A DNA stretch of 64,000 bases from the NCBI GenBank assembly GCA_038757945.1, contig JBCDGJ010000002.1, positions 24,186 to 88,185 on the forward strand, in the 5' to 3' direction. Numbering within the stretch: the first letter of the stretch is position 1; each line of letters opens with the position of its first letter. Source of the DNA: Pseudomonadota bacterium (GTDB lineage: Bacteria > Pseudomonadota > Gammaproteobacteria > Pseudomonadales > Azotimanducaceae). The notes under the pieces were generated by a model, which was given only the letters and a program-made list of their open reading frames with translations, was not told the DNA's origin and did no database searches. Of this stretch, positions 1-64,000 are shown piece by piece. Both the position numbers and the translations under genes were made by a program.

Positions 1-1072
1 GCGTACCACAGCTCATGGCCTCGGCAGCGGGGAGGCCGAAGCCTTCGTAGAGCGACGGCGAGACCAGCAGGGTCGCGGACTGGAACTCGCGGGCCAGCTC
101 AGCCCGGCCGAGCCCTGCCTTGAAGACGATGCGGTCGGTGAGTCCGAGTGCTTTGATACGTTCAGCCGTGCGGCCACGACGCAGTTGCCCGATCACCCGC
201 AGCTCGAGCATCGGGTACCGTTCGAGCAGCGCTGCGTAGGCGTCGATGAGAACCGGCAGCCCCTTCAGGGGGACATCGGCACTGGCGGTAGTGACGATCC
301 GATTCGGTACGCGCACGACACTCGGGTCGGGCCGGAACGCCGACTGATCGACGCCAAGCGGTATGGCAGTGATCCGCCCCGGATCAATGCCAAACTCCGT
401 AGCCACATGCGCACGTGCCGACTCCGACGGGCTGACGATGCGCTCGAGCTCGCGCGCGGTGCGAATCTGCATGTGATGGAACGCATACCAGCGTCGAATC
501 AACAGGCGCTGTTTCCAACCCGCAGCCGCATCCAGCGCCAGCCGTCGGTCTTCAGTGATCGGATGATGGATCATGGTGACCAGCGGCAGCTTGAAGCGGC
601 GGCTGGCCTCGAGAATGCCGCTGGCCAGACCCTGGTTGTCGAGCAGCACATCAAAAGCTGCGGCATGGTGCTCGAGATACGCAAAGGCACGTTGGCCGAA
701 GGTGTAGGGTTCGACAAACTTGCCGGAGAGATGGCCAAAGTACTCGTAGGTGTCGGTCGCGCTCAGGAGGTGACGCGGACGCAGGGCGTAGTGACCATGA
801 TGGGGCTGAGCGTACAGATCCAGCGACGGCACCTCGACCAGGCGCACCCGCGGATCGAGCTGCGGATAGGGCGGCCCGGACAGAACAGTAACCGCGTGCC
901 CGGCGTCAGCGAGGGCGCGCGAGAGATAGTCGACATAGACACCCTGCCCGCCGACCCGCGGATCCGACCGATAGGACAGAATGCCGATCCGCAGTGGCGC
1001 CGCAGCTCGTGAACGCGCTGCGGGCACGCCCCCAGCGGCGGGCGGCGGCAGCCGCCGCTCAAGCTGCCGCAT
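1..1072 (-). CDS. Glycosyltransferase family 4 (group 1). The 3' end lies beyond the window start and the ATG overlaps the ppk stop by about 14 nt.
   Basis: Minus-strand translation from about 1072 reads MRQLERRLPPPAAGGVPAARSRAAAPLRIGILSYRSDPRVGGQGVYVDYLSRALADAGH. Further on it reads ERIVSPSESARAHVATEFGIDPGRITAIPLGVDQS and then the EGFGLP-AAEAM motif near position 60. The order matches GT4 N- and C-domains. The 275-aa plus-strand ORF 185..1012 is antisense to this gene. Confidence 0.75.
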   Translation of the reverse strand, partial: MRQLERRLPPPAAGGVPAARSRAAAPLRIGILSYRSDPRVGGQGVYVDYLSRALADAGHAVTVLSGPPYPQLDPRVRLVEVPSLDLYAQPHHGHYALRPRHLLSATDTYEYFGHLSGKFVEPYTFGQRAFAYLEHHAAAFDVLLDNQGLASGILEASRRFKLPLVTMIHHPITEDRRLALDAAAGWKQRLLIRRWYAFHHMQIRTARELERIVSPSESARAHVATEFGIDPGRITAIPLGVDQSAFRPDPSVVRVPNRIVTTASADVPLKGLPVLIDAYAALLERYPMLELRVIGQLRRGRTAERIKALGLTDRIVFKAGLGRAELAREFQSATLLVSPSLYEGFGLPAAEAMSCGT

Positions 1073-3170
1073 CACCTGCGCGACCCATTAACCTCGCTTG
1101 CGCCGACACCCGCTTGGCCTTACCCGGCGTGAGCCGGCGATAGCTGCCAGCGCTCTTGAGCACCCAGGCCTGGGTGTTGTCCTGCAGATACAGATCGAAC
1201 TCGTCCATGATGCGCATGCGGATGTCGGCATCGTCGACCGGAAAGCAGGTCTCGACGCGATTGAAGAAATTGCGTCCCATCCAGTCGGCGCTGGACAGGT
1301 ACACGCGCGTGTCGCCAGCGTTGGCGAAGGCGAACATCCGGGTGTGTTCAAGGAACCGCCCGATGATCGAACGCACGCGGATGTTCTCCGAGACGCCGGT
1401 GATACCGGGGCGCAGCGCGCAGATGCCACGGATCACGAGATCCACCCGGACTCCTGCCTGCGACGCGCGATACAGCGCCTGAATGATCTCGGGCTCGATG
1501 AGGGCATTCATCTTCGCCTTGATCCACGCCGGCCGCCCCGCCCGCTGATGCGCAATCTCGGCGTCGACCAGCTCGATCATGGTCCGGTGCAGCGAGAAGG
1601 GCGACTGCAGCAGCCGGCGCAGCCGACCCGCCTTGCCGATGGTCGTGAGCTGCTGAAACAGCGTCTGTACGTCCTCACCAATGTCACGATCGCAGGTGAA
1701 CAGGCCGTAGTCGGTGTACAGCCGCGCCGTGCGCTGGTGGTAGTTACCGGTGCCCAGATGCACGTAGCGCTTCAGGCTGCGCCCCTCCCGCCGCAGCACC
1801 AGGCACATCTTAGCGTGCGTCTTGTGGCCGACAACGCCATACATGACCTGCGCGCCCGCCTCCTGCAGGACATCCGCCAGCTCGATGTTAGCTTCTTCAT
1901 CAAAGCGCGCGCGCAGCTCGATGATGACCAGCACCTCCTTGCCGTTGCGGGCGGCCTCCATGAGCGCTTCGACCACCGCGGACTGGGTACCCGTGCGATA
2001 GAGGGTCTGTCGGATGGCCAGCACCGATGGATCGCGGGCGGCCGAGCGCAGCAGATCCACAAACGGGCCGAAAGCATCGAAGGGATGATGGACCAGGATG
2101 TCGCCACCGCTGATGGCGGCAAACGGATCTGCTGCCTCGGCAAAAGCTTTGGGCACCTGCGGCACGAAGGGTGGAAACTCGAGATCGGCGCGCCGCGCCA
2201 TGTCCGGCACCGCGGCCAGGCGGTTCAGGTTGACCGGACCATCGCAGCCATAGACGTCGTCCGGACCCAGCTTGAACTGGCTGCGTAGAAAGGCCACCAG
2301 CTCGGCCGGACAGTCACTGGCAACCTCGAGCCGCACGGCATCGCCATAGTGCCGCTGCGACAGCTCGCCTTCGATAGCCCGCTTGAGATCGTCGACCTCT
2401 TCTTCATCCACAAACAGATCACTGTTGCGGGTGACGCGAAACTGGTAGCAGCCGGTGATCTTCATACCGCGGAACAGATCGCCGACGTAGGCAGCGATGA
2501 TCGACGACAGCAGCACGAAGTCGTGCCCGCCAGACGCTGCGGTGTCCGGCAGAGCGATGACCCGCGGCAGCGCCCGCGGTGCAGGCACTACGGCCTTGCC
2601 GCTCTGCCGGCCGAAGACATCCTCGCCCTCGACCGTGACGATGAAGTTCAGCGCCTTGTTCTGCGGCTGGGGAAACGGGTGCGCCGGATCGAGGCCGATG
2701 GGGCTCAGAATCGGTGCCAGCTCACGCTTGAAGTAACGCCGCAGCCACTGCTGCTGCCGGTCGCTCCAGTCCGCTGCGTTGAGAAACCGGATCGACTGCA
2801 GGTCGAGCTGCGGCACCACGACGTCGCGATAGGTCGTATACAGCTCATCGGAGATCTCATGCACAGCCCTGGCAATCTGCTGCAGCTGTTCCGTCGGTGA
2901 CAACCCGTCGGCGCCACGGCGCGCGGAGGCATAGGCTTCCTGCTGCTTGAGACCGGCGACGCGGATCTCGAAGAACTCGTCAAGCACCGAGCTTGTGATG
3001 CACACGAAGCGCAACCGTTCGAGCAACGGCAACCGCGCGTCGCGGGCCTGCGCGAGGACACGGCGGCAGAACTCGAGCTGCGAGAGTTCACGGTTGATAT
3101 ACAGCGACGGGTGCGCGAGATCCGGCACCGATCCTGCGTCAGCGCCGGGGTTCAGCTTCTTGGCGGCCAT
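1059..3170 (-). CDS. ppk: Polyphosphate kinase 1
   Basis: 703 aa. The N-terminus contains LYINRELSQLEFCRRVLAQA...PLLERLRFVCITSSVLDEFFEIRVAGL, typical of PPK1, and the protein is full length. Confidence 0.95.
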   Translation of the reverse strand: MAAKKLNPGADAGSVPDLAHPSLYINRELSQLEFCRRVLAQARDARLPLLERLRFVCITSSVLDEFFEIRVAGLKQQEAYASARRGADGLSPTEQLQQIARAVHEISDELYTTYRDVVVPQLDLQSIRFLNAADWSDRQQQWLRRYFKRELAPILSPIGLDPAHPFPQPQNKALNFIVTVEGEDVFGRQSGKAVVPAPRALPRVIALPDTAASGGHDFVLLSSIIAAYVGDLFRGMKITGCYQFRVTRNSDLFVDEEEVDDLKRAIEGELSQRHYGDAVRLEVASDCPAELVAFLRSQFKLGPDDVYGCDGPVNLNRLAAVPDMARRADLEFPPFVPQVPKAFAEAADPFAAISGGDILVHHPFDAFGPFVDLLRSAARDPSVLAIRQTLYRTGTQSAVVEALMEAARNGKEVLVIIELRARFDEEANIELADVLQEAGAQVMYGVVGHKTHAKMCLVLRREGRSLKRYVHLGTGNYHQRTARLYTDYGLFTCDRDIGEDVQTLFQQLTTIGKAGRLRRLLQSPFSLHRTMIELVDAEIAHQRAGRPAWIKAKMNALIEPEIIQALYRASQAGVRVDLVIRGICALRPGITGVSENIRVRSIIGRFLEHTRMFAFANAGDTRVYLSSADWMGRNFFNRVETCFPVDDADIRMRIMDEFDLYLQDNTQAWVLKSAGSYRRLTPGKAKRVSAQARLMGRAGDAAA

Positions 3171-3221
3171 TCGGTTACGCTATCACATGTTCCCGGAGCA
3201 GATGACCGCGGCACGGCGCAC

Positions 3222-3938
3222 ATGGCACAGGACCAGGTATTTTCCAGACCCCGCTCGGACCTCGTCGACTTTCGCTTTGACGCCGAAGTCGTCGGGGTGT
3301 TTCCCGACATGATCCGGCGTTCCGTGCCTGCCTACGAAACCGTGCTGCCGCTGGCTGCGCTGATTCTCGCTCGCCATCTGGCCGCCGGAGCAAAGGTCTA
3401 CGATCTCGGCAGCTCCCTCGGCGCGTCCAGCCTTGCGCTGCTCAAGCAGAGCGCTGATCCACAGCTCCGGGTCACAGGAATCGACGCGTCGCCAGACATG
3501 GTGCAGACAGCTCGCGCCCAGATCAGCGATCCGCGGGTGAGCTTCCACTGCGCCGGGGTGCAGACGTTTGACTACGAACCCTGCGACGGCATTCTGTTGA
3601 ACTACCTGCTGCAGTTCATTCCGCTGGACGAACGCGGCGGGCTTCTGGAGCAGTTGTTCGCGGCTCTCAAACCCGGCGGCTGTCTGGTGCTGACCGAAAA
3701 AGTTGAGCTCGACAACGACGAGGACAATGCCTGGGCCGCGGCCGTCCATCTGGACTTCAAACGCGCCAACGGCTACTCGGAGCTCGAGATCGCACAGAAG
3801 CGAGCGGCGCTGGAACGGGTGATGCCGATCGAAACGGAGCAGACACACCTCGAGCGCCTGCGCGGCATCGGTTTCACCCCTGTGCGTCAGTGGTTCCGCT
3901 GTCTGAACTGGGCGGCCTTCGTCGCCTGGAAGCCCTGA
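3222..3938 (+). CDS. cmoA: Carboxy-S-adenosyl-L-methionine synthase
   Basis: Matches CmoA through FPDMIRRSVPAYE...VYDLGSSLG...FKRANGYSELEIAQKRAALERVM. The start is moved to the internal Met (MAQDQVF) because the first 37 aa of track ORF 3111..3938 overlap the ppk 5' end. cmoA is divergent from ppk. Confidence 0.9.
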   Translation: MAQDQVFSRPRSDLVDFRFDAEVVGVFPDMIRRSVPAYETVLPLAALILARHLAAGAKVYDLGSSLGASSLALLKQSADPQLRVTGIDASPDMVQTARAQISDPRVSFHCAGVQTFDYEPCDGILLNYLLQFIPLDERGGLLEQLFAALKPGGCLVLTEKVELDNDEDNAWAAAVHLDFKRANGYSELEIAQKRAALERVMPIETEQTHLERLRGIGFTPVRQWFRCLNWAAFVAWKP

Positions 3939-3972
3939 GCCGACGGCCAACCAATCCACCATCAACGACCGG

Positions 3973-4968
3973 GTGCCCGAGCAGCTCCGGCAGCGGCTCG
4001 AGGGAGCGCTGGGTGATCACTATCCAGCGCCGCTTCGAGCCACGCTGCTGGCCGCTACCGCAAGATTCAGTTCTGCTGCCCACGGCGACTACGCTCGCTG
4101 GGCCGAGGCCCTGGATACCCTGCCCCGCATCACGCCGGTGACGATCGACACGAGCATGGGGGTCCAGCTCTGCGCCAGCCGGCCGGTCGCCCTGAACCCC
4201 CTGATGCAGGCGTTGCGCCAGTTCCGGCCCTGGCGCAAAGGTCCCTTCGACCTCTTCGGCCTCGGGCTCGATACCGAGTGGCGCTCCGACTGGAAATGGG
4301 ACCGCGTCGCGGGCGCCGTCAACTGGACCGACGCCCACGTGCTGGACGTTGGCTGCGGCAACGGCTACTTCGGCTGGCGCATGCTGGGCGCTGGCGCGAC
4401 CCAGGTGATCGGCATCGACCCGACGCTGCTGTTCTGCATGCAGCACCTCGCCATCGATCACTTCGCCAGCGGTGATCCGCGCTGCCGCGAGCGCAACTGG
4501 GTGCTGCCGCTGCCGCTCGAGGCACTGCCGGCTGATGGCACCCTGGAAAGCCTCGAGTTCGACCTGACGCTCAGCATGGGCGTGCTCTACCACCGCCGCG
4601 ACCCGGCCGAGCACCTGCGCTCCCTGTACCGGACGCTGCGTCCGGGCGGCACGCTGCTGCTCGAGACGCTGGTTGTCGCGACGGGTCCGGACCTGGAACC
4701 GGCCCGGCACAAGCAGCGCTACGCGCAGATGCGCAACGTCTGGATCGTGCCGCGGGCACACACCGTGCTGGCCTGGCTGGCGGGTGCCGGCTTCAGCAGC
4801 GCCGCCTGTATCGATCTCAGCCCGACCAGCGTCGCAGAACAGCACACCACCGCCTGGATGCGATTCGATTCCCTGCCAACCTTTCTCGACGCGGAGGACC
4901 CCACGCAGACCCGGGAAGGCTGGCCGGCACCGCTGCGAGCGCTATTCCTCGCGCACCGGCCCGCCTGA
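3973..4968 (+). CDS. cmoB: tRNA U34 carboxymethyltransferase
   Basis: PWRKGPFDLFGLGLDTEWRSDWKWDRV...LDVGCGNGYFGWRMLGAGA...IGIDPT is the CmoB signature. It sits immediately downstream of cmoA as in the conserved cmoAB operon. Confidence 0.9.
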   Translation: MPEQLRQRLEGALGDHYPAPLRATLLAATARFSSAAHGDYARWAEALDTLPRITPVTIDTSMGVQLCASRPVALNPLMQALRQFRPWRKGPFDLFGLGLDTEWRSDWKWDRVAGAVNWTDAHVLDVGCGNGYFGWRMLGAGATQVIGIDPTLLFCMQHLAIDHFASGDPRCRERNWVLPLPLEALPADGTLESLEFDLTLSMGVLYHRRDPAEHLRSLYRTLRPGGTLLLETLVVATGPDLEPARHKQRYAQMRNVWIVPRAHTVLAWLAGAGFSSAACIDLSPTSVAEQHTTAWMRFDSLPTFLDAEDPTQTREGWPAPLRALFLAHRPA

Positions 4969-5035
4969 GCGAGAGGTCGGACCAGTCGCGCCGGCAGCTG
5001 AGCCCGCTGCAGCGCCGTGCTAACCTGCGCGCACG

Positions 5036-5410
5036 ATGCTTGAAACCCTGAATTTCCAGTTTCGCTTTCGCGGCAAACAGGCACGCCTGCTCGAGCTCTA
5101 CGCCTGCTTCATCGACAACGATCACAAAGCGCTGCACCCGACGCAGCTTGCGCGGCGCACCGGCATGAGCTTCAGCGAGGTCACCCGCCGCCTCGACTCG
5201 ACTCCGGAACTGTTCGTGAAACTGCCGCGGCGACCGGACGGCATCACCCGGTACCGGCTGACCACAGCGGCGGCAGCCCGCGGCGAAGACGCAACGGCGG
5301 CTCTGGTGCGCTCCCAGGCACGCCGGGAAACGTTCATCCTCTATGCCATCGGCAGCATGATCGTGATGACCGGGATCATTGCGATCGTGCTGATCGGACC
5401 GGCACTGTAG
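5036..5410 (+). CDS. Hypothetical protein: N-terminal winged-helix-like segment plus a C-terminal transmembrane helix
   Basis: 124-aa ORF with sensible composition. The N-terminal stretch ...HPTQLARRTGMSFSEVTRRL... looks HTH-like. The C-terminal hydrophobic stretch FILYAIGSMIVMTGIIAIVLIGPAL is a likely membrane anchor. No family recognised. Confidence 0.4.
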   Translation: MLETLNFQFRFRGKQARLLELYACFIDNDHKALHPTQLARRTGMSFSEVTRRLDSTPELFVKLPRRPDGITRYRLTTAAAARGEDATAALVRSQARRETFILYAIGSMIVMTGIIAIVLIGPAL

Positions 5411-5491
5411 CGTCCCGGCTGATGAGCTCACCGACACTCCGACCGAGCTGGCCTGCGCCGCGACTTCGAGCTCAGCGGACCGGACGCTAGC

Positions 5492-6598
5492 GTGCCGGAA
5501 CAGCTGACGCCTGAAGCCGAACGCTGGCGCGACTGCGCTGACCGCTTCGCGCTGGACGTGCTGCTGCCCCTCGCCGACACGCCGGCTGCCGACGCCAGGC
5601 CGACGATCATCGAGCAGTCCCAAGCCAGCGGTCTCTACACGCTCACGCAGCCGGCCGCCTTCGGCGGCAGCGCAGCCGATCAGCTGACGCTGTGCGCAGC
5701 GCGGGACGCGCTGATGGCCCGGAACCCGCCGCACAGCAGCGCTGTCTTCGGGCCGGGCCCCGGCGTCCTCGCCGGCGTCGACGAGCCACTACGCAGCCGT
5801 TATCTGGAGCCGCTGCTCAGCGGCCGGCTGCGGAGCGGTTTCGCCAGGCCCGACCCCGGCGCCGCGCCGCACTTTCCCCGCGCGGAGCCGACCGCCGAGG
5901 GTTACCTGGTGAATGGGCAGAAGTCCTACGTCACCGGCGGTGCCAGCGCCGACTTTCTCAACACGGTCGTACAGATCGACGACAAGCCGGCGCTCCTGAT
6001 TATCGACACGGCGCAGGAGGGCGTGGAACGCGAGCGTGTCTTTCAATCCATCGACGGCAGCCAGCACGCCGCCTTCCGTTTCAGGAACGCTCTGGTTCCC
6101 ACCACCAACCTGCTGGCTGCGCCCGGCGCCGGCATGCCAAAAGCGCTCGGCCAGATCGGCGACACGCGCCTGATGATCGCAGCCAACTGCGTCGGGCTCA
6201 GCCGTTGGGTGTACCAGCAGCTCTGTGAACATCTGGACCAGCCCGCACGCGGGGGCGGCCAGCGTGGCGACGATGCGGTCGCCCGGCTGCGGCTCGGGGA
6301 ATGTTACGTCGCGCTCTTTGCCGCGCGCAGCATGCTGTACCGCACCGCGCGCCTCGCCGACGGCGGTGACCGGGCCATCAACGAAGCCATGGCGTGCAAG
6401 GTATTCGCGGTAGACACGCTGACCCAGCTCATCGACAGCGGAATTCAGCTCATCGGCGGCGGCGCCGTAGTCGAAGATCATCCGCTGGCGCGCCTCTACC
6501 GCGAAGTGCGCAGCCTGCGGCTGGCGGAAGGTGCTACAGACCAGCTGCTGCGCAACATCGCGCGTGGGCGGTTGGAGCTCGGAAAAGGGCGTCTCTGA
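5492..6598 (+). CDS. Acyl-CoA dehydrogenase family protein
   Basis: ACAD-like motifs GQKSYVTGG, ACKVFA and YREVRSLRLAEGATDQL. 368 aa. The start is uncertain. Confidence 0.75.
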   Translation: MPEQLTPEAERWRDCADRFALDVLLPLADTPAADARPTIIEQSQASGLYTLTQPAAFGGSAADQLTLCAARDALMARNPPHSSAVFGPGPGVLAGVDEPLRSRYLEPLLSGRLRSGFARPDPGAAPHFPRAEPTAEGYLVNGQKSYVTGGASADFLNTVVQIDDKPALLIIDTAQEGVERERVFQSIDGSQHAAFRFRNALVPTTNLLAAPGAGMPKALGQIGDTRLMIAANCVGLSRWVYQQLCEHLDQPARGGGQRGDDAVARLRLGECYVALFAARSMLYRTARLADGGDRAINEAMACKVFAVDTLTQLIDSGIQLIGGGAVVEDHPLARLYREVRSLRLAEGATDQLLRNIARGRLELGKGRL

Positions 6599-6610
6599 AC
6601 GGTAGGAGTG

Positions 6611-6665
6611 GTGGCCGTCACACGCTGGCTGTCACACGCTGGGCGTCACACGCTGGCCGTCACAC
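6611..6665. repeat. Four tandem copies of a ~14-bp unit (CGTCACACGCTGGC-like) between convergent genes
   Basis: Seen directly: gtggCCGTCACACGCTGGCTGTCACACGCTGGGCGTCACACGCTGGCCGTCACACAGG between the ACAD stop (6598) and the TauD-family stop (6660). Confidence 0.6.
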
Positions 6666-7511
6666 AGGTCCTGCCCAGGGCGCAGGCGCTTCCAGGCACC
6701 GGGCAGTAACCCGTTCACCGCGCCGGCATTCCGGGTAGTAGTCCCAGACCGCATGATGGTGCACGCCCATGTTGTCCCACAGCACGAGCGTGTTGGGCTG
6801 CCACTGCACCCGACACTGGATGCGCGTGTTCGCCTCGACATGGCGGAACAGCAGCTGCAGCAGCGCATCACTCTCTCGCTTCGACAGGCCGTCGATCGAC
6901 TCCGTAAAGGCCTCGTTCACGTACAGCACCGGGTCGCCGCTCTGTGGGTGGCTGATCACCACCGGATGGCGCGCTTGGGGATAGTGCTGGCCGGGTTTGA
7001 GGCGCACGCCGTAGGCGCGCAGGTCCTGTTCGCCGCTGTGCACGGCGGTCAGCCCGACCAGCAGCTGCTGGATGGGGTCGGAGAGGCTCGTGAACGCGTC
7101 GGTCATGTTGGCGAACATCGTATCGCCCCCGCCGGATGGCGGCGTTTGTGTGATGTACAGCGCCGAGGCGCTCGGGGGCACCGGTTCGCAGGACAGATCC
7201 GTGTGCCAGCTTTCGCCGTTGGCCACACGGGTCTCAGCGCCGATGTTGATCTTGAAAATCTCCGGATCTCCCGGAAGGCCGAGCTCGGTCTTGGCTGGAT
7301 GCGTCTGCAGCGGTCCCCAGAGACGGCCGAACTGCTTGTGCGCCTCCCGGTCGAGCCGCTGATCCCGGAACACGAGCACGCGGTGACGGGCAAAGGCCTC
7401 GCGCAGTGCTGCCAGGGCTGGTGCGGACAGTGCCGCAAGGTCGAGACCATGAACCTCGGCGCCGATCCGCGGCGTGATCGGGACGATATCGAGCGCTGAC
7501 GCATCGGTCAT
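6660..7511 (-). CDS. TauD/TfdA-family Fe(II)/2-oxoglutarate-dependent dioxygenase (taurine dioxygenase-like)
   Basis: HTD...SCEP...HSGE... pattern typical of TauD. The start is reassigned to the internal Met (MTDASALDIVPI), which has a GGAGG Shine-Dalgarno a few nt upstream. The track ORF begins 16 codons earlier. Confidence 0.8.
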   Translation of the reverse strand: MTDASALDIVPITPRIGAEVHGLDLAALSAPALAALREAFARHRVLVFRDQRLDREAHKQFGRLWGPLQTHPAKTELGLPGDPEIFKINIGAETRVANGESWHTDLSCEPVPPSASALYITQTPPSGGGDTMFANMTDAFTSLSDPIQQLLVGLTAVHSGEQDLRAYGVRLKPGQHYPQARHPVVISHPQSGDPVLYVNEAFTESIDGLSKRESDALLQLLFRHVEANTRIQCRVQWQPNTLVLWDNMGVHHHAVWDYYPECRRGERVTARCLEAPAPWAGPV

Positions 7512-7557
7512 GGGAGCCTCCGCAGCTCGTCTTGATGGTCTCTTCGGCTGACGGTCC

Positions 7558-8415
7558 ATGGATCACTGGCCCTGGAGTGGTGTCCTCGAACGATATCGTG
7601 CCACTATCGACGGCGGCAACGGCACGGGACGTCCCCGGCCAGCGAAGCTAAAGCTGAGTTCGATCCGCAGAGCGCAACACAACGAGGCCAGCGTGCTCAA
7701 CCCTGTTCTGAACCGACAGCCGAACCGGCCCCGCAGCATCACCCGCAGCAGGGATGCGCTGCCTGCGAGCCGCCAGCCCGCATCCCGGAATAGATTCCGA
7801 GCGGCACGGCCACAACTGCTGCTCGTCGGCGCTCTGCTCGCCGGCTGCGTCAGCGACCGAAAACTCGAAACCGTTCTTGCGGACGCACGCTACACAGAAG
7901 CCGCCCTGCAGTACGAGCTGGATCGCGACAGTACCCGTATCGGCTTCAGCGTTGGCGACACCAGTGGCCGGTTTCGCGTCGTCGACGCGCGGCTCAGCTT
8001 TACGGAGCCGGAGCTCAGCGCGGCCGTGCTGGAAGTCACCATTGCGACCGCGAGCCTGGACCTCTTCAACCCGTTGCTCGAGCAGATGCTGCGCGGAGCC
8101 GACTGGTTCGACACCACTGCGCACCCGAGCGCGCGCTTTCAGTCCGAGTCCGTCGGCACCGCAGGCGAACAGTCGCTTGCCGTCACAGGCACGCTGACGA
8201 TCAAGAACATCACACAGCCGCTCGAGATCAGCGTCGAGTTTCCCGAGCTGCCGGCGTTGCCCGATCTCACCCTGCCGCCGGAGCGGATCCGGTTCGTGGC
8301 CAGCGGCGAGTTTCTTCGCTCGACTTTCGGCATGGACGACCTGCAGAGCTTCGCGCCCGATGAGGTGCAGCTGGAAATCGACGGTACGCTGCAGCGCGTG
8401 CTGCCTCAGCGCTGA
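7558..8415 (+). CDS. YceI-like domain lipoprotein (true start probably about 7780-7800, non-ATG)
   Basis: YceI-like core: YELDRDSTRIGFSV...RFRVVDARLSFTE...SLDLFNPLLEQMLRGADWFDTTAHPSARFQSESV...TGTLTIKNITQPLEISVEF. It is preceded by a lipoprotein-type signal (RNRFRAARPQLLLVGALLAGC-VSD). The first ~75 codons of the track ORF overlap the TauD gene's 5' region and are probably not translated. Confidence 0.6.
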   Translation: MDHWPWSGVLERYRATIDGGNGTGRPRPAKLKLSSIRRAQHNEASVLNPVLNRQPNRPRSITRSRDALPASRQPASRNRFRAARPQLLLVGALLAGCVSDRKLETVLADARYTEAALQYELDRDSTRIGFSVGDTSGRFRVVDARLSFTEPELSAAVLEVTIATASLDLFNPLLEQMLRGADWFDTTAHPSARFQSESVGTAGEQSLAVTGTLTIKNITQPLEISVEFPELPALPDLTLPPERIRFVASGEFLRSTFGMDDLQSFAPDEVQLEIDGTLQRVLPQR

Positions 8416-8476
8416 GGAACGGCACAGCCCTGCCCTGCACCGCCCAAAACCAACACCAGCGGAACACAGATCGCCC

Positions 8477-8980
8477 GTGAATCTCGATGACCATCGGCCA
8501 ACCGTCGAACAGCTCGCCGAGCTGCTGCTCGGTCGCAAGCAGACGCTGGTTACCGCGGAATCCTGCACCGGGGGCCTGCTCGCCGGTGTTCTGACCGACC
8601 TGGCCGGCAGCTCCAGCTGGTTCTATGGCGGCTTCGTAACCTACACGCTGGAGGCCAAACGTCGATGCCTCGGGGTCGAAGCGCAGACGTTGGATCGCTG
8701 GGGTGCCGTCAGCGAACCCACCGCACAGGCAATGGCCGCAGGCGCGCTCGCACATTCAAGCGCAGACCTCAGCGTCTCGGTCACCGGCGTCGCCGGTCCT
8801 GGCGGCGGAGAGCCGTTGCTGCCGGTCGGTACGGTGTGGTTCGGCTGGGCGGAGCGGGGCCGCACTCTCATCCACACCGCTGAGCACCAGTTCGAGGGCG
8901 ACCGGGCAAGCGTCAGGGATCAGGCCGTGGACCGTGCGCTGCAAGGTCTGCTTCGGCTGCTGGAAACGCCCGTTTCCTGA
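8477..8980 (+). CDS. pncC: CinA C-terminal domain protein / NMN amidohydrolase
   Basis: LVTAESCTGGLLAGVLTDLAGSS...GGFVTY...GAVSEPTAQAMAAGAL...SVTGVAGPGGG...GTVWFG is the CinA-C/PncC signature. The start is set at the in-frame GTG (VNLDDHRPTVEQLAELL). The upstream 39 codons of track ORF 8360..8980 overlap the YceI-like gene's end. Confidence 0.8.
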   Translation: MNLDDHRPTVEQLAELLLGRKQTLVTAESCTGGLLAGVLTDLAGSSSWFYGGFVTYTLEAKRRCLGVEAQTLDRWGAVSEPTAQAMAAGALAHSSADLSVSVTGVAGPGGGEPLLPVGTVWFGWAERGRTLIHTAEHQFEGDRASVRDQAVDRALQGLLRLLETPVS

Positions 8981-9007
8981 CCGGCGCCGCTCCGGCTCAC
9001 TGGAGCA

Positions 9008-9808
9008 TTGAACCCTTCTCCGGCCGGGTGCCACTCAATGGCAATACTCGACCTGGAGAACGAGATGCGGTTTCAGGCAACGACCATGGCACTGGTCCTC
9101 ACGATTTGCGCACCTTTAGCGCTTGCACAGCCGAACGACATCCTGTCGAGCAGCGGCTACGGCCCTTGGCTGAAGCTCGGCCAGCAACAGGCTGACACGA
9201 GGAGCGCAGCAGCTCAGCAAATCGGTGTCACGCAGCCCGTCCTTGACGGCACACCAAACGTCGTCACCGCCGGAGGGTCTGCGGATCAGACGGTCGCACA
9301 AAAAGCGCCAGGGCAGCAGGCAGGACAGCGTCCTACCTATACCCGAGGCACTACCGTTGGGGCAAACGTGCGCAGCGTGCAGCCAAAGTGCGGGGCTGGC
9401 TTGTCGATTCCGTTCCCGGACGTGTGCAAAACACCGAGCCCCGGCGGCCCGATACCCATTCCCTACCCGAACACCGCCTCGGCCAACGACACCGACGGTG
9501 CCAGCAACGTCGCGCGCAACAGGAAAGCAGGTCTACCGGCCATTGGTACGGGCGAACACCGCATCACACACGGCGATGAGGCGGCTGCGCAAGGTGACGG
9601 GGTCAGGAGCACGGCCAAGCAAGGTAAAACCGAGTTCGTCCAGTACAGCATGGATGTGAAGTTCGAGGGCAGGAACGCGGCCCGCGGCCTTGATCGCCTG
9701 TTGCCCAACGATCGCAACACACCACCGTTCCCGGTCCGGCAGGCACCGATCATCCGAGTACCCACGAACGACGCTCCCTGTCCGCTCTGCGGCGAGGATC
9801 GCAACTGA
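9008..9808 (+). CDS. Secreted DUF4150 (PAAR-like / Tox-PAAR-like) domain protein. The real start is probably the Met at about 9065 (MRFQATTMALV...).
   Basis: The C-terminal 150 aa, IPFPDVCKTPSPGGPIPIPYPNTASANDTD...GDEAAAQGDGVRSTAKQGKTEFVQYSMDVKFEGRNAARGLDRLLPNDRNTP, fit the DUF4150 pattern PD-C-TP...PIPYPN...GDEAG..GGV.S..KG...F..YS.DVKFEG.N..R..D....N..NT. An N-terminal Sec-type signal peptide (MRFQATTMALVLTICAPLALA/QP) and a low-complexity linker precede it. The protein ends in a PCPLCGE motif. Confidence 0.6.
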   Translation: MNPSPAGCHSMAILDLENEMRFQATTMALVLTICAPLALAQPNDILSSSGYGPWLKLGQQQADTRSAAAQQIGVTQPVLDGTPNVVTAGGSADQTVAQKAPGQQAGQRPTYTRGTTVGANVRSVQPKCGAGLSIPFPDVCKTPSPGGPIPIPYPNTASANDTDGASNVARNRKAGLPAIGTGEHRITHGDEAAAQGDGVRSTAKQGKTEFVQYSMDVKFEGRNAARGLDRLLPNDRNTPPFPVRQAPIIRVPTNDAPCPLCGEDRN

Positions 9809-9921
9809 AACCCGGTTGCCCGCGACAGCGGGCAGCACCCCGGCAGTCCGTGTTTGAACCTGATCGGGCCGGACCGCCACCCATCTGTACCACCACCCGA
9901 ACCAGAACCCAGGAGAGCATC

Positions 9922-10443
9922 ATGAAGACCATCCCCACCCTGAGCGCCTTGCTGCTGGTGATCGCCGCAGGCACCGCAAGCAGTGATCCGAGCACCAATC
10001 CGTACCACGACTGGCAGTCGATCTTCGATCCGGTCATCACGCAGCCGGTAGAGCCCGTCGAGGGTGAGCCCGAGATCATCGAAGAGCCTGCCGACAGCAG
10101 CGCGCCGATCGTCAAGGACGAACCGCGCCGCCGCAACCACCTGTATCCGGATCGCGGCCGTTGCGCCTACTCGTCGGAGTGCGGGCCCGACCTGCTGCCG
10201 ATCAAGCTCCCGAAACCCGGTCTGGAAGGCGACTACGGCGACAAGCCCAAGGAGGCGTACCTGCCGTCACCGTACCCGACGCTATTTGAAGACCAGCTCG
10301 ACGAGCGTGGCGACCTGGAGTACCGGATCGGTCTCGGCGACCGTCGTGCCAGCAGCGGAGAGCAGACCTTCAAGCGACTCGGTGCTCGCTGGAAGTCCCG
10401 CATCCCGCACCTGCGCTACAACGATGAGGACGAGAGCCGCTAG
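9922..10443 (+). CDS. Hypothetical secreted acidic protein
   Basis: The start is set at MKTIPTLSALLLVIAAGTASS (signal peptide) with an AGGAGA Shine-Dalgarno just upstream. Mature protein of about 150 aa is Asp/Glu/Pro-rich and carries a Cys pair (RCAYSSECGPD). No family recognised. It lies immediately downstream of the DUF4150 gene on the same strand. Confidence 0.5.
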   Translation: MKTIPTLSALLLVIAAGTASSDPSTNPYHDWQSIFDPVITQPVEPVEGEPEIIEEPADSSAPIVKDEPRRRNHLYPDRGRCAYSSECGPDLLPIKLPKPGLEGDYGDKPKEAYLPSPYPTLFEDQLDERGDLEYRIGLGDRRASSGEQTFKRLGARWKSRIPHLRYNDEDESR

Positions 10444-10509
10444 CAGGTCGACCACAGTACAGCCGGAAGCGCCCTGCAAACACGTCTGCAGGGCGCTCCC
10501 GCAGCTGCA

Positions 10510-11013
10510 CTAGGTGTCGCTTTCGACCTGAGCTTCGACGCCGATGCTGGCCAGCACCAGACGATCAAGGTTCAGCAGGATCACCAGCTTGTCGTTGATC
10601 TTCGCCAACCCCTGGATCAGCGTGGCATCGATCTCACCAGAGATGTTCGAGCTCTGCTGAATCTGCTCATCGGTCAGGTGGTATACCTCGGATACGCTGT
10701 CGACAACCAGCCCGACCACCTTTGCGCCAGCATCTGACTGAGCATTGACGATCACAACCGTGGTCGTTCCGCAGATTTCCTGCGCCGGCAGAGCGAACCG
10801 ACGGCGCAGATCGATGACGGGAATGATGGCACCACGCAGGTTGATGACCCCAAGCAGGTAGTCCGGCGCCTTCGGCAGCGGGGTCACCGGGCCCCAGCTC
10901 TTAATCTCCTGCACGCTGAGAATGTCGATCGCGTACTCTTCCTCGCCCAGCTCAAAGGTCAGATACTGGTTCTGATACTGAAGGTCGGTCTCGCTGATCT
11001 CTGCTGCGTCCAT
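10510..11013 (-). CDS. cheW: Chemotaxis coupling protein CheW
   Basis: QYLTFELGEEEYAIDILSVQEIK...VTPLPKAPDYLLGVINLRGAIIPVIDLR is the CheW-domain signature. The start is moved to the Met at MDAAEISETD. Confidence 0.85.
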   Translation of the reverse strand: MDAAEISETDLQYQNQYLTFELGEEEYAIDILSVQEIKSWGPVTPLPKAPDYLLGVINLRGAIIPVIDLRRRFALPAQEICGTTTVVIVNAQSDAGAKVVGLVVDSVSEVYHLTDEQIQQSSNISGEIDATLIQGLAKINDKLVILLNLDRLVLASIGVEAQVESDT

Positions 11014-11474
11014 TCCATTTCCCTGCACTGCGTTACCCTTCACCACCGCAGCGCCAGAGGCACTACAACGGTCAACCATCGGTCAGAGCTCCTTCACGAA
11101 CGAAAGCAACCTCTGACACCGATAACAAGAATAGACCGCGCAACGACAGATTGTGCTGGATCTCCCGCCGATTGCCGATTCTGTGCCCTGAGACACGTTC
11201 CCGTTCCGGACTACTTTGCCGCGCAGCTATCCGCCGTCACAGCAGCTAAACCCGGCTGTCCGTCCTAACCGGCGTGCATGTGCAATCGCCAGAATTCTGA
11301 CCGTTAACAGACCGGCTGACGTCACCAGAACGACGACGAGTGCGCTCTGTCTCGGATTCGGATGTTGGCCAGCAACGAGGAGAGATGCGTCTAGACTGAG
11401 GTAACACCCATCCGCTAAAGCGGCCGGTGGCGGCCGTTCAGGCATTCAGCAGAATCTGGAGAGAGTAGCTTCAT

Positions 11475-14075
11475 ATGGCACAGGGATCGCGCGCAAAAAG
11501 TTCTACGACGGGTAAAGCGCCAGCAAAACGACAGACGACAAAGCGGTCTACCGCCGGCAAAACGAAGCAGGAAAGTCCGATTCTCGAGCAGGCCATCACT
11601 GCAGTCGTCAGCATCGACGAAAACAACCTGGTGACCTTCTACAACAAATCCGCTGAGCTGCTCTGGGGCTACTCGGCAGAGGAAGTCATCGGCCGCAACG
11701 TGGCCATGCTGGTACCACCGGAGATGCAGAGCCAGCACGACAGCATGGTTGATGCCAACCGCACCACGGGTATCGACAAAATTGTGGGCACCAGCCGGGA
11801 AGTGCCCGTGCACCGCAAGGATGGCAGCCTCCGCTATGGCCGGTTGTCCCTCTCCAAAGTGCCGGTCGGCAAGAAAATCACCTACACAGCCTTCGTCGAG
11901 GACGTAACCGACCAGGTCCAGCAGCGCGAAGAGCTGCAGCAGATTTTTGCGCAGGCGGTTGACGCGGTCGTCAGCATCGACGAACAGAACATCGTGACCC
12001 GCTTCAACCCGGCGGCAGAGCGCCTCTGGGGCTACGACGCTGACGAGGTGCTGGGCAAAAACGTTTCCATGCTCGTGCCGCCAGAAATGCAGAGCCGGCA
12101 CGACGGCTTCGTCAACGCCAATCGCACCACTGGCGTCGACAAGATCGTCGGCACCAGCCGTGAGGTCCAGTTTCCCCGCAAAGACGGAACTCAGGTCTGG
12201 GGCAAACTCTCCCTGTCGCGAGTCAAGGTTGGGGATAGCATCACCTATACCGCCTTCGTTCAGGATGTCACCGCGGAGGTGGAACGACGCGAGGAGATCA
12301 AGGTCCTGTCGCTGGTTGCCAACGAAACCAGCAACTCGGTGGTCATCACGGACCCCCTCGGGCGCATCGAGTACGTCAACCCTGGCTTCTACAACATGAC
12401 CGGCTACACGCTGGACGACGTCGTCGGCAAGAAGCCCGGCGACGTGCTGCAGGGACCGTTGACGGATCAGGATACGGTGACCCGGATTCGTCATGCCCTG
12501 GAATCCCGCAAGCCGTTCTATGAAGAGATCCTTAATTATCGTCGCGACGGCAGCTCCTACTGGATCTCGCTGGCGGTCAACCCCGTGTGCAACGAGCAGG
12601 GGGAGATCTACAAGTTCGTCTCCGTGCAGGCGCTGATCGACGAGACCAAGCGCCAGCAGCTCGAGTATACGAACAAGATCAACGCGATCAGCCGGTCCCA
12701 GGCGGTGATCGAGTTTACGCCGGAAGGCAAGATCCTCGGCTGCAACGATAACTTCGAACGAGCCTCGGGCTTCAGTTCCGAAGAACTCATCGGCAAGCAC
12801 CACCGGATGCTGGTGGCCGCCGAGGAACAGGCGACCCCTGAATACCAGTCGCTCTGGAACCGCCTGGCTGCCGGCGAACCGTACGTCGCCAAGATCAAAC
12901 GGATGACCAAGAGCGGCGACCCCATGTATCTGCAGGCCTCGTACAATCCGATTCAGGACGCCGAGGGAAAAGTGTACATGGTGGTCAAGTACGCCTCTGA
13001 CGTCACCGAGCTGGAGCGTGAAGCGCTGATGGTTGCCGATGTGCTCTCGGAGTCGCGACAGGTCATGGAGGCCGTCGCCGAAGGCGATCTGACACAGACC
13101 GTGAACGGCCACTTCGAGGGCGACTGCGCTGTGCTGCAGAACGCCATCAACTCGAGCGTCGGCAAGCTGCGCGCAACGCTGGAGCAGATTGTCGAGTCGA
13201 GCCGCAACATGGGGCTGAGCGCGCAGACCGTCAGCCAGGGCAACCTGTCGCTGAGCCAGCGCACCGAGAACCAGGCGGCCACGCTGGAAGAAACGGCTGC
13301 CAGCATGGAGGAAATGACGAGCACCATCCGCTCCAACGCCGAAAACCTGAGAGAGGCGGATTCTCTCGCGGAAGTGGCGCGGGAAAAGGCCGACACGGGC
13401 GGCTCAGTGGTTGCTCAGGCCGTGCACGCCATGGATGAGATCAATGATGCCTCGAAGAAGATTGCCGACATCATCGGCGTCATCGACGAGATCGCGTTCC
13501 AAACCAACCTGCTGGCACTCAACGCCGCCGTCGAGGCCGCTCGCGCTGGTGAGCAGGGACGTGGATTTGCCGTGGTTGCTACGGAGGTCAGGAACCTGGC
13601 TCAGCGCAGTGCGGGTGCTGCCAAGGAAATCAAAGAGCTGATCAAGGACAGCGTCACCAAGGTCGATGAAGGCTCCCTTCTGGTGAACCGATCGGGCGAA
13701 ACGCTCACCGAAATCGTCGCCTCCGTGCAGCGCGTCAACGAGATCATCGGGCGTATCTCCGTCGCCAGCCAGGAACAGGCCGAAGGGGTCGACCAGGTCA
13801 ACCAGGCTGTTTCGAACATGGATCAGATGACGCAGAAGAACGCGGCGCTGGCCGAGGAAGCCACGTCAGCAAGTATGAACATGTCATCGGAATCGGAGTC
13901 TCTGAACCACCTGATTGGCGTATTTCAGCTTGGCCAGGAGCTCGAGCCGCAGCCGAGCCCTGCGGAGTTTCGAGCTCAGCCGACACCGCAGCCCGCAGCA
14001 ACCCAGGCCGCACCGGTCCAACGCCCCGTACCGGGCGCAGGGGGAGCCGCGGCTGAAGAGTGGGAAGAGTTCTGA
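11475..14075 (+). CDS. Soluble methyl-accepting chemotaxis protein with four to five tandem PAS domains, a HAMP-like linker and an MA signalling domain. It ends in the pentapeptide EWEEF.
   Basis: 866 aa. Repeated PAS blocks (...VVSIDE.N.V..FN.AAE.LWGY...[34 protein letters not shown]...). The signalling-domain consensus is [37 protein letters not shown]. No transmembrane segment is evident. The C-terminus is ...[18 protein letters not shown] Shine-Dalgarno lies 8 nt upstream of the ATG. Confidence 0.9.
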
Positions 14076-14215
14076 TCCGGTAGAGGACCGAAAGCAGGCG
14101 ATCTCCCTGCCTTGCCATCGCAAAGCAGGGCTAACGCCGTAACGCGCCAGGAAATCACCTGCGACCGTCGAAGGGAGCAACCACCCCAAGCGCCTGCCGG
14201 CGCGGCGGAGCGCTC

Positions 14216-15343
14216 TCAGCCGGCGGCCTGCACCGACGGCGCCACAGCCTCCTCGAACAGTCGCTGCAGCGTAGGACCAATCTGATCCAGCGGCAATTCG
14301 GCAACCGCGCCGCCGAGTTTCACGGCGCTGCCGGGCATTCCCCAGACTGCGCTGCTGTTGCGATCCTGCACCAGCGTCAGCGCGCCGGCATCCCGCAGTG
14401 CCTTCATGCCAACGGCGCCGTCCTCTCCCATACCCGTCAGCAGGACGCCGACCGTTGCGGGCGCACACTGCGCAGCCGCACTGCCGAACAGCACATCAGC
14501 AGACGGCCGGTGCCCGGAGACAGGCAGTGCTTCCGTGACGACGGATATCAGCCGGCCATCGCGACAGCGGACTTCCAGGTGCTGATCACCGGGCGCCACG
14601 TACGCGTGTCCACCCTGGAGCGGCGCCAGGTGGCCTGCAATTTCCACTTCAAAGCGGCTGATGCTGTTGAGCCGGCCCGCGAAAGGTGCCATGAACTTTT
14701 CCGGCATGTGCTGAACGAGCGCAACGGCAACCTCAGGGTGGTAGAAGTTTTCGAGCACCGTGCGCAGTGCTTCCGTGCCTCCGGTCGAAGCGCCTACGGC
14801 AAGCAGCCAGCGGGCGGAGCCCTTTGCCAGCGCCCGACGCCGGAGCGGTCGGCTCCAGTTGGCGGCCAGGTCGGCTGCTGTTTCGGAGCGAGGTAGGGTT
14901 GGCGGCGCGGTCTCGGCAGGCGTGCGTGTGATCGCCAACCGACTGCCTGCCGCGCCGCGAATCCGCTCGATCAACGCCCTGCCGTAACGGGCACGTTCCT
15001 CGGCGCTCTCTGGCGTTCGCTTCTCCAGAAAATCAACGGCTCCAAGCGCCAGCGCATCCAGCGACACCTCAGCACCCTGCTCTGTCAGAGACGACAGCAT
15101 GACGACCGGCATCGGCCGCAGGCGCATGAGGTTGCTGAGAAACGTGATGCCATCCATCTTCGGCATTTCCACATCCAGGGTGAGTACATCCGGCTGCAGG
15201 GTCTTGATCATTGATCGGGCTTCGTAGGGGTCCAGCGCCTGGCCGACGACCTCGATACCCCGATCCGCTGCCAGCAGCTGGCGCAGAAACGCACCGATCG
15301 CTCTGGAGTCGTCGACGATCAGTACACGAATAGGATCTGACAT
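14216..15343 (-). CDS. cheB: Protein-glutamate methylesterase/deamidase CheB (receiver plus methylesterase)
   Basis: MSDPIRVLIVDDSRAIGAFLRQLL...QPDVLTLDVEMPKMDGITFL is the receiver domain. The C-terminal methylesterase domain is also present. 375 aa. Confidence 0.9.
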   Translation of the reverse strand: MSDPIRVLIVDDSRAIGAFLRQLLAADRGIEVVGQALDPYEARSMIKTLQPDVLTLDVEMPKMDGITFLSNLMRLRPMPVVMLSSLTEQGAEVSLDALALGAVDFLEKRTPESAEERARYGRALIERIRGAAGSRLAITRTPAETAPPTLPRSETAADLAANWSRPLRRRALAKGSARWLLAVGASTGGTEALRTVLENFYHPEVAVALVQHMPEKFMAPFAGRLNSISRFEVEIAGHLAPLQGGHAYVAPGDQHLEVRCRDGRLISVVTEALPVSGHRPSADVLFGSAAAQCAPATVGVLLTGMGEDGAVGMKALRDAGALTLVQDRNSSAVWGMPGSAVKLGGAVAELPLDQIGPTLQRLFEEAVAPSVQAAG

Positions 15344-15367
15344 AGGGGAAGCCTCCGGAATTGCAGC

Positions 15368-16000
15368 CTAAAAGAGCTCGAGCTCGCCCGCAGGCGGCGG
15401 ACGCTTGCTCTCTGCCATGAGCTCCTTCTCTTTGACGGCGACGTAGTTGACATAGGAGTCACGCAGACGGCGCATGCGTGCGCGGCCGGAGCGTGGCTCG
15501 AAGAGAATCTTACGGGCATAGTCCGCGCCCAGATCGCGTGACAGCACGTTGAGTCCTTCCGCGAGCACGTACTGCTCAACGAAGGAGATGTTGGTCTCGC
15601 CAACGTCGGTCGCGATGTCCAGCACCCGGGCGCCGCCGAACAGCTTCACCTCGAGACGGGACTTCAAACCACCGTTCTTGATGACCGTGTTGATCAGCGC
15701 TTCCATGGCAAAGTTCCCAAACCGGTTCATGGCCGAAGAACCCTCGCCCCAGCTGTCCGCCCGGGCTTCATTGCCAACCGGGAGCATGAAATGGTTCAGC
15801 CCCCCAATACCGGCAACGGGATCGCGCACACAGGCGGCAATGCAGGAGCCCAGCACCGTCGCGATCGACTCGTCCTGGTTGCTGACATAGAACTGACCCG
15901 GCAGCACCTTGGCGATGGATCTGCCGCTGCTTCGATCGAAGAAGGTGTGTGCGTTCCCTTCCTGAACGACCCTGCCAGATTGGGCACCGATACTGGTCAT
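15368..16000 (-). CDS. cheD: Chemoreceptor glutamine deamidase CheD
   Basis: TVLGSCIAACVRDPVAGIGGLNHFMLP is the CheD signature. 210 aa. Confidence 0.85.
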   Translation of the reverse strand: MTSIGAQSGRVVQEGNAHTFFDRSSGRSIAKVLPGQFYVSNQDESIATVLGSCIAACVRDPVAGIGGLNHFMLPVGNEARADSWGEGSSAMNRFGNFAMEALINTVIKNGGLKSRLEVKLFGGARVLDIATDVGETNISFVEQYVLAEGLNVLSRDLGADYARKILFEPRSGRARMRRLRDSYVNYVAVKEKELMAESKRPPPAGELELF

Positions 16001-16845
16001 AGACGCCGATAAACCGTGTTCGAGATACGTTCATAGAGGTCATCGAGCCCTCGGATCGATTCCGAATGGCCGAGAAACAGCAACCCACCGCTCAGCTGAT
16101 GCCGGGAAAACTGCCTGATGACGCGCACCTGATCGTCACGGGTGAAATAGATCAGAACGTTGCGACAGAAGATGACGTCAACCGGGTTCTGCAACGGCCA
16201 GCTACCAAACAGGTTCAGCTGCCTGATGATCAGCCCCTCTCGCAGCGGTGCCTTGGCAACGAGCTGACCGTCACGCTGATCGAACCAGAGTTTTCGACGC
16301 TCGTCGGTCAAGCCGCGGATGGATGACATCCTGAACCGGCCAGCCCGGGTGCGGTTAATCATCTCCGTGTCCAGATCGGTGGCCAGCAGACGGTAGTCGG
16401 CTGCGCCTTTGAGCCGACACTCGTTCAAGGTCATCGCGATGGAATAGGGTTCCTCGCCGGACGAGCAGCCGGCGGACCAGAATCTCAACAGCGCTTTCGC
16501 CCCCGCTCGCTGCCGGAGCGCGGGCAGCGCTTCTGTCCGTAGGAACTCGAAGTGATGTTCTTCACGGAAAAAGTAAGTGAGGTTGGTCGTGACCGTGTTA
16601 ATGAACTCAGAGAGCTCCGGCGAGCCCGGCCGACGGATCTCCTGAATGTAGTCCGCAAAGGTCGACAGCCGAAGATCCCGCAGGCGGCGGGTAAACCGCG
16701 CGTAGAGCATGGTGCGCTTGCTGTCATCGAGATGAATGCCGGTCTGCTCGAGAGCCAGCTCGCGCAGCGCATTAAAGTCCCGGTCGCTGAGGTCATTCGG
16801 AATCGTAACCGGTGCCGCAGGAGGCCGTGTACGGAGCGGATCCAT
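15997..16845 (-). CDS. cheR: Chemotaxis protein methyltransferase CheR
   Basis: DFNALRELALEQTGIHLDDSKRTMLYARFTRRLR...TNLTYFFREEHHFEFL...RFWSAGCSSGEEPYSIAMTL is the CheR N-domain plus SAM-methyltransferase core. The start is moved to MDPLRTRPP, which removes overlap with the upstream STAS gene. The stop overlaps the cheD start by 4 nt. Confidence 0.85.
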   Translation of the reverse strand: MDPLRTRPPAAPVTIPNDLSDRDFNALRELALEQTGIHLDDSKRTMLYARFTRRLRDLRLSTFADYIQEIRRPGSPELSEFINTVTTNLTYFFREEHHFEFLRTEALPALRQRAGAKALLRFWSAGCSSGEEPYSIAMTLNECRLKGAADYRLLATDLDTEMINRTRAGRFRMSSIRGLTDERRKLWFDQRDGQLVAKAPLREGLIIRQLNLFGSWPLQNPVDVIFCRNVLIYFTRDDQVRVIRQFSRHQLSGGLLFLGHSESIRGLDDLYERISNTVYRRL

Positions 16846-16852
16846 GGATCGA

Positions 16853-17140
16853 CTAGCGCGGGGAAGCCATGGCCGCTTCAAGCAGCGAGCGGACCGACAG
16901 GTCGTCGAGCGCCTCAAGCACGGTGTCGGACAGCTCCGCAGTCAACACCCGTTGCGAGCCCTCGAGCCGGTGCAGGAACGCGATCAGCAGTTGAACGGCC
17001 GCGTAGTCCATGCTCGTGCAGTGGGAGCCGTCGAGGTGGAGAGCTTCGGTGCCTTCAAGAGCCTCCCCAAAAGCTCGAAAGACGGGCTCCGTTGCCTCGA
17101 GCTTAAAAGTCTCCGGGAGTGTGATCGTCGCGGTATTCAT
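16853..17140 (-). CDS. STAS-domain protein (anti-sigma-factor-antagonist-like) embedded in the che operon
   Basis: 95 aa with a STAS-like pattern (LHLDGSHCTSMDYAAVQLLIAFLHRLEG). It sits between cheA and cheR on the same strand. Confidence 0.65.
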   Translation of the reverse strand: MNTATITLPETFKLEATEPVFRAFGEALEGTEALHLDGSHCTSMDYAAVQLLIAFLHRLEGSQRVLTAELSDTVLEALDDLSVRSLLEAAMASPR

Positions 17141-17233
17141 TAATTGTTCTACCTGTCTCTGTCCAAGCCACGCCCGACACGTCGTCAGGGCTACCAGCCT
17201 GCGGCGCTCAAGGCGCTTGTCCCTGCACTTGCT

Positions 17234-19384
17234 TTACGCCGAGAGCGCAAGGTCCTTCGCGCTGAAAGGGTTGCTGCCCTGGGTGAACGCCGGTGGATCA
17301 AGAATGAGCGCAACGTTGCCGGTGCTCATGATCGTCGCGCCAGCAATACCGGGAACAGCCCGATAGTTCTCGTCCAGAGCCTTGATGACCGCTTGCTGCT
17401 GGCCCTCTACCTGATCGATGACCAGTCCGGCGAGCTGGCCATGGTTTTCTATAATGACGATGAGCTCGCCGCGGTGGTCCGCCGCAATGTCGAAGCGCGA
17501 GGCGAGGTCGATCAAGGGCAGGTACTGATCCCGAAACTCGAACACTTCGGTCCCGTTCGGCAATCGGGTGAGGTTGCAGTTTGTAATCTCAATGGTCTCA
17601 ATGATCGACAGCAGCGGAATGACAAAGGTGTGCTCACAGACCGTGACCAGCTGACCATGCAGGATTGCAAGCGTAAGCGGGAGCCGGATGATGACGTTGG
17701 TGCCGCTGCCCGGTTCCGACTCAAGGTCAACGTGCCCGCCAAGATCGAGAATGTTCTTTCGAACCACGTCCATGCCGACTCCACGGCCGGACACATCGGA
17801 CACTTCGCTGGCCGTGGAAAACCCCGGCGCAAAGATCAGACGATTGATCTGATCATCGGACAACTGCTCATCAGCGCCGACCACCCCACGCTCGATGGCT
17901 TTGCGCAGGACCACTTCGCGGTTGATGCCACGTCCGTCGTCTTTGATCTCAATGACGACCGAGCCGCTCTGATGGTAGGCGAGAAGCTTCAGTACGCCGG
18001 TCTCCGGTTTGCCTGCCGCAAGACGTTCCTCCGCCCCTTCGAGACCATGATCGAGGGAGTTGCGGACCAGATGAACCAGCGGATCCATGATCCGCTCCAG
18101 TACCGTCTTATCGATCTCCGTTTCACCCCCTTCGACGACCAGCTCAACGCGCTTGTCGAGCTTCCGCGACAGATCACGAACCAGCCTTGGCAGCCGGTTG
18201 AAGCCGCTGGACAGAGGCAGCATCCGGACCCGCATGACGGATTCCTGCAGCTCCCGGGTGTTGTGCTCGAGGTCAGCGAGACGATCCCGTAGCTGCTCGA
18301 TATCAAGGCTGTCTTCGCTGGCTCCGAGGCGGTTCAGCATCGATTGCGTAATGACCAGCTCCCCAACCAGATTGATGAGCTGATCGATCTTTTCGGTCGA
18401 AATGCGAACCGAGCTGGCATCGGAGCTGGCTGCTTTGTCGCGGCGCGAAGAACCCACCGCCTTGACCGTCCCGTCCTGTGTCGAGCCTGGGCCGGCAGCA
18501 GGTGCCGTTTCAGCAGCGGGCGCCGGCACAGGAGCAGGGGCTGGCGGAGGCTCCTGGGCGGACCCCTGTGGCTCCGCGTCTGGCACCGGCTGCGGTTCTT
18601 CTGCAGTCGCCGCAGCAGCTGCAGAGGGTTCGGTGCCCGGCTCGTCGAGGCCCGTAACGGTAACCTCGCAGTCGAACTCGACCCACTCGAAAATCTCCGT
18701 CACCGCAGACTCGGGACAGTCGCTGATCAGGCGGGCAGTCCAGCTCAGGTAGCAGGCCTTGGGGTCCATCGCATCCCAGCTGGACAACGAGTCCAGCTCC
18801 GGGGTCAGCTCCAGGGCGCCAAGCCGCTTGAGCTCGCGCAGCAGCAGCAGCGGGTCGTTGCCCCGACTCATCAGCTCCGGCTTCGGCACGAAGCGAATAT
18901 GCCAGCCGGACGCTGCAGCCGGCTCTGCTGCAGCTGCCTCTCCTGATGCAGCTGCAGGAGCTCCTGGTGTCGGATCAGCTGCTGCTGGGACAGAAGCTGC
19001 CGAGCCAGCGACCGCACTTTCGAGCCGTTCCTGCATGGGAACGCGCTCCTTATGATCCGCATCGCCGCGGCTCTCCATGAGCTCCCGGACAATATCGACG
19101 GATTCCAGCAGCAGCTCGAGATCCGCATCAAGGACCGGCCGCTTTTCGGACCGCATCTCGTCGAGCAGCGTTTCCATGTGATGCGTCAGTTCTGCCATCG
19201 CGGCGAAGCCGAAGGTGGCACCACCACCCTTAATGGAGTGAGCGGCGCGAAACACTTCGTTCAGAAGCTCGAGGTCGTTGTCACCACGACCAAGCTGCAG
19301 CAAACCCTGCTCGAGGATATCGACGTTCTCGCTGCACTCGTCGAGAAAGATGCTCTTCAGTTCGTCGAGTTCCTGATCATCCAT
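17234..19384 (-). CDS. cheA: Chemotaxis histidine kinase CheA
   Basis: HPt domain (FRAAHSIKGGGATFGF), a Pro/Ala-rich linker, a dimerisation domain, an HATPase_c domain (HLVRNSLDHGLE...IEIKDDGRGI) and a C-terminal CheW-like domain. 716 aa. Confidence 0.92.
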   Translation of the reverse strand: MDDQELDELKSIFLDECSENVDILEQGLLQLGRGDNDLELLNEVFRAAHSIKGGGATFGFAAMAELTHHMETLLDEMRSEKRPVLDADLELLLESVDIVRELMESRGDADHKERVPMQERLESAVAGSAASVPAAADPTPGAPAAASGEAAAAEPAAASGWHIRFVPKPELMSRGNDPLLLLRELKRLGALELTPELDSLSSWDAMDPKACYLSWTARLISDCPESAVTEIFEWVEFDCEVTVTGLDEPGTEPSAAAAATAEEPQPVPDAEPQGSAQEPPPAPAPVPAPAAETAPAAGPGSTQDGTVKAVGSSRRDKAASSDASSVRISTEKIDQLINLVGELVITQSMLNRLGASEDSLDIEQLRDRLADLEHNTRELQESVMRVRMLPLSSGFNRLPRLVRDLSRKLDKRVELVVEGGETEIDKTVLERIMDPLVHLVRNSLDHGLEGAEERLAAGKPETGVLKLLAYHQSGSVVIEIKDDGRGINREVVLRKAIERGVVGADEQLSDDQINRLIFAPGFSTASEVSDVSGRGVGMDVVRKNILDLGGHVDLESEPGSGTNVIIRLPLTLAILHGQLVTVCEHTFVIPLLSIIETIEITNCNLTRLPNGTEVFEFRDQYLPLIDLASRFDIAADHRGELIVIIENHGQLAGLVIDQVEGQQQAVIKALDENYRAVPGIAGATIMSTGNVALILDPPAFTQGSNPFSAKDLALSA

Positions 19385-19614
19385 CCGTTTTCAATCCCCG
19401 TTTGCGCCAGCCAATGGCCCCCATCTCGTGCCACCCGTGGACACGCAATGGATGCTCGGCTCATCTGGAAAGCATAGTTCGACAGCGGAGGTTTGCCCGG
19501 CCAACTGCGTGCTGGTGTGGCGCAGTACAACTTTCACTGCTACACCTAAGACAACCTGAAAATCTTCCATAGACGGCAAATGCATCACGCAACGGGTTCT
19601 GATGGCGGAAAACG

Positions 19615-20454
19615 GTGAGTGAAGTCTCACTGACAGAGGTAGTGGACTACGGCGCTGCGCATCTCAGCCTGCCGAAATCTGCGCTGAGCGTCTTTCAATT
19701 GGCGGTCAGCGAAGAGACCACCAACCAGCAGCTGGTCCGGGCAATCCAGGTTGATCCCGGGCTCGCAGCGCGCCTGCTGCAGAAGGTGAACACCCCGGCT
19801 TTCTCCCGCGGTGCCGAGGTCACCTCCCTCGAAGTCGCAGTCGCCCGTCTGGGCCGGGAGCAGCTGGCGCAGCTCGCTGCAGTGCTGGCGACTGCCGAAG
19901 AGGTGCATCGCCTTGACTGCGACCTGTACAAGTCGCAGAGCTACGCCAGACACAGCGTCAACGTCGGTTTGATTGCGGGCAAAATCGCAAATCGCTTCGA
20001 CCTGCAGGCCGAGAGCATCTTTGTTGCCGGGTTACTGCACGATCTCGGCAAACCCATCGAGTTCCACATGCTTGGCGACCAGATGATCGAGGTTCTCGAC
20101 CAATCGCTCTTCAGCGATGAGCTCGATCTGGCGCAGGCTGAGCAGGAGGTGCTCGGCTTCAACCACTCCGAAGTGGGTGCCGCTCTGGCACAACAGTGGA
20201 ACCTGCCAGGCATCATTATCGAGTGCATTCGTTATCACCATCGGCCCGAAGCTGCTGTAGAGCACCCGGAGGCCGTTGCAGCCGTGGCCCTTGCGAACGC
20301 AATTGAGCACATGGAGATGGAAGACGACTTCGAAGATCTGGAAGCATTCAGGGCTATGGCAGCTCGAACCGCCCACCTGCTGCCGGTCACGCTGGAAGAA
20401 GCGCTCGTCTGGCGTCTCGAAGCACTGGAGTCAGCACAGAAGCTGAACGGCTGA
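19615..20454 (+). CDS. HDOD domain protein
   Basis: LLHDLGKPIEF and HSEVGAALAQQWNLP are HDOD (HD-related output domain) motifs. 279 aa. Divergent from cheA. Confidence 0.8.
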   Translation: MSEVSLTEVVDYGAAHLSLPKSALSVFQLAVSEETTNQQLVRAIQVDPGLAARLLQKVNTPAFSRGAEVTSLEVAVARLGREQLAQLAAVLATAEEVHRLDCDLYKSQSYARHSVNVGLIAGKIANRFDLQAESIFVAGLLHDLGKPIEFHMLGDQMIEVLDQSLFSDELDLAQAEQEVLGFNHSEVGAALAQQWNLPGIIIECIRYHHRPEAAVEHPEAVAAVALANAIEHMEMEDDFEDLEAFRAMAARTAHLLPVTLEEALVWRLEALESAQKLNG

Positions 20455-20468
20455 CTGCTGGACCGAAC

Positions 20469-20541
20469 CGGTTGCGGTTGCGGTTGCGGTTGCGGTTGCG
20501 GTTGCGGTTGCGGTTGCGGTTGCGGTTGCGGTTGCGGTTGC
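20469..20541. repeat. Perfect hexanucleotide microsatellite, (GGTTGC) repeated about 12 times
   Basis: Seen directly: ggttgcggttgcggttgc... uninterrupted for about 73 nt. It lies between the convergent HDOD gene (stop 20454) and the CheX-like gene (stop 20593). Confidence 0.9.
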
Positions 20542-20592
20542 GAAATGGTGGTGGCGCCTCAGTGCAGACACCACTACTGAACGCGATGGCCG

Positions 20593-21045
20593 TCAGATGG
20601 CTTTAAACGAAAGCGCTCCGTCGCCGTAGCCACCAAGCTGTACGCTCAGCTCTACGGTGCGTGCATCCCCCAGCGCGTCAGCCCCGGCAAAGTCTGCAAA
20701 GGGAGAAACCCGGACGAGCTTCAAGTGCGGCGTACTGTCATCCATGAACACCGTCGAAAAGATGTTCATCACCTCATAGAGGTTGTCCTGCGCTATTGGC
20801 GTCAACTCACCGCTGGACAGCATTTCCTCGGCAGCCGCCGGAGGAATCATCGACAGCGCTGAACCAAGGCCAGCCGACGCGGCGAAGTCGCTGTAACAGA
20901 CGCTGACCAGTTCTCCTTCGTCATCCACAAATTCGCCGACGAAGGCATAACTGTCCGCGCCGCCGCTCTTCGCCTCGGCATCCGGGACAAACATCTGCAG
21001 TATGCCGGTGACGGCTTCTTCGGTCGGTACTTTGAATTTTGCCAT
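20593..21045 (-). CDS. Putative CheX/CheC-family chemotaxis phosphatase
   Basis: 150 aa, encoded immediately upstream of and co-directional with cheY. It contains an E-x2-N motif (EVMNI) followed by Pro residues, as in the CheC/CheX D/S-x3-E-x2-N-x22-P signature. The assignment is tentative. Confidence 0.45.
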   Translation of the reverse strand: MAKFKVPTEEAVTGILQMFVPDAEAKSGGADSYAFVGEFVDDEGELVSVCYSDFAASAGLGSALSMIPPAAAEEMLSSGELTPIAQDNLYEVMNIFSTVFMDDSTPHLKLVRVSPFADFAGADALGDARTVELSVQLGGYGDGALSFKAI

Positions 21046-21059
21046 CAGAATCTCCAGCG

Positions 21060-21422
21060 TCAGCCCAATACCGGCCGCAGGGCCTTTTCGAAGCTCTCGG
21101 CGGTAAACGGTTTGCTGATCAGAAACTGCGCTCCGCTCTCTCGTGCCAGGGCGCGCATCTCGGCAGTCGATTCGGTCGTCACGAACCCGAACTTCACAGC
21201 GTTCTTGTCCTCTCGCAGCTTCTTCAGCAGGTCGATGCCGTTCATGTTCGGCATGTTCCAGTCGCAGAGGATCAACTCCGGGTCAACTTCGTAAAACGCA
21301 TCCAGCGCTTTTGCGCCATCTTCCGCCTCGCTGATTTCGAGGCCACTAAAACCGGCCTGCTTCAGCGTACGCTTGACGATCTGACGCATGGCCGTGCTGT
21401 CATCGACGATCAGTACTTTCAT
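21060..21422 (-). CDS. cheY: Chemotaxis response regulator CheY
   Basis: MKVLIVDDSTAMRQIVKRTLKQAGF...LILCDWNMPNMNGIDLLKKLR...FVTTESTAEMRALARESGAQFLISKPF. Single receiver domain, 120 aa. Confidence 0.88.
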   Translation of the reverse strand: MKVLIVDDSTAMRQIVKRTLKQAGFSGLEISEAEDGAKALDAFYEVDPELILCDWNMPNMNGIDLLKKLREDKNAVKFGFVTTESTAEMRALARESGAQFLISKPFTAESFEKALRPVLG

Positions 21423-21684
21423 GACTTTCCAAGGTATGGACGTACTTGAAATATAGAAGGTGGATCCAGTTCTGCTGCAGCGCTGCCGAGAAAGTGTGTG
21501 CGATCCGTCACACCTACGAATGCAGCCGCACCCTGCGACCGCTCGAGCCCTGGCAACCCCGACGGGATCGCGCCGGCGCCGCCGCTGATGTGACGTAGAG
21601 CGCCTTCCTAGCTACGGTGCCAGGCACGGGTCACCAGTTCGGTCTAGTCTTTTCTGAGACGGAGACCCTGGGGACCAGTCCTAG

Positions 21685-22050
21685 ATGGCTAAAATTCTGG
21701 CAGTAGACGACTCACCGGCGATTCGCAAGATGGTCGCTTCGGTGCTGAAGAACGCCGGCCACAGCTTGACCAGCGCTGAGGACGGCATCGAAGCATCGCG
21801 GGTAGCGAACGAAGACAGCTTCGAGCTGATCATCACCGACGTTCACATGCCGAACATGAACGGCATCGAGCTGATCGAAACGCTGCGGCAGCGGCCGGGC
21901 TACCAACATACGCCGATGCTCGTGCTGACGACCGAGTCCAGCATGGAGATGAAGCAGAAGGGGCGGGCCGCGGGCGCAACCGGCTGGATCGTCAAGCCCT
22001 TCAACCCGGAATCCCTGATCGCCGCCGTGTCCAAGGTGCTCGGGCGCTAG
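21685..22050 (+). CDS. CheY-like single-domain response regulator (second copy)
   Basis: MAKILAVDDSPAIRKMVASVLKNAGH...LIITDVHMPNMNGIELIETLR...LVLTTESSMEMKQKGRAAGATGWIVKPF. 121 aa. Divergent from the other cheY. Confidence 0.85.
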   Translation: MAKILAVDDSPAIRKMVASVLKNAGHSLTSAEDGIEASRVANEDSFELIITDVHMPNMNGIELIETLRQRPGYQHTPMLVLTTESSMEMKQKGRAAGATGWIVKPFNPESLIAAVSKVLGR

Positions 22051-22544
22051 TGGCCCTGCACCCCGGGGATTCTGGCGAGCGAGCGACGCGCGCCGCGACC
22101 CCAATGGCTGACCCCGCCACGCAACCGGACGCGGCAGCCCTGGAGCTGTTGTTCCAGCTGCACGGTCGTCTGCTCGAAGCTGCCCGCGCCGAGCTGCTGG
22201 ATGCCGTTGGTCCGATCAGCGAGGTGCTTGGTCAGCTGCTCGAGCAACGCGAACAGCCCCTGCGGGCGGCGCTGGAACAGGCTGCCATCGACCTGCAGGC
22301 TGCGGACTCAGTCGCGCAGCGGCTGGCGCACCTTCAGTCAGCGATGGACCGCCTCGATCGGCTCGCGCGCGCTGACCAGCTGCACGCACCGTCGAAGGCT
22401 CGCGCGCAGCTGTTTGAGCAGCTATGGCGGAGCTTTACCATTGCCGACGAGCGGGCCACCTTCGCAGAAGTGCTGGCCCCCGGTGAAGAATCCAGCAGCA
22501 ACCTCCGCCCACCGGGCGGGCACGGTGATCTGGAGCTGTTCTAA
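22050..22544 (+). CDS. Hypothetical Ala/Leu/Gln/Arg-rich helical protein translationally coupled to the second cheY-like gene
   Basis: Its start overlaps the cheY-like stop. 164 aa of predicted alpha-helical, low-complexity sequence. No family recognised. Its existence as a gene is uncertain. Confidence 0.35.
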   Translation: MALHPGDSGERATRAATPMADPATQPDAAALELLFQLHGRLLEAARAELLDAVGPISEVLGQLLEQREQPLRAALEQAAIDLQAADSVAQRLAHLQSAMDRLDRLARADQLHAPSKARAQLFEQLWRSFTIADERATFAEVLAPGEESSSNLRPPGGHGDLELF

Positions 22545-22665
22545 CGGCTAGCTCCATACGCACGCTCCACCACCAGCGCGCAGCCAGTGCAGCCCCCTGC
22601 CCTGCGCGCTGGGAACCTCCCGATGCCCCTGCCATCGCTCTGGATCGAGCGCCACTCAGCAACGG

Positions 22666-24039
22666 TTAGAGCTCGAGTTCAGCCCACTGCGCCCCACGCC
22701 ACGCCCAGGCCAGCAGAAGGGCAGCAACGGCCACCGAGCCGATGAACACTGCCATCGCCTCACGCAGACCAAATCCCAGGGACACCGTTAACGCTAGCAG
22801 CGGCAGCAACAGCAGCCACTGCGGGAGCAGCGTCAGCCGCATGGCTACCCGCGTGGCACCGGCACCGATCAGCGCGGCTCCGAGGATCTTGCCGTACCCG
22901 TCCAGCACGTGGGCAAACACCGCCAGCTGCAGCGGGATGATCGCGATGGCGAGGGTACCCTCGTCCACGAGAAACAGGCGGAGGATCAGCTGCGGAAAGG
23001 ACGCCACGGCGATCCCCAGTCCCGTAAGAACCAGCAACCCAAAGTTGGACACCTGCCAGCCCCACGCCATCGCATCCCGGGTATCTTTCCGACCGAGCGC
23101 CTCGCCGACCAGCGTTGTAGCCGCACCTCCGATCCCGATGTGCGGCAGGTACGCAATCAGGCAGATGCTGATCACCACATGAAAAGCCGCAAGCTCACGC
23201 ATCCCGATCCGTCCGATGAGCATGTACATCACAACGACGCCAATCGAGAAGAGGATCTGGCGCACGCTCTCCGGCGCGGAGATCCGCAGCAGGGTTCGGA
23301 TGTGTGTGGCGTCTGGCAGCCCGCGCAGAAACCCGTTGCCTGACGCGAAGCGGAGCGCAAATCCCAAATTCACCAGCAATCCAACCAGCACTGCCAGCGT
23401 GCTCCCCAGGCCTGCCCCGGCCACCCCCATCCGCGGCGCTCCGAAATTGCCGAAAATCAGCATGTAGTTGAACAGGACGTTGGCCAGCGACAGCGTAAGG
23501 ATCGCGATCATCGACAATCCCGCCTGGCTGACCCCGATCCAGTACGAGCGAAAGACGAGTGTCAGGCCCATGAACAGCAGCGATGGCAACCGGGTAGCCA
23601 GGTAATCCAGACCCGCTGCGTTGATCAGCGGATCAGCGTTGATTGCACCGAAGACAACGGACATCAACGGATACGCCAGGCTCATCAGGACTACCGCGAC
23701 CACGACCGCCAGCAGAATGCCGGCGTTCAGCACTTTGCCCGTTTCCTTGACGCGACCTTCTCCGACCCGCCGTGCGACCAGCGCTTGAACGCCGGCGGTC
23801 AGGCCTAGTCCTGTGGCCAGCAGCAGAAAGAACAGCTGTCCACCGATGCCGACACCGCCCAGCGCAGCGTCTCCGAGCCGACCCACCATCAGCGTATCCA
23901 CAAAGCCCATCAGATTTGTCGCCAGGGCGGCAGCGATCATCGGCAGCGCGAGATCCAGGATTCTCCGTACCCGTGATGGATCAGCACCGGAATTCGAGGG
24001 CTCGGCCAATCCGGGACTAGTGCTCGTGCGGGTGATCAT
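22666..24039 (-). CDS. MATE-family multidrug/toxin efflux transporter
   Basis: LALPMIAAALATNLMGFVDTLMVGRLGDAALGGVGIGGQLFF plus 12 predicted TM helices is a MATE (NorM/DinF-type) signature. The start is uncertain (M55 of the track ORF, or a later non-ATG start). The first ~55 track codons are high-GC junk overlapping the accessory gene. Confidence 0.8.
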   Translation of the reverse strand: MITRTSTSPGLAEPSNSGADPSRVRRILDLALPMIAAALATNLMGFVDTLMVGRLGDAALGGVGIGGQLFFLLLATGLGLTAGVQALVARRVGEGRVKETGKVLNAGILLAVVVAVVLMSLAYPLMSVVFGAINADPLINAAGLDYLATRLPSLLFMGLTLVFRSYWIGVSQAGLSMIAILTLSLANVLFNYMLIFGNFGAPRMGVAGAGLGSTLAVLVGLLVNLGFALRFASGNGFLRGLPDATHIRTLLRISAPESVRQILFSIGVVVMYMLIGRIGMRELAAFHVVISICLIAYLPHIGIGGAATTLVGEALGRKDTRDAMAWGWQVSNFGLLVLTGLGIAVASFPQLILRLFLVDEGTLAIAIIPLQLAVFAHVLDGYGKILGAALIGAGATRVAMRLTLLPQWLLLLPLLALTVSLGFGLREAMAVFIGSVAVAALLLAWAWRGAQWAELEL

Positions 24040-24361
24040 GGCCCACTGGTCGTGCCGCGAGCACACGCTCCCGATCATCGAGCTCCACGCTGCCCAGCAG
24101 GCCCTTGTCCGCCAGCAGTGCCTCGAAGGCGGCCAGGAAGTGATCGAAGTAGGCATAGTCGTCCGTGCTGCCGGATCGATCCCAACGGTCGATCTGGGCA
24201 ATGAGATGAGCGCGGAACTCGTCCCAGCTGTAGGCGCCCGCCTCGGACAGTGCGCGGGCCATGCCGAACACCCGGCTCTGCCAGGGTGCTTCGAAGACCA
24301 CCTCGCCGTTGGCCATGGGCGGGGCCAGGGTGCCGCTGAGCCCCTCGTCGAAGCCGCTCAC
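24017..24361 (-). CDS. Nitrile hydratase accessory/activator protein (beta-subunit-homologous small protein)
   Basis: 114 aa. ...VFEAPWQSRVFGMARAL... resembles the NHase beta N-terminal region, as in the P14K/NhlE-type accessory proteins of cobalt NHases. Its ATG overlaps the alpha-subunit stop in an ATGA arrangement. Confidence 0.65.
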   Translation of the reverse strand: MSGFDEGLSGTLAPPMANGEVVFEAPWQSRVFGMARALSEAGAYSWDEFRAHLIAQIDRWDRSGSTDDYAYFDHFLAAFEALLADKGLLGSVELDDRERVLAARPVGHDHPHEH

Positions 24362-24933
24362 AACACGCTGACGCCGATCATCGCCTCACGGGTCACCCGC
24401 GCCGCAAGCTGTTCTGCGGACAGTCCACGGGTTGCCGCTGGCTGCTGCGGCAGGACCAGGTAACGGATCTCGGCACTGGAATCCCAGACCCGGACTTCAC
24501 GCTCGGCCGGCAGCTCGAGACCAAACTCCCGCAGCACGGCCCGCGGCTCGCGCACAACCCGGGACCGGTAGGCGGGATCCTTATACCAGCGCGGGGGCAA
24601 ACCCAGCATAGCCCAGGGATAACAGGAGCAGAGCGTACAGACGACCACGTTGTGCACAGCGTCGGTGTTCTCGACCACAACCAGCTTCTGCACCTCGCCG
24701 CCTTCAAACTCGAACTCCTCGATCGCTGCCGTAGCGTCGGCCAGCAACCGCACCTTGAAGTCAGGGTTGGTCCAGGCCCGGGCGACCACCCGCGCACCGT
24801 TCATGGGGCCGACCCGATCGTTGTAGCGAGCGATGGTCTCATCCACGTCCGCTTCCGTGAGCAGGCCCTGTTCGATCAGCAGCGCCTCCAGCGCCTCTGC
24901 CCGGATTGCCTGTTGCGATCGTGATTCACTCAT
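24358..24933 (-). CDS. nthA: Nitrile hydratase alpha subunit (cobalt type)
   Basis: Starts MSESRSQQAIRAEALEALLIEQG. It contains the metal-binding motif VVCTLCSCYPW. The Thr in C-T-L-C-S-C is characteristic of Co-type enzymes; Fe-type enzymes have CSLCSC. The start is set at the internal Met of track ORF 24358..25284, whose upstream part is an out-of-frame overlap with the beta gene. Confidence 0.9.
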   Translation of the reverse strand: MSESRSQQAIRAEALEALLIEQGLLTEADVDETIARYNDRVGPMNGARVVARAWTNPDFKVRLLADATAAIEEFEFEGGEVQKLVVVENTDAVHNVVVCTLCSCYPWAMLGLPPRWYKDPAYRSRVVREPRAVLREFGLELPAEREVRVWDSSAEIRYLVLPQQPAATRGLSAEQLAARVTREAMIGVSVL

Positions 24934-25603
24934 CCGCTGCCTCCAGGTAGCGCTCGAACAGATCCAGGTGCAGCACCAGCCCCGGCTCGCCGGTCTCACC
25001 CCACAGCTCAGTGCCCGTGAACGCCACCGAGTAGACCTGCTGCGGCTGCTCACCCAGGCCCTCGGCGTTGCTGTCCGGAAACACCCAGACCCCACGCAGC
25101 GCAACCACGGTGCCGGTGCGGCCGCGCGCATAAGCGGGCAGCCGGGTGTGCCCGGAAACGGGCGCCTGCAAGGTTCTGACCCGAGCCCCCGGGGCAAAGG
25201 CAGGGTGCGTGCTCTGCGGCCGGACGGCGCCGGTTTCCTCCGGCGCGGGAAAGGGCTTGCGACGGGGATCAGGGCGGGCAGCAATGCGCGTGTCCCGCTC
25301 CCCGCCGAGCCGGACCGCGCGCCCCGTGACCGCAGCCGTCGACACCACGCCCGCCTCCGTGAGCAGCGTTTCCAGCCCGCCGAGCCAGCGCCCGTAGTAC
25401 CCGTGGGTCAGGTACGCGATGGGATCGATGCGCTCGATGGCAAAGCGGAACTGATCCGTATTGGCGGTGGCCCCGGCAGCTCGAGCACTCCGGGTCATGG
25501 TGAATACCGCCGCTTCCCAGCGCTCGTGAAACACGGGCTCGTCATCCTCGATCTCGACCGCGCCGAAACCGTGCCTGCCGCCCAGATCGTGAATGCCGTC
25601 CAT
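24926..25603 (-). CDS. nthB: Nitrile hydratase beta subunit
   Basis: Starts MDGIHDLGGRHGFGAVEIEDDEPVFHERWEAAVF, the canonical NHase-beta N-terminus. It ends ...GETGEPGLVLHLDLFERYLE. The start is set at M58 of the track ORF. Its stop overlaps the nthA start. Confidence 0.9.
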   Translation of the reverse strand: MDGIHDLGGRHGFGAVEIEDDEPVFHERWEAAVFTMTRSARAAGATANTDQFRFAIERIDPIAYLTHGYYGRWLGGLETLLTEAGVVSTAAVTGRAVRLGGERDTRIAARPDPRRKPFPAPEETGAVRPQSTHPAFAPGARVRTLQAPVSGHTRLPAYARGRTGTVVALRGVWVFPDSNAEGLGEQPQQVYSVAFTGTELWGETGEPGLVLHLDLFERYLEAADE

Positions 25604-26267
25604 CGATCCCCTCGCTCCCTGATCGCTTGAGAATACCTCCCACAGGATCACGATCCCAATGCCATCCGCCGCTCCGCCTACGAGGATCTCTGTATTGCCG
25701 GTACTGCGATGATCCCCGAGCCTCGGGGATTCAGAGCCGCTGGTCGGCGCGCTATACAAGCACGACTGCAACAACTATCGGGTTGCAGAAGACCGCGAGA
25801 CACTACGCATCCTGGTCCGGGCGGCGAAAGAAGGCAGCCGCGTGCTGAAGGCACTCGGCTACGGGCGGCACCAGCCCTTCGAGTTCACGCTCTTCAACTG
25901 GTCTCCGGAAGTCTTCAGCAGGATGGGGGTCAGAGGTCTGTGCGCCAGCAAGTTCGCCGAGGTGGCCTTTGCCATGCATGCAGCGGTGGCCCGGGACGAA
26001 ATGGCGGAGCTTACGCAGGAACTCCGGCAGCTGATCGCAACGACGGAAGTTCAGACCCCGAACATCGATGCGCTGAGCCAGTTTGTGAGCTGAGCGCGGA
26101 CGTCAGCGGCGCCCTCCGGTTCAAGACCAGCCAGCGCGCGCGCACGGAGCACCGCCCGGCGTTCTGAAGCGGCTACGCGTCCGCCGTCACGATCCAGCAG
26201 CTGGCCCCAAGCTTGAGGCCATCCGGCTGCTCGTAAGGACGCAGCGCGTCAGCAGCCTGGCAGCCGT

Positions 26268-26867
26268 TCACTGGTTATCGTCGTCTGCGGCGGACAGCTC
26301 CGTACCGTCCGCGGAACCCTGCACGGTCTTCAGCTTCTTCAGCAGCACGTACACCGCGCCCGTGCCGCCCTGCCGCGGCAGCGCCGAATGAAAGGCGATG
26401 ACCTCCGGCAGGTGCTCGAGCCAATGAGCGACGTAGCTCTTCAGCCGCGCCGGGGTCGGGCTGCGCTCACCGCGCCCATGGGCAATGAGAAGCGCCCGGC
26501 GGCCGAGGCCACGCTCATGACGGACGAACCGGAACAGCGCCTGCCGGGCTTCCGCGACCGTCAGGCCATGCAGGTCCAGGTCGGCACCAATGCGGTAATT
26601 CCCGGCACGCAGCTTGTCGAACACGGCGGTCTGCACGCCATTCTGCTTCCAGGCAATCACCGCATGGGGATCAACCGGCGGCACCTCACCCTCCGTCAGC
26701 GGATTGCGCTGGGCTTCGCTTTCGATTCCCAGCGCCGCTGCGCGGCGGGCCGCTTCGGTAGCAGCGCTCACCCCCGTAACCGCGTCGGCGGGAACCTTGC
26801 GCCGCGCCGGTGCCAGCGGCACGACATCGGCCATAGCCTTGGCAAACTCGTCGTCAGAATCACTCAT
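26268..26867 (-). CDS. Smr-domain protein (SmrB/YfcN-like endonuclease)
   Basis: ...GADLDLHGLTVAEARQALFRFVRHERGLGRRALLIAHGRGERS...LKSYVAHWLEHLPEVIAFHSALPRQGGTGAVYVLLKK is the Smr domain. The start is set at MSDSDDEF (M171 of the track ORF). The ATG overlaps the PhyH gene stop as ATGA. Confidence 0.75.
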   Translation of the reverse strand: MSDSDDEFAKAMADVVPLAPARRKVPADAVTGVSAATEAARRAAALGIESEAQRNPLTEGEVPPVDPHAVIAWKQNGVQTAVFDKLRAGNYRIGADLDLHGLTVAEARQALFRFVRHERGLGRRALLIAHGRGERSPTPARLKSYVAHWLEHLPEVIAFHSALPRQGGTGAVYVLLKKLKTVQGSADGTELSAADDDNQ

Positions 26868-27673
26868 GAGGCCACCGGTACGCTCTCGTAGATCGCAGAA
26901 CGGGTACCAGGGATCGGCTTGTTTCCGCTCCGATGATAGGTGAACACGCAGGACAGCTTGACGGCATCCGTCGCGTTGCGGCCGGCCGCGTGGAAGGTGC
27001 GGCAGTGGAACAGCAACGCATCCCCCGGTTCGAGCTCGACAGCAACTGCGCGCTCGATGAGCGCCCGGTTGTCCGGCAGCTCCGGGCGCAGGAACAGCGC
27101 GCGGTCGAGGCGTCCCCGGTCGATGGACATGGAATGGCTGCCGGGAATCACGCGCAGCGCACCGTTTTCCGCCGTTTCCTGACCAAGCGCAAGCCACACG
27201 GAGATCAGCTCCGGAAGGTCGAAGGACCAGTAGCGGATGTCCTGATGCCACTGGGTTTCGCTCGAGAAGCCTGGCGCTTTCGTCATCACGCAGTTGTGGT
27301 GACACTGCGAGACCAGCCAGTCTCGAGCGCCGCTCACGGCCGCGAGCTGATCGCCTACCTCCGAACCGGTTGCCCAAGCCCGGTAGGCCGGATGCCGGCC
27401 GAACGCATACAGCAGCCGCCGCGGCGTGTTCCCGCCCTGAGCACCGCGATCGGCGGGCGCGCCCGGATAGCCGACCTCCGCCTCATATTCAACCGGCGCG
27501 GCAAGCGGCTCGAGTGCCTGAGCGGCCAGCGCCTTGAGCTCCGCGACCCGGTCCGGCTCGAGGAGCTGGCGCACGACGATATAGCCGTCTCGCTCAAACC
27601 GCTCGCGAGCAGCGTTCGGGGAGTCAGTCCTGGAAGTGTCAGCGGTCATGCTTGATCCGGGGTGCCGGAGCAC
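26864..27673 (-). CDS. Phytanoyl-CoA dioxygenase (PhyH) family Fe(II)/2OG oxygenase
   Basis: RFERDGYIVVRQLL...WHQDIRYW...VIPGSHS...GDALLFHCRTFHAAGRN is the PhyH-family pattern, with an H-x-D...H triad. Confidence 0.8.
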   Translation of the reverse strand: MLRHPGSSMTADTSRTDSPNAARERFERDGYIVVRQLLEPDRVAELKALAAQALEPLAAPVEYEAEVGYPGAPADRGAQGGNTPRRLLYAFGRHPAYRAWATGSEVGDQLAAVSGARDWLVSQCHHNCVMTKAPGFSSETQWHQDIRYWSFDLPELISVWLALGQETAENGALRVIPGSHSMSIDRGRLDRALFLRPELPDNRALIERAVAVELEPGDALLFHCRTFHAAGRNATDAVKLSCVFTYHRSGNKPIPGTRSAIYESVPVAS

Positions 27674-27706
27674 CGGTGCTAAAGGCGTTCAATGATGTCT
27701 GGTTCG

Positions 27707-27988
27707 TTAGAGCGTGACGTCGTGCAGCGGTTTGCGATTCACCGTCACGGCGAGCCGGCCACTTGACGCCCAGAACCGCGCCTCGATGTAGTGGTGCTCT
27801 TCCCACTGCAATTCAACGTTGGTCCAGACGTACTGTGGCTCCGCGTCCTGTGCCGGACGCTCCTTGCGGATCAGCCCGTCGAGCCAGAGCCGCAAGGTGC
27901 CGGCGTCGGATACATCGAGACAGAACGGTCGCCCGCGGTGCTCGAAAGCGAAGGATCGCGCGCTGGCGTCAGACGGCACTGCGGACAT
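27707..27988 (-). CDS. Hypothetical small protein
   Basis: About 93 aa (the start is set at MSAVPSDAS). Plausible composition, no family recognised. Low confidence that it is a real gene. Confidence 0.3.
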   Translation of the reverse strand: MSAVPSDASARSFAFEHRGRPFCLDVSDAGTLRLWLDGLIRKERPAQDAEPQYVWTNVELQWEEHHYIEARFWASSGRLAVTVNRKPLHDVTL

Positions 27989-28101
27989 AGTCGTAACCAA
28001 AAGTAACACTACCCAATTATGCGTTGCTGCCGCGGCACCCGCCAGCAGAGCCCAGCAGCGTACCGGCGGGCTGGCAGCACCGCGGGGTTCCTGGCTGCAG
28101 C

Positions 28102-29247
28102 TCAGCTGTCGAACAGATCGCCCTGGCGGGATTCGGCCGTTCTCCGTGCACGATGGCGCGGCTCCGGCGGCTGGAACAGGTCCGTTCGCAGCCGCGGCAG
28201 CAGGTCCTCCTGCAGCCCGGCTTTGCGGGCCGCCGTGCGGAACCGTTGCCCGATCAGGGCTGCGACGGGGCCCGTCCCGCGCATCCGCTCACCCCAGCGC
28301 GATCGGTACAGCGCGCCGCCACGCGTGTCACGCACCGCGTTCAGCACCCGCTCGGCGCGGTCCGGGAAGTGCACGGTCAACCACTCGCTGAACAGCGGCG
28401 CAACTTCCAGCGGCAACCGTAGCAGTATGTAGTTGAGTGCACGGGCCCCAGAAGCCGCTGCTGCCTCGACCATGGCCTCGAGTTCGGCGTCGTTGATGAA
28501 CGGAATGATCGGCGCGAGCATTGCTCCCGTCGGCACTCCGGCCGCAGAGAGCTCCCGCAGAATCCTGAGCCGTTTCTGCGGCGCCGCCGTGCGCGGCTCG
28601 AGCCGCGCCTTCAGCGTCGTGTCGAGCGTGGTGAGGCTGACCATGACCTTGACCAGCCCCAGCTCAGCGAGCGCACTGAGCAGATCCAGATCCCGCAGCA
28701 CCAGCGCGCCCTTGGTGACGATGCTGACCGGATGGCGGTGCGCCAGGAGCACCTCGAGGAGCTGGCGCATGATCTGCTGCTCCCCTTCGAGCGGCTGATA
28801 GGGATCGGTATGGGTGCCGATCGCGATCGGCGCCACCGCATAGCCAGGCGTCGAAAGCGCTGTCTCGAGGCGTTCAGCAGCATTGGTTTTGGCGTAGAGC
28901 TCCCGTTCGAAGTCAACACCGGGGGAGAGGTCCAGGTAGGCGTGAGTCGGTCGCGCAAAGCAGTAGATGCAGCCGTGCTCACACCCCCGGTAGGGATTGA
29001 TGGACCGATCGAAAGGGATGTCCGGCGACCGGTTACGGGTAATGATGGTGCGCGCGGTTTCGACGGTCACACGCACCCGGTTGGCGGCCAGCGCCTCATG
29101 CTCGGCCGCTTCGTCGAGCTCGCTGACCAGCGGCAGGTAGCGCGGCGCTGGGGCGCTCTGAGCGCCGAGCCCCTTGATCGGCGCAGCCGGGCGCACCGGA
29201 CGGGAGTCCGGGGCAGGTGCTGGAGTTCGCTGGTCTTCGGTAGACAT
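28102..29247 (-). CDS. Radical SAM protein of the SplB / Rv2578c-like DNA-repair-photolyase family
   Basis: INPYRGCEHGCIYCFARPTHAYLDLSP carries the CxxxCxxC cluster (CEHGCIYC). 381 aa. Confidence 0.8.
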   Translation of the reverse strand: MSTEDQRTPAPAPDSRPVRPAAPIKGLGAQSAPAPRYLPLVSELDEAAEHEALAANRVRVTVETARTIITRNRSPDIPFDRSINPYRGCEHGCIYCFARPTHAYLDLSPGVDFERELYAKTNAAERLETALSTPGYAVAPIAIGTHTDPYQPLEGEQQIMRQLLEVLLAHRHPVSIVTKGALVLRDLDLLSALAELGLVKVMVSLTTLDTTLKARLEPRTAAPQKRLRILRELSAAGVPTGAMLAPIIPFINDAELEAMVEAAAASGARALNYILLRLPLEVAPLFSEWLTVHFPDRAERVLNAVRDTRGGALYRSRWGERMRGTGPVAALIGQRFRTAARKAGLQEDLLPRLRTDLFQPPEPRHRARRTAESRQGDLFDS

Positions 29248-29331
29248 TACTGTATATTTATACAGTATCCCGTCGATTGCCAGCTATTTAGACTAGCGCG
29301 CCATGCAACCCCGCCCGCCTGCTGACAGGCC

Positions 29332-30141
29332 ATGAAACCCCTCCCACCGTCCCGGCAGCGCGCCGGCGCAGCCCAGCGCCGTAGCAGAATTTGCGGCCAA
29401 TGGACCGTGCTGCTGACGCTCGGGCTGCTTGCCGGCTGCCAGCAGCTCGGTCGGCAGCAGGCCGACGGCACCATGACCGCCCTGCACGAGGATCTCTCCA
29501 CACTGACCGGTGCGGTGGTGTCCACGCAGGCCTCCGTCGCGGAAATGGATGAACGCGCCGCAGCGCGGGACGCAACGCTCAGCACTGAGCTGGAAACCCT
29601 GAAGCGACGGCTCGCCGGCCTGCCGCGGCAGCTCGAAAACCTGTGTCCACCCGCCAGCACCGAAAGCGACGCCGCGCAGTGTGAGGAACGCCCGACGATC
29701 ATCAACGATCAGGGCCGGCTGCTGCTCGGCGGGCTGGAGGAAGTCTGGCTCGATCCGCCAGGCGTCACCATGGTCGCCCGCATGGATACCGGCGCCGACT
29801 CGAGCTCGGTCAACGCCCAGAACCTGCAGGAATTCGAGCGTGATGGTGACGACTGGGTCCGCTTCGACTGGGTGATCCGCGACAACGTGTACACCGTCGA
29901 GCGGCCCATCGAACGCTACGTTCGGGTAATCCAGCAGGCCGACCCCGAGGGCACCCGGCGACCCGTCGTGGCGCTGCGGCTGAAGATCGGCACCACGGAC
30001 GACCGGTTTGAGTTTACGCTTGCCGATCGTTCGCATCTGGAATACCAGATGATTCTCGGCCGCAACTTTCTGACCAATGTGGCGGTTGTCGATGTCGGCC
30101 AGCAGTTTGTGCAGCCCCGGGCCGAGCCGACGAGCCCCTGA
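29332..30141 (+). CDS. DUF785 / retropepsin-like 'ATP-dependent zinc protease' family lipoprotein
   Basis: Lipobox LLAGC. The C-terminal domain LGGLEEVWLDPPGVTMVARMDTGADSSSVNAQNLQEFERDGDDWVRFDW...LRLKIGTTDDRFEFTLADRSHLEYQMILGRNFL matches the DUF785 family usually linked to RimK-like genes. Confidence 0.7.
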   Translation: MKPLPPSRQRAGAAQRRSRICGQWTVLLTLGLLAGCQQLGRQQADGTMTALHEDLSTLTGAVVSTQASVAEMDERAAARDATLSTELETLKRRLAGLPRQLENLCPPASTESDAAQCEERPTIINDQGRLLLGGLEEVWLDPPGVTMVARMDTGADSSSVNAQNLQEFERDGDDWVRFDWVIRDNVYTVERPIERYVRVIQQADPEGTRRPVVALRLKIGTTDDRFEFTLADRSHLEYQMILGRNFLTNVAVVDVGQQFVQPRAEPTSP

Positions 30142-30282
30142 TCCGACGCGTAACGGGAGCCGGTCGCGCAGCACGGGCTTCGAGATGCTGCCACCCCTTG
30201 CCCTCAACGCAGCAATAACCGACCGTTAGCTCGACCGCCGATTTCGAACGCCGCACCGCAGAGACGTCAGACGACAAACGCC

Positions 30283-31851
30283 ATGGAACGCACCGGCCCC
30301 TTTCTGTTTCTCGTGATCCTGCTGTTTCTGGCCGGGGCCAGCGCGGCGATCTATCGGCACGGCAGCTACGGCATGCCCTATCTGCCAGGCACCGAGCAGG
30401 GCGTCTGGGAAATCGAAGCCCGCATCCGCTACACGGCTACGCAGCCACAGACCAAAGTTCGGCTGACCCTGCCCACGCAGCAGAGCGGACTGCGGACAAT
30501 CCGCGAGAGCACGGCGTCCTCCGGCTTCGGGTTCTACACCGAATCCAGCAAGAACGCCGATCAGACGACGGCAAATTGGAGCAAGAGTGATGCCGCAGGC
30601 CAGCAGCTGCTCTTCTATCAGCTCAACCTGCTGGAAGATCCCGAGTACACCGTCCCGGTCAGGCCACCCGGGCCGCTGCAACAGCCAACCTGGGTGGAGC
30701 CCTACCGTACGGCGGCCAGCGAAGTGCTGGATACGCTGCGCCCGCAGTCGGCGGACGCCCGTAGCCTCGCCGAGCAGATCCGCACCGCGCTGCGCACGGT
30801 ACCGCTCGATCAGAATCTGGCCCTGCTGCTCAGCAACTACAACCGGCCGGACCGCGACGCCGCCGCGGAGCTTGCGGCACGCGCGGAGCTGATCGCCGAC
30901 CTGCTGAACGAGGCCGGGTATGCAGCGCAGGAGGTACAGGTACTGGTGCTGGAGGATGGCATCAGGCGGCAAACACTATCCCCGCACGTCCGGGTCTGGG
31001 ACGGCGAGCAATGGCTGCTGCTCGATCCGAGCGCCCGGGTTGTCAACGACCAAGCCGCATCGGTGCTGTGGCAGCCCCGCGATGCCGGCGTGCTCGAGGT
31101 GACCGGCGGCAGCAACAGCAATCTGACCTTCTCAGTGATCCGCCAGGTCCGCTCCGCGCTCGACGTTGCGGTCGAAGGACAGGAACGCGCGCAGTTTTCC
31201 CTGTACAGCCTGCCGATCGCCGAACAGGGTATGTTCAAGCTGATCATGCTGCTGCCCGTGGGCGCGCTGGTGGTCGTGTTCATGCGCCTCGTCGTCGGGC
31301 TCAAAACCTCCGGCACCTTCATGCCGATTCTGCTGGCGCTCGCCTTTCTGCAGACCGAGCTCGTGCCCGGCGTGATCAGCCTGCTGCTGGTGGTCATGCT
31401 GGGCCTGATGCTGCGCACCTATCTCTCAGCGTTGAACCTGCTGCTGGTCGCGCGTATCGCTACGCTGGTCATCCTGGTCATCGGCATCATCACCGTCGTC
31501 AGCATCATCAGCTACGAGATGGGCCTGATCAGCGGCCTGACGATTTCCTTCTTCCCCATGATCATCCTCGCCTGGACCATCGAACGCATGGCGATCCTCT
31601 GGGAGGAAGAGGGGCCGCGCGAGGTACTGGTGCAGGGCTCGGGCTCGCTGCTGGTCGCCATTCTCGCCTTCACGCTCATGGACACCCCATCCATCAAGCA
31701 CCTGGCGTTCAACTTTCCGGAGCTGCACCTGTGCGTGCTCGCGATCGTGCTGCTCCTTGGCCGCTACACGGGCTACCGGCTCAGCGAACTGATCCGCTTC
31801 GCGCCGTTCTACAACGTCCCGGAAATTGACGAGCTCGAGCAGCTGCGCTGA
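30283..31851 (+). CDS. Inactive-transglutaminase-like domain fused to a 7TM domain
   Basis: 522 aa. N-terminal signal/TM, a periplasmic transglutaminase-like region, then 7 predicted TM helices (LIMLLPVGALVVVFMRLVVGLKTSGTFMPILLALAFLQTEL...). This matches the 7TM_transglut architecture found in the DUF785/RimK-like triad. Confidence 0.7.
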   Translation: MERTGPFLFLVILLFLAGASAAIYRHGSYGMPYLPGTEQGVWEIEARIRYTATQPQTKVRLTLPTQQSGLRTIRESTASSGFGFYTESSKNADQTTANWSKSDAAGQQLLFYQLNLLEDPEYTVPVRPPGPLQQPTWVEPYRTAASEVLDTLRPQSADARSLAEQIRTALRTVPLDQNLALLLSNYNRPDRDAAAELAARAELIADLLNEAGYAAQEVQVLVLEDGIRRQTLSPHVRVWDGEQWLLLDPSARVVNDQAASVLWQPRDAGVLEVTGGSNSNLTFSVIRQVRSALDVAVEGQERAQFSLYSLPIAEQGMFKLIMLLPVGALVVVFMRLVVGLKTSGTFMPILLALAFLQTELVPGVISLLLVVMLGLMLRTYLSALNLLLVARIATLVILVIGIITVVSIISYEMGLISGLTISFFPMIILAWTIERMAILWEEEGPREVLVQGSGSLLVAILAFTLMDTPSIKHLAFNFPELHLCVLAIVLLLGRYTGYRLSELIRFAPFYNVPEIDELEQLR

Positions 31852-32891
31852 TGGTCAGCTGGATATCCCCCTGGGCCCTGAAGCGGCGCGGCATTCTCGG
31901 CATGAACCGCCGCAACTGCAGCTACATCCTGCGCTACAACGACCGCACGCGCTTTCCGCTCGTGGACAACAAGCTGAAGACCAAGCTGATTACCCGCCAG
32001 GCCGGGCTGAACGCACCGCAGCTGCTGCAGGTCATCCGCCATCAGACCGAGATCGAACGTATCGAAGAACTGCTCGGCGAGCAGCCGAGCTTCGTGATCA
32101 AACCGGCCCAGGGCAGCGGCGGCAAAGGCATTCTGGTAATCACCGGCCGTGCCGGCGCGGACTACCTGAAAAGCAGCGGCAACGTCATCACCCAGACCGA
32201 TCTGAAACGCCACCTGAGCAACACGCTCAGCGGTCTGCATTCCCTCGGCGGAAAGCCCGACTTCGCGATCATCGAAACGCTCGTGGTATCGACCCCAAGC
32301 CTCGCCGAACACAGCTACGAGGGGGTCCCGGATATCCGGCTGATCGTGTTCAAGGGGTATCCGGTCATGGGGATGCTGCGCCTCGCCACGGAGGATTCGG
32401 ACGGTAAAGCGAACCTGCATCAGGGGGCGATCGGGGTCGGGCTCGATATTGCCACCGGACGCGGCATCGCTGCCGTGCAGTACAACCGGCCGCTTCTGCG
32501 ACACCCGGATACCGGCACCGAAATCACCCACATCGAGATTCCGCACTGGCAGGAACTGCTGCGCCTGGCGGCGCGCTGCTACGAAGTCACCGGCCTCGGC
32601 TACCTCGGCTGCGACATCGTGCTCGACGAACACCGCGGCCCATTGCTGCTGGAGCTGAACGCCCGACCCGGGTTGAGCATTCAGCTCGCCAACAATGCCG
32701 GGCTGCTGCCCCGGTTGCGGCTGATAGAATCACAGCCGATGTTTGCGGCCACCGTTGACGAGCGCATTACCTTTGCCATGCGCCACTTCGGTGTTGCCGA
32801 TGGTCCGCAGCAGGCGTCGCTGTTTGCGGCACCGAAGGACAACACGGCAGACAGCGACCCAGCGGAGCCGGACGCCCGGGCTGCCGGCTGA
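31851..32891 (+). CDS. Alpha-L-glutamate-ligase-like ATP-grasp protein (RimK family)
   Basis: MVSWISPWALKRRGILGMNRRNCSYILRYNDRTRFPLVDNKLKTK... then the ATP-grasp core (FVIKPAQGSGGKGILVI...LLELNARPGLSIQLAN). It starts on the stop codon of the 7TM gene. Confidence 0.8.
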   Translation: MVSWISPWALKRRGILGMNRRNCSYILRYNDRTRFPLVDNKLKTKLITRQAGLNAPQLLQVIRHQTEIERIEELLGEQPSFVIKPAQGSGGKGILVITGRAGADYLKSSGNVITQTDLKRHLSNTLSGLHSLGGKPDFAIIETLVVSTPSLAEHSYEGVPDIRLIVFKGYPVMGMLRLATEDSDGKANLHQGAIGVGLDIATGRGIAAVQYNRPLLRHPDTGTEITHIEIPHWQELLRLAARCYEVTGLGYLGCDIVLDEHRGPLLLELNARPGLSIQLANNAGLLPRLRLIESQPMFAATVDERITFAMRHFGVADGPQQASLFAAPKDNTADSDPAEPDARAAG

Positions 32892-33003
32892 ACGCACGCT
32901 ACCCCTGGCGCGGCCGGTCGCGCTCGGGCAGCCGCCACCAATCCGAGGACCCCGTGCGCGATGGCACGGTTCCGGGCTTCATCACAGCGAGAGAGGATCC
33001 ACC

Positions 33004-33306
33004 ATGCTTGTTATCACCGCCCGCATCAGCGCCAGCGCCGACGCCATCAACGCCCTGACTCCGGCCATTGCCGCCATGGAGCAGGCCAGCCGCGCGGAAG
33101 AAGGCTGCTTCGACTACACCTTCTGCCGGGAAATCAACGACCCGAACACGATCCGCATCGTTGAACGCTGGGAATCGGAAGCGGCGCTCAAGGCCCACTT
33201 CGTAACGCCACACATGGCCGAGTTTCAGGCCGCGATGGCGCAGCACGAGCTGGGCGGCGTCGAGGTGAGTGCCTTCGAGGCCACCGAGGTCCCCTTCCCG
33301 GCATGA
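33004..33306 (+). CDS. Antibiotic-biosynthesis-monooxygenase (ABM) domain protein
   Basis: About 100 aa: [79 protein letters not shown] is an ABM/Dabb fold pattern. The start is set at the internal Met, which has a GAGAGGA Shine-Dalgarno. The upstream 87 track codons are Arg-rich junk. Confidence 0.7.
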
Positions 33307-34121
33307 TCGGATCAACCGCCGCGCCGGACACCTCGCGACCCTACTACGAACCGGTCAGCGACGAGGTCGAGGTCTTCAAGGCGGCCTTCGCCGCGCGCCT
33401 GCCGGTGCTGCTGAAAGGGCCCACGGGCTGCGGCAAGACCCGCTTCGTGGAAGCCATGACCTGGGAGCTGTTCACCGACCGGCCGGAGCAGCGCCTGACC
33501 ACAATCGCCTGTCACGAGGACCTGACCGCGACCGATCTCGTCGGTCGCTACCTGCTGCTTGGCAACGAAACCCGCTGGAACGACGGCCCGCTGACCCGTG
33601 CCGTCCGGGACGGCGGCATCTGCTACCTGGACGAAGTGGTCGAAGCGCGTAAGGACACGACGGTGCTGATTCATGCGCTGACGGACCATCGACGCATCCT
33701 GCCCATCGAAAAAACCGGCGAGCTGGTGCACGCGCACGAAGATTTCCTGCTGGTGATCTCCTACAACCCCGGCTATCAGAGCGTGCTGAAGGATCTGAAA
33801 CCGAGCACGCGGCAGCGCTTCGTCAGCCTCGAGTTCGATTATCCGGAGGCCGAGCTCGAAACCCGGATCATCGCCCACGAAAGCGGCGTTGATGTGACGA
33901 CCGCGGAGCGCCTTGCGGTCATCGGCGTGAAGGTCCGCAACCTGCGCGAGCACGGGTTCGAGGAAGGGGTGAGCACGCGCCTGCTCATCTACACCGCCAA
34001 CCTCATCCGCGGCGGCATAGCGCCTCGCCGCGCCGCGCAGAGCGCGATCGTCAGCGCCGTCGCCGATGACCCGACGGTCCAGAGCGCGGTTGCCGACATC
34101 GTCGACGCGGTGCTGCCCTGA
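33303..34121 (+). CDS. CbbQ/NirQ/NorQ-family MoxR-type AAA+ ATPase
   Basis: Walker A ([16 protein letters not shown]). 272 aa. High similarity pattern to CbbQ/NorQ (...[27 protein letters not shown]...[11 protein letters not shown]...). Confidence 0.85.
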
Positions 34122-34140
34122 GCACCGGCTGGAAATCGCC

Positions 34141-36168
34141 GTGAGCGCTGCCCTGCTGCCGCTCGAGAACCGTCTGGCCCTGTTCGTGGAAGGGATGCTC
34201 GGCGAATACCTGCACATTCGTCCGCGCAGCGCGTTTGCCGGTGAAGCCACGCTGGGCGCATTTTCCGCACAGGCACCGGACACGCTCTACCTGCCTGACG
34301 AGCTGCCCAACGGCAGCCCGGCGGCCTACCGCGTGCTGGCCATGCGACAGGTGGCGCAGCGCCTGTTCGGCACTTTCGAGCTGCGGCTTGCAGCGCTGCT
34401 GGAGCAGTATCCGACGCTCGGCGAGCTGACGCCCGAGACACTACCGGGCCGGGCCGGTGAGCTGCAGCGATTGCGGGCGCGCTATCGCTACGGTGGCCTG
34501 TTCCAGCTGCTGTTCGAGGCGTTCGAAGCCATCCGCCTCGATGCCGCCACCGTGCGCGCTTTCCCCGGGCTGCAGGCGCCGCTGCTCGGGCAGCTCAGGG
34601 ATTCGGCAGCCCTTAGCCTCGACCCCCTCCACCTCCTGCCGCAGCAGCTCGATCGGCTGCATGGGCGCTGGTGGACGGCGCACACCAGCCGCCTCAGCAC
34701 CACGGCGTGCGCTGACGCCGAAGCGGACGCGCTGGTCGGCATCCTGCACGATCCCGCAAGCACGGTGGCCACCAGCGTCCTGCTCGCCGACACCTGGTAC
34801 AAGCGGATGCCGATCAGCGAGACACCTGAGGCGGAACGGCTGACGACGCCGATCGAGGTGCCGGAGCCGGAGCTTGCGGAACAGATCGACGCCAGCGGCG
34901 ACTGGATGGAACGGGATGCACGTCTGAAGGACTGGCAGGAGGAGCTGGCCGCTCTGGAAGGCATGCTGCTGAATCCGGACCTCACGATCGAGGAGGACGC
35001 CGAGGTCGGCGAGCGCCCGGGGTTGGCCGGCGCACCGCGGCCTGAAGATCAGCATCTCGATCAGCGTGCTTCGCAGCCGGAGCTCGAACGGGAACGGGAT
35101 CAGCTCAGCCGCCGCATCGACATGGAGCGCGCGGCCCTGCGCCACGCCCTGGGCCGCGGCGCAGACGACAGCCGCAGCTTCCGCTATCCGGAGTGGGACT
35201 ACCTTGAACAGCGCTACCGGGACGGCTGGTGCACGCTGTACGAGCTGCCGCTGGATGGCGAGCAACGGACCGACAGCGCCACGCTGCGCAATCGCATACG
35301 CAGCTGGCGCGACGAGATCCGGCAGCGCCTCGCGCAGATCAGACCCATGGGCTACGAACGGCGCCCCGCGGTTGAAGACGGCGACGAGCTCGATCTGAAC
35401 GCGGTGCTGAATGCCCAGGTTGATAGCGCGGCAGGCCTGGCGCCGGACGAACGCGTATACAGCCGCCGCGATCGGGCGCGGCGCGATCTCTGTGCCGCGT
35501 TCCTGGTGGATCTATCGGCATCCACAGACGATCCGGTGGAAAAGCCAGAGCCGGAACCCTTCGACCCGGACGCGGATCTCGACGCCGGGCCGGAACCCAT
35601 CTGGACTGCCGGCGATCCTGCGCCAGCGCGCGAAGAGCCGCGCCGGATCATCGACGTCCAGCGCGAAGCCATGCTGGCCATGGCTGCTGCCCTCGAGCAA
35701 CTCGGCGACGAGTATGGGGTGTACGGCTTTTCCGGCTACGGTCGCGACTGCGTCGAGTACTATGTTGCCAAGGAGCTGGGGCAATCCTTCACGCCCCAGA
35801 CGCTGCACGATATCGCCGCCATGAAGCCGCGGCGCAGCACGCGCATGGGCCCAGCGATTCGCCATACGGTGGAGAAGCTGAAGCGCTCGGGCCAGCAGAT
35901 GAAGCTGCTCATCATGCTCAGCGACGGTTTTCCACAGGACTGTGACTACGGTCCGACGCGAGGTGATCACGAGTACGGGCTGGAGGATACGGCACGGGCC
36001 CTGGCAGAGGCCGAAGCGGTTGGCATCCGCACCTTTTGCCTGACCGTCGACCGGTCAGGCAACGATTACCTGAAGACCATGTGCCCGGACGAGCAATATA
36101 TGGTCATCGAAGAGGTAGAAGCGCTGCCGACCGCCCTGAGCAAGGTGTATCGCAACCTCACCCAGTAG
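34141..36168 (+). CDS. CbbO/NorD-like protein with a C-terminal von Willebrand factor A (VWA) domain
   Basis: About 675 aa. The C-terminal VWA is DLCAAFLVDLSASTDD...GVYGFSGYGRDCVEYYVAKELGQSF...LLIMLSDGFPQD...GIRTFCLTVD. The start is set at the in-frame GTG (V-SAALLPLENRLALFVEGMLGEY) just after the CbbQ stop. The track start 34066 overlaps cbbQ. Confidence 0.75.
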   Translation: MSAALLPLENRLALFVEGMLGEYLHIRPRSAFAGEATLGAFSAQAPDTLYLPDELPNGSPAAYRVLAMRQVAQRLFGTFELRLAALLEQYPTLGELTPETLPGRAGELQRLRARYRYGGLFQLLFEAFEAIRLDAATVRAFPGLQAPLLGQLRDSAALSLDPLHLLPQQLDRLHGRWWTAHTSRLSTTACADAEADALVGILHDPASTVATSVLLADTWYKRMPISETPEAERLTTPIEVPEPELAEQIDASGDWMERDARLKDWQEELAALEGMLLNPDLTIEEDAEVGERPGLAGAPRPEDQHLDQRASQPELERERDQLSRRIDMERAALRHALGRGADDSRSFRYPEWDYLEQRYRDGWCTLYELPLDGEQRTDSATLRNRIRSWRDEIRQRLAQIRPMGYERRPAVEDGDELDLNAVLNAQVDSAAGLAPDERVYSRRDRARRDLCAAFLVDLSASTDDPVEKPEPEPFDPDADLDAGPEPIWTAGDPAPAREEPRRIIDVQREAMLAMAAALEQLGDEYGVYGFSGYGRDCVEYYVAKELGQSFTPQTLHDIAAMKPRRSTRMGPAIRHTVEKLKRSGQQMKLLIMLSDGFPQDCDYGPTRGDHEYGLEDTARALAEAEAVGIRTFCLTVDRSGNDYLKTMCPDEQYMVIEEVEALPTALSKVYRNLTQ

Positions 36169-36192
36169 ACGGTGCGCCAGCGCTGGCCGTCG

Positions 36193-36879
36193 TCAATCGT
36201 CGCCCATGACGCCGAAGATCTGCAGCAGCGAAAGAAACAGGTTGTAGAACGATACGAACAGCGTCGTCGTTGCCCGGATGTAGTTACGCTCGCCGCCGTT
36301 CACGATTGCACCGGTCTGATAGAGAATCGCAGCGCTCGCGAAGAGCACGAAACCGGCAGAGATTGCGGTATGGAAACCGCTCAGGTTGAACAGCCAGCTG
36401 CAGACCACCGCACCCATCAGCACAAAGAACCCGACCGTCAGAAAGCCGGCCAGGAAGCTGAAGTCCTTGCGGGTGACGAGCGCGTAACCCGACAGGCCGA
36501 CAAAGGCGAGCGAGGCAGTCCCGAGCGCACTGCCGACGAGCGTTCCGCCGTTCGGCAGCGCTAGATACATATTCAAAATCGGTCCCAGCGTAAAGCCGAG
36601 AAAACCGGTGAAGAGAAAGGCGCTGAGCAGGCCCCAGGCACTGTCAGCGGTCTTCTCCACCAGGAACAGCAGGCCGAAGAAGCCCGCCAGCATTGGCAGG
36701 AAGCCGATCCGACCGATGTTCATGGACATGGTGACAAACGCAACCGCCGCGGCAAATGCGAGGGTCATGCCGAGCAGCAGATACGTGTTGCGCAGAACAC
36801 TGGCAACCTCTGCGGGCAGCGCGGTTTGCGTGCCAAGGGTACTGGTCTGACCAGACTTCAGAAGGGGCTCACGGGCCAT
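36193..36879 (-). CDS. Bax-inhibitor-1 / YccA-family membrane protein
   Basis: 228 aa with 7 TM helices. N-terminal ...LRNTYLLLGMTLAFAAAVAF... and overall BI-1 family organisation. Confidence 0.85.
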   Translation of the reverse strand: MAREPLLKSGQTSTLGTQTALPAEVASVLRNTYLLLGMTLAFAAAVAFVTMSMNIGRIGFLPMLAGFFGLLFLVEKTADSAWGLLSAFLFTGFLGFTLGPILNMYLALPNGGTLVGSALGTASLAFVGLSGYALVTRKDFSFLAGFLTVGFFVLMGAVVCSWLFNLSGFHTAISAGFVLFASAAILYQTGAIVNGGERNYIRATTTLFVSFYNLFLSLLQIFGVMGDD

Positions 36880-37003
36880 TCACTTTCTCCGTCGCGTGAC
36901 TGGTAACCAGTATATAGGGTTTGCTGCCGGCAACTGCAAGCAGTCGGACAGTCTGGGGCGCGCAGTCTGCGACACGGCGCACTGGTCAGGCAGTTCGGGC
37001 CGG

Positions 37004-37306
37004 TCAGCTGGCTGCCGAGGACGTCGACGCAGGGTCCGGTGCCGTCCGCAGCTCCTCGACGAGGCCACTCACCTCCGCCAGATCCAATGCCGGCAGGTCG
37101 AGCGCAATCAGGATGAACAGCAGCAGCTGCGCGCCCAGTGAGCCGTTGTTGACCTTGCTGCGAAGGTTGCTCTCATGCTGCACCACCCCCAGATCGGCCA
37201 GCCGCCGCGCCAGCTCCCGGTACTCAACGCCCTTCAGGACCATCCGCGAACGGATGATCCGGCGAATCGCCTCGCGCATTTCCGGTGAATCAAAAAACTT
37301 CGCCAT
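37004..37306 (-). CDS. Hypothetical small protein
   Basis: 100 aa. N-terminal basic helical segment (MAKFFDSPEMREAIRRIIRSRMVLKGVEYRELARRLADLGV) and a C-terminal hydrophobic segment. No family recognised. Confidence 0.35.
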   Translation of the reverse strand: MAKFFDSPEMREAIRRIIRSRMVLKGVEYRELARRLADLGVVQHESNLRSKVNNGSLGAQLLLFILIALDLPALDLAEVSGLVEELRTAPDPASTSSAAS

Positions 37307-37500
37307 AGCCGCCGCTCTGCCTACCCGGTAGGGGACCCGCAGTGTACGAGCCGCCGGCGTGAGCCAGGACCACCCGACTGTAAAATCTGTGTCTATTCCG
37401 GGGTCCGCGGATCAACGGGCTGCGTCAGCCCCACGGGACCGGGCGGCGTTCGACGCTGCTTTCACCGCCGTTTCCCCGGCGCCTGGGTTACCGTGGCTGA

Positions 37501-38883
37501 ATGACGCTCCTGATCCGATGTTTGTTCTGCGCCCTGCTGCTGCCACTGGCCGCAGAGGTGCGGGCGTTGGAGAGCACGGAGCGGTTCGCAGAAGCCTACG
37601 ACCTCATCTACCAGATTCGCGACGTGGCCAGCGCTGCGAGCAGCAAGAGCGCCATCGGCTCCGGGTTCCAGGTGTCCGCCGACGGCCTGATCGTGACCAA
37701 CTATCACGTCGTTTCTAGCTACGTAAGCGCACCGTCGTCGCGGAACCTGGAGTATCTGGCGCGGGACGGCTCAACCGGTGCGTTGACCCTCGTAGATTTC
37801 GACGTGATCAACGACCTGGCCCTGCTGGCGCGATCGTCAGCGGACAGAGCCGGCGCTGCGGCCGAGGGCGATGCGGTTGCGATCGATGCCATAGCGGGTG
37901 CAGAAGCGGATGCAGACACGACGCCGGCAATGGCCGCTGCCGTCGAGGTACTCGCCGCGCCTGAGCGGCGCTACTTCGAGATCTCCCGTTCAGCCCCGGA
38001 ACAGGGCGAGATCATCTACGCTATCGGCAATCCCCATGATCTCGGCATGACCCTGGTGTTCGGTGCCAGCAACGGGCTGGTGGAGCACAGCTTCACCCCG
38101 CAGATCCTGTTCTCCGGATCACTGAATCCGGGCATGAGCGGCGGTCCCGGGCTGAACGAAGCCGGCGAGGTCGTGGGCGTAAACGTGGCAACCGCAGGCA
38201 GTCAGCTGTCGTTTCTGGTGCCCGCCGCAGCGGTCAGCGCCCTGCTGAACCGCGAACGCCGCCTCGAACCCGAACAGTTCGACGCAGAGATCGCCATGCA
38301 GCTCAAGGCCTGGCAGCAAGAACGCTACGACGACCTGCTGGCCCGGGACTGGCGCCGCCAGCCCATGGGCGATTTCCAGGTGCCCGGCGAAATCCGCGAA
38401 GACATCCAGTGCTGGGGCAGCAGCAACGAGAGCGACGAGGACGCCCGCATGGAGCAGCTGCAGATGAGCTGCGACGCCGGCAACCGGGTCTTCCTCGGCG
38501 CCCGGCTCAACACCGGCCAGATCCATTTCAGCTTTGGCCAGCAGCGTTCCCTCAAGCTGTCCGGCATGCGCTTCCACAAGCTGATCGGCGGCACCCGCCT
38601 GCAGGCCGATAATCGCGCAGGCAAAGAAGACGTGACCGCTTACCGGTGCAACTCCGAGTTTCTCGAGCTCGCCGATGCCGGGACAGCGGCAGACAGCTAC
38701 CGCCGCGGCATCTACTGCGTACGCGCCTATAAAAAGCTGCAGGGATTGTTTGACGTCCTGTTTCTCGGTGAGGAGCACGGCCACCTGGACGCATTCTCAG
38801 CGCATTTCACCCTCGCAGGGGTTGAAGCAACGACCGCTCAACGGTTTCTGACGCGCTTCCTGGAGAGTATCGGGTGGAACTAG
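37501..38883 (+). CDS. Secreted trypsin-like (S1) serine protease with a Cys-containing C-terminal extension of about 200 aa
   Basis: Signal peptide MTLLIRCLFCALLLPLAAEVRA. Catalytic triad context: His (TNYHVV), Asp (NDLALL) and Ser (GMSGGPGLNEAGEVVGVNVA). No PDZ domain is seen. The C-terminal region ...DIQCWGSSNESDED...MSCDAGN...YRCNSEF...IYCVRAYKK is unassigned. Confidence 0.75.
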   Translation: MTLLIRCLFCALLLPLAAEVRALESTERFAEAYDLIYQIRDVASAASSKSAIGSGFQVSADGLIVTNYHVVSSYVSAPSSRNLEYLARDGSTGALTLVDFDVINDLALLARSSADRAGAAAEGDAVAIDAIAGAEADADTTPAMAAAVEVLAAPERRYFEISRSAPEQGEIIYAIGNPHDLGMTLVFGASNGLVEHSFTPQILFSGSLNPGMSGGPGLNEAGEVVGVNVATAGSQLSFLVPAAAVSALLNRERRLEPEQFDAEIAMQLKAWQQERYDDLLARDWRRQPMGDFQVPGEIREDIQCWGSSNESDEDARMEQLQMSCDAGNRVFLGARLNTGQIHFSFGQQRSLKLSGMRFHKLIGGTRLQADNRAGKEDVTAYRCNSEFLELADAGTAADSYRRGIYCVRAYKKLQGLFDVLFLGEEHGHLDAFSAHFTLAGVEATTAQRFLTRFLESIGWN

Positions 38884-39851
38884 CGTTCAGCATCCAGAGC
38901 CGCTTTCAGCGCCAGCTGCAGCGGGAGCGGGTAAATCCTGCAGACCGCTGCTGGCACATCGGCCGTGCGTTCGACAACGAGGTGGTACTGCTCGATCCCG
39001 AGGTCGATCCGCGCCATCTGACCATCGAGCAGCAGGACGACGGCAGCTACTGGGCCCGTGATCAGGGATCCGTAAACGGAACCCGCGTAAACGGGCACCC
39101 GCTGCCCCCGGAAGGTGGCCCCGTCCAGTCCGGAGACCGGCTGGAGATCGGTACCAGCCGGCTACAGGTGTTCGATCGCGCGCACGCAGTGCTGCCGGCA
39201 ATCCCACACACGGCGAGCCGTCAGTGGGGACGGCAGCTGGGCTCCGGCGGCTGGATCCTGCTTGCAACGCTGTTCGGCCTCTGCCTCAACCTGATCTTTC
39301 ACTACTTCGGCTTTGCCCGCGAGTACACGCTGCAGGCAACCATTCGCGAAGCCTTCAACTACGGGCTTCAGGTGCTGGGCTGGACGTTGTTCTGGGGCGT
39401 GATCACACGGCTGCTGCGCGGTGAGTTTCATTTCGGTGCCCACTGGACCGTTGGTGCGGTGTTTCTCGGGCTGACACCGCTGCTCAACGAGCTGGTCAGC
39501 GTAGTGGCATTCAACGCCCAGTCCGTTGCGATCGAGGGGGTGGCCGATGCGCTGATCAGCATGCTGTCCCTCATGCTAGCCCTGTTTGTCACCCTGAGCC
39601 TTGCAACGCATCTGAACACGCGGCGGCGCTGGCTGTTCGCCGCCTTCCCGGGTCTTCTACTGCTGTTGAGCAGCTATCTGATACCGATGCTGTCGGACGA
39701 AGAGAACGTACGGCGTCCCGAGGTCGTCAGCCTTTCCCGTCCACCGCTGTTCCACCTTTCGGCAGACGTTAGTTCCGCGACCTTCGTCGCTGCACAGGAC
39801 GAGCTGTTCGAACAGACCACGCGTCTCGCGGCGGCAGATCAGGACAACTGA
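38874..39851 (+). CDS. FHA-domain membrane protein (N-terminal cytoplasmic FHA plus a multi-pass TM domain)
   Basis: FHA pattern: HIGRAFDNEVVLLDPEVDPRHLTI...SVNGTRVNGHPL...SGDRLEIGTSRLQVF. It is followed by at least 5 hydrophobic TM segments. The start overlaps the last 10 nt of the protease gene, which suggests translational coupling. Confidence 0.7.
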   Translation: MELAFSIQSRFQRQLQRERVNPADRCWHIGRAFDNEVVLLDPEVDPRHLTIEQQDDGSYWARDQGSVNGTRVNGHPLPPEGGPVQSGDRLEIGTSRLQVFDRAHAVLPAIPHTASRQWGRQLGSGGWILLATLFGLCLNLIFHYFGFAREYTLQATIREAFNYGLQVLGWTLFWGVITRLLRGEFHFGAHWTVGAVFLGLTPLLNELVSVVAFNAQSVAIEGVADALISMLSLMLALFVTLSLATHLNTRRRWLFAAFPGLLLLLSSYLIPMLSDEENVRRPEVVSLSRPPLFHLSADVSSATFVAAQDELFEQTTRLAAADQDN

Positions 39852-39877
39852 CCGCTCGCCGTCGGACTCGATCGAAG

Positions 39878-41494
39878 TCAGGAGCTACAGGACAGCTGAG
39901 AGCAGCCAACGCGGGTGCGCGCCCAGTCCGGCCGCTGTTCCGCATAGCGTTCGCAACCACTGCGTTCCTCGAACGGCGTGCGCAGCAGCGCCTGAAGGGT
40001 CAGCAACTCGGAGAAATCACCAGCCTCGGCACGATCAATAGCCTGCTGAGCGAGGTAGTTCCTGAGCACGTAGACCGGGTTTGCGCTGCGCATGCGCTCG
40101 TGACGCACCTCCTGATCGAGCCCGGCTGCTGCCTGCTGGTAGTCGGCCAGCCATGCTTCCCAGTCTGCCTTGACCGCGCCGGTCAGCTCAGTCGTTGCAT
40201 AAAACGCTGGTTCGAGGTGCGCAAGCGCGGCTGCCGGTGTGGTCACCAGGGGGAGCGTATTGAGGCGGCGAAAGCAGATCGTCATGTCCGTCTCGATTTG
40301 TGGCAGCAACGCCTCGAGCCGCGAGGCCAGAGCCACGACCGCTTCGCTGGGCTCGGCGAAGCCGAGCTTCTGTGCCATTGCCTCGGCATAACCGACGTTG
40401 AACTGCTGCGAAAACCCATTCACCGCTTCCTGCAGGGGCTCGAGCGTCTCGATCAACGGATAGAGCGCATTGGCAAGTTGCGCCAGGTTCCAGTGGGCGA
40501 CCGCGGGCTGCTGTCCGTAGCGGTAACGGCGGGTCGCCGCATCAGTCGTGTTCGGCGTCCAGTCCGGATCGAAGTCGTCGAGCCAGCCGTAGGGTCCATA
40601 GTCGATGGTCAGACCGGTAATCGACAGGTTGTCGGTGTTCATGACCCCGTGCACGAAGCCGAAGCGCTGCCAGTCGACCAGCAGCCGCGCCGTGCGCGAC
40701 ACCACCGTTGCGTACCACCGCAGATAGTCTTCCGGACCAAGCGCTTCCCCGTCCCGCTGCGCACTGCTCAGCAGCTCTGGAAACTCCGTGCGGATCACGA
40801 AGTCCGCCAGGGTACGCAGCAGCGCTTTGTCCCCCCGGGCGGCCGGTAACTCGAAGTGGCCGAAGCGTACGAAGCTGGACGCCACCCGGCACACGACCGC
40901 ACCCGGCTCCAGAGCCGCGTTGCCATCGTAGAGCATGTCGCGCAGCACGGACTCCCCCGTGAGCACGAGCGCCAGCGCACGCGTGGTCGGAACGCCGAGA
41001 TGATGCATAGCCTCGCTGCAGAGAAACTCACGGACCGAGGAGCGCAGTACCGCGAGCCCATCGGCCATCCGGGAGTACGGCGTTGGCCCAGCGCCTTTGA
41101 GCTGCAGCATCTGATGGGCGCCGGAGGGTGTCACGATTTCGCCAAGGTTGATGGCCCGGCCATCGCCGAGCTGACCGGCCCAGTTACCGAACTGATGGCC
41201 GCCGTACACGGTGGCGTGCGGATCCATACCCGCGAAGGTCGCGTTACCCGCCATCACTGCCAGGAACTCGTCGGACGCGAGCAGCTCGGGGCTGAAACCG
41301 AGCTCGGTCGCAAGATCTTCGCTGACCGCGATCCGCCGTGGCGCGCTGACCGTCTGCGGCGTTACGCGCGAATAGAGCGCAGCGCTGACCTGGCGCCGCT
41401 CGTTGGCGGTTTCCGGATCGGCCGGCAGCGCGCGGGTAAAACGGTTATCAAAGGTGAGTTCAGCGGCCAGGCCCACGACGAGCACCCCAGTCAA
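39878..41494 (-). CDS. selO: Protein adenylyltransferase SelO (YdiU/UPF0061)
   Basis: FDNRFTRALPADP...YGGHQFGNWAGQLGDGRAINLGE...LQLKGAGPTPYSRMADGLAVLRSSVREFLCSEAMHHLGVPTTRAL is the SelO signature. 538 aa. Confidence 0.9.
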   Translation of the reverse strand: MTGVLVVGLAAELTFDNRFTRALPADPETANERRQVSAALYSRVTPQTVSAPRRIAVSEDLATELGFSPELLASDEFLAVMAGNATFAGMDPHATVYGGHQFGNWAGQLGDGRAINLGEIVTPSGAHQMLQLKGAGPTPYSRMADGLAVLRSSVREFLCSEAMHHLGVPTTRALALVLTGESVLRDMLYDGNAALEPGAVVCRVASSFVRFGHFELPAARGDKALLRTLADFVIRTEFPELLSSAQRDGEALGPEDYLRWYATVVSRTARLLVDWQRFGFVHGVMNTDNLSITGLTIDYGPYGWLDDFDPDWTPNTTDAATRRYRYGQQPAVAHWNLAQLANALYPLIETLEPLQEAVNGFSQQFNVGYAEAMAQKLGFAEPSEAVVALASRLEALLPQIETDMTICFRRLNTLPLVTTPAAALAHLEPAFYATTELTGAVKADWEAWLADYQQAAAGLDQEVRHERMRSANPVYVLRNYLAQQAIDRAEAGDFSELLTLQALLRTPFEERSGCERYAEQRPDWARTRVGCSQLSCSS

Positions 41495-41520
41495 CTTGCA
41501 ACTGCGCTAGCATAGGCGCC

Positions 41521-42696
41521 ATGAGCCGTTCGATGGAACACGTCTTTTTCTTCACGCTGCTGATCGTCACTACGCTGGCGTTTCTGGGGCTGTTGAACGC
41601 ATTTATCGTTCCGGTTTTCTGGGCCATTGCGCTCGCCGTGGTGTTCGAACCGCTCAACGACCGCGTCGCCGAGCTGCTTGGCGGTCGGGGCGGCGTCGCC
41701 TCGATCATGACCATCCTGCTCGTGCTGGTCGCGATCGTGCTGCCGCTGACGCTGATCGGCGTCGTCGTTAGCGGCGAGGTCACCCGCCTCATCACTGCCG
41801 TGGAAGACGGCTCGATCGATCTCGGCCGGGGCATTCGCTGGGCTCGTGATCAGGCACCGCTCCTGTTCGAATATGCGGAGCGCATCGGGCTCGAGCCCGA
41901 CGGGCTGCGGGAGCGGCTGTCGAACATGGCGATCGTCACTGGCCAGTGGATTGCCGGCAACGCGGTGACCGTCGGCCAGAGCACGGTCCGGCTCTTCGTG
42001 AGCGTCATGCTCATGATCTACATCCTGTTCTTTCTGCTGAAGGACGGGCACGAGATCGTCCGACGCCTGGTTCAGATCCTGCCGCTGGGCGATGAGCGGG
42101 AACACCAGCTGTTCGGACGCTTCTCTGAGGTCGTCCGAGCGACGATCCGCGGCACTTTCGTCATCTCGGCCATCCAGGGTTTCATCGGTGGCGTGGCGTT
42201 TGCGCTGCTCGGCATCGACGGCGCAATTCTCTGGGGTGTCGTCATGGCCATCCTGTCCCTGCTGCCGGTCGTCGGGGCGGTACTGGTCTGGGGACCCGCC
42301 GCCGGCATCCTCATCGCCAATGGCGACCTGATCAAAGGCATCGGCATGATCGTCATTGGCATCGGGGTGATTGGCCTGGTGGACAACCTGCTGCGGCCGC
42401 TCCTCGTCGGGCGTGATACCCGTATGCCGGACTACCTGATCCTGCTCGCTACCCTCGGCGGCCTGGCCATGTTCGGCGCCACCGGACTGGTGATCGGACC
42501 GCTCATTGCTGCGCTCTTCATCACCCTGTGGGAGATGTTCGAGCAATCCTACGGCGATCGTGAGTATCAGCGTTATGGAGCAGCGGCCACCGCCGCAGAG
42601 GCAGCCACCGCGCAGCCCGCGGCAACTGATGACGCCAGCACCCTTGCTGACCCCGGCTCACCTTCCACTGACGGCACAGCGGATACCCGGGACTAG
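41521..42696 (+). CDS. AI-2E family transporter (PerM/TqsA-like)
   Basis: 391 aa, 8 TM helices, with family motifs (...LLKDGHEIVRRLVQILPLGDEREHQLF...ATIRGTFVISAIQGFIGGVAF...). Confidence 0.85.
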   Translation: MSRSMEHVFFFTLLIVTTLAFLGLLNAFIVPVFWAIALAVVFEPLNDRVAELLGGRGGVASIMTILLVLVAIVLPLTLIGVVVSGEVTRLITAVEDGSIDLGRGIRWARDQAPLLFEYAERIGLEPDGLRERLSNMAIVTGQWIAGNAVTVGQSTVRLFVSVMLMIYILFFLLKDGHEIVRRLVQILPLGDEREHQLFGRFSEVVRATIRGTFVISAIQGFIGGVAFALLGIDGAILWGVVMAILSLLPVVGAVLVWGPAAGILIANGDLIKGIGMIVIGIGVIGLVDNLLRPLLVGRDTRMPDYLILLATLGGLAMFGATGLVIGPLIAALFITLWEMFEQSYGDREYQRYGAAATAAEAATAQPAATDDASTLADPGSPSTDGTADTRD

Positions 42697-42836
42697 CACA
42701 CCCGATGCGGCTGCGATGCAGTCGCCGCGCACCGTGGTGGATCACGGACCCGCAGTTCACGTGCCGTGTCACACGCCGGTCGCAGCGCACCTGACGTTTG
42801 ACAGGTGATTGATGATCGCGCCGGTCTACTGCGCAC

Positions 42837-43319
42837 ATGTACCACCTGACCGAAGCCTATCTGCTGGCCACATTCATTGCGCTGATCGCAGCGGGATGGG
42901 GCGCGCTCGTCGCGGGCGGCAGCCTGTTGCCGGTGTTGTTCCAACGGACGTTGCCGGAAGCCCATGCAGGCCGGCTGCTGCGCGCCTACTGGCCCAAGTA
43001 CTTCCGGTTCGCCATGGGTCTTGGTCTGCTGGCCACGCTCACCAGCGCGCTGGCCTTTCCCTTCTCAGCGCTGCCGAATCTCTACGTGCTTATGGTGACC
43101 GTACTCGCCGCAGCGATGACCGCTTGCTTTTTTGCCGCATGGGCGCTGATTCCGCAGATCAACGCCGCGCGTGACGGCGGCATCGAAACAGAATTCAACC
43201 GCCTGCATCGCTACAACGTTGGCCTCACCGGCGTCGGTCTCGTCTGCGGTACCGCGTTGCTTGGGGCTCTGATCTATGTGCTGCCGGGGCAGTTCACCTT
43301 CTGGCCAATGCACGCCTGA
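42837..43319 (+). CDS. DUF4149-like small membrane protein
   Basis: 160 aa with 4 predicted TM helices. The family assignment is tentative. Confidence 0.45.
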   Translation: MYHLTEAYLLATFIALIAAGWGALVAGGSLLPVLFQRTLPEAHAGRLLRAYWPKYFRFAMGLGLLATLTSALAFPFSALPNLYVLMVTVLAAAMTACFFAAWALIPQINAARDGGIETEFNRLHRYNVGLTGVGLVCGTALLGALIYVLPGQFTFWPMHA

Positions 43320-43349
43320 GCATGAAGGCGCCGTTGCTGCGCCGTCGCC

Positions 43350-44303
43350 TCAGCTCGACGCCTGGCGCCGACGCCGCGCCTCTCCTGCCGCCCGGAGCGC
43401 CTCGCGGTTGCTGTCATCCACCCGCGCGTAGTTGGCCCGCCAGCTTTCGTCGTCGCGGAACTGAAACGGGCTGCGAACAGTCGTACGCGGCTCGGTAGCC
43501 ACGCTGAGCAGCTCCAGCGCCATCCCAACGTTCAGCGCCTGCATGGCCCGGTCTCCCGGTGGTCCGCAGGGGTTGCCGAGCGGAAAGTCGGTGAAGAGAA
43601 AGCGCGGCACCCCGCAGTACTCCACGACATCGAGCGCCGATCCCAGAACCACCGTGGTGATCCCATGGCTTTCGAGTTCGCGGGCAACCAGACTCACGGT
43701 CTGGTGACAGACGGGTCACAGCGGAACCAGCAGCGCGATATCCGCCCCCTCCTCCAGCGCGCCAGTGCGGATCGCCGGTGCGTCGTCCTCGATGGTCTGT
43801 CGCTGGCTGTACTCGGTGGGCACACAGAAGTAGCTTGCCGTGAGCGAACCCAGCCGGCCATCAGCCACCCGGGTTGCGAGCTCACGAAGCGGAAAATAGC
43901 TGGCGAGGTCCCGCGTGTGGGTCGCTTCCTTGTCCCAGGACAGATCGTCGGTGTACAGCGCCGATGGCGGATCGGCCACCGGTCGGCGCGCCAGCGCTTT
44001 CTTCTTAAGGAGCGTGGCACCGATAGGCGTATCACCGGTGGTGGCCGCCGCCGACTCGCGCAATGGGCTCGCCGTGGTGACCAGAACCAGCCTTGCTTCG
44101 GACAGCGGTTTGCGCAGGGGCGTAAACGGCACGTCTTCGAAGTGTGCCCAGCGGTAAGACCGGGCATACCCCTGTGCCTCGTAGAACAGGCGTGTGCGTT
44201 CCATGTAGCCCACGGGTGCACCGGCCGGTAGCGCTAGTGATCTGTTTCGGTCGCTGTTCATCTGTGGCCTCCCCAAAGATCTCTCTTGCGGCGGATCCCC
44301 CAC
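43350..44303 (-). CDS. Candidate selenoprotein of the GrdB/PrdB (glycine/sarcosine/betaine/D-proline reductase selenoprotein B) family. An in-frame TGA at 43716-43718 is read as selenocysteine. The N-terminal start is uncertain.
   Basis: Track ORFs 43716..44303 and 43350..43697 are in the same frame. They are separated only by TGA plus 6 codons. Read-through gives ...EGADIALLVPL-U-PVCHQT-VSLVARELESHGITTVVLGSALDVVEYCGVPRFLFTDFPLGNPCGPPGD. This creates a U-x-x-C redox motif and a PLGNP motif shared with GrdB/PrdB-family proteins. A stable hairpin (ACCAGAC-CGUGA-GUCUGGU) begins about 12 nt 3' of the UGA, which is consistent with a bacterial SECIS element. Confidence 0.55.
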
Positions 44304-44436
44304 GATCGCCGAACACCGCGCTGGTCCCCATAGCGCTCCCGCGCTCCTCCCGGCTAGAGGCTTCGGGACCGGTCCCGAAGCCGTGGTTCAGCAATTGACA
44401 GTCATCGTGGCGGGGCACAAAATTCGCGCCTCGCGT

Positions 44437-44513
44437 GGCTACGTAGCTCAGCTGGTTAGAGCACAGCATTCATAATGCTGGGGTCGTTGGTTCAAGTCCA
44501 ACCGTAGCTACCA
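44437..44513 (+). tRNA. tRNA-Met (CAU), elongator type (tRNA-Ile2 with lysidine-modified CAU cannot be excluded)
   Basis: GGCTACGTAGCTCAGCTGGTTAGAGCACAGCATTCATAATGCTGGGGTCGTTGGTTCAAGTCCAACCGTAGCTACCA. It folds as a cloverleaf with anticodon loop TTCATAA and an encoded CCA. Nearly identical to E. coli elongator tRNA-Met. Confidence 0.8.
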
Positions 44514-44897
44514 TTCAGATCAAGAGCTTAAGCTGGCCGGTGCCGTTCTTCGATTCCCACCACGAATTACCCCCGGCGCAACAGAACCCAGACCGCTAGT
44601 TGCTGGCGCTTCCTCTCTCAGCCAACACCCGACGATCTCCTGCAAGGTGGCGACCATGCTCCACCGGTCCTGATTCAGCGGTAGTCAACACAACCCGTGT
44701 CTGAGGCGTGAGAACCGATGCCAATTCGTCAACGGGTGCGACCACGGCAGGTATCGCGGTGCTTTCCGGACGAGAGTGGAAGCGTCAGCCAACTACCCCC
44801 ATTTCCGGCAGGCGAGTGCAACCGGCAGGCGTTTCGCCGAGCGATCTCGTGGGAGAATGAGGAGCGACGGACAGAGCCGGTGAGCAACGATCAAAAC

Positions 44898-45294
44898 CAT
44901 GGCCACTGAAGACGGAATTGCCGCGCGCATTCGGGTGGCGCGAGAACGAGCGGGGTTGGATCCGGCAGAGCTGCGGAATCTGCTGAGCGGGCGTGGTATC
45001 GAACTGTCCAAGGCCGGGCTGCACAGGCTGGAGACTCAGGATCCAAAAAATCCGAATCTCAGACAGATCGAAGTGATCGCTTCGATCACCAACGTCTCCC
45101 CAGCGTGGATTCTCTTCGGCGAAGGATTGACCACACCGCCGGACCAGATCGGCCTGGCGATCCGGGGTCGGGTCATCGATACCATCGAACTCATGATTGG
45201 GGCGCTCGATCTCACCGCCCGCCAGGAGCAGACCATCGAGCGCTGGCTGAAGTCGGTTCGCGAGACCAAACCCACGGTAACGCAGAAACCCTAG
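44898..45294 (+). CDS. XRE-family helix-turn-helix transcriptional regulator (phage-repressor-like)
   Basis: 131 aa. An N-terminal HTH_XRE-like segment (IAARIRVARERAGLDPAELRNLLSGRGIELSKAGLHRLET...). It sits about 385 nt downstream of the tRNA-Met. Confidence 0.6.
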
Positions 45295-45603
45295 CTGCGG
45301 CTGTTCACTTTTCCTGTACTTTCGTCCACTTCAGTGTTGACAGCCAGTCAGCCGCCCGTATACTCCCGCGCCATGACTCATCAAACCGGACAACTCGGTA
45401 GCTCAATCGCTGCCACTCGGCCCTGGCGTATGCCTGCTCTGACCCCTGGTCTCGGCGGCGTATGCCCGTGCGTGATGGGTGCCTATACGCTGATGAACGG
45501 TGGCTCGCTCTTCGTTCAGGGCAGAGGCCCCATGTTCTAGCCTTCCAAGGAGTGGTGTCCTGGGGGGCTCGATGCGTCGAACCTTCCAGGAAAACTCCCA
45601 GTG

Positions 45604-45640
45604 AGAAACCCCGGATGGTTCACACCTCCGGGGTTTTTTT
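45604..45640 (+). terminator. Rho-independent terminator
   Basis: aaaCCCCGGAtggttcacaccTCCGGGGttttttt. A 7-bp GC-rich stem is followed by a T7 run on the plus strand. Confidence 0.6.
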
Positions 45641-45844
45641 GTGCCCCGGATTTGCTCTTTAACAATTTGAACCGTGTAGACGCTGGGGCGGAGTTCTTCG
45701 TTGCGAAGGGCTGCGGCCGACAGACCGTCGTGCGCGTGCGCGCGCCCGCTCCAGACGTAAGGGCTAACGGACCCCGATTGGGCCAGGCGGCTGTCTTTGA
45801 AACAGACCGTTGTTCAATTGAGGCTCAGCGTTAGCTTGAGTTTC

Positions 45845-45930
45845 GGAGAGGCATTCAATGGCGAGCTACCCTGGCTGTAGCCCAGGCGCCCGGTTGGGCT
45901 TTGTGGGTTCGACTCCTACCCTCTCCACCA
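45845..45930 (+). tRNA. tRNA-like element of type II (long variable arm) with a possible GUA (Tyr) anticodon and a non-canonical D-arm
   Basis: GGAGAGG...CCTGG-CTGTAGC-CCAGG...GTGGG-TTCGACT-CCTAC-CCTCTCC-A-CCA. Acceptor stem, anticodon stem and T-arm pair well. The D-arm does not fold canonically. Confidence 0.35.
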
Positions 45931-46470
45931 GCTTCAGAGTCATCGGCATCGCTCGAGGCTCTGAATAGCGGCCTGGCGCTGCTAACCGTCAACAACGGCG
46001 GGAAAGGAACGCTCCCACGGCGTTTCGCCGGGACAGTAGTCCCGGTCACTCCAGGCATGTTCGGCCTCCGGTAGTCCTCGGTACCGCCGGGGATAGCGGT
46101 GAAACGATGCGCGGAAGTAGCGTGGTTTACGCACCGGCGAAGGCCGGGAATGCGGGCCCGCGAAAGAACACATGGTGGTGCGCCCCGCGACACCAACGTC
46201 GTCAACCGTGAGAGGTAACGAATAGTGCAGTTCAGTGCGAGCTCCGCAGGCAAGCGCGACTGTGCAGAGGGCAAGGGTTCTGGCGTCCAGCCAGCGTCCG
46301 GGTCATCGGTCCAGTAGCCGGCAGGTGAAGGACAGTCGGCGTGTCGTGTTTCGTCGCCCGGAACGTAACGAAGCGGCTGAAGCACGCGCGTCGTAGTGGG
46401 AACAGGACTCCGCTCGGCAGTAGCGCAGCAACCAGCGGCCGGCTCAAATCCAGTGTTTCAGATCAGCGAC

Positions 46471-46545
46471 GCGGATATAGCTCAATGGGAAGAGCGTCTG
46501 ATTACCAACCAGATGACCTCGGTTCGAACCCGGGTATCCGCTCCA
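46471..46545 (+). tRNA. 75-nt tRNA with a canonical cloverleaf and an unusual ACC anticodon (Gly-decoding by anticodon). There is an A-C mismatch at base pair 31-39.
   Basis: GCGGATA-TA-GCTC-AATGGGAA-GAGC-G-TCTGA-TTACCAA-CCAGA-TGAC-CTCGG-TTCGAAC-CCGGG-TATCCGC-T-CCA. All arms fold. The anticodon-loop positions 34-36 read ACC. Confidence 0.55.
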
Positions 46546-46550
46546 TTCAA

Positions 46551-46638
46551 GGAGGCTCGCAAGGCTGGCGCGCTTATCGGTCTCGAGAATCGTGATGTCT
46601 GAATAGACGTGTAGGTTCGATCCCTACAGCCTCCGCCA
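46551..46638 (+). tRNA. Type II tRNA, probably tRNA-Ser (CGA), with an imperfect anticodon stem
   Basis: GGAGGCT...CGGT-CTCGAGA-ATCG...variable hairpin GTCT-GAAT-AGAC...GTAGG-TTCGATC-CCTAC-AGCCTCC-G-CCA. 88 nt. The anticodon loop CTCGAGA resembles that of E. coli serU (CTCGAAA). Confidence 0.5.
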
Positions 46639-46965
46639 GACTCTGGCCATCGGGTAGGAATCTGCAGGCCTACCTGCCCTGGCTACAGGCGCCGCTCGGT
46701 CCGATTCCGAGGGCGGCCACCAGCTTCGGGCTCGACGCATCGACGGCGCGGCCCAACCGTATCCGTCCGTCGCCTGCCGCAGCGCAGGACTCGCACCCAC
46801 CGGTGCTTGTATCGGTTCCAGCCCGACTCGGACCAACGAAGTTAGACCAGCAAACGACGCTCTGCGGTTCGGATTCTGATTCCGTCCGGCGCACTCACGC
46901 CTCTATCGCACTAGTGCGGTATTGCACGGTGTGTACCGAGCGCTCCGTGAGCCTCTAACTACCAC

Positions 46966-47038
46966 GGGAAATTAGCTCAGCGGGTAGAGCATCAGACTCA
47001 TAATCTGACGGTCGCAAGTTCGACTCTTGCATTTCCGA
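46966..47038 (+). tRNA. tRNA with a CAU anticodon (Met or Ile2) and a possible G1-G72 mismatch
   Basis: GGGAAAT-TA-GCTC-AGCGGGT-AGAGC-A-TCAGA-CTCATAA-TCTGA-CGGTC-GCAAG-TTCGACT-CTTGC-ATTTCCG-A. The anticodon stem and T-arm are perfect. CCA is not encoded. Confidence 0.55.
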
Positions 47039-47580
47039 CCCCTTAGCCAAAGTGGTCCCCTGGTAAAGGCGCAAGCCTGCGGTTCGAATCCGCTCCCCGG
47101 CGTGGACAACGCCTCACCGTGTTCGCCGCCGGCGGTGCTGCCAGCATGCCTTCGGGCCATCTGGCAGCACTGCAGCACGAATGCCGCCGATTAATGATCC
47201 GCCGGTTGATCCAGCGTAACGCCCGCTCGACGTCCGCCAACCCTCATGCGCTGCCTGTGCAGGTGCTGGGGGAAGGCCGCCGTCCTGCGCGCACGACGTT
47301 CGAGCAGTCGGTGCCATTCATCCGCGTCACTCCTGTGGCGGCGAGCACACTCTCTCGACGACGTTCGCTCACGAGGTGAGACGAACGAGCTCCATTAACA
47401 ACCCACAGCACCCAAAGGAGGTGATTCAGCGTGGTCGGTCTCAAACGACTGGCAGAAGCAGAACGACGGATTCTCGAGCGCAACGCTGGCCATGGACCGC
47501 ATGCCCGGCCAGCGCTCGAGCCCCGTCTGACCCAAGGCCCGTCACCGGACGGAAACACCAAAGAAGGAGGAGAACGCACC

Positions 47581-48723
47581 ATGTGGTTCACCCAGAAGTT
47601 TGTTGTGCGTAAGCACGAGCGCGGTCTCCTGTTCAAGGACGGAGACTTCCTGCAGTTCCTGGCACCGGGTACCTATCGGTACTTTGGCCTCGGGCGCCGC
47701 TACTCGGTCGAACGCTTCGACCTGTCGGTCGCCGTGTTCGAGCACCGGCTCGGCGACTATCTGGTCGAGGCTGAGGCCACTGAGGTCGAACGCCTGTTCC
47801 ATGTCGTTCTGACGCACGCCGACGAAGTTGCGGTGGTGTATCTGAACGACCGTGCCGCGGCCATACTCGGACCGGCAGAGCGCAAGCTCTACTGGAGAGG
47901 CGTTGTCCAGGTGCGGGTGGAACGTTTCGATCTCGTAGAGGGCATCGCCCTGAACGATCGGCTGACCAGGCGCCTCGTCAACGGCCGGGATGCGCGTGCA
48001 CTGGCGGTCGCGGACAAATCCGTGTTCGCACGGATCGTGCCGGATGGCCACGCGGGTCTGCTGTATGTCGACGGTGAGCTGAGGCAGACGCTCCACGCCG
48101 GCCTCCACGCCTACTGGAACGTTGCCCACACCGTGAGTGTGGAGCTCGTCGATCTGCGGGTGAGAGCGCTGGACGTCCAGGGTCAGGAGATTCTGACCAG
48201 GGACAAGGTCGCCCTGCGTATCAACGTCACCGCAACCTACCAGTACGTCGACGCCGCCAAAGCCCTGCGGGCATTCAAAGACCCGCTGGATCAGCTGTAC
48301 AAGGAGATCCAGTTTGGTCTGCGGGCGGCCGTTGGTACCCGCAAGCTCGATGAGCTGCTGGAGGACAAGTCTGCGATCGACCGCGACATCGCAGAGCACC
48401 TCAGCACGCGATTTGCTGAGATCGGCCTCAGCGTCATCAGCGTCGGCGTCAAGGACATCATCCTGCCGGGCGATATGAAAGATCTGCTCAGCAAGGTGGT
48501 GGAAGCCGAGAAGGCGGCGCAGGCGAACGTTATTCGTCGCCGCGAAGAGACCAACGCAACGCGTTCCCTGCTGAACACCGCGAAGGTGATGGAAAGCAAC
48601 GCGGTGGCGCTGCGTCTCAAAGAGCTCGAGACCCTCGAGAAAATCACTGAGAACGTCGGTGATCTCTCGGTCGTCGGTGGTCTCGACGCTCTGCTGAACG
48701 GCCTGGTAACCATCAGGTCGTAA
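47581..48723 (+). CDS. SPFH/Band-7 (stomatin/prohibitin-like) domain protein
   Basis: The start is set at MWFTQKFVVRKHERGLLFKDGDF, preceded by a GAAGGAGGAG Shine-Dalgarno. The SPFH core follows, with a C-terminal coiled coil (…LSKVVEAEKAAQANVIRRREETNATRSLLNTAKVMESNAVALRLKELETLEKI). Confidence 0.8.
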   Translation: MWFTQKFVVRKHERGLLFKDGDFLQFLAPGTYRYFGLGRRYSVERFDLSVAVFEHRLGDYLVEAEATEVERLFHVVLTHADEVAVVYLNDRAAAILGPAERKLYWRGVVQVRVERFDLVEGIALNDRLTRRLVNGRDARALAVADKSVFARIVPDGHAGLLYVDGELRQTLHAGLHAYWNVAHTVSVELVDLRVRALDVQGQEILTRDKVALRINVTATYQYVDAAKALRAFKDPLDQLYKEIQFGLRAAVGTRKLDELLEDKSAIDRDIAEHLSTRFAEIGLSVISVGVKDIILPGDMKDLLSKVVEAEKAAQANVIRRREETNATRSLLNTAKVMESNAVALRLKELETLEKITENVGDLSVVGGLDALLNGLVTIRS

Positions 48724-49105
48724 TTCGGCCCCTGGGAGGGCGTACTCTGCGCCCTCCCGGTTTTTATCTGTTCGCACTCGCAAGCGATCGACGACGGGCT
48801 TTCAACCGGAAGAAGCGCACCCGACGGTTTCTTGCCGCTGGCGCATCGGCCTGAGTGCCAGGATTCGCACCCCGCGCAACCAGCGGAGGAGCCCAGAGAT
48901 TCACACCCCTTTGAGGTGCGGCTACCCGAAATAATGGCTCGGAGCCCAATCAACTGCTTAGAGTTGACCCCGGCAAGTGCCCAGCGCAGAGTACCGCGCT
49001 GGACAGAACGCAAAGGTTGCAGTTCCAGCACTCGACACGAATCTTCGCCGGTATTCGAGGCAATCAGCGCTCTCAGCGAACCATTGCCGCCGAGGAACCC
49101 ATTAC

Positions 49106-49843
49106 ATGAAAACAGAAAACGGCAATCCGGCTGACGCGGTCTATGACGAACTGCTCCCAGGTGCACGCAACTGGTCGTTCGTGCTGCGTCGCGGCTTTGC
49201 GCTTCGCTTGACCGATCCGCGCGGGGGCGGCAACTGCTCAGCCCTCTTCTTCAACGCCCAGGAGAAGCTGGAACGGTACAACATGGCGGACACACTGAAG
49301 GCTCAGCACACGGCTTTTCTCACTCGAGGACACGTATGTTACTCAGATATGGGTCGCATCCTGGTCTCGATTGTCGAAGACACCTGCGGCTGGCACGACC
49401 CGATCGGTGGAATCAGCAACGCCCGCCTGGTGCGGGAACGGTTCGGAGAGAACCGCTATCAGGAGGCACGGAACGCGTTCTATCGCGATGGCCGCGGGCT
49501 GTTTCTAATCGAGATGGGAAAGTGGGGCCTGGGGCGCCGTGATCTCATCGCCAACGTCAATTTCTTCAGCAAGATTACCGTGACGGACGGCGGCGAGATG
49601 CAGTTCAATGCGGACAATTCACCGGCGGGTTCCTATGTCGACCTGCGTGCTGAAATGGACACCCTGATCGTGCTCAACACCTGCCCCCACCCCCTGGATC
49701 CGTCGACGGAGTGGGCGCCAAAGCCGATCAGGCTCACTATCTTTCGCACGCCGCCCGCAGCTGAAGACGACCTCTGCAGAACGAGCTGCCCGGAGAACCG
49801 TCGCGGCTTCGAGAACACCGCCATCTACCATTGTCAGTACTGA
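49106..49843 (+). CDS. DUF1989 urea-carboxylase-associated family protein (UAAP-like), copy 1
   Basis: About 245 aa from [51 protein letters not shown]...DTCGWHD...NARLVRERFGENRYQEARNAFYRDGRGLF. The upstream 43 track codons are intergenic. Confidence 0.75.
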   Translation: MKTENGNPADAVYDELLPGARNWSFVLRRGFALRLTDPRGGGNCSALFFNAQEKLERYNMADTLKAQHTAFLTRGHVCYSDMGRILVSIVEDTCGWHDPIGGISNARLVRERFGENRYQEARNAFYRDGRGLFLIEMGKWGLGRRDLIANVNFFSKITVTDGGEMQFNADNSPAGSYVDLRAEMDTLIVLNTCPHPLDPSTEWAPKPIRLTIFRTPPAAEDDLCRTSCPENRRGFENTAIYHCQY

Positions 49844-49855
49844 GAGCACTTCGCA

Positions 49856-50524
49856 ATGCCTACACTGAATACGACGAGTTCCTTAAACCCGGCAGACGCG
49901 GTCTACGACTACACGATCCCCGCCGGTGAACCCTGGCTCCACGAAATGAAGGAGGGTCAGACGCTCCGGATCCTGGATCTGGAAGGAAATCAGGCAGTCG
50001 ATACCCTCTTCTACAATGCCCACGATCCTGGCGAGCGTTACAGCGCTCAGGACACGATTCAGGCACAGGGCAGCATCTATCTGACCGCCGGCTCTCGGCT
50101 GCTGTCGAACGCGGGCAACCTGATGCTGACTATCACCGCCGATACCTGCGGACGCCACGATACCCTCGGTGGTGCCTGTGCGGCCGAGTCGAACCAGGTC
50201 CGTTATGCGCTTGAGAAACGCCCGATGCACAACTGCCGCGACAACTATCTGCTCGCGCTGGCGGAATCGGACTACGAGATGGGGAAGCGGGATCTGACCA
50301 GCAACATCAACTTCTTCATGAACGTTCCGGTCACACCGGACGGCAAGCTGACCTTTGAGGATGGCATCTCCGAAGCAGGGAAGTACGTCGAGATGCGTGC
50401 CGAGATGGATGTCATCGTGCTCGTGTCGAACTGCCCGCAGCTCAACAATCCCTGCAACGCCTACAACCCGACGCCTGCACGGATGCTGATCTGGGACAAC
50501 GCGGAAACCTCAACGATCCAGTAG
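49856..50524 (+). CDS. DUF1989 urea-carboxylase-associated family protein, copy 2 (paralogue)
   Basis: Parallel to the upstream gene: [43 protein letters not shown]...DTCGRHD...[10 protein letters not shown]...[19 protein letters not shown]. Confidence 0.75.
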
Positions 50525-50549
50525 TTCGGCTGCGCGGGCCCGCCTTCAC

Positions 50550-51350
50550 TCAGCTTGGGTTCTCATCAAGCAACGCGACAGCGCGGATCCAGCCCGCGCT
50601 GGCGCCACGAATCTTGACCGGGAAGCAGATCATGGTGAATCCCGTTGGCGGAAGCACCTCCAGGTTGTGCAGCTTTTCCATCTGAAAGTAGCCGATGTCT
50701 TTCCCGGCCTTGTGGCCCTCCCAGATAATCGACGGATCCCGCTGTTCAGCCCACTTCTTCGCCGTGTGCATAAACGGCGCATCCCAGGACCAGGCGTCGG
50801 TACCCACAATCTTTACGCCGGCCTCGGCGAGGTACAACGTTGCCGCCCGGCCCATGCCACAGCCCCGCGACACGTAGTCAGGCTCTCCGTAACGCTTACC
50901 CGCAGCCGTATTGACCACAACGATATCCAGCGGCTGCAGCGCATGACCGATGCGCTCGAGTTCCTGCGCTACGTCTTCAGCCGTCACCACGTAGCCATCA
51001 GCCCGATCGGTGAAATCCAGTTTCACACCCCGCTGAAAGCACCATTCAAGCGGTAGCTCATCGATGGTCATCGCCGGCCGTTTCCCGCCAGGCAGCTGTG
51101 CGTCCTGGGTGGAATGAAAGTGCCACGGCGCGTCCATGTGCGTTCCGTTGTGGGTGGAGAGGCTCAGCGTTTCCACGGCCCAGCTCTCGCCGTCCGGCAG
51201 ATCCGATGCCGTCAAACCCGGAAAAAACGGGAGCAGCTGCCCATGGGTTTCCTGGTGTCGGAAGTAGCGCACTTTCGGTTCGAGGCCAGGTGGGTCGGAC
51301 GCAACGTCGTTTTCGATCGGGATGGAAAGATCTAAAAACTGTCGCCCCAT
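50550..51350 (-). CDS. Putative cyclase-family protein (kynurenine-formamidase-like metal-dependent hydrolase)
   Basis: The start is set at MGRQFLDLSIPIENDV. LSTHNGTHMDAPWHF is the cyclase-family metal-binding motif. About 267 aa. Confidence 0.75.
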   Translation of the reverse strand: MGRQFLDLSIPIENDVASDPPGLEPKVRYFRHQETHGQLLPFFPGLTASDLPDGESWAVETLSLSTHNGTHMDAPWHFHSTQDAQLPGGKRPAMTIDELPLEWCFQRGVKLDFTDRADGYVVTAEDVAQELERIGHALQPLDIVVVNTAAGKRYGEPDYVSRGCGMGRAATLYLAEAGVKIVGTDAWSWDAPFMHTAKKWAEQRDPSIIWEGHKAGKDIGYFQMEKLHNLEVLPPTGFTMICFPVKIRGASAGWIRAVALLDENPS

Positions 51351-51570
51351 TGCGCCTGTCCTTTCGAGCTTGAGTCTTCGACGGCAGATCACAGATAAAC
51401 GCGTCTCGCTCGGGTACGTCAAGTTGAAATTGTTCCGTACGGTCGCGGTGTGCAATGCGGTACCAATGGCTGCGCTGCGCCAGAGCGCCATCGTTTCAGT
51501 CAACAAGCGAGCTCTGTTGATCCGACGGAAGTGGATCGTCGGCCCGCCGGCTCAGGCGCCACCATCGTGA

Positions 51571-52611
51571 CTATCGCACTCGCCAGACTGTTACACCGCC
51601 CTGCGCATCAAGCGCTGCAAGCGCGCGCCCGTCCGGCCGCCAATGGACCCCTGCAACGAGATCATCGAGCAGCGCGGCGCCTATGGGATCACCTTCGCCA
51701 CTCTTCTGCAGTGACCATACGATCACTGCACCATCGCGACCGCCCGAGGCCAAGCGCATGCCACACCGCTCGAAACCGAGCGTCGTAACAGTTTTGACAT
51801 GTAGTTCCAGTGAGCCAGGCCGGGTACCAGCAGGACTGCCGAGCTCAAAGTTCCAGACTGTCACCGCTTGACCCCCACCAGTAGCCAGGAGGGTACCGGT
51901 AGAATCAAACGACAGTGCCGACGGCTTACCGGAATAGCCAGACATCATGTATTCGTCTTCGGTAGATCGACGCCAGAAGTGCACCGAGTTGTCCTGGCTG
52001 CCGCAGGCAACGATATCACCATCCGGGCTCAGCACCATCGATACCAGGGAGCCCTTCCACTCCAATTTCTGGCGAAGTACTCCCGTCGAAGCATCAAAGA
52101 AAGCCACACGACCGTAGCACGCCGTTGCGAGCTCTCCGGAGCTGGACCACGCGATCGAGCTAACGGTGCTGGGCTGGTCTTCGGTACGCCAGACTTCCCG
52201 CCCCTCGGTATCAAACACGCGCACCTGGCGGGCAACGGAGGCGGCCAGCCATTGACCGTCGGAAGACCATGCCACATGGTCAACCCAGCCCTCAGCAACA
52301 TCGACCGCCCGGTTTGCAGGACCTTCAGTCGCCTGCCAGATCAGCACCCGCCCGTCCTGTCCGGCCGTGGCGAAACAGGTACCCGGCGGGTTCACTGCCA
52401 TCGCCAGCGCACCGCCGTCGTGAACGTTCGACCTCGACCAGACCCCGGTTCCGGACTTGCCCTCAAAGGAGTGCACGCTCCCGGCGGCGTCACAGACGAC
52501 CAGCTCATCGCCACCGGCTGTCCAACCGCCGGCAATGGCGTAGTCACCGACCGCAGCAGACCAACCCCGGCGAAGCACACCCTCCGCTCGGATCGACTTC
52601 ACATCAGACAT
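51571..52611 (-). CDS. WD40-repeat beta-propeller protein
   Basis: 346 aa with about 7 repeats of the ...GS.D..V..W... type (VHSFEGKSG, RVLIWQATEG, VRVFDTEGRE, VHFWRRSTED, VTVWNFELGS, VIVWSLQKSG, VTVWRVR). Its start overlaps the COG0523 gene stop. Confidence 0.7.
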   Translation of the reverse strand: MSDVKSIRAEGVLRRGWSAAVGDYAIAGGWTAGGDELVVCDAAGSVHSFEGKSGTGVWSRSNVHDGGALAMAVNPPGTCFATAGQDGRVLIWQATEGPANRAVDVAEGWVDHVAWSSDGQWLAASVARQVRVFDTEGREVWRTEDQPSTVSSIAWSSSGELATACYGRVAFFDASTGVLRQKLEWKGSLVSMVLSPDGDIVACGSQDNSVHFWRRSTEDEYMMSGYSGKPSALSFDSTGTLLATGGGQAVTVWNFELGSPAGTRPGSLELHVKTVTTLGFERCGMRLASGGRDGAVIVWSLQKSGEGDPIGAALLDDLVAGVHWRPDGRALAALDAQGGVTVWRVR

Positions 52612-53945
52612 GCCTCAAAGCCTTGTCGCATGCCGTCTTCATCAAGATTGCGGCCAATAAAAACGAGCTGGTTGCGCCGCGGCGAATCCCCCCAGGGACG
52701 ATCCGGTTGGCCGTCAAAAAGCATATGAACACCCTGAAAGACAAAGCGTTCTGGCTCACCGGCGATGCTGATGAAGCCTTTCATCCGAAAGATGTCTACG
52801 CCTCGCTCGCGGAGCAACTCGCTGAGCCAGGCATTCAGCTTGTCCGGATCAACATCACCATCCCGCTCGATTGCGATTGAGCCAACTTCGTCGTCATGTT
52901 CGTGCTGCGCAACCCAGGTGCGTTCCACCTGTTGCAGCAAGGGCGCCCCACCCGCAGGAGACAGCTGCAGATCGAATTCTTCGGCGGTGTGCTGGGCGTA
53001 GAGTCCAACGCTCGTTGGCCTGTCGACATCCAGGAAAAACGATTTGCGTCCGGACGCGCTGAGCGCGAGCTCTACGTGCTGGCCGATGGAAATCTCTTCT
53101 CCCGGCTGCACGGGGACCGTTGGCTCCGCATACCGTCTGACGCAACACTCTGCCCCCTCCCGGAGCGCAGCGTCATCGACGCCCTGATCAAACCGAACGA
53201 CGAGCGACATCGACGGATCGGGCCCTTCTGCCAGGTTGAGCTCATAGCGGCCAGGCTCGAGCGCATAGACGCCGGTCCATTCGAAGGGATACTCCGGCTC
53301 GAGAAAGGTTGGACGGCGCTCGAGCACTTCGTCCAGATTAAAGGCGCCGAGGTTCAGAACGGTGTCGACCGGTACGTCCGCTTGTTCCGTACGCACGACA
53401 CTCGCCATCCGGTTCATCTCCTTGAGCCGGGTTTCCAGGCCATCGAGTCGCTCATCGTCGACCAGATCGGTCTTGTTCAGCACCAGTACGTCTGCGAAGG
53501 CAACCTGCTCGGTACTTTCACCACTGCGGCCGAGCTGCTGTTCTATGTGTGCGGTATCGACCAGCGTAACGATCCCGTCCAGCAAAAACTCTTCTCGGAT
53601 CTCATCATCCACAAAGAACGTCTGAGCAACCGGACCGGGGTCGGCAAGCCCCGTCGTCTCAACCAGCACGTAATCAAACTTGTCGCGACGTTTCATGAGG
53701 TTACCGAGCACCCGGATCAGGTCACCGCGCACCGTGCAGCAAATGCATCCATTCGACATTTCGAAGATTTCTTCATCTGCATCGATGACGAGCGCCTGAT
53801 CAATCCCAACCTCGCCATACTCGTTCTCGATGACTGCAATGCGCTTACCGTGCTCCTCGCTCAAGATCCGATTGAGCAGGGTCGTCTTGCCGGAGCCAAG
53901 AAAGCCAGTGAGGATCGTCACCGGGACTTTCTGCTGCGTATTCAT
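52599..53945 (-). CDS. COG0523 (CobW/YjiA/ZigA) G3E-family metallochaperone GTPase, long form with a C-terminal extension
   Basis: VTILTGFLGSGKTTLLNRIL is the Walker A. IAVIENEYGEVGID...EMSNGCICCTVRGD carries the CxCC metal motif. ...VLVETTGLADPGP... 448 aa. Confidence 0.85.
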   Translation of the reverse strand: MNTQQKVPVTILTGFLGSGKTTLLNRILSEEHGKRIAVIENEYGEVGIDQALVIDADEEIFEMSNGCICCTVRGDLIRVLGNLMKRRDKFDYVLVETTGLADPGPVAQTFFVDDEIREEFLLDGIVTLVDTAHIEQQLGRSGESTEQVAFADVLVLNKTDLVDDERLDGLETRLKEMNRMASVVRTEQADVPVDTVLNLGAFNLDEVLERRPTFLEPEYPFEWTGVYALEPGRYELNLAEGPDPSMSLVVRFDQGVDDAALREGAECCVRRYAEPTVPVQPGEEISIGQHVELALSASGRKSFFLDVDRPTSVGLYAQHTAEEFDLQLSPAGGAPLLQQVERTWVAQHEHDDEVGSIAIERDGDVDPDKLNAWLSELLRERGVDIFRMKGFISIAGEPERFVFQGVHMLFDGQPDRPWGDSPRRNQLVFIGRNLDEDGMRQGFEACLM

Positions 53946-54653
53946 TCAGTTCTCCTTATCGGATGGTGTGAAGGGACCAATCTGCACGTCATAGCCCCAG
54001 GCGCTGCACACAAGCACCAGATCACCGCCACCGAGCAGGAGCGCATTACTGCAGTGGTTCAGCACGGAGGAGAGATTGTGGACGACCAGAACGACCGCCC
54101 GCCCGCCGGTGCGCCAGCGACTGATGATCGACAGCAGATGCTCCTCTGTCTGCTGATCAATCGCAGCAAAGGGTTCGTCCAGCAGGATGAGTTGGGCATC
54201 CTGCATGATCACTCGAGCAAAGAGTGCACGCTGAAGTTGTCCGGTCGACAGGCTATGGAGTGGCCGATCGGCTAAGGCCAGAATGCCGACCTCATCGAGT
54301 GCCTGGGCGACCCGGCGGCGTCCTTCGCGATCGCGGCCCGCCCAGAGCCAGGAGCCTCGCCATGTTCCCATGGCCGCAAGGTCCCACACCCGCATCGGAA
54401 AACGGCGGTCGAACTCGCTCATCTGCGCTAGATAGCCAATCTCACGGGGGCGACCATTGGGCCAGGCAAGCTGCCCGGCAAGCGGCGTGATCAAGCCAAG
54501 CAGGGCTCTAACGAGGGTACTCTTACCCGAGCCGTTTGCCCCCAGCACAGCAAGCGTTGTTCCGCTTTCGATGTCGATGGAAAGCTGACGGAACAGCGTC
54601 AGATCGGGATACCCGAGAGCGAGGTTTCGAACCCGAAGCAGAGCGGTCATCAG
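53946..54653 (-). CDS. ABC transporter ATP-binding protein (metal-uptake ZnuC-like)
   Basis: The start is set at MTALLRVRNLALGY. Walker A is GANGSGKSTL. ABC signature LSTGQLQRALFAR. Walker B is LILLDEPFAAID. Confidence 0.75.
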   Translation of the reverse strand: MMTALLRVRNLALGYPDLTLFRQLSIDIESGTTLAVLGANGSGKSTLVRALLGLITPLAGQLAWPNGRPREIGYLAQMSEFDRRFPMRVWDLAAMGTWRGSWLWAGRDREGRRRVAQALDEVGILALADRPLHSLSTGQLQRALFARVIMQDAQLILLDEPFAAIDQQTEEHLLSIISRWRTGGRAVVLVVHNLSSVLNHCSNALLLGGGDLVLVCSAWGYDVQIGPFTPSDKEN

Positions 54654-55012
54654 CGCCCACCGGGGCCCGGGGGTACACGCCCAAGCACACTGGCTTGAAG
54701 CGCTTTCGGGGGTCGATAACGCTCCATCAGTCCATCTCTCGTGTGCACGTAGGTGGAAAGGCACTCGAGGATTTCTTCAGCTGTCTCACCGGGCTGCTGG
54801 TCTCCGAACAGGTAGGTCCAGGCGCCAGGTGACGTAAGCGCGATTCCGCAGGGGCGCGGGCACAAACTGAGACAGGACGCTGGCTCGATCTGCACCAGGT
54901 CACGAAGTGGGCTGCCCTCGAGCAGCGCTTTGAGCTGCTGATACAACCTGAAACCGGGCCGATCTTCCTGAGGTTCACGGGGTGCCCCCGAGGGTCTGCA
55001 GGAAGTACACAC
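54650..55012 (-). CDS. DUF1636-like small Cys-containing predicted metal-binding protein
   Basis: 120 aa beginning MCTSCRP (CxxC) with further Cys (CLSLCPRPCG). Proteins of this kind commonly neighbour COG0523 genes. Tentative. Confidence 0.45.
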   Translation of the reverse strand: MCTSCRPSGAPREPQEDRPGFRLYQQLKALLEGSPLRDLVQIEPASCLSLCPRPCGIALTSPGAWTYLFGDQQPGETAEEILECLSTYVHTRDGLMERYRPPKALQASVLGRVPPGPGGR

Positions 55013-55635
55013 GTGCAGGGTGCATGACCCGAGCGTGCGAGCCGATGACTGGGGGATTGATCTCGTTCGCGCGTCGCATCGCCGGAAACCGTGCTCGCCA
55101 CCGCCTGCTCAACGTGCCCGCGGAGACGATCAGCAACGTTCTGGAGGTCCGCGTCCGGATGAGAACAGGCCTCGAGGACGCGGAGCAACGCCTCGCAGTC
55201 CGCAAAGCTGAGTTGTGGCATGGGGTCCCCCACCAGGCTTTGGGTCCAGGGTTTCCGACTGGGGCTTTCAACCAGAGCACCGGTCAACCACAGATCTGCG
55301 AGACACACTCGCAGCTGCAGCTGGCGCCCTTGAAAACGAGTCGCGGGCCGCTCAGCCGAGCGCTCCGCAGTCTGCGAAGAGCATCTTCCAAGCGCAATAC
55401 GTTATAACATATCATTCGGTGATTCTTGCGCGCCAGCTCCCGGATTTTCACCAGACAGGAGGAATCATGACGCAGCCAGTCCGCGGAGGCACTTCAAGGC
55501 TGTAGCGCTTTTCTGTCAGAATTCAGCGCCGCACGGCGCCTCCACGAGCCCCCAGGCGACCCTGCCGCCCCGCAGGTCTGACTCATGCCAGCGCCCTCAA
55601 CACAAAACAGCAATGCACAATTGGAGAAAGAACGG

Positions 55636-57234
55636 ATGGTTGGTCGGCTGCTCCTACTGGGTCTTCTATTCACTATGCCGGCGGTAGCGGCTTCACGGGA
55701 ACACACAGACTCCTGGCAACCCACCAGGTACAGCCCCGCACAGCAGTACTCGCCTTCCCCTGCACCGGAGCGAATCGTACTGAGCTGGAGCGACGATCCC
55801 GCCACGACCCAATCGGTCACCTGGCGAACGGACACGTCGGTCAAAAGAGCAGTCGCAGAAATCGCCGTCGCGAACGCGAACGGCTACGCGCTTGAACCGG
55901 AGCGCTTTGAAGCGACAACCACGCTGTTCAAAAGCGATCTCAACGAAGCGCACTATCATTCGCTGACGTTCCAGGATCTGACGCCGAAGACGCTCTATGC
56001 GTACCGCGTGGGCGATGGTGAAAACTGGAGCGAGTACCTGCACTTCAGAACCGCGTCCGCACGCCCGGAACCCTTCAGCTTCATCTACTTTGGCGATGCA
56101 CAGAATGACGTGCGGATGCACTGGTCACGAGTGTTTCGGGAAGCGTTTCGCGAAGCTCCCCGAGCCGCGTTTTCGCTCCACGCCGGCGACCTCATCAACA
56201 CGCACTTCCGTGACGCGGAATGGGGCGGCTGGCACGCGGGACCCGCATGGGTAAACGGCACAATCCCGGTCATCGCAACACCGGGTAATCATGAGTACTA
56301 CGCGGCAGGCGCCGGACCGCGCAACGAGCGCTACTGGACCGCAAAGGACGGCAGCGCTGTCGCGGTCGTCGTCGACTTCGCCGAGCTCAAGAACGAAGAC
56401 GGCAAAGTGCTCTATCGACTCATCGCAAAGGACGACCAGGCGGGCACGGCGACCCTCGAGTACGACGGCGGCAAAATCGTGAGCGCGGAAGGCACGAACG
56501 CCGTACTCGGCTACGACCCAACGGAAGTGATCGGAACAGACCTCCGTAAAGCACCTTTGAACGATCGGCCTCGCAAGGAGGGGGAGCCGACGGTCAGCGC
56601 GCATTGGCGCCACCAGTTTGCCTTTCCAATCCAGAAACCCCCGAAGGGTCTCGAAGAGACCGTCTACTACACCGACTACCAGGGCGTCCGGTTCATATCC
56701 CTGGACTCAAATCGGGACCAGCAAGCGCAGATTCCCTGGTTGCGAAGAGCACTCGCTCGCAATCCGAACCGATGGACGATAGTCACCTTTCACCACCCGA
56801 TCTTTTCGCCGGCGTTCGACCGCGACAACGAAGAACTTCGCGCATTATGGAAACCCGTGCTGGACGAGTACAAGGTCGATCTGGTCCTGAACGGTCATGA
56901 CCACACTTACGCACGCACTGGCGCACTGGGTAGCAGCAGCGGCGTCACCAACGTACCCACCGGCTATCAGCAGGCCTACAACCCGGAAATCGGTACGGTG
57001 TACGTGGTGTCCGTAAGCGGACCGAAAATGTACCCGATCAACAAGGGCAACTACGCCAAGCGGGTCGCGGAAAACACGCAGCTGTACCAGGTCATTGAAG
57101 TCTTCGATTCAGAGCTGAAGTACAAGGCCTACACCGCAACCGGCGAACTGTACGACGCATTCATGCTCGAAAAGCGGGACGACAAGCCCAATCGACTGCA
57201 GGAGCTGCTGCCGCCAGAACGGCGCGCCGGTTAG
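55636..57234 (+). CDS. Purple-acid-phosphatase-like metallophosphoesterase (FN3-like N-domain plus calcineurin-like phosphoesterase)
   Basis: Signal peptide MVGRLLLLGLLFTMPAVAAS. Metal ligands: GDAQND, GDLIN and GNHEY. Late motifs are GHDHTYART. Confidence 0.7.
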   Translation: MVGRLLLLGLLFTMPAVAASREHTDSWQPTRYSPAQQYSPSPAPERIVLSWSDDPATTQSVTWRTDTSVKRAVAEIAVANANGYALEPERFEATTTLFKSDLNEAHYHSLTFQDLTPKTLYAYRVGDGENWSEYLHFRTASARPEPFSFIYFGDAQNDVRMHWSRVFREAFREAPRAAFSLHAGDLINTHFRDAEWGGWHAGPAWVNGTIPVIATPGNHEYYAAGAGPRNERYWTAKDGSAVAVVVDFAELKNEDGKVLYRLIAKDDQAGTATLEYDGGKIVSAEGTNAVLGYDPTEVIGTDLRKAPLNDRPRKEGEPTVSAHWRHQFAFPIQKPPKGLEETVYYTDYQGVRFISLDSNRDQQAQIPWLRRALARNPNRWTIVTFHHPIFSPAFDRDNEELRALWKPVLDEYKVDLVLNGHDHTYARTGALGSSSGVTNVPTGYQQAYNPEIGTVYVVSVSGPKMYPINKGNYAKRVAENTQLYQVIEVFDSELKYKAYTATGELYDAFMLEKRDDKPNRLQELLPPERRAG

Positions 57235-57345
57235 CCCCGGCGCATCATCGCAGTGTGCGCCGCACACTGCACCGGCAACGCGCGACGGCGCTCAGACCGG
57301 TCAATACTCCGAAAGACACCGCTTCCTTCGAAGCGCTAACCGATA

Positions 57346-58986
57346 CTAAGGAAGCGCAACACGGTAAAGCGAACGTTGCGCTTCACCGGTTATGAACAGA
57401 TGACCATCGGGACCCATCGCCACGCCGTTGAAGACCTGCGACGGTGGCGATTCAGCGGCGGCTGCCGAACCCGCGGGGAACTCTGCCAGCACGCGGCGAG
57501 CTCCTTCGGCGTCGATGGAAACGACCCGCGCAGCGTCTGCTTCGACAACCACCAGCCCATCATCGGTCAGCAGAAATCCTTCGGGCGATTCCAATCCGCT
57601 CGCGACAATGACCGGCTCAGGCAGTGCTTTACCGGAGCTTGCAACCTTGAGGATCTGCCCGCGGGACCGGTCGCTGACAAAGAGGTCATCACCCCGTGCC
57701 ACGAGGCCCGTCGGGGCCGGGAGTTCTGAGACGAGCACCGACGCGCCATCCGAGCTTTGCAGGGTCACGCTACCGGTACCGTGCTCCGCAACAGCAACAC
57801 CTCCGGCATACCTCACCGCGGCAACCGGTTGAGCCAGGTTCGTGAAGTGCGCCGTCCGCTGTTGCGCCTGCGGATCCCAGACCCGAACATCGCCATCGAA
57901 CCACGAGGTCAGTATGAGCTGCTCGCCATCGGCCGCGAGGTTGATTGCACCGCCCATTTCGCCGACACCCACGACGTTGCGCTGCGTTGCAACTTCAGCT
58001 CCGCTCTTGCGATCGAAACCACGAATCGCGTGGATGTCAGCGACCCAGACAACTTCACCGATCATCGCAATACCGCCGGGGTGGGCCATTCCGCCGGGCT
58101 GCAGGGTCGTCTGCGTTCCGTCAGCATTGACGCGCTTTACAAAACCGTCGGTAAAGCTCGAAACGTACACCGTATCGTCCGCATCGAAGGCAAAGTTATC
58201 GAGTCCGGGCGTGAGGGTGGCAATCACCTCTCTCGCATCATCGCCGAGACGAACAACCGTTCCCGCCCCCGTGTCCAGCACGTGGAGTACACCCGCGCTG
58301 TCAAACTTCACGGCGGCAGGTGTCACGAAGCCTGTCGCCTCGACCCGGCGCTCTCCCGTGTCGACATCCAAGCTGATCACCTCACCAACAAACCATCGCG
58401 GTCCGTACAGTCGCCCATCGGGACCCCAGTCCATGCCGTTGAGCCCACACCCGGGTCCAAGGTCACCGGCAATCAAACGCGGCTGCTCGACGCCCTTCGG
58501 ATCAAGTTCATAGACGTTGGTCCCAAGAAAACACTGGGAAATGAAGAGGCGATCGTCATCGGAGAAGGTTACGGGGTTTGGACCAGGCGGGAGCTGGGCG
58601 GCAACCACCCGGTTCCCAGCCGCATCAAAGCCGGCGACTTCACCGGTCAGGATCGACGTCCAGAAGAACGATCCGTCGGAGGCGAAGGCCACGTCATCGG
58701 GCCCAATGACGCCATCGTCCGCGGTCAGCCGTCGGACCACTTCACCGTTATCCGGATTCAGGACGGTCAGATCGGAGCCGATCACAGAGGCGACGTAGAG
58801 CAGGCCGTCCGGCCCAAAGTGGATACCGTTGGCACCAGCAATGTTCGCGCCGGTGGCCAGCACCTCCAGAGCCGGCGGCGCAGCCTGCCCCGGCGAGGCA
58901 GCTACTGCATCGGATCCGCCAGGCGGCTGCGGTGTATCGCAGCCGGCAAGAAGGCAACCCAGGAGCACAAGAGAAACGTGGCGCAT
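57346..58986 (-). CDS. Lipoprotein with repeated beta-propeller (NHL/SMP-30/gluconolactonase-like) blades
   Basis: Lipobox LLAGC. 546 aa. Many blade-like repeats (...GIHFGPDGLLYVAS..., ...FASDGSFFWTS..., ...DGRLYGP..., ...DSAGVLHVLD...). Confidence 0.5.
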   Translation of the reverse strand: MRHVSLVLLGCLLAGCDTPQPPGGSDAVAASPGQAAPPALEVLATGANIAGANGIHFGPDGLLYVASVIGSDLTVLNPDNGEVVRRLTADDGVIGPDDVAFASDGSFFWTSILTGEVAGFDAAGNRVVAAQLPPGPNPVTFSDDDRLFISQCFLGTNVYELDPKGVEQPRLIAGDLGPGCGLNGMDWGPDGRLYGPRWFVGEVISLDVDTGERRVEATGFVTPAAVKFDSAGVLHVLDTGAGTVVRLGDDAREVIATLTPGLDNFAFDADDTVYVSSFTDGFVKRVNADGTQTTLQPGGMAHPGGIAMIGEVVWVADIHAIRGFDRKSGAEVATQRNVVGVGEMGGAINLAADGEQLILTSWFDGDVRVWDPQAQQRTAHFTNLAQPVAAVRYAGGVAVAEHGTGSVTLQSSDGASVLVSELPAPTGLVARGDDLFVSDRSRGQILKVASSGKALPEPVIVASGLESPEGFLLTDDGLVVVEADAARVVSIDAEGARRVLAEFPAGSAAAAESPPSQVFNGVAMGPDGHLFITGEAQRSLYRVALP

Positions 58987-59167
58987 AGCAGGCTCGAACG
59001 CTTGGGACGACGCCGCCGATTCTACACAGCCAGGCTGCCGGCGGCCTCCCGCAGTTTGACCGCTCGCAACCGCACCAAGACGCTCAGCTAAGTCGCGATG
59101 CGCGGGGCTGATCGATATCGGGCACCAGCATTGGTGCCCAACTCCGCGACTCGAACCCCCTGGACGA

Positions 59168-61087
59168 TCAGCTCAGTCCAGCGATGTCCTGCGCGACACG
59201 GTCGGCAAAGGCCTCTACCGAAAGACTGCCGAGGTCTTCACCGCTACGGGTACGCACAGCGACCTCCCCGGTTGTCATCTCCTGATCACCCACTACCAGC
59301 AGGTAGGGAATCGCTTGCAGCGTGTGCTCCCGAATCTTGAAGCCGATCTTTTCGTTACGCAGATCGGAAATGACCCGGACGCCGCGGGCCTTAAGGCAAC
59401 GCACCACCTTGTCGACGTAGTCGTCCTGACGATCCGTGATGTTCAGCACCGCAGCCTGCACCGGTGACAGCCAGACCGGGAACTTGCCTTCGTAATGTTC
59501 GATCAGGATTCCGGTGAAGCGCTCCAGGGAACCGAACAGGGCCCGATGCAACATGACCGGGCGCTTGTCGCGGCCGCCGCTTTCATCGACATAGGAGATA
59601 TCAAACCGTTCGGGCAGGTTCATATCGACCTGCAGCGTACCGCACTGCCAGTCGCGGCCGATGGCGTCACGCAGCACAAACTCGAGCTTCGGACCGTAGA
59701 ACGCGCCTTCTCCCGGATACAGCACATAGTCGAGACCCATGGATTCAAGCGCATTGCTCAACGCACCTTCCAGCTTGTCCCAGACTTCATCGCTACCGAT
59801 TCGCTTCTCCGGGCGGGTCGACAGCTTGATGACCACATCCTCGAAGCCGAAATCCTTGTAGATGTCGAGCACCAGGGCGACGACGTCGACACACTCCTGC
59901 TCCATCTGCGCTTCGGTGCAGTAAATGTGCGCATCGTCCTGGGTAAAGTGACGCACCCGCATGAGCCCATGTAATGCGCCCGACGGTTCGTAGCGGTGGA
60001 CCTTTCCGAACTCGGCCATGCGCAAGGGCAGATCGCGGTAGCTCTTCAATCCCTGCGCGAACATCGAGACCGACCCGGGACAGTTCATAGGCTTGAGTGC
60101 AAAGACCCGCTCGTCTTCGGTCTGGGTCGAAAACATGTTTTCCCGGTAGTTGAACCAGTGGCCCGATGTTTCCCACAGGCTGCGATCCATCACGTCGGGC
60201 GTATTCACCTCAACGTAGCCTGCTTCTTCCTGGCGCTTGCGCATGTAATCCAGTAGCTGCCGGAACAGGGTCCAGCCCTTCGGGTGCCAGTAGACCGACC
60301 CGGGCGCTTCGTCGCTCAAGTGAAACAGATCAAGCTTTCGACCGAGCTTCCGGTGATCGCGCTTTTCTGCTTCTTCCAGACGACGGAGATAGGCTTTCAG
60401 CTCCTTTTCACTGCGCCAGGCGGTCCCATAGATACGCTGCAGCATCTCGTTGTCCGAGTTGCCGCGCCAGTACGCGCCTGCGAGCTTCATCAGCTTGAAA
60501 GCCTTCGGCAGTTTGCCGGTACTCGGCAGATGTGGGCCACGGCAGACATCAAACCAGTCGCCCTGACGATAGACTGAAACTTCCTCGCCCTCGGGGATGA
60601 TGTCTTCGATGATCTGGACCTTGTAGTCCTCACCAATCTCCCGAAAGACCTTTATGGCCTGATCGCGGTCCCAGACTTCCCGCTCAATCGGCAGATCGCG
60701 GCCGACGATTTCGCGCATGCGCGCTTCGATCTTTTCCAGATCCTCCGGGGAGAACGGCTCGTCTCTGGCAAAGTCGTAGTAAAAGCCGTCCTCAATCGCC
60801 GGTCCGATGGTTACCTGCGTACCCGGATACAGTTCCTGCACCGCCTGGGCCATCACGTGGGCTGCGTCGTGGCGCAGAAGCTCCAGCGCTTCGTCACTTT
60901 TGCTGGTAATGATCGCCAGTTCGGCATCGGCCTCGAGCAGGTGCGAGGTATCGACCAGCGCGCCGTTAACCGTACCAGCGAGCGCGGCCTTCGCGAGTCC
61001 CGGGCCAATGTCTGCGGCAACGTCTTGGATGCTAACGGGCTGTTCGTACTGGCGAACGGCACCATCGGGGAGGGTAATCTGGGGCAT
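59168..61087 (-). CDS. thrS: Threonine--tRNA ligase
   Basis: Starts [38 protein letters not shown], as in E. coli ThrRS. Class II core and anticodon-binding domain are present. About 639 aa from the internal Met. Confidence 0.95.
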
Positions 61088-61249
61088 AACGATGTCTCCG
61101 TCAGTGGCGGTCATTACCAAAGACCGCATGGCTTCCTGTCTACGAGCGTAGACAGCTCAATCTATGCCTAGTGTATCAGTGAATTCGAGACCCGGCGATC
61201 TACAGATATCTGCTTTGCCGGCGCACCGTGATCAGCGGGCGCACCGTAT

Positions 61250-61369
61250 TCAGCAGCAGCAGCCGTCCTTGCAGCAGGCGCAGGTCTTCTCCGCACAGCA
61301 ATCCTTGTTGCCAGGCGCGTTTTTACCGCACTCACACGTACATTTGCTCTGATCTTTCTCTTCAGCCAT
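61250..61369 (-). CDS. Metallothionein-like Cys-rich peptide: 39 aa with 11 Cys (absent from the ORF track)
   Basis: Minus-strand translation gives MAEEKDQSKCTCECGKNAPGNKDCCAEKTCACCKDGCCC, then stop. A GGAG Shine-Dalgarno lies 6 nt upstream of the ATG. It is directly downstream of and co-directional with an ArsR/SmtB regulator gene. Confidence 0.6.
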   Translation of the reverse strand: MAEEKDQSKCTCECGKNAPGNKDCCAEKTCACCKDGCCC

Positions 61370-61408
61370 GTTTTCTCCATTTCTTCCTTGTACTACTCGC
61401 ACCGAGGG

Positions 61409-61696
61409 TCAGCCCTCAATCAGATCTGCCAGCGTACGCAGTTTTTCCGCCACCTCATGGCGATTCAGGGCGTACTTTCGCTCGCGACCCTTTTTTCTCA
61501 TCCGTACCACGCCCTCCTGCTCCAACAGCTTCAGATGGCGCGACACGACCGACGCGTCAACGCTGCAGCATTCACACAAGCACATGGCGTTTTGGGGCTC
61601 TTCGCACTGGCACAGCTCGTACACGAGGGATAGCCGGTTGAATTCACCAAGCGCCTTGAGCAATGCTGCGAGCTCATTAACTTCGTCCGCGTCCAC
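61409..61696 (-). CDS. ArsR/SmtB-family metal-sensing transcriptional repressor
   Basis: 95 aa. The wHTH region carries a Cys-rich sensing site (LSLVYELCQCEEPQNAMCLCECCSV), then DASVVSRHLKLLEQEGVV. Confidence 0.75.
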   Translation of the reverse strand: MDADEVNELAALLKALGEFNRLSLVYELCQCEEPQNAMCLCECCSVDASVVSRHLKLLEQEGVVRMRKKGRERKYALNRHEVAEKLRTLADLIEG

Positions 61697-61991
61697 GCCT
61701 TATATTTGCTCATTTGTGCATATATGTCAACATAAGACTGCCGCGGCCCAACCGAGCAGAACGTTTCCGCCCACCCTCGACAGGTGAGTTGAGCATCCCG
61801 CGCCACGTTCTCCCGCCACTCTTTTACCTGCCACGTTCTCCACACCACATCGACGAAAGCGGTGGGCGAGACCCAGGGCAACGGCGTCCGAGTAGAGACC
61901 TGCGGCAGCGGCTCGAGAGGCAAGGCTGCGCCTGGATCCTCACCGCGGTTTAGTGGCAAACTCCCGAAGATTCATCCTGGGGGAGCACGAT

Positions 61992-62741
61992 ATGTCCGAA
62001 CCGATCAACGTTTACTTCGTGTGCGGGGGCAAATACCACGACATCGATTTCGTCCGGCTGGAAATGCTGAAGCTGTTCTCCGAAGACCAGCGATTCAGGG
62101 TACGCATGGCGGATGATTACTCAAAGATCGACGAGATCACTGCATCGGACGTGCTGGTGACCTACACCGTAGATGTCGTCCCAACCGATGAGGAAACCGA
62201 GCAACTGGAACAGTGGCTCAGTTCCGGAAACCGATGGTTCGCGCTGCATGCAACCAACTCGATTCTCGAATTCACCGACAACGGTGTTGACTGCCCACGC
62301 CGCGCGCCAAAGTTCATGCACATGCTTGGCAGCCAGTTCACCGGGCATCCGCCGATTGACTACTACCCGGTAACCGTTGAACCCGGCAAAGAAGAACATC
62401 CGCTGGTCGCGGGCATCGACCCCATGCTCGTCGAGGACGAGCTCTACGTTTCCGAGTTCTACGATGACGTCGAAGTGCTGCTCAAGACGCGCTGGGGAGG
62501 CGCGTGCGATGGATTTGTGGAAGACACTGTCGAAGAGCGCGACCACCCAATCATGTATCTGAGGAAGTACGGTAAGGGCACGGTGCTGTTCCTTACGCTT
62601 GGTCATGCGCGCTCGAAGTACGACCTGAGACCCATGGTCGATGTGTATCCGAAGATGGAACGCGGCTCGTGGACCGTACCCGACTTCTACGAACTGCTAC
62701 GGCGCGGTCTGAAGTGGAGCGCCGGAGAGATTGCCGCCTAG
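61992..62741 (+). CDS. ThuA-like / class-I glutamine-amidotransferase-like domain protein (tentative)
   Basis: The start is set at MSEPINVYFVCGGKYHDIDF. The track ORF begins 13 codons earlier. About 250 aa. Confidence 0.5.
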   Translation: MSEPINVYFVCGGKYHDIDFVRLEMLKLFSEDQRFRVRMADDYSKIDEITASDVLVTYTVDVVPTDEETEQLEQWLSSGNRWFALHATNSILEFTDNGVDCPRRAPKFMHMLGSQFTGHPPIDYYPVTVEPGKEEHPLVAGIDPMLVEDELYVSEFYDDVEVLLKTRWGGACDGFVEDTVEERDHPIMYLRKYGKGTVLFLTLGHARSKYDLRPMVDVYPKMERGSWTVPDFYELLRRGLKWSAGEIAA

Positions 62742-62971
62742 CGCGAGGCAATTCACAGAGCCCAACCGCAACCCCGGGGTGACAACATGCCAGACCCAGA
62801 ACCATCTCGGGACTGGCGTGTCGCTCCGGCACCACAGTACCTACCGATTTCGGCTTGGCATTCAAAGGCTGCTGGGAGACCATTGCGCTCAAACCGGCAC
62901 TCAGCTGAACCGCAAACACCTGCGGCTGCTGACTACCGTCCCTTAACTTCTGTCCAGAATGGCGCTTACGC

Positions 62972-63730
62972 ATGTTTCGGAAATCCATAACTCTTCCAGC
63001 CCTCTTCCTGCTCATCGCGACGCTCACCGCCTGCACAGCAGCGCCAACCGCCGATGATCAGACGGCGGAGACTGACGAAGCCCTCATCGCACGAGCCCTC
63101 GAGATCCACGACCGGGTACTGACCCTCGACACCCATGCAGATACCCCGCTGCGCATGATCGAGCCGGGGTTCGACATGGCAGAGCGGCACGACCCGAGAG
63201 AAACCGGATCAAAGGTCGATTACCCGAGAATGAAGGACGGCGGGCTGGATTCCATCTTCTTCGCCGCTTTTGTTGCGCAGGACATTCGCAACGACGAAGG
63301 CAATCGACGGGCAAAGGAGCTGAGCCTGCAGATGATTGATGCGGTCATTGCATCAACAGAAACCAATGCCGATATCGCCGGTCTGGCACTGACTCCAGAA
63401 GACGCCTACGCGCTGGAGAAGGAGGGCAAACGGGCGATCTTCATCGGCATCGAAAACGGTTATCCCATCGGCGACGACCTGTCTAACGTTGAGCTCTATT
63501 TCGACAAGGGCGTGCGCTACATAACCCTGGTGCATTCGAGCAACAACGATCTGGCGGACTCCGCTACAGACTCAAACGGGGCTGAACACGAGGGAATCAG
63601 CGAGCTGGGCGAGGCGGTGGTCCGGGAAATGAACCGCCTGGGCATCATGGTAGACGTCTCGCACGGCAGCGACGATGTCTTCTACGATGCGATTGCCACG
63701 TCGGACGCGCCAATCAGTATAAAAAGCTAG
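62972..63730 (+). pseudogene. Membrane dipeptidase (peptidase M19) lipoprotein: an N-terminal ~250 aa fragment. The reading frame ends at the first unit of a tandem-repeat array.
   Basis: Lipobox LIATLTAC. M19 motifs (...LDTHADTPLRM...ITLVHSSNNDLADSA...VDVSHGSDDVFYDA...). M19 enzymes are usually about 350-420 aa. Here the stop (…APISIKS*) coincides with the first repeat unit at about 63.71 kb. Confidence 0.5.
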
Positions 63731-64000
63731 GGCGCTGCAGCAACAAGAAATGGGCAGTATAAAAAACGGGGGCGCTGCCGCAGCGAGAATTGGTAAGTAT
63801 AAAAAGCGCAGGCGCTGCTGCAACGAGAAAAGGGCAGTATAAAAAGTGGGGGCGCTGCCGCAACGAAAACCGGGCAGTATAAAAACTGGGGCGCTGCCGC
63901 AACAAGAAAAGGGCAGTAAAAAAACGTGGGGCGCTGCCGCAACGAGAAATGGGCAGTATAAAAAGCGGGGGCGCTGCCGCAGATCGAAAGGGCGAGTTTA
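63712..64000. repeat. Tandem array of at least 7 units of ~45 bp (consensus GGGCAGTATAAAAAGNGGGGGCGCTGCCGCAACGAGAAAN). It continues beyond the window end.
   Basis: Seen directly: the units cagtataaaaagctagggcgctgcagcaacaagaaatggg / cagtataaaaaacgggggcgctgccgcagcgagaattggtaag / tataaaaagcgcaggcgctgctgcaacgagaaaaggg / cagtataaaaagtgggggcgctgccgcaacgaaaaccggg / ... Each unit contains TATAAAAA and a CTGCC(G)...GGGCAG inverted pair. Confidence 0.85.

Follow-up and report, generated by a model that had tools for sequence, protein, structure and literature searches.

Results

Two adjoining genes and their signals

In the 64-kb window (the whole stretch of DNA that was analysed), a gene for a PAAR-like (DUF4150) protein of 247 aa, assigned by its match to PF13665, occupies positions 9065..9808 of the + strand, stop codon included. 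It is followed on the same strand by an orphan gene at 9922..10443, here called orf173, which encodes an acidic, Pro/Asp/Glu-rich protein of 173 aa that is predicted to be exported. The two genes are flanked by pncC and a chemotaxis cluster. The open reading frame 9008..9808, in which the preliminary description had placed the first gene, is present, and the best start within it is the ATG at 9065, which is preceded by the Shine-Dalgarno sequence GGAGA (9055..9059, + strand) with a 5-nt spacer. The protein is identical to NCBI MEM1432533.1, which is annotated there from the ATG at 9038; that public start lacks a Shine-Dalgarno sequence, and the acidic N-terminus that it yields fails the signal-peptide rule given below. 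All 247 codons are open in a single frame, without frameshift or stop. The GC3 of the gene (0.71) lies towards the lower limit of the values in the window yet inside the host range, which indicates that the gene did not arrive very recently.

Directly after the stop codon lies a 9-bp GC-rich hairpin without a U-tract (9815..9836, + strand; the RNA fold of 9803-9925 gave z=-2.05), and a strong hairpin (10464..10501, inverted repeat I2; RNA fold z=-4.0) separates the convergent orf173 and cheW. Consensus scans for promoters and terminators in the high-GC DNA of the locus returned no match, and a search for flanking repeats or mobile-element scars over 8000-11600 returned short chance repeats only.

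Residues 1-21 of the PAAR-like protein (MRFQATTMALVLTICAPLALA/QP; 9065..9127, + strand) form a predicted Sec/SPI signal peptide with the n/h/c split MRFQATT/MALVLTICAPL/ALA, followed by QP. The rule that it passes calls for a positive n-region, an uncharged hydrophobic h-region of 10-15 residues and an AxA-type cleavage site with no Pro at +1. This rule is passed by 25 of the 1774 window start codons (1.4%) having at least 60 open codons after them, and several of the 25 open reading frames whose Pfam families are usual for exported or membrane proteins. In the N-terminus of the PAAR-like protein, the 12 consecutive residues of highest hydrophobicity have a mean KD of 2.46, and reading of the signal peptide revealed neither a lipobox nor a twin-arginine motif. 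Next comes a Q/A/G/T-rich, low-complexity linker without homologs (residues 23-96, 74 aa, or about 22-96 for 9128..9352, + strand), with a GRAVY of -0.62 and an AF2 pLDDT below 50 over most of its length; GC3 falls here to 0.5-0.63, and the codon-position GC is atypical. Searches of 5.8 billion proteins and 1.84 billion cluster representatives and two metagenome DNA scans gave no homolog of the N-terminal extension. As judged from these searches, the PAAR-like protein with its extension is a singleton, no ortholog having the extension. The fusion of signal peptide to domain nevertheless looks real.

The DUF4150 domain and its setting

The C-terminal part of the protein had been assigned to DUF4150 by eye, and the assignment is borne out by the Pfam HMM: the PF13665 (Tox-PAAR-like) match has an E of 5e-24, scores 85 bits where the cutoff is 31, and runs nearly the full model (positions 3-107 of 108) over residues 114-220, nucleotides 9404-9724. 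Homology to the entire 153-aa stand-alone T6SS PAAR-like subfamily extends over 9353..9805 (+ strand), with 54% identity over 153 columns, all in one frame in the alignments and by tblastn. By tblastn the diverged middle of the domain reads through in one continuous frame, with no frameshift concealed there, and no frameshift of the kind that the preliminary description had asked about was found. As that description also held, the domain is abnormally internal, behind a predicted signal peptide and linker: homology starts at residue 97-98 of 247, not at the extreme N-terminus. Of the 149 best other representatives, about 140 have the start of homology inside approximately the first 25 residues.

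AF2 modelled the domain alone, from a diverse alignment, with a pLDDT of 78.9 and a pTM of 0.70, and the full-length protein, from a shallow alignment, with a pLDDT of 49. The top Foldseek matches in the PDB were PAAR proteins (4jiv_D, prob 0.91 and TMt 0.56; 4ku0_D; 4jiw_D; 6p1z_D), all at E>=0.1. The family profile (A2) matched the T6SS Rhs chain 8qjc_A at E=2e-15.

The absence of T6SS context, claimed earlier for the vicinity of the gene, holds across the window. VgrG, Hcp, Tss, ClpV, DUF2169 and Rhs families were all missing from the approximately 58 main ORFs of the 64 kb that were scanned, and tblastn of the window with T6SS module proteins from homolog loci gave no match. The scanned ORFs also lacked a DUF1795/Eag or toxin family, and no AARxxDxxxH prePAAR motif was seen by eye in the translated N-terminus. 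An 866-aa ORF (11475..14075) that had been considered as ClpV is instead an Aer2-like PAS-containing chemoreceptor. Linkage of DUF4150-type PAARs to VgrG and to a chaperone of the DUF2169 family (TvpA/Tap2) has been reported (PMC13373197); relatives of the PAAR-like protein show this linkage, and the window does not. In a PncC-based scan of contigs, the best relatives were 57-58% identical, and none had a PAAR-like gene or cheW adjoining pncC.

Divergence from the 153-aa subfamily

The homology begins at residue 2 of the relatives, whose Met1, immediately ahead of a G-V-T-V-G-V-N strand, corresponds here to Arg97 (CGA, 9353-9355); conversion of CGA to ATG would take three substitutions. No in-frame start codon lies between 9086 and the GTG at 9368, and the residues before that GTG (TVGAN) match the conserved first strand of the family (TVGVN). 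Since no start is found near the domain and the first strand lies upstream of GTG 9368, translation must begin far upstream.

The C-terminal tail (NTPPFPVRQAPIIRVPTNDAPCPLCGEDRN; 9716..9805, + strand), delimited by subfamily conservation, retains all of the residues N218, T219, P220, P221, P223, Q226 and P228 that are invariant in the 153-aa subfamily, as well as C239 and C242, which are at least 90% conserved there. The PCPLCGE motif, to which attention had been drawn as a peculiarity of this protein, is present in the tail; judged from this conservation, however, the CxxC tail (NTPPxPxxQxPxI...CxxCGE) is ancestral to the 153-aa subfamily and not new here. The 'NPVC' Cys of the DGNPVCVKDSNF segment, also conserved in at least 90% of the family, is missing from the PAAR-like protein, which reads AGLPA-IGTGEH.

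The protein is about 50% identical to the family, whose members are about 77% identical among themselves, and its divergence is unevenly distributed. It keeps 56 of the 76 near-invariant family columns (74%) as compared with 23 of the 75 variable ones (31%; Fisher p=1.3e-7), and change exceeding that of typical family members amounts to 26% of the near-invariant and 54% of the variable columns. This pattern argues for continued though altered constraint. Some of the changes at the 20 altered near-invariant columns (26%) are radical (DSNF to TGEH, H to P), and AF2 confidence over the DSNF to TGEH stretch is only 56-68. The domain is also far more hydrophilic than its T6SS relatives (GRAVY -0.60 vs -0.19 +/- 0.10), and of 15 changes at conserved hydrophobic columns, 11 introduce a polar residue. 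The DUF2169 chaperone shields hydrophobic surfaces (PMC13373197), and the hydrophilic shift seen here fits a loss of the surfaces so shielded.

A second clade with predicted signal peptides

Some of the other DUF4150 proteins that carry N-terminal extensions do not resemble the one described here. P0163, P0164, P0186 and P0251, considered as signal-peptide carriers, look like products of mis-called starts or frame errors, and P0220 (with a double-CxxC extension) and P0134 (with a non-hydrophobic one) have no signal peptide. A separate small metagenome clade comprising P0133, P0264, P0272 and P0273 (also P0271 and P0132), in contrast, has a predicted signal peptide before DUF4150, and the signal peptide is recognisably similar among the first four proteins across 44-56% overall identity. 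The contexts of the clade are mostly non-T6SS (as at L040, with 10 kb of flank to either side), and neighbouring genes encode exported proteins. P0264, however, lies downstream of a fragment weakly like the VgrG C-terminus (Pfam DUF2345 E=1.2e-3, blastp E=0.015), so that the hydrophobic N-terminus may not exclude a T6SS linkage. The 'NPVC' Cys is missing from the PAAR-like protein and from every other signal-peptide-bearing member. The signal peptide of the clade looks like an acquisition independent of that described above, which would mean that predicted export of the DUF4150 domain has arisen at least twice. The architecture had been thought undescribed. Literature searches for signal-peptide-bearing or T6SS-independent PAAR/DUF4150 proteins did return conventional T6SS papers only, but with P0133, P0264, P0272 and P0273 the architecture is not unique in the databases.

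The downstream gene orf173

The gene at 9922..10443 (locus tag AAGG11_00590) has a Shine-Dalgarno sequence, AGGAGA, at 9911-9916 and a GC3 of 0.80. In agreement with the preliminary description, its product is acidic (mature pI 4.8) and passes the signal-peptide rule. The suggestion that orf173 is a partner found no comparative support, and neither did conservation of the two genes as a pair: in protein databases (5.8 billion proteins) and two metagenome scans the only match to orf173 was itself, MEM1432534.1, and the N-terminal extension of its neighbour was likewise without homologs wherever it was searched. The orf173 protein was also compared with the neighbours of the signal-peptide-bearing P0273 and showed no similarity to them. 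Nor did Pfam or NCBIfam return an immunity or chaperone family, the roles that had been proposed for orf173; Pfam gave no family at all at E<=1.

What did emerge is a weak Pal/OmpA-like peptidoglycan-binding motif at residues 117-151 (YPTLFEDQLDERGDLEYRIGLGDRRASS...; 10270..10374, + strand). The NCBIfam model TIGR02802 (Pal_lipo) matched at E=6.4e-5 but with 23 bits against a cutoff of 125, and 10 of 11 PDB sequence matches, weak ones with E from 0.04 to 1.4, were Pal/OmpA-like proteins over the same stretch, LDERGDLEYRIGLGDRRA of orf173 aligning with ADERGTPEYNISLGERRA of Pal. The core motif ..DERG..EY.I.LG.RRA.. of the Pal/OmpA-like domain appears to be common to orf173, Asp and Arg included, and these positions of the OmpA-like motif have been reported to contact peptidoglycan diaminopimelate. 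The predicted export of orf173 is a further point of agreement with that domain. However, only about 35-45 of the approximately 105 residues of the domain align, the score is far below cutoffs, and there is no lipobox. Relative to E. coli Pal, orf173 is Pro-rich where helix 1 is expected and appears to end before the last conserved strand. As judged from these partial alignments, membership of orf173 in the Pal/OmpA-like family is not demonstrable.

Discussion

One interpretation of these results, to which we would give about an even chance, is that the gene at 9065..9808 encodes an intact T6SS-derived spike-tip (DUF4150) protein that has been exapted to the cell envelope. The protein would descend from the 153-aa stand-alone spike-tip subfamily of VgrG-DUF2169-DUF6484-PAAR-toxin-immunity modules. 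Its own start codon having been lost, translation would now start at an ATG farther upstream, which would add a Sec signal peptide and a disordered linker of 74 aa. The precursor would be exported by Sec and cleaved after ALA21, leaving a basic mature protein (pI about 9), linker plus cone, that would reside in the periplasm or beyond and would no longer cap a cytoplasmic VgrG spike. Its probable role would be that of a small binding module or of a metal- or disulfide-stabilised module, possibly acting jointly with the adjoining acidic, exported, Pal-motif protein encoded by orf173.

The main rival to this exaptation, and one that we consider rather doubtful, is that the gene is a decaying relic: a horizontally acquired T6SS PAAR-like gene would have lost its start and its partners, the frame would be open by chance or would have taken over the 5' part of an older gene for an exported protein, and the product, if made at all, would be functionless. 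The singleton locus with its orphan neighbour, the lack of T6SS genes nearby, and the low-complexity linker with its atypical codon-position GC are what one would expect from decay. Such a history would also account for the low identity to the family, for the changes at near-invariant columns and the loss of a conserved Cys, and orf173, too, has the look of an OmpA-like domain that is truncated and degenerate. Against decay, the 247 codons are still open, the changes are concentrated in the family-variable columns (p=1.3e-7), and the invariant residues of the C-terminal tail and the FPDVCKTPSPGGPIPIPYPN block are intact. Furthermore, a Shine-Dalgarno sequence together with a canonical signal peptide is expected by chance at only about 1% of start codons, and an independent clade with a conserved signal peptide shows both the loss of this Cys and the shift towards a more hydrophilic protein.

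Alternatively, the protein might still serve as a T6SS spike tip that loads on a VgrG encoded elsewhere, either as a cytoplasmic product of about 145 aa made from GTG 9368 or 9377, or with the hydrophobic helix acting as a prePAAR-like membrane-insertion segment. We think that this is improbable. It is common for orphan PAAR genes to lie far from T6SS clusters (discussed in PMC7376260), the 64-kb window is only part of the genome, and P0264 of the second clade follows the fragment with weak VgrG-like signals. Nevertheless, the linkage to VgrG and DUF2169 that is reported (PMC13373197) and seen in relatives is absent from the window, and an internal GTG start, which has no convincing Shine-Dalgarno sequence, would delete the conserved first strand. 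The spike-tip reading is also at odds with the lack of a prePAAR motif by eye, of DUF1795/Eag in the scanned ORFs and of a toxin domain, and polar residues have largely taken the place of the hydrophobic surfaces. An assembly or annotation artefact, in which a chimeric join or a sequencing error fused an unrelated signal-peptide 5' end to a PAAR-like gene, could be suspected from the metagenome-assembled source and the unique architecture, but it is very improbable, given that the same sequence occurs both in an NCBI contig of the MAG, 88 kb long, and in a Logan contig that was built independently (SRR22824304, possibly from the same reads), that three substitutions separate CGA from ATG with start codons absent from all nearby positions, and that composition is continuous across the junction.

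The exaptation could be carried a step further. It is conceivable, though we advance this only speculatively, that Sec-exported DUF4150 proteins constitute a class of envelope or extracellular proteins that is independent of T6SS and has gone unrecognised, one that the same spike-tip subfamily would have given rise to on at least two occasions, with orf173 as a possible peptidoglycan-associated partner in this genome. In both lineages of such a class, one conserved Cys may have been lost together with the hydrophobic surface that faces the chaperone and VgrG. Its members could, for instance, bind to a trimeric beta-helical structure located outside the cytoplasm or form its cap, or could act as periplasmic decoys or sensors for incoming spikes.

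PAAR and PAAR-like cones are understood only as the tips of contractile-injection spikes that are assembled in the cytoplasm. If the export signal described here works with no T6SS genes around, then the fold has been reused for another cell-envelope job, and not every DUF4150 match in a genome survey should be counted as a T6SS marker or effector anchor. The PAAR-like protein of the window being a singleton, most of the weight of the argument comes from the second, apparently independently derived clade, which offers a handful of proteins on which export and binding could be assayed.

Several known systems can be compared with the protein. The T6SS effectors with prePAAR and TMD segments have a prePAAR motif, an Eag gene and a C-terminal toxin, none of which was found for the PAAR-like protein by eye or in the scanned ORFs. 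The DUF4150-type specialised PAARs and effectors (Serratia Paar1, Agrobacterium Tde2 and Pseudomonas Tse7, and the Rhs of 8qjc) belong to the same Pfam family and share the predicted cone fold. Proteins of the Paar1/Tde2/Tse7 type, unlike the protein described here, are cytoplasmic and begin with the domain at their extreme N-terminus; they need DUF2169/Tvp chaperones and a cognate VgrG, and toxin domains are often part of them (PMC13373197, PMC7376260).

The 153-aa stand-alone proteins (among them Hyalangium rubrum P0087, Pirellulaceae P0009 and Myxococcus xanthus P0308) align over their whole body at 47-54% identity and have in common with the PAAR-like protein an identical FPDVCKTPSPGGPIPIPYPN block, the motifs GDEA, FxxxSxDVKFEG and NTPPFP, and the CxxCGE tail. 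They differ from it in sitting in VgrG-DUF2169-DUF6484-PAAR-toxin-immunity modules. For its part, the PAAR-like protein has no such neighbours and no Met at the start of the domain, which is preceded by a 96-aa extension of signal peptide and linker; it lacks the 'NPVC' Cys, gains a Cys at residue 110, and is much more hydrophilic and more basic. The clade of P0133 and its relatives resembles it in the Sec-type signal peptide, in belonging to the same broad DUF4150 subfamily, in the loss of the 'NPVC' Cys and in its hydrophilic, basic mature protein, although identity is only 32-36% over the full-length alignment (A4) and 41-43% over matched stretches. Unlike in the PAAR-like protein, the signal peptide of the clade abuts the domain with no linker between them, and the domain is followed by a C-terminal extension of 60-80 aa (..VTEVSYIDASG..GEYCAVCMA.G.VTAIHRL plus a basic tail).

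A DUF4150 domain behind a predicted signal peptide

The preliminary description placed a DUF4150 (Tox-PAAR-like) domain in the open frame at 9008..9808 (+), and the profile search bears this out: residues 114-220 of the 247-aa product matched Pfam PF13665 (model positions 3-107 of 108; E=5e-24, 85 bits against a cutoff of 31), to which an NCBIfam search of the product added nothing. The most plausible start, judged from the sequence, is ATG 9065, which has a Shine-Dalgarno (SD) sequence, GGAGA, at 9055-9059 (+) with a 5-nt spacer. ATG 9038, the start in the public annotation (P0001, MEM1432533.1), has no SD and yields an acidic N-terminus. The N-terminus read from 9065, MRFQATTMALVLTICAPLALA followed by QP, combines a positive n-region with an uncharged hydrophobic core and an A-x-A site; neither a lipobox nor a twin-arginine motif is present. 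We call it a predicted signal peptide on a simple n/h/c rule set, not a trained predictor. Of the 1774 start codons in the window with 60 or more open codons behind them, 25 (1.4%) satisfied the rules, this one included, and several of these 25 begin ORFs whose Pfam families are characteristic of exported or membrane proteins. Residues 23-96, the linker that had been reported between signal peptide and domain, are Q/A/G/T-rich, have low AF2 confidence and found no homolog in protein searches.

The in-frame starts are TTG 9008, ATG 9038, ATG 9065 and ATG 9086, and the next are only GTG 9368 and GTG 9377, which fall within the conserved first strand (TVGAN in the query, TVGVN in the family) and have no convincing SD. 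Because no in-frame start lies between ATG 9086 and GTG 9368, the domain can be made only through a long precursor or as an N-terminally clipped GTG product.

Probable descent from a stand-alone subfamily

In a search of 5.8 billion proteins, the sole full-length match to the query was the query itself. The remaining listed matches span just its C-terminal 55-62% (~46-54% identity) and are stand-alone DUF4150 proteins of Myxococcota, Planctomycetota and others, with lengths that are nearly all 142-157 aa. Since members of this 153-aa subfamily are ~77% identical among themselves, the copy in the window forms a long branch. In a single frame, the query is homologous to the relatives from their second residue through to the C-terminal end, with Arg97 (CGA) standing where they have Met1; the frameshift that had been allowed for is not present in the domain. 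The PCPLCGE motif, which had been singled out earlier, is no peculiarity of this gene: the tail NTPPxPxxQxPxI...CxxCGE is invariant or nearly so throughout the subfamily, and by this alignment the motif is an ancestral feature.

The family profile matches a T6SS Rhs protein of known structure over its PAAR-like N-terminus (8qjc, E=2e-15). A domain-only AF2 model of the query was reasonably confident (pLDDT 78.9, pTM 0.70), with lower values in the diverged middle. The folds closest to this model in the PDB are those of the PAAR proteins 4jiv, 4ku0, 4jiw and 6p1z, none of them a statistically significant match.

Genomic context

As the preliminary description stated, no T6SS or Rhs context is present in the window: the ~58 main ORFs over 64 kb include no VgrG, Hcp, Tss, ClpV, DUF2169, Rhs or toxin family, and tblastn of the window with the module proteins of two relatives' loci, L002 (Hyalangium rubrum) and L003 (Pirellulaceae), gave no match. 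Upstream lie acyl-CoA dehydrogenase, TauD, YceI and PncC, and downstream CheW, an Aer2-like PAS chemoreceptor, CheB, CheD, CheR and CheA. The PncC of this MAG is at most 58% identical to any in the species-representative collection, from which the MAG itself is absent, and synteny was therefore uninformative. A search around the locus found neither repeats nor mobile-element scars. With a GC3 of 0.71, the PAAR-like gene lies towards the lower limit of the window range.

A strong SD (AGGAGA, 5-nt spacer) precedes the downstream gene, orf173 (9922..10443, +). The encoded protein has a signal-peptide-like N-terminus and, as had been described, an acidic (pI 4.8), Pro/Asp/Glu-rich mature part. The GC3 of orf173, 0.80, is high and typical of the window. 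The gene is a complete orphan: the protein database yielded no match other than orf173 itself, and a metagenome DNA scan yielded none. Residues 117-151 (YPTLFEDQLDERGDLEYRIGLGDRRASS) locally resemble the Pal/OmpA-like peptidoglycan-binding core, including the conserved Asp and Arg; NCBIfam Pal_lipo gave E=6.4e-5, yet 23 bits against a cutoff of 125, and 10 of 11 PDB sequence matches were Pal/OmpA-like over the same stretch (E 0.04 to 1.4). Pfam returned nothing, and such a domain would be incomplete; the resemblance is a lead, not family membership. Two hairpins, both lacking a U-tract, were noted: one of 9 bp just past the stop codon of the PAAR-like gene, and a stronger one after orf173. Just adjacency, predicted export signals in both and opposite charge link the two genes, and the partnership proposed earlier is speculative.

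Other features of the window are recorded here. The chemotaxis cluster beside the locus (10510-22544) is complete, with CheW, an 866-aa Aer2-like receptor (several PAS), CheB, CheD, CheR, CheA, an HDOD protein and two single-domain response regulators. At 24358-29247, a 308-aa protein whose nitrile-hydratase-alpha domain is confined to the C-terminal 180 aa is encoded near small unannotated ORFs and the genes for a PhyH dioxygenase and a radical SAM enzyme. The ORFs scanned included no beta subunit, and the group may serve peptide modification or form an unusual hydratase cluster. At 30283-32891, the gene for a sugar-transfer-associated ATP-grasp enzyme (PF14397) comes after one for an inactive transglutaminase joined to seven TM helices (PF14400, PF14402); these families are named but poorly understood. 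The ORF after a CbbQ/NorQ-type AAA ATPase gene at 33303-36168 is 700 aa long and has no Pfam match at E<=1e-5. Three tRNA genes (44437-44510, 46471-46542 and 46966-47038) lie in a region of lower G+C with few high-GC3 ORFs (44437-47038), a possible integration hotspot.

A second set of signal-peptide-bearing DUF4150 proteins

When 1.84 billion cluster representatives were searched exhaustively with HMMER, 1677 matched; start offsets were read for the best 149 other proteins. In ~140 of these the matched stretch starts within about the first 25 residues; most of the nine with a larger offset are mis-called starts or frame errors, and three (P0133, which begins MSTARMRLLIAVLCLACSAPAWA followed by T, P0264 and P0132) have convincing signal peptides. 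P0272, P0273 and P0271, the last truncated at its N-terminus, came from a follow-up search. The P0133 set shares 44-56% identity with P0133 and recognisably similar signal peptides, which abut the domain directly, without a linker. Its members are hydrophilic and basic, lack the "NPVC" cysteine and carry a C-terminal extension (..VTEVSYIDASG..GEYCAVCMA.G.VTAIHRL plus a basic tail). In full-length alignment they are 32-36% identical to the query, lower than the identity of either to the 153-aa family. Since each is nearer that family than the other, the signal peptide was most likely gained twice. Literature searches found no paper on signal-peptide-bearing DUF4150 or PAAR proteins. Two other extensions on DUF4150 are unusual: that of P0220 is 55 aa with a double CxxC, zinc-ribbon-like, and that of P0134 is 60 aa and polar, the canonical domain start lacking Met as in the query.

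The contexts of this set are mostly not T6SS. The 10 kb on each side of P0273 hold no T6SS gene, its neighbours being TetR, a 115-aa exported protein, an alpha/beta-hydrolase, DsbH, Lgt and ThyA; P0133 adjoins a histidine-kinase fragment and P0132 a CARDB protein. The exception is P0264, where an upstream 84-aa gene fragment (L043 3-257) is weakly like the VgrG C-terminus (Pfam DUF2345 E=1.2e-3; blastp to a VgrG end E=0.015); this fragment ends in a beta-helix-like repeat (..IILKGGKSITLRSGNHYLTIGPDGIKASTGIVNP). A T6SS link is therefore possible for some signal-peptide-bearing members and, if the fragment is VgrG, a hydrophobic N-terminus is compatible with T6SS linkage.

Discussion

The preliminary description stands as an observation; its interpretation stands in part, for the DUF4150 domain behind a predicted signal peptide in a window without T6SS genes. 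The explanation we favour is that a gammaproteobacterial lineage captured a T6SS spike-tip protein of the 153-aa subfamily, that the captured gene, its own start codon lost, now yields a Sec-exported precursor, and that the exported protein shed hydrophobic, partner-facing ancestral features; if so, it would now be an envelope protein rather than a T6SS part. We would give this reading an even chance. In line with such shedding, the domain is far more hydrophilic than its family (GRAVY -0.60 vs -0.19 +/- 0.10), and 11 of 15 substitutions at conserved hydrophobic columns are to polar residues.

The main rival is that the gene is an evolutionary relic, its frame open and its N-terminus signal-like by accident; we find this rather unlikely. 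Twenty near-invariant columns are altered, with radical cases such as DSNF to TGEH and H to P; the "NPVC" cysteine is lost, and a new Cys stands at residue 110. Together with the hydrophilic shift, these changes argue for an altered constraint on the domain. The ORF is intact, however, and the query retains 56 of 76 (74%) near-invariant columns vs 23 of 75 (31%) variable ones (Fisher p=1.3e-7), its excess change over a typical family member being 26% and 54%, respectively, a column-wise bias that argues for continued constraint. A residual T6SS role, through an internal start or a membrane-helix function, is improbable; the fragment beside P0264 is on its side, and the GTG codons without a convincing SD and the absence of T6SS genes from the window are against it. 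An assembly artefact is very improbable.

Singleton status limits claims about the query, but the independent signal-peptide clade turns "exported PAAR-like proteins" into a modest idea that can be tested. The locus is not a new system. The relatives in L002 (3174-13739) and L003 (7339-13686) belong to T6SS cargo modules that run VgrG (one or two copies), DUF2169, DUF6484, PAAR-like protein, unannotated protein, AHH nuclease or unknown, Imm11 and Imm49. The unannotated protein right after the PAAR-like gene (349-382 aa, no Pfam family) may be a cargo or adaptor served by the conserved CxxC tail. According to the literature, PAARs of the DUF4150 type require a cognate VgrG together with a DUF2169 (TvpA/Tap2) chaperone, which shields hydrophobic PAAR surfaces (PMC13373197), and the content of the two modules agrees with this dependence.

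Follow-up and report, generated by a model that had tools for sequence, protein, structure and literature searches.

A single minus-strand gene in the 64,000-nucleotide stretch of Pseudomonadota DNA analyzed here (the window) very probably encodes one 303-residue cytoplasmic selenoprotein of the PrdB/GrdB superfamily, in which an in-frame UGA would be read as selenocysteine (Sec) by way of a SECIS element and which would act as a stand-alone reductase (Table 1). At the level of sequence comparison, both the recoding of the UGA and the presence of the SECIS element are well established by the evidence from relatives, and the two open reading frames (ORFs) seen at this place are almost certainly one gene of 303 codons whose in-frame TGA encodes Sec. 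The gene adds one more member, mis-annotated until now, to a known selenoprotein family.

One reading frame across an in-frame TGA

The preliminary description of this DNA had noted two adjacent minus-strand ORFs, 43716..44303 and 43350..43697, in the same frame. Reading of the sequence confirms the common frame, interrupted by nothing but the TGA, which is followed by six sense codons (CCC GTC TGT CAC CAG ACC) before the GTG at 43697 that is listed as the start of the second ORF. Translated through the TGA, the joined product reads ...LLVPL-U-PVCHQTVSLVARELESHGITTVVLG...FTDFPLGNPCGPPGD and carries the proposed U-x-x-C motif, which runs from Sec182 to Cys185. Both gene halves have coding-type GC (GC3 0.74 and 0.79), like the window's other genes. 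At the 5′ end, the first ORF had been taken up to a GTG at 44303, but the true start is most likely the ATG at 44261, because a GGGGAGG sequence at a distance of 6 nt, the NCBI start of the 181-residue call and the N-termini of homologues all agree on it, giving a product of 303 residues. The expected failure of gene callers is borne out: callers yield exactly two pieces, and the NCBI annotation here consists only of a truncated 181-residue 'hypothetical protein', which can now be corrected to the front part of a 303-residue selenoprotein.

Table 1 Features of the selenoprotein gene in the window
Feature	Position	Strand	Description and basis
Shine-Dalgarno-like GGGGAGG	44268-44274	-	6-nt spacer to ATG 44261; read from sequence
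Complete selenoprotein gene, PrdB-like	43350..44261	-	303 codons before the stop, one of them UGA (Sec); product ~33 kDa
Putative selenocysteine codon TGA, residue 182	43716..43718	-	Codon comparison across related loci; aligned with PrdB Sec
U-P-V-C redox motif	43707..43718	-	Sec182 to Cys185, then invariant H-Q-T; translation, homologue and PrdB alignments
Extended SECIS	43684..43708	-	Two more pairs, G11-C35 and U12-G34, below 1x1 internal loop; RNAfold MFE
SECIS core hairpin	43687..43705	-	7-bp stem ACCAGAC/GUCUGGU, loop CGUGA (43694-43698); covariation, Sec-versus-Cys comparison
P-L-G-N-P-C-G loop, residues 227-233	43563..43583	-	Third conserved Cys; invariant in 58 sequences
True stop codon, also TGA	43350-43352	-	No SECIS after it; no second covariance-model match nearby

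Related loci are consistent in what they carry at the TGA position. Of 160 related loci, 131 have TGA at the aligned codon, 29 have TGT or TGC, and none has anything else; among the 80 closest loci in species-representative genomes, TGA occurs in 75 and TGT or TGC in five; and a metagenome scan seeded with an alignment of Cys forms still returned 56 TGA and 24 TGY forms among 80 loci. TGA carriers are found in Gamma-, Alpha-, Beta- and Deltaproteobacteria, Myxococcota, Thermodesulfobacteriota, Chloroflexota and Spirochaetes. In proteins, Cys occupies the TGA column in all 57 full-length homologues, within an invariant L-C-P-V-C-H-Q-T, and the Sec of bona fide PrdB falls in the same column (LLTAG-U-GTCH versus LLVPL-U-PVCH; MAFFT alignment with the annotated PrdB of Terrisporobacter and Peptoclostridium). 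The question raised at the outset, whether Sec or Cys aligns at the U position, is thereby answered with TGA or Cys in all 161 relatives examined and Sec in PrdB. Conservation also continues past this column. A protein search returned about 1,755 homologues. Among the full-length ones conservation is strongest downstream of the TGA, where at least 30 residues are invariant and the window gene keeps all of them, and a full-length alignment with 57 homologues (~291 residues, 50–58% identical) contains 59 invariant columns, found both before and after the TGA.

Nearly all variation in the six codons that separate the TGA from the GTG is synonymous (CCC/CCG/CCT, GTC/GTG/GTT/GTA, TGC/TGT, CAC/CAT and CAG/CAA), and the P-V-C-H-Q-T that they specify is invariant as amino acids. 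This pattern of variation at synonymous sites means that the codons are translated in this frame, and translation past the TGA in turn leaves practically no room for a restart in a split gene, for a pseudogene or for a sequencing error. We therefore regard it as very improbable that translation stops at the TGA to give a 181-residue protein and restarts at GTG 43697 to give a separate 115-residue protein, even though gene callers give exactly these two pieces and GTG stands at that codon in 128 of 132 TGA forms while being variable in Cys forms. Apart from the in-frame translation of the intervening codons, a compensatory change from CAG/CUG to CAA/UUG fits RNA pairing and not a restart, and every read-through homologue has Cys in the TGA column, where PrdB has Sec. 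Less probable again is that a Cys-type gene acquired the TGA by nonsense mutation, or through an error of sequencing or assembly, which would make the locus a pseudogene or an artefact. Only one base separates TGC or TGT from TGA, and the source is a MAG, but the same TGA is present in 131 independent loci, the window gene has the synonymous signature of Sec forms (ACC GUG AGU CUG GUU), and its downstream frame is intact, with every invariant residue kept.

A SECIS-type hairpin and the Sec machinery

In the mRNA, the preliminary description had pointed to a hairpin, ACCAGAC-CGUGA-GUCUGGU, about 12 nt past the UGA. The hairpin is present at this place, conserved, covarying and specific to TGA-carrying members of the family; with the U of UGA taken as nt 1, its stem starts at nt 14, so that the spacer measures 10 nt instead of ~12. 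Among 76 TGA forms, 94% of the stem cells are paired, four pairs have double-sided changes, the loop bases C21, G22 and U23 are invariant, and the covariation score was reached by none of 500 shuffles. In the extended structure, pair 12-34 is C-G in 28 sequences, U-G in 28 and U-A in seven. The GTG listed as the second ORF's start coincides with G22-U23-G24 of the hairpin loop.

Comparison of Sec and Cys forms ties the hairpin to the TGA. A perfect 7-bp stem is found in 112 of 132 Sec forms and in two of 29 Cys forms, and the Ser codon is AGU or AGC in a ratio of 118:3 in Sec forms and of 3:25 in Cys forms, with the limit that formal P-values for such Sec-versus-Cys comparisons are inflated because 23 of the 25 placed Cys forms belong to one clade. 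Bases 18 and 28, which are the third base of a Gln codon and the first base of a Leu codon, form G-C in 95 Sec forms and A-U in 36, with a single mismatch; the changes are synonymous on both sides, and the two positions are uncoupled in Cys forms. Two Cys forms with TGT or TGC, at loci L079 (about 6463-6510) and L140, still have a perfect SECIS-type hairpin, and this retention makes them look like recent Sec-to-Cys conversions with a 'fossil' SECIS.

A covariance model of the hairpin region, which had been suggested as a check, was built from 75 relatives without the window gene and matches 43671-43718 of the window at 71.6 bits (E = 3.7e-12), the next best match in the 64 kb reaching only 16.5 bits. 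The significance of the hairpin comes from these comparative data and not from its folding energy, which taken alone is unremarkable (-14.5 kcal/mol, z = -1.43; RNAfold). Rfam SECIS families gave no match, either at gathering thresholds across the whole window or at permissive thresholds across 43620-43760. An alternative hairpin that had also been proposed, GUCUG-UCAC-CAGAC, finds no support in the comparison and was rejected: its pairs do not covary, 20 of 72 sequences break pair 9-18, and 174 of 500 shuffles score equally.

The E. coli fdhF-type SECIS is a hairpin that lies within the coding region, some 11 nt past the UGA, with G-U in its apical loop. The element described here is like it in being an in-coding hairpin shortly past the UGA and in having an apical-loop G-U, but differs in its family-specific sequence and in showing no obvious bulged U in the upper stem.

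The presence of a selenoprotein gene implies that the organism uses selenocysteine. Within the 64-kb window, tblastn with E. coli SelA, SelB and SelD found no selA, selB or selD, ARAGORN and Rfam found no tRNA-Sec, and a scan for in-frame-TGA gene pairs with a coding signature found no convincing second selenoprotein. Across the 160 loci, tblastn with the same three proteins returned only a SelD homologue in L065 and a weak GTPase match in L038. The former, on a MAG contig (L065 8915-9808), is 36% identical to E. coli SelD, lies about 2 kb past the end of the family gene and is the only sel gene seen beside any family member in the loci searched.

A window in which no Sec machinery was found could also be taken to mean that the machinery has been lost and that the UGA is read through without selenium, by insertion of Cys or Trp, and the Cys forms with an intact hairpin (L079 and L140) do show lineages leaving the Sec state. 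This reading is nevertheless highly unlikely, because in lineages that leave Sec the codon becomes TGY and the hairpin is lost afterwards, whereas the window gene retains both its TGA and a perfect hairpin. From the intact frame, the kept invariant residues and the perfect hairpin, we infer, as the most economical explanation, that the window organism has a working Sec system.

The search for tRNA-Sec did bring up a sub-threshold Rfam match at 46551-46634 (32.3 bits versus a gathering value of 47). Its anticodon is CGA, so the tRNA at 46551-46638 (plus strand, 88 nt) is a tRNA-Ser and not selC. At 46471-46545 on the plus strand, ARAGORN calls a tRNA-Gly that has an unusual anticodon, ACC (A34), and a mismatched anticodon stem, and that may be odd or element-borne. 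Both lie in a segment, 44437-47040, that is flanked by two tRNA-Met genes (44437-44513 and 46966-47040) and contains an HTH gene (44899-45294), ~1.1 kb without a coding signature and a strong terminator-like hairpin near 45610-45642; 45845-45930 gives a weak match (21 bits) to part of a tmRNA. The segment may be the remnant of an integrated element.

Relation to PrdB and GrdB, and genomic neighborhood

The protein had been described as a member of the GrdB/PrdB family, and profile and sequence searches make it a remote relative of PrdB and GrdB. Its best NCBIfam match is PrdB (TIGR04483, E = 3.8e-17, profile positions 20-236 of 238), at a score of 62.5 bits that falls below the 300-bit equivalog cut-off, and weaker matches to GrdH (E = 4.5e-4) and GrdF (E = 0.023) cover its C-terminal half. 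A plasmid tblastn search reached the annotated prdB of Terrisporobacter, Enterococcus raffinosus and Peptoclostridium at 25–28% identity (E = 2e-9). Pfam gave no match for the window protein, with PF07355 not reached at E <= 1; PF07355 matches some of its relatives. Database names follow both relationships: PGAP calls Cys relatives 'glycine/sarcosine/betaine reductase selenoprotein B family protein', and JGI calls many homologues 'D-proline reductase (dithiol) PrdB'.

The window protein and PrdB (TIGR04483) are homologous over nearly their full length, share a Sec placed in U-x-x-C-H after a hydrophobic strand, and have in common the helix that follows Sec and the 'GIPTV' strand. They differ in length (303 versus 241 residues), the window protein having ~25 extra N-terminal residues and an extra C-terminal Arg-rich helix of about 35 residues, and they differ in their motifs, with YDNGD, FMGGGGNQ and PMGANAG in PrdB set against WDKExTHT, VPTEYSQRKT and FPLGNPCG in the family, where WDKExTHT, VPTEYSQRKT and the longer FTDFPLGNPCG are invariant. 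The PLGNP sequence, earlier recognized as a motif of GrdB/PrdB-family proteins, is thus invariant within its own family, but the two aligned PrdB proteins have P(M/I)GANAG instead, in an alignment that includes no GrdB. Similarity to GrdB, GrdF and GrdH (PF07355, TIGR01918) is weak and confined to the C-terminal half; compared with GrdB, the window protein is about 130 residues shorter, and its gene has no grdA, grdE or grdC nearby.

The neighbors of the gene in the window are SelO, an AI-2E transporter, DUF4149, tRNA-Met and an HTH protein, and the earlier statement that no Grd or Prd partners lie nearby holds for the window. tblastn with PrdA and PrdH found neither in the window nor in 163 related loci (flanks of up to 5–6 kb on each side, many contigs being shorter), and the same PrdA query did find PrdA beside the true prdB of L165. 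In L163, from which both query proteins were taken, the true prdB sits in a prdA-prdH-prdB operon.

These observations bear on the most obvious alternative, that the protein is a genuine PrdB subunit of D-proline reductase whose PrdA pyruvoyl subunit is encoded elsewhere. The JGI name, the label used by Zhang et al. in 2005 and 2008, the identity of the best NCBIfam match and the alignment of the TGA with the Sec of PrdB are all as this alternative would have them, but we give it only a slim chance: the score is far under the equivalog cut-off and identity is low, PrdA and PrdH are missing from the window and from 163 related loci, the glycine-rich motifs of PrdB are replaced by family-specific ones, there are extra segments at both termini, and the carriers belong mostly to aerobic proteobacterial lineages of soil and ocean. 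The window protein is thus probably not a D-proline reductase component, and the lack of PrdA, the sub-threshold score and the distinct motifs argue instead for a separate orphan subfamily.

Neighbor clustering across 80 loci revealed no conserved neighbor of the family gene. Individual sub-clades, in at most eight loci each, have biotin carboxylase, acyl-CoA synthetase, CoA-transferase III, enoyl-CoA hydratase, LLM oxidoreductase or SDR genes beside it, and in eight loci, mainly from Burkholderiales, the family gene adjoins a gene of biotin carboxylase type, about 1,100 aa in length. An AMP-binding neighbor is present in 7 of 160 loci, which by a rough estimate is about the level expected by chance. 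Gene fusions provide a different kind of association. In P0125 (805 aa), P0272 (813 aa; L166 1141-3582) and P0122, AMP-binding and AMP-binding_C domains are joined to a PrdB-like domain that belongs to a sister Cys subfamily (PNCPVCHQ, no third Cys), and these fusions, which come from two or more independent clusters, may hint, in the Rosetta-stone sense, at a joint action of the domain and an adenylate-forming enzyme. P0138 is a fusion of a Ser/Thr kinase with a PrdB-like domain.

SelO is a protein adenylyltransferase (PF02696) that targets redox proteins, and 1.9 kb separate its gene in the window (39878-41494, minus strand) from the selenoprotein gene. A plasmid of Roseomonas haemaphysalidis carries a Cys paralogue of the PNCPVCHQT type that directly adjoins SelO (L164 6893-8365). 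No SelO is found nearby in the other ~160 loci, and because the adjacency is limited to the window and the Roseomonas plasmid, it is probably a coincidence. Two tandem DUF1989 genes (48977-50524, plus strand), of a kind that often bears the annotation urea-carboxylase-associated protein, are found about 5 kb away from the gene for the selenoprotein.

Spread, naming and proposed function of the family

In a neighbor-joining tree analyzed by Fitch parsimony, Sec is the ancestral state and was converted to Cys three times, one of these conversions having founded a clade of 23 Cys forms. The family is broad, with 158 clusters at 50% identity (E <= 1e-30), and is mostly Sec-containing among the closest relatives. 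Its Sec codon continues to mislead annotation. When 1.84 billion cluster representatives were searched, ~34 of the best 150 ended just before the Sec and ~17 started 2–7 residues after it, with fragment ends at profile position 156/157 and fragment starts at 160/165. Because fragments pile up at the Sec codon, split gene calls must be systematic for the family, and with about a third of the best 150 representatives being fragments of this kind, callers are evidently still splitting it. The TGA form with an intact hairpin is also present in a cultured type strain, Reyranella soli NBRC 108950 (L061 6481, NZ_BKAJ01000040.1), which makes experiments feasible.

Although the window gene had been presented as a 'hidden' selenoprotein, its family has been a listed selenoprotein family since 2005 (PMC1088965). 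The supplement of Zhang, Fomenko and Gladyshev (2005; PMC1088965) files it as 'Proline reductase PrdB' and contains the same U-PVCHQT sequences, among them AACY01093821 (...LLVPLuPVCHQTVGLVARHLESNGIPTV...FTDFPLGNPTG), so the family is not new. In that study the Sargasso Sea data held 42 family sequences, making it the third most abundant selenoprotein family (PMC1088965), and in the GOS data 235 selenoproteins and 110 Cys homologues with the UxxC motif were counted, which again placed it with the most abundant selenoprotein families of the sea (Zhang and Gladyshev 2008; PMC2398784). A 2006 survey listed a 'proline reductase' selenoprotein in Anaeromyxobacter and Geobacter, and recent reviews still place the family under D-proline reductase. 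The window gene and the 'PrdB' of marine metagenomes belong to the same family, with no family-level difference between them, and the papers label that family D-proline reductase; it has carried this name for 20 years without a PrdA partner.

How might the protein be made and function? We propose that the UGA is read as selenocysteine during translation and that, by analogy with other bacteria, the mRNA hairpin 10 nt past it would recruit SelB•GTP•Sec-tRNA(Sec) to the ribosome. The product would have a Rossmann-like α/β fold with Sec182 at the end of a β-strand and Cys185 within the first turn of the next helix. In an AF2 model of the Cys homologue P0002 (pLDDT 84, pTM 0.85), the motif lies between β-strand 151-155 and the N-terminus of helix 161-174, and low pLDDT in the same model suggests that the PLGNPCG loop is flexible. 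Reviews give the UxxC motif for both PrdB and GrdB, and the Sec of C. difficile PrdB is at position 151 (PMC11229817). By homology with Sec151, Sec182 could serve as the catalytic nucleophile, with Cys185 resolving the adduct as a selenenylsulfide that would then be re-reduced by a thiol system. As the family has no PrdA/GrdE pyruvoyl partner and has invariant motifs of its own, the family protein is most likely a stand-alone selenol/thiol reductase with a substrate other than D-proline.

More broadly, we lean slightly toward the view that the 'PrdB' of ocean and soil is a stand-alone selenoenzyme that has no pyruvoyl partner and catalyzes an undescribed reductive reaction in mostly aerobic bacteria. 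Its substrate might be a carboxylate that an adenylate-forming enzyme has activated, an idea that derives from the AMP-binding::PrdB-like fusions of the sister Cys subfamily (P0125 and P0272). If the stand-alone view is true, then the 'PrdB' of the surface ocean and soils, which ranks with the most abundant selenoproteins there, would not be a subunit of proline reductase.

Follow-up and report, generated by a model that had tools for sequence, protein, structure and literature searches.

The window, a stretch of 64,000 nucleotides (contig JBCDGJ010000002.1), carries a cassette of ca. 3.9 kb at about 44.9-48.8 kb, with the region of odd tRNAs described in the original prediction as its core. 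From upstream to downstream the cassette holds an XRE regulator; a sigma-70 promoter; a leaderless 55-codon ORF with an attenuator-like terminator; a boxA; a tRNA array with an embedded GOLLD RNA; and an SPFH gene. Its protein genes, its downstream end, and the tRNA gene ahead of it are:

44437-44513, forward strand: tRNA-Met of the ordinary elongator type, outside the cassette (ARAGORN; Rfam, 70.4 bits)
44899-45294, forward strand: XRE/Cro-type HTH regulator gene, the first gene of the cassette (Pfam HTH_31 and HTH_26)
47431-48723, forward strand: SPFH/Band-7 protein gene (Pfam Band_7, E=3e-29; alternative start ATG at 47581)
48729-48766, forward strand: terminator-like hairpin and U-run (sequence reading)

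The cassette recurs in 21 of 22 related contigs, from metagenome-assembled genomes and metagenomes, at non-syntenic sites. Homologues of the XRE gene (59-71% identity by tblastn) lie upstream of arrays in L001-L007, L012, L013, L017, L019 and L022; a tRNA array or GOLLD-type RNA follows in 11 of these 12 related loci, while in L003 the XRE gene is present and the array is absent. Orthologues of the SPFH protein (53-74% identity) are encoded inside arrays or at the array end in L004, L006, L009, L014 and L017, and are thus syntenic in five loci. Only the XRE and SPFH genes are shared with the related loci, the remaining flanking genes being different, and homology stops at the terminator-like hairpin (48729-48766), with no match beyond. 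The tRNA-Met gene has its own promoter-like site (44395-44423), and no tRNA was found upstream of the XRE gene in L001-L006, where at least 4.7 kb were read (about 0.5 kb only in L007). Downstream of the same XRE gene the relatives carry 17-25 co-oriented tRNAs (25 in 4.9 kb in L004, 21 in 2.8 kb in L020, and 20 in L021) and, in general, a full GOLLD, and most of them have about 20 well-formed tRNAs that cover most amino acids. The distribution of the cassette is patchy and non-vertical, as expected of horizontal transfer, and the cassette appears to be a unit of Woeseiaceae-type marine gammaproteobacteria that sits at differing chromosomal sites.

Between the regulator and the array lies a leader made up of the following elements:

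45337-45364, forward strand: sigma-70 promoter, TTGACA-16 nt-TATACT, an 11/12 match to the consensus
45373-45540, forward strand: leaderless 55-codon ORF, its ATG 8 nt past the -10 box and without a Shine-Dalgarno sequence
45538-45640, forward strand: attenuator-like leader, both hairpins conserved with covariation in 11 loci
45539-45550, forward strand: leader segment A, complementary to segment B
45558-45591, forward strand: leader hairpin B:C
45603-45640, forward strand: intrinsic terminator of the leader, with a U7 run
45653-45665, forward strand: rrn-type boxA, UGCUCUUUAACAA, a 13-mer equal to the E. coli rrn boxA oligonucleotide (PMC2724277)

Both promoter hexamers are invariant in all seven aligned loci. 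The start, stop and frame of the small ORF are retained in seven loci despite indels and low identity, which suggests that it is coding; its product has no match in NCBIfam or PADLOC. As RNA, the same region has an unusually stable fold (z=-4.6), and it could instead be a structured, non-coding leader. Pairing of A with B forms in 40-nt prefixes (-13 to -18 kcal/mol), and when it is enforced, the terminator's 5' arm becomes the partner of segment C in 9/9 loci. The terminator is still present in the full-length minimum-energy fold with A:B enforced; the antiterminator is weak, and the model of a translation-sensing attenuator tentative. As in ribosome-dependent attenuators (the his and trp leaders, and the small-ORF types that respond to translation inhibition), a short ORF has its stop codon abutting segment A, A:B and B:C are mutually exclusive, and the 5' arm of a terminator with a U-tail is a possible partner of C. 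Unlike in these attenuators, the ORF of the window is leaderless, has about 55 codons and shows no obvious run of regulatory codons, and its antiterminator is weak; a match to the Rfam His_leader model is non-significant (25.8 bits, E=0.49).

The core of the boxA, GCTCTTTAACAA (45654-45665), occurs as an exact 12-mer at the same place in six of seven genome loci and is invariant across seven aligned sequences; together with flanking bases, 16 nt are identical to the E. coli rrn boxA-spacer oligonucleotide (PMC2724277). The consensus GCUCUUUAACAA thus stands in the 5' leader of a long untranslated unit, where its binding of Nus factors is putative. In rrn leaders boxA acts with NusB, NusE, NusG and SuhB, and in CRISPR arrays, likewise untranslated, it guards against Rho; the window shares with these the exact motif and a GU-rich stretch after it (PMC2724277, PMC7665894). 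By analogy it too would head a long untranslated and heavily processed unit, although here that unit is a tRNA/GOLLD array and the boxA lies just past an intrinsic terminator.

The array itself reads as follows:

45762-45838, forward strand: pseudo-tRNA-Thr, lacking CCA and with a broken T-stem; its anticodon loop now reads CUUUGAA
45845-45930, forward strand: tRNA-Tyr(GUA), type II, a member of the array family with a short D-arm, G37 and an encoded CCA
45931-46333, forward strand: GOLLD 5' domain, a structured RNA of about 400 nt that adjoins GOLLD in relatives
46334-46395, forward strand: GOLLD hairpin P14, degenerating; corresponds to RF02032 positions 1-63 and aligns where the Rfam GOLLD matches begin
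46396-46468, forward strand: remnant of the GOLLD-linker tRNA, anticodon arm deleted (alignment with 10 linker tRNAs)
46471-46545, forward strand: tRNA-Gly(ACC) (ARAGORN; Rfam, 62.5 bits); A31-C39 mismatch, U73, encoded CCA
46551-46638, forward strand: tRNA-Ser(CGA), type II, encoded CCA (ARAGORN)
46645-46722, forward strand: pseudo-tRNA-Leu, from the 78-nt tRNA-Leu of the array; A5-C68 mismatch, loop CCUGGCU without U33, CCA kept
46762-46836, forward strand: pseudo-tRNA-Val, aligning to tRNA-Val of L017, L004 and L014; anticodon loop and stems destroyed
46848-46960, forward strand: spacer ahead of the last tRNA, containing two small hairpins; conserved in L017, L018, L004 and L014
46966-47040, forward strand: 'tRNA-X', with CAU here (ARAGORN tRNA-Met(cat); Rfam, 66.7 bits); G1-G72 unpaired, no encoded CCA
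47055-47125, forward strand: three-hairpin element with an invariant T-arm-like hairpin, GCGG-UUCGANU-CCGC (six-locus alignment)

All units lie on the forward strand, intact neighbours standing 5-6 nt apart, and one promoter-like site stands upstream of the array and none inside it, the arrangement of a single operon. Four foldable tRNAs are retained: Tyr(GUA); Gly(ACC); Ser(CGA); and the CAU tRNA. That an array with odd members exists, as originally proposed, is borne out by ARAGORN, which calls Gly(acc), Ser(cga) and Met(cat) at the positions listed. The Tyr-like element with GUA is real and of type II, but its D-arm, earlier thought not to fold, has a 3-bp stem (U-G, U-A, C-G) and a 6-nt loop. 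This tRNA keeps 23/23 consensus pairs of a seven-member tRNA-Tyr(GUA) family, with seven pairs covarying over seven orthologues; it is uncalled by ARAGORN and scores 25.5 bits with the Rfam tRNA model, under the 29-bit threshold. A tmRNA at 45845-45930 was considered and rejected: the 21-bit match to RF00023 (threshold 47 bits) spans only the tRNA-like ends of the model, pair 3:70 is A-U and not G3-U70, the orthologues are tRNA-Tyr, and ARAGORN finds no tmRNA there.

Bacterial tRNA-Gly is marked by the identity set G1-C72, C2-G71, G3-C70, U73, C35 and C36, with GCC, UCC or CCC as anticodon. On reading the sequence, all six identity nucleotides are present in tRNA-Gly(ACC), yet position 34 is A, which falls outside the normal set, and 31:39 is A-C. 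The anticodon loop reads UUACCAA, as the original prediction noted. The nearest relative of this tRNA is tRNA-Gly(UCC) of the L018 array (58/75 identical, with the same acceptor stem ends and discriminator); the relative in L004 carries UCC as well, and a second ACC copy was not found among the related arrays compared. The ACC species, which in the original prediction would be an unusual decoder if expressed, is best read as a one-base derivative of the array tRNA-Gly(UCC), not as evidence for a selected new decoder. In the same way CGA looks like a single-base change from the UGA of the array orthologue: tRNA-Ser(CGA) is identical at 77/88 positions to tRNA-Ser(UGA) of L004, from which it differs by a U34C change in the anticodon and by A37G. 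Its best Rfam score is only 32.3 bits, against the tRNA-Sec model (orthologues likewise 37-39 bits), and its 4-bp anticodon stem, noted from the start, is due to a U27-U43 mismatch that recurs in the L004, L002 and L010 orthologues.

The CAU tRNA belongs to a conserved cloverleaf, tRNA-X, that always stands ahead of the SPFH gene. Seven orthologues have 20 pairs in common, 10 of them with compensatory changes, and carry the anticodons CAU, CAU, GUU, UAG, ACU, GUU and UGU in mostly canonical loops (U33, purine 37). The suspected G1-G72 mismatch is confirmed, and position 1:72 is unpaired in six of the seven. Initiator tRNA-fMet is marked by a C1xA72 mismatch and three G-C pairs at 29-31:39-41. 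The unit at 46966-47040 does not qualify as an initiator, having G-G at 1:72, a stem UCAGA/UCUGA with one G-C among 29-31:39-41, and orthologues with other anticodons.

Four tRNAs of the window array are dead, namely Thr, the GOLLD-linker, Leu and Val. The pseudo-tRNA-Thr aligns to tRNA-Thr(UGU) of L001, L002, L004 and L005, and the pseudo-tRNA-Leu is identical at 59/78 positions to tRNA-Leu(UAG) of L020 and L021 and at 56/78 to Leu(CAG) of L006; neither is called by ARAGORN or Rfam. What had been taken for orphan tRNA 3' fragments are real: the one at 46.70 kb belongs to the decayed tRNA-Leu and the one at 47.08 kb is part of the three-hairpin element, whose flanking hairpins show compensatory changes over the six loci. 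Every element in the window can be aligned with the array tRNA that holds the corresponding place in the array order. Several of the supposedly non-canonical features turn out to be conserved family traits, and others pseudogene decay. As judged from the alignments, the short D-arm of Tyr, the U27-U43 of Ser and the open 1:72 of tRNA-X are idiosyncrasies common to the orthologues, while UCC to ACC, UGA to CGA and the broken arms are changes or decay seen only in the window copy among those compared. Decay as such had gone unnoticed before, as had the pseudo-tRNA-Thr, the pseudo-tRNA-Val, the linker remnant, the GOLLD-derived RNA, the boxA/attenuator leader and the SPFH gene.

The 540-nt 'spacer' at 45931-46470, which lies between tRNA-Tyr and tRNA-Gly and has the decayed tRNA in its linker, is a conserved structured RNA. 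The stretch 45923-46401 (5' domain and P14) is 85% identical to L002 7254-7730 and 78% identical to its counterpart in L006, and both counterparts adjoin RF02032 matches. The consensus of the 5' domain has 95 pairs, with 96.2% of cells paired and 43 pairs with double changes, either value being reached by 0/500 shuffles; the window retains 93/95 of these pairs. P14 has changed at 7 of 46 columns that are invariant in nine full-length GOLLDs, against 10/217 for the 5' domain (Fisher p=0.016), and its conserved loop CAAAA has become CGGAA. RF02032, with a threshold of 150 bits and scores of 126-159 bits in the relatives, gave no match, whether at E<=10 (43-49 kb; 45.64-47.14 kb) or at E<=0.05 (entire window). 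Hairpins P15-P27, which follow the linker tRNA in relatives, are absent from the window; of the RF02032 3' region (P14-P27) P14 alone aligns, and the sequence downstream is fully accounted for by tRNA orthologues. The alignments show that P15-P27 were lost by deletion, while the 5' domain and P14 were spared. No sequence similarity connects the 5' domain with its counterpart in the solved env-38 GOLLD, and its identity as a GOLLD domain rests on its position and contiguity in relatives.

Three lineages have retained the 5' domain while lacking the 3' region: the window; L007; and the clade of L004, L008, L009 and L015. In this clade 23 pairs vary: nine show double, compensatory changes, 10 a change on one side that remains compatible, and only four are broken. 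The L007 domain has 16 broken pairs, and at least this copy without the 3' region may be decaying; the intact domain of the window could simply reflect a recent deletion. GOLLD RNAs are known from Mycobacterium tRNA arrays, env-38 and the S. agalactiae nanocages (PMC12286853, PMC12990946, PMC6582537). As there, the matches in the relatives lie inside tRNA arrays, nearly all with a linker tRNA, and have a two-domain layout in which a 5' part of about 400 nt precedes the 3' region. Unlike these, the window, L007 and the L004 clade are without the 'universally conserved' 3' region, and the hosts are marine gammaproteobacterial chromosomes with no phage context found.

We consider it probable that the odd tRNAs at 45.8-47.1 kb are the eroded middle of a transferable cassette with a shrunken array and a half-GOLLD RNA. 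A different emphasis, possible but doubtful, holds that the conserved core is cargo, an autonomous GOLLD 5' domain RNA and the SPFH protein, and that the tRNA units are mainly RNase P/Z punctuation and structural modules, which would explain the free loss of tRNAs and change of anticodons. It draws on the persistence of the 5' domain without the 3' region in three lineages, the mostly compatible variation in the L004 clade, the hypervariable anticodons of both the GOLLD-linker tRNA and the tRNA before the SPFH gene, and the intact promoter, boxA, small ORF and SPFH gene of the window, half of whose tRNAs are dead. By cryo-EM, moreover, the GOLLD 5' and 3' regions are separate domains, the 5' domains forming a cap (PMC12286853). 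Yet the ca. 20 well-formed tRNAs of most relatives argue that decoders are selected there, the tRNA-X loops are mostly canonical, as expected of working tRNAs, and the L007 domain has lost pairs. A tRNA island of a prophage or integrative element inserted beside tRNA-Met is unlikely. The cassette does begin about 390 nt downstream of the tRNA-Met gene, related cassettes have non-syntenic flanks, and GOLLD as well as long tRNA arrays are typically reported in phages and prophages (PMC12286853; PMC6582537). But no integrase, recombinase, phage or conjugation gene occurs at 34-61 kb or around L002, the tRNA-Met 3' end is unrepeated anywhere in the window, the 5'-domain pattern is unmatched in 2.9 million viral contigs, phage and plasmid collections give single-tRNA matches only, and the GC content of the cassette (0.61-0.63) is close to that of its flanks (0.60-0.65). 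The link to integrative elements and phages drawn in the original prediction thus finds no integrase, phage gene or tRNA-Met att repeat within about 15 kb to lean on.

Quite improbable is a selected, special-purpose decoder, Gly(ACC) and perhaps Ser(CGA), serving as an A34/I34 glycine tRNA or as a nuclease-resistant replacement. The Gly(ACC) cloverleaf is clean, with a good score, the E. coli-type glycine identity set is kept, among the codons of the window genes GGU accounts for 27% of those for Gly and UCG for 25% of those for Ser, and phage tRNAs carry anticodon-loop changes that evade anticodon nucleases (PMC10264068). Against this stand the single ACC copy with UCC in its relatives, the anticodon-stem mismatch, and the four pseudogene remnants of this array, one of which directly precedes the Gly gene; A34 anticodons (AGC, ACU, AAG) are sporadic in related arrays, two of the three at the two anticodon-hypervariable positions. 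An ordinary housekeeping tRNA operon, mis-folded by eye, is hardly credible: three units are confidently called as tRNAs, but an ACC anticodon is foreign to normal bacterial sets, four of the units have decayed to pseudogenes, the array contains a structured RNA of 470 nt, and the genomic context differs among relatives. In denying a housekeeping operon and likening the region to tRNA gene arrays the original prediction was largely right: the region belongs with the horizontally scattered long arrays, as the homologous 17-25-tRNA loci with non-syntenic flanks testify.

Long tRNA arrays (L-arrays) are defined by 20 or more tRNA genes, packed at 2 or more per kb (PMC4758250); they are horizontally spread and poorly expressed, and in Anabaena are induced by translational stress (PMC8421152). 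The homologous loci L004, L020 and L021 reach this size, and the window, with three ARAGORN tRNAs, Tyr and four pseudo-tRNAs in 1.3 kb, falls short of it. Like the L-arrays of Acidithiobacillus, the Anabaena trn operon and Mycobacterium (PMC4758250, PMC8421152, PMC5966550), the family has dense, co-oriented, supernumerary-looking tRNAs, some of them atypical; a patchy occurrence with non-syntenic flanks; a protein gene inside the array; one sigma-70 promoter ahead of the array, together with a putative regulator; and a proposed link to translational stress. Unlike them, the window copy is a remnant with only 4-5 foldable tRNAs, the cassette carries an XRE regulator and an SPFH protein and not a homing or HNH endonuclease, and its leader has an rrn-type boxA, a leaderless ORF and a terminator, for which the papers cited here on those arrays give no counterpart. 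It is the embedded GOLLD-derived RNA, the leader with boxA and attenuator, and the SPFH gene linked to the array that define the locus.

By homology, the array has shrunk from about 20 tRNAs to four capable of a cloverleaf (Tyr-GUA, Gly-ACC, Ser-CGA and the CAU tRNA). In the mechanism that we favor, the conserved promoter would drive one long untranslated precursor, with the small ORF and its alternative hairpins gating read-through of the terminator: a ribosome at the stop codon would favor termination, and impaired translation read-through. The boxA would then recruit Nus factors, by which RNA polymerase would resist Rho on its way through the array, which is untranslated, as it does in rRNA operons and CRISPR arrays, and RNase P and RNase Z would cut at the tRNA and tRNA-like units, freeing tRNAs, the GOLLD-derived RNA and the SPFH mRNA. 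Transcription, processing, charging and Nus dependence of the cassette are all predicted from sequence. A bolder combination, which we put forward only tentatively, would join an autonomous GOLLD 5' domain RNA to a translation-sensing chromosomal stress operon whose tRNA-shaped modules are parts and not decoders. The 5' domain might then be, for example, a ring- or cap-forming homo-oligomer that needs no 'universally conserved' 3' region; the leaderless-ORF attenuator would switch the operon on and the rrn-type boxA carry transcription through; and the GOLLD-linker tRNA and the tRNA before the SPFH gene, their anticodons drifting freely, would be structural or processing parts.

The ACC and CGA anticodons, the mismatches and the fragments are explained as leftovers and family peculiarities of a tRNA array that spreads horizontally; they are no evidence of new decoding. 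Two leads are new: the leader with boxA and attenuator, and natural derivatives of GOLLD in which the 3' domain is missing. GOLLD RNAs form nanocages and are usually discussed as phage cargo; here a GOLLD/tRNA array belongs to a compact cassette on the chromosome that also holds its own regulator, perhaps an attenuator that senses translation, an antitermination signal of the rRNA type and a conserved SPFH gene, and the locus bears on the function and regulation of these RNAs. Natural deletion mutants that have the 5' domain only, and that still evolve by compensatory changes, could show the role of each GOLLD domain, and the boxA suggests a possible general rule, by which long tRNA arrays, being untranslated, depend on Nus factors for protection from Rho in the manner of rRNA operons and CRISPR arrays.

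The original prediction of a tRNA array was correct in kind, for related loci carry long arrays of co-oriented tRNAs. A search with the XRE protein encoded at 44899-45294 as bait gave seven contigs of metagenome-assembled genomes (L001-L007), assigned to the Woeseiaceae or to unclassified Gammaproteobacteria. Four of the seven have such an array 3' of the XRE homologue, amounting to 17 tRNAs in L002, 25 in L004, 6 in L006, and 4 in L007; in L001 and L005 the first array tRNA is seen before the contig ends. L003 holds the XRE homologue (6001-6396, 70% identity) with a convergent gene directly after it and no array; loss of the array, or an XRE regulator able to exist alone, would account for this. 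A scan of metagenomes with a conserved motif from the 5' domain of GOLLD RNA (Rfam RF02032) gave 15 further contigs (L008-L022), nine of which carry the RF02032 3' region (126-159 bits), and several of which also have the XRE and SPFH genes. The window copy is an eroded remnant, in which four tRNAs can still fold, four others are pseudo-tRNAs, and the GOLLD RNA lacks its 3' region. The elements originally reported are real and lie where they had been placed (ARAGORN, Rfam). ARAGORN calls four tRNAs in the window, all on the + strand, among them the predicted glycine tRNA with its ACC anticodon (46471-46545) and the predicted Ser(CGA)-like gene (46551-46638).

Elements of the array and its surroundings in the window (strand given for ARAGORN calls)
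44437-44513, + strand: tRNA-Met (ARAGORN)
45762-45838: pseudo-tRNA-Thr, from a tRNA-Thr(UGU); disrupted T stem, no CCA
45845-45930: array tRNA-Tyr(GUA); 23 of 23 consensus pairs retained
46396-46468: remnant of the linker tRNA (the tRNA within the GOLLD linker); anticodon arm deleted
46471-46545, + strand: tRNA-Gly(ACC) (ARAGORN; Rfam 62.5 bits); nearest to the array tRNA-Gly(UCC) of L018 (58/75), acceptor ends and U73 identical
46551-46638, + strand: tRNA-Ser(CGA) (ARAGORN; Rfam 32.3 bits, against the tRNA-Sec model); 77/88 identity to the array tRNA-Ser(UGA) of L004, U27-U43 mismatch in both
46645-46722: pseudo-tRNA-Leu, a copy of the 78-nt tRNA-Leu of the array; anticodon loop destroyed
46762-46836: pseudo-tRNA-Val, alignable to tRNA-Val of L017, L004, and L014
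46966-47040, + strand: tRNA-X, anticodon CAU (ARAGORN; Rfam 66.7 bits); SPFH gene always downstream
47055-47125: three-hairpin element, one hairpin invariant and T-arm-like

The type-II Tyr-like element with a GUA anticodon is by orthology an array tRNA-Tyr(GUA); its supposedly non-folding D-arm proved to be a 3-bp D stem with a 6-nt loop. This arm is common to all seven orthologues and so, judged by comparison, is a conserved family trait and no defect. ARAGORN does not call the element, which scores 25.5 bits with the Rfam tRNA model and 21 bits with the ends of the tmRNA model; a tmRNA reading was rejected because the 21-bit match joins the model ends only and the orthologues are tRNA-Tyr. 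The low Rfam score of tRNA-Ser(CGA) is typical of its type-II family, the orthologues reaching 37-39 bits. Most simply, tRNA-Gly(ACC) would be a U34-to-A derivative of an array tRNA-Gly(UCC). It could be charged if expressed, since its glycine identity nucleotides are intact; these comparisons gave no evidence of selection for it. As for the two presumed orphan tRNA 3' fragments, one indeed belongs to a tRNA, the decayed tRNA-Leu at 46645-46722, and the other, at about 47.08 kb, is part of the conserved three-hairpin element. The latter has an invariant hairpin, GCGG-UUCGANU-CCGC, with GGUAAAGG before it; it lies within the 5' part of the SPFH transcript and may mimic a tRNA elbow.

Two tRNAs keep their place and shape and vary in their anticodons. 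The seven orthologues of tRNA-X, just before the SPFH gene, share 20 base pairs, with compensatory changes in 10 of them; six of the seven lack a 1:72 pair, and the anticodons are CAU, CAU, GUU, UAG, ACU, GUU, and UGU (five different). The linker tRNA is likewise orthologous between loci, with the anticodons AGC, GUU, GAU, GAA, CCA, and CUU; among the close relatives L010, L011, L020, and L021 there are few differences, the third anticodon base among them (GAU vs GAA).

Counterparts in the related contigs
tRNA-X, starts: L017 2545, L009 2437, L018 377, L004 8644, L014 3128, L006 8283
Linker tRNA: L002 7732-7803, L006 7299-7374, L010 1214-1287, L011 445-518, L016 697-770, L018 1516-1591, L020 1815-1888, L021 3983-4056
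Three-hairpin element: L004 8725-8800, L006 8376-8430, L014 3222-3296; also L017, L009
Short array tRNA-Leu genes: L006 8063-8141, L004 11489-11728, L020 144-386, L021 2312-2554
tRNA-Arg(GCG): L002 9057, L004 10435, L006 7900, L010 128, L014 4917, L020 822, L021 2990
GOLLD 5' domain without the RF02032 3' region: L004 7552-7901, L009 1334-1683, L015 1560-1926, L008 800-1165, L007 1760-2200
Leader ORF and alternative pairings: window 45373-45640, L002 6466-6750, and equivalents

Other array tRNAs depart from the usual bacterial forms. Bacterial tRNA-Leu as a rule has a long variable arm; the array tRNA-Leu genes measure just 77-79 nt, their variable region being short and their D-arm enlarged. 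The usual bacterial tRNA-Arg anticodon is ACG, which among the arrays occurs in L017 alone (2846), the other seven loci having GCG. A 93-nt 'tRNA-Ile(UAU)', called by ARAGORN at L020 474-566 and L021 2642-2734, carries an unusually long insertion 3' of the anticodon arm.

Two arrays of the contigs found with the XRE bait contain RF02032 (L006 147 bits, L002 131.6 bits; threshold 150), each with a tRNA in its linker. The window gave no RF02032 match with Rfam at any threshold tried. Positions 45923-46401 are 85% identical to the 477 nt leading into the L002 GOLLD match and 78% identical to the corresponding L006 stretch, by which homology the 540 nt that separate the Tyr-like element from tRNA-Gly(ACC) are identified as the GOLLD 5' domain of this lineage plus hairpin P14. 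The name is assigned by contiguity in relatives, because nhmmer at maximum sensitivity found no similarity to the first ~480 nt of env-38, a GOLLD with a solved cryo-EM structure (sequence from that paper's supplement); this fits the 'less conserved 5' region' of the GOLLD literature (PMC12286853). A hidden 3' region was rejected: the 64 kb contain none, and tRNA orthologues fully explain the sequence 3' of the linker tRNA. A 176-aa minus-strand ORF (45855-46385) was rejected too, as L002 has no ORF of at least 90 aa over the same RNA and the covariation there is of the RNA type.

From an alignment of 16 sequences, the 5' domain has a consensus structure of 95 pairs, with 96.2% of cells paired (88.3% in shuffles, 31-44% in slid controls) and double changes at 43 pairs (24 in shuffles); none of 500 shuffles reached the observed paired fraction or double-change count. 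The window copy retains 93 of the 95 pairs, matching the full-length GOLLDs. In P14, by contrast, the window has 7 changes at 46 invariant columns, defined on nine full-length GOLLDs, vs 10/217 in the 5' domain (Fisher p=0.016), and has lost the conserved CAAAA loop. In published cryo-EM work L14 touches P21 of a neighbouring 3' domain (PMC12990946), which makes it a reasonable reading of these small numbers that the constraint on P14 relaxed once P15-P27 were lost. L007 likewise lacks the 3' region, as does the clade L004/L008/L009/L015, where the 5' domain is shortened but present. Variable pairs in this clade number 23 (9 double compensatory, 10 compatible single, and 4 broken), from which covariation the structure is judged to be maintained without the 3' region. 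The L007 5' domain, with 16 broken pairs, may be decaying.

The leader, which runs from the XRE gene to the first tRNA, has the following features in all loci. The promoter TTGACA-16 nt-TATACT is invariant, and an ATG 8-9 nt 3' of its -10 box opens a frame of 48-57 codons (about 55 in the window) with start, stop, and frame preserved despite indels; this arrangement suggests a small ORF without a leader. Next come two hairpins, both conserved, the second a GC-rich stem followed by U6-7. His_leader, NsiR1, and other weak Rfam matches at 45.53-45.64 kb were rejected, being far under threshold and driven by the terminator hairpin. An exact rrn boxA, UGCUCUUUAACAA (45653-45665), then heads the tRNA/GOLLD array and is followed by a GU-rich stretch; over 16 nt the window matches the E. 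coli rrn boxA-spacer exactly (PMC2724277), and boxA also occurs in L001, L002, and L004-L007. A conserved long-range stem lies between boxA and the first tRNA (45683-45758).

As predicted from folding, the leader has the layout of a ribosome-dependent attenuator. Segment A, directly 3' of the stop codon, pairs with B once both are made (-13 to -18 kcal/mol); in the stable end state B:C forms together with the terminator. When A:B is enforced, C pairs with the terminator 5' arm, a topology predicted in 9/9 loci, with one compensatory GGACC/GGUCC variant of this pairing in L007. Since the antiterminator is weak, the terminator persisting in the minimum-energy fold of the full length, a translation-sensing attenuator before the tRNA array is put forward as a hypothesis. 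Termination would be favoured by a ribosome arriving at the small-ORF stop codon, and read-through by translation that stalls or is absent; boxA 3' of the terminator would then shield the long untranslated transcript from Rho, a protection shown for CRISPR arrays (PMC7665894). The hypothesis fits the Anabaena trn operon, the one L-array studied, which stays silent unless translation is impaired (PMC8421152). We infer that the unit is transcribed and processed, that it depends on Nus factors, and that it is attenuated, as well as any role the 5' domain may have. Just 5' of the -35 box, repeated GTTC/GAAC half-sites (window 45295-45336, L002 6385-6430) are candidate operators of the XRE protein; those of L002 read GAACGCGTTC and GTTCCG-N5-CGGAAC, and those of the window are partly degenerate.

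Homology with the relatives starts at the XRE gene and ends at a terminator-like hairpin after the SPFH gene (48729-48766), and SPFH orthologues lie within or at the end of the arrays of L004, L006, L009, L014, and L017. The SPFH gene has two in-frame strong Shine-Dalgarno/start pairs, AAGGAGGTGAT-GTG at 47431 and GGAGGAGAACGCACC-ATG at 47581; its start is uncertain, as L006 lacks the ~150-nt segment between them. For the small ORF, XRE, and SPFH products the NCBIfam similarities were distant and limited to HflK/HflC and DicA, and PADLOC gave no match. The neighbouring genes (SelO, AI-2E transporter, DUF1989, cyclase, CobW, ThrRS) are ordinary chromosomal ones, not common to the relatives. The predicted resemblance to arrays on integrative elements and phages found no counterpart here: no integrase or phage gene was found among the surrounding genes, and an att site or island boundary at tRNA-Met was rejected, the tRNA-Met 3' end having no second copy with up to 3 mismatches allowed. 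A phage or plasmid origin was rejected as well, because viral contigs do not contain the 5'-domain pattern and blastn of 45300-47440 against phage and plasmid collections gave single tRNA-Gly or tRNA-Met-like matches only.

The leads are at the level of the family: a chromosomal GOLLD/tRNA cassette, headed by boxA and a putative attenuator and linked to XRE and SPFH genes; natural GOLLD derivatives reduced to the 5' domain; and tRNA-shaped modules with drifting anticodons.

Follow-up and report, generated by a model that had tools for sequence, protein, structure and literature searches.

An apparently undescribed family of metallothionein-like micropeptides encoded beside a cysteine-rich ArsR/SmtB-family repressor

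Metallothioneins are regarded as rare in bacteria, and only the SmtA/BmtA and MymT families have been studied functionally (PMC7387436; PMC13578184). Described pairs of a sensor and a metallothionein are SmtB–SmtA of Synechococcus PCC 7942, BxmR–BmtA of Oscillatoria brevis, and AzuR–NmtA of Anabaena (PMC8790569). The locus reported here lies within a 64-kb stretch of DNA, the whole of which we call the window, and resembles SmtB–SmtA in that the gene of an ArsR/SmtB sensor stands beside that of a small Cys-rich protein, with an inverted-repeat operator, here predicted, in the promoter. In its proposed role the peptide would, like SmtA, be a cytosolic sink that needs no transporter. A sequence-only reading of the window had likened the locus to smtB–smtA, and the parallel holds for the logic of a sensor beside a small Cys-rich protein but not for the gene arrangement or the sensor site. 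The known pair is divergent, whereas the genes here are co-directional and probably form a leaderless operon. SmtA and BmtA have about 56 aa, with both Cys and His, in a zinc-finger-like fold (PF02069), whereas the peptide here has about 31 aa, 11 Cys, essentially no His, and no match to PF02069. SmtB senses zinc at an alpha-5 site of His, Asp, and Glu; that site is missing from the present sensor, which has a putative all-Cys site instead.

MymT, the other studied type, is a His-containing peptide of 53 aa under the control of the CsoR-type regulator RicR rather than of an ArsR/SmtB protein. It is confined by its description to mycobacteria, whereas the family reported here spans at least five phyla. 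The likeness lies in being a very small bacterial Cys-rich peptide, and MymT is cytosolic, metal-protective, and was long overlooked by gene callers (PMC7387436). What we add appears to be an undescribed, widespread, and systematically unannotated family of metallothionein-like peptides, with a distinctive ArsR/SmtB sensor and a conserved promoter-operator. A third bacterial metallothionein family, if that is what it is, would change the view of how bacteria buffer thiophilic metals.

The peptide gene and its relatives

The micro-ORF occupies positions 61250..61369 of the reverse strand, from an ATG at 61369..61367 to a TGA at 61252..61250, with 39 codons before the stop. Its product, MAEEKDQSKCTCECGKNAPGNKDCCAEKTCACCKDGCCC, resembles a metallothionein and has 11 Cys, spaced as in the family motif CxCxC-x(4-9)-CC-x4-CxCC-x3-CCC. 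Retranslation gave exactly the 39-aa, 11-Cys ORF from the ATG at 61369 that the sequence-only reading had proposed, along with the good Shine–Dalgarno sequence that it had pointed out, a GGAG at 61375..61378 (reverse strand), 5 nt 5′ of the ATG. In most related loci a GGAG/AGGAG-type motif stands at a similar distance before the peptide ATG. At 28%, the Cys content of the window peptide is the highest among window ORFs of at least 25 aa (the runner-up has 17.6%), and none of 200 block-wise shuffles gave an ORF of 25–60 aa with more than nine Cys. The peptide had been called unannotated, correctly so: its exact sequence is absent from records of called genes, and records do include, under a name, the identical ArsR of that NCBI MAG (P0028).

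The family comprises 67 distinct peptides of 29–39 aa (median 31), with exactly 11 Cys in 63 and the full motif in 62. Over these 67 members Cys accounts for 34% of residues, Phe, Trp, and Tyr are absent, and only 2 of 2162 residues are His. At least 34 of 35 aligned sequences agree at the 11 Cys columns, where TGT and TGC are both in use as codons. Synonymous differences have reached saturation (mean pS 0.89) but nonsynonymous ones have not (mean pN 0.26; pN < pS in 595/595 pairs). For these reasons the peptide must be selected as a protein, and the micro-ORF is a real gene under purifying selection, conserved not merely as DNA. The earlier reading had allowed that the nucleotide sequence alone might be conserved; the opposite was found. 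Positions other than Cys are also kept, for instance E-K-T/S and K-D/E. A chance ORF is ruled out by the shuffles together with the pN/pS test. That this is a genuine gene of a new family we regard as close to certain.

No Pfam family matched any of 29 members at E values up to 10 and no NCBIfam family matches the peptide, the sole signal of either type being a chance match of a Cys run to LSR (E 0.15). The PF02069 (SmtA/BmtA) and PF00131 (vertebrate-type) profiles were both unmatched by the 29 members, and hhalign gave a probability of 0.2% against SmtA and of 3.9%, over 12 columns, against human MT2. A word-indexed protein search with a 40-aa peptide query returned no matches, and neither did an exhaustive phmmer search of 1.84 billion representatives with the single 39-aa peptide, an empty result that is probably explained by a short, compositionally biased query and by genes that are not called. 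Because the single-peptide search was empty, family size rests on the loci fetched. A profile built from the 29 members retrieved 20 unnamed proteins of 30–55 aa without Pfam domains. No source gives the peptide a name, gene callers skip the micro-ORF, and a literature search found no description of this peptide family. The suggestion in the sequence-only reading of a peptide unlike known metallothioneins, and perhaps of an undescribed family, is thus upheld by the lack of a Pfam or NCBIfam match, the low hhalign probabilities, and the absence of any name on record.

The alpha-domain of MT2 is built of about 30 residues, among them 11 Cys in CxC, CC, and CxxC arrangements and many Lys, Ser, and Thr but no aromatics, and holds an M(II)4Cys11 cluster. 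The peptide is like this vertebrate metallothionein domain (PF00131) in its similar length, its exactly 11 Cys, its wealth of Lys, Ser, and Thr, and its lack of aromatics. It differs in being bacterial and single-domain, with no detectable homology and another Cys spacing that ends in CCC. Judged by the operational description of metallothioneins, the peptide has a mass below about 10 kDa, is rich in Cys as CxC, CC, and CCC, has no aromatic residues, and has little His; in all these sequence features it agrees with that class. An AlphaFold2 (AF2) model of the apo-peptide has no confident fold (pLDDT 62.8), which would be compatible with metal-dependent folding. The peptides most likely constitute an undescribed family of bacterial metallothioneins.

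Linkage to a cysteine-rich repressor

The gene upstream, arsR (61409..61696, reverse strand), encodes a 95-aa ArsR/SmtB-family repressor from a GTG start. As the sequence-only reading had it, the gene is co-directional with the micro-ORF and its product carries the Cys cluster ELCQCEE...CLCECC; its stop codon lies 39 nt from the peptide ATG. The protein matches NCBIfam NF033788 ("metalloregulator ArsR/SmtB family") with 56.9 bits against a cut-off of 55, and Pfam HTH_5 with 20.1 bits, just under the cut-off of 22. Profile matches in the PDB are CadC/Lmo1102 (E about 1e-10, the closest), CzrA, NmtR, and SmtB. The AF2 model (pLDDT 81.7) is a winged helix in which residues 29–47 are nonhelical and of lower confidence, and its top Foldseek matches, CadC, CzrA, and SmtB, are all ArsR/SmtB proteins (TM about 0.5). 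The homologues of this repressor form about 822 clusters at 90% identity and, where named on record, are called "metalloregulator ArsR/SmtB family transcription factor," "ArsR family transcriptional regulator," "helix-turn-helix transcriptional regulator," or "hypothetical protein." By sequence and modeled fold the partner is a bona fide member of the ArsR/SmtB metalloregulators.

Close homologues of the repressor (68–87% identity) are found in 34 species-representative genomes of the Pseudomonadota, Cyanobacteria, Planctomycetota, Nitrospinota, and Myxococcota, mostly uncultured; Cf. Phormidesmis sp. LEGE 11477 (L018) is one carrier strain. The search for Cys-rich peptides next to arsR homologues that the sequence-only reading had proposed was rewarded in all 34 genome loci, each with a Cys-rich micro-ORF of 29–38 codons directly after arsR. 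When metagenomes were scanned with nothing but the operator DNA, 24 further close arsR homologues came up, and the peptide gene follows arsR in 22/22 of these loci with enough downstream sequence, one copy being frameshifted. Starting from the peptide, the repressor stands just upstream in loci L043–L046, which represent three of the four lineages looked up, and one lineage (L039–L042) has the peptide without an adjacent repressor. Among further contigs reached through repressor homologues the peptide is present in 6/6, with no gene called at its position in 5/5 of those long enough to list genes there. Almost without exception the peptide comes with a repressor of a single, specific Cys-rich ArsR/SmtB subfamily. 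That its genes have only about 31 codons and go uncalled has kept the family hidden, yet it occurs in at least five phyla, and it illustrates plainly how annotation can pass over a small ORF that has a function.

Nothing in these loci is conserved beyond the two genes and their promoter. Since the flanking genes vary from locus to locus, the conserved pair points to an autonomous module. The GC content of the module follows that of the host from 38 to 63% (Spearman 0.93), and the maintenance of such high repressor identity across phyla despite host-tracking GC means long residence, rather than recent transfer, under very strong constraint. Recent horizontal spread is ruled out by this GC tracking and by the saturated synonymous sites. 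No repressor match at E 1e-10 or better was found among 72,556 plasmids, and in the window neither repeats nor mobile-element borders flank the module.

Six Cys of the repressor (C29, C31, C39, C41, C43, and C44) are invariant in 44 homologues, and the segment that holds them is modeled as a loop in place of helix alpha-3. CadC of pI258, among the closest solved relatives, lends itself to comparison: C39-L-C41 aligns with the alpha-3 CxC motif C58-V-C60 of CadC and C29 with its C52. C44 falls at what we take to be the position of C37 in ArsR of R773, so that C39-x-C41-x-x-C44 presumably reproduces the CxCxxC triad of that protein. C31 and C43 are additional. The present repressor differs from CadC and ArsR in its lack of an N-terminal Cys, a 4-residue insertion, three extra invariant Cys, an alpha-3 predicted to be a loop, and the absence of linkage to cadA or ars genes. 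Residues 1–28 contain neither His nor Cys, so the alpha-3N N-terminal Cys site is absent, as is the alpha-5 His/Asp/Glu site, the C-terminal helix having no His pair and ending ...LRTLADLIEG. Because both of these metal sites are missing, the predicted sensory site must be the all-thiolate six-Cys loop. A literature search found no description of such a six-Cys variant, which, if it acts as proposed, would be a new type of sensory site for the much-studied ArsR/SmtB family.

The two genes are unusually closely linked and conserved as a pair, the sensor loop (CxC...CxCxCC) is similar to the motifs of the peptide, and the repressor is extremely conserved across phyla though its GC is host-adapted. 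These features would suit a peptide that is a regulatory partner, exchanging metal with the Cys loop of the repressor or acting as an anti-repressor, in an operon that senses the filling of its buffer. We consider this rather unlikely, given that the peptide of L039–L042 has no repressor adjacent to it and that we know of no ArsR/SmtB sensor that needs a peptide partner.

The repressor might alternatively respond to thiol-reactive stress (oxidants, electrophiles, or sulfane sulfur) by oxidation or persulfidation of its Cys, with the peptide as a sacrificial thiol or polysulfide carrier. The non-metal Cys sensors BigR and SqrR of the ArsR family are among its weaker matches, some carriers of the module are sulfur oxidizers (Hydrogenovibrio and Thiosulfatimonas), and four loci encode a Pyr_redox_3 flavoprotein near the module. 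However, the BigR model reaches only 27.8 bits against a cut-off of 155, the sensing Cys pair of BigR and SqrR is located elsewhere in the fold, sulfur-oxidation genes are not consistently linked, and a peptide so rich in Cys (34%), with its CCC runs, suits a metal–thiolate cluster better than a redox buffer. A thiol-stress role is accordingly improbable in our judgment, and we return to metal sensing below.

Promoter, operator, and downstream region

A -35 hexamer, TTGACA, is read at 61725..61730 (reverse strand), and TTGAC(A/T) occupies the same position in nearly all of 34 aligned upstream regions from the five phyla. The likely -10 box, AAATAT (61707..61702, reverse strand), follows after 17 nt, so the promoter appears to be of near-consensus sigma-70 type; across the loci the -10 box is often preceded by TG. 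The predicted operator is the 24-bp sequence ATATATGC-ACAAATGA-GCAAATAT (61702..61725, reverse strand), the outer arms of which form an inverted repeat and the last six bases of which are the -10 box. From 34 loci we derive the family consensus ATATTTGC-aCAAATAt-GCAAATAT, that is, ATATTTGC-N8-GCAAATAT. In all loci the predicted operator spans the promoter and overlaps both the -35 and the -10 boxes. Its match in the 64-kb window is unique, with 0.01 expected by chance, and each related locus has it once, always directly 5′ of arsR. A second class of promoter, seen in metagenomes, has the same operator reversed, with a TATAnT-like box 6–7 nt before the ATG.

The upstream consensus aTTGACatATTTGCaCAAATAtGCAAATATa is kept across phyla, with the start codon 4–6 nt beyond it and 5–7 nt after the AAATAT box; in the window the GTG of arsR begins 5 nt past the -10 box. 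With the start codon at the expected point of transcription initiation, the arsR mRNA is probably leaderless, which would also explain why gene callers often pick upstream starts (products of 100–138 aa). A GTG start is unfavorable for leaderless translation in E. coli, and the case for a leaderless message is weakened by the fact that arsR starts with GTG in the window and a few other loci.

Directly after the peptide stop codon lies a GC-rich 9-bp hairpin (61219..61246, reverse strand), which stems from the tandem duplication of 18 nt (61217..61252). For want of a U tract it is not a canonical intrinsic terminator, and a terminator scan of 60900–62000 found no terminator-like site. In only 8 of 35 loci do the 130 nt behind the peptide contain a hairpin with a trailing T run. 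The next gene on the same strand is thrS (61129/61087..59168, reverse strand). The sequence-only reading had remarked on its adjacency, which is real but incidental, as no other locus has thrS beside the pair.

A short Cys-rich ORF just 5′ of thrS, with a hairpin between, could in principle be a Cys-sensing leader peptide controlling the downstream gene, or else the precursor of a RiPP. We give either notion hardly any credence. The downstream gene differs in every lineage; no conserved maturase, radical-SAM enzyme, or transporter is found nearby; the conserved non-Cys positions would be needless in a leader peptide; and an Rfam search over 60800–62100 gave no match, neither leader nor riboswitch. 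Both were rejected on the variable flanks, the lack of a maturase, and the conserved non-Cys positions.

Neighboring genes, metal identity, and a proposed role

Although the flanks vary, genes of zinc homeostasis recur among them. A znuA gene is near the module in L012, L022, L030, and L032, a COG0523 gene in L012, L028, L032, L033, and L085/L086, and folE2 in L002, L003, and L017. In L085 the COG0523 gene and one for DUF1826, a domain linked to Zur, lie directly upstream of the module, and in the planctomycete L033 COG0523 is divergent from it. Members of the Zur regulon include znuABC, COG0523 (yciC/zigA), and folE2 (PMC6103462), and a second thrS is also recognized in it (PMC6103462; PMC4787780). 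By rough estimate, well under one zinc-type neighbor would be expected by chance in about 45 contexts. Nothing in the window matches a gamma-proteobacterial Zur-box consensus. As znuA, COG0523, folE2, and DUF1826 recur in different gene orders and phyla, the genomic context favors Zn as the likely metal, with Cd as its chemical companion.

The identity of the metal is nevertheless weakly constrained, because most loci have no metal-related neighbor and the loci compared show no linkage of the module to efflux-pump, ars, or copper genes; an all-thiolate site suits Cd, Pb, Cu(I), Ag, Hg, and As(III) as well as Zn. The zinc-linked neighbors are zinc-starvation genes, whereas derepression of the ArsR type normally answers metal excess. 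A role in storage or buffering is for this reason as plausible as one in detoxification.

Dense Cys clusters can also ligate [4Fe-4S] or [2Fe-2S] clusters, as the winged-helix regulator SufR does. The loop, the peptide, or both might thus bind an Fe–S cluster, and the module might report or serve iron or Fe–S status; TonB/ExbBD and FecR-type genes near the module in L083/L084 would agree with this. Against it stand the absence of linked suf or isc genes, the adjacent CC and CCC, a spacing atypical for Fe–S ligation, and recurrent neighbors that are of the zinc type and not the iron type. We regard an Fe–S function as very improbable.

We think it fairly probable, with due reserve, that the locus is an operon which metal derepresses and which produces a metallothionein-like peptide, with Zn or Cd as the probable metal and Cu(I) as a possible one. 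In this proposal we infer repression and its relief by metal, the binding of the repressor to DNA, the binding of metal by the peptide and its stoichiometry, and the identity of the metal. The two genes would form a self-contained, autoregulated operon. Without inducer, the dimeric repressor would sit on the inverted-repeat operator and block RNA polymerase. The six-Cys loop that stands in the place of alpha-3 would take up a thiophilic metal, with Zn(II) or Cd(II) the foremost candidates and Cu(I) the alternative, and this would lower the affinity of the repressor for DNA, as in other ArsR/SmtB sensors. Transcription would then begin at, or a few bases from, the arsR start codon, and the bicistronic mRNA would yield more repressor as well as, from its own Shine–Dalgarno sequence, the 30–39-residue peptide. 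With its 11 Cys the peptide may wrap metal ions in a thiolate cluster and act as a cytoplasmic buffer or store. By analogy with the vertebrate alpha-domain its capacity would be about four divalent ions, or more of Cu(I).

A bolder version of the proposal is that the alpha-3 helix of the repressor, the first of its helix-turn-helix, has been swapped for a metallothionein-like six-Cys loop that exchanges metal directly with the peptide, a new sensing principle by which the operon gauges the saturation of its own buffer and not free metal; that the peptides are the smallest known bacterial metallothioneins; and that a leaderless message from a near-consensus promoter enables the cassette to function in whatever bacterium carries it. 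We rate this combination as unlikely. In yeast Ace1/CUP2, which controls CUP1, and in CopY, a Cys-rich segment of the regulator itself forms a polynuclear thiolate cluster and controls metallothionein or copper genes. The analogy is functional only, these proteins having unrelated folds, belonging in part to another kingdom, and being an activator or a repressor of a different family. As a unit of sensor, operator, and chelator in about 0.5 kb, the cassette could serve biosensing or bioremediation.

The window has a COG0523 gene of its own at 52599–53945, inside a WD40–COG0523–ABC ATPase–DUF1636 cluster (51571–55012), and a COG0523–WD40 pair is also found beside the module in cyanobacterial loci.

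Operator variants among related loci

A second promoter architecture, in which the same 24-bp operator is reversed and sited further upstream of the repressor gene, was found at 12 of the related loci fetched from other genomes and metagenome contigs (L048, L049, L054, L058, L059, L063, L067, L068, L070, L075, L081, and L082). Because this arrangement keeps a TATAnT-like box 6–7 nt 5′ of the arsR ATG, the arsR mRNA is apparently leaderless here too, beginning at or within a few bases of the start codon. At L053, L055, L064, L077, and L069, a very similar operator sequence adjoins distant ArsR-family paralogues, which have 39–42% identity or went undetected by tblastn, and the gene for the metallothionein-like peptide is absent beside them. 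Operators of this type may predate the pairing with the peptide or extend beyond it.

Solitary and damaged peptide genes

The peptide gene was observed alone in an AT-rich marine lineage (L039:5001-5099 and L040–L042). No ArsR was found 5′ of it in the roughly 220–300 nt of upstream sequence available for these loci, and a conserved 61-aa protein with a SEC-C motif, a zinc-binding motif, lies downstream together with SelO. Two further copies appear to be damaged: the L012 gene (L012:4317-4406) ends prematurely (…CECCT*) and encodes 8 Cys, and that of L078 carries frameshifts. Both may be pseudogenes, or else artifacts of assembly.

Gene neighborhood of the module

In the window, the repressor–peptide module is adjoined by thrS (59168-61129, minus strand), for which the ATG at 61087 (MPQITLPDG...) is probably the true start in preference to 61129. 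An 8-bp hairpin (61160-61138) lies immediately 5′ of thrS, and the gene following it encodes a 546-aa SMP-30/gluconolactonase-like protein rather than infC. Second, zinc-regulated copies of thrS are on record in Anabaena (PMC4787780, PMC6103462).

Located 6–10 kb from the module is a minus-strand cluster (51571-55012) encoding a WD40 protein, a 448-aa COG0523 (CobW-type) GTPase, an ABC ATPase, and a DUF1636 protein, which looks like a system for zinc or cobalt chaperoning and uptake. A COG0523–WD40 pair also adjoins the module in the cyanobacterial loci L012 and L028. Upstream of the module, the window has a divergent ThuA-like gene (61953-62741, plus strand) and an M19 zinc dipeptidase ORF (62972-63730), the latter covering only positions 2–198 of the 319 in the Pfam model. 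In L087, another ThuA gene (L087:11570-12355) is separated from the module by ~3 kb and is adjoined by an M14 zinc peptidase.

Tandem repeats near the module

An 18-nt tandem duplication at 61217-61252, GCCGGCGCACCGTGATCA / GCGGGCGCACCGTATTCA as read on the plus strand, takes in the stop codon of the micro-ORF, and the GC hairpin 3′ of the micro-ORF is a product of this duplication. A longer array at 63715-63981 comprises 6.7 copies of a 40-nt unit (82% matches, consensus CAGTATAAAAAGCGGGGGCGCTGCCGCAACGAGAAATGGG), the first copy starting just within the 3′ end of the M19 dipeptidase ORF.
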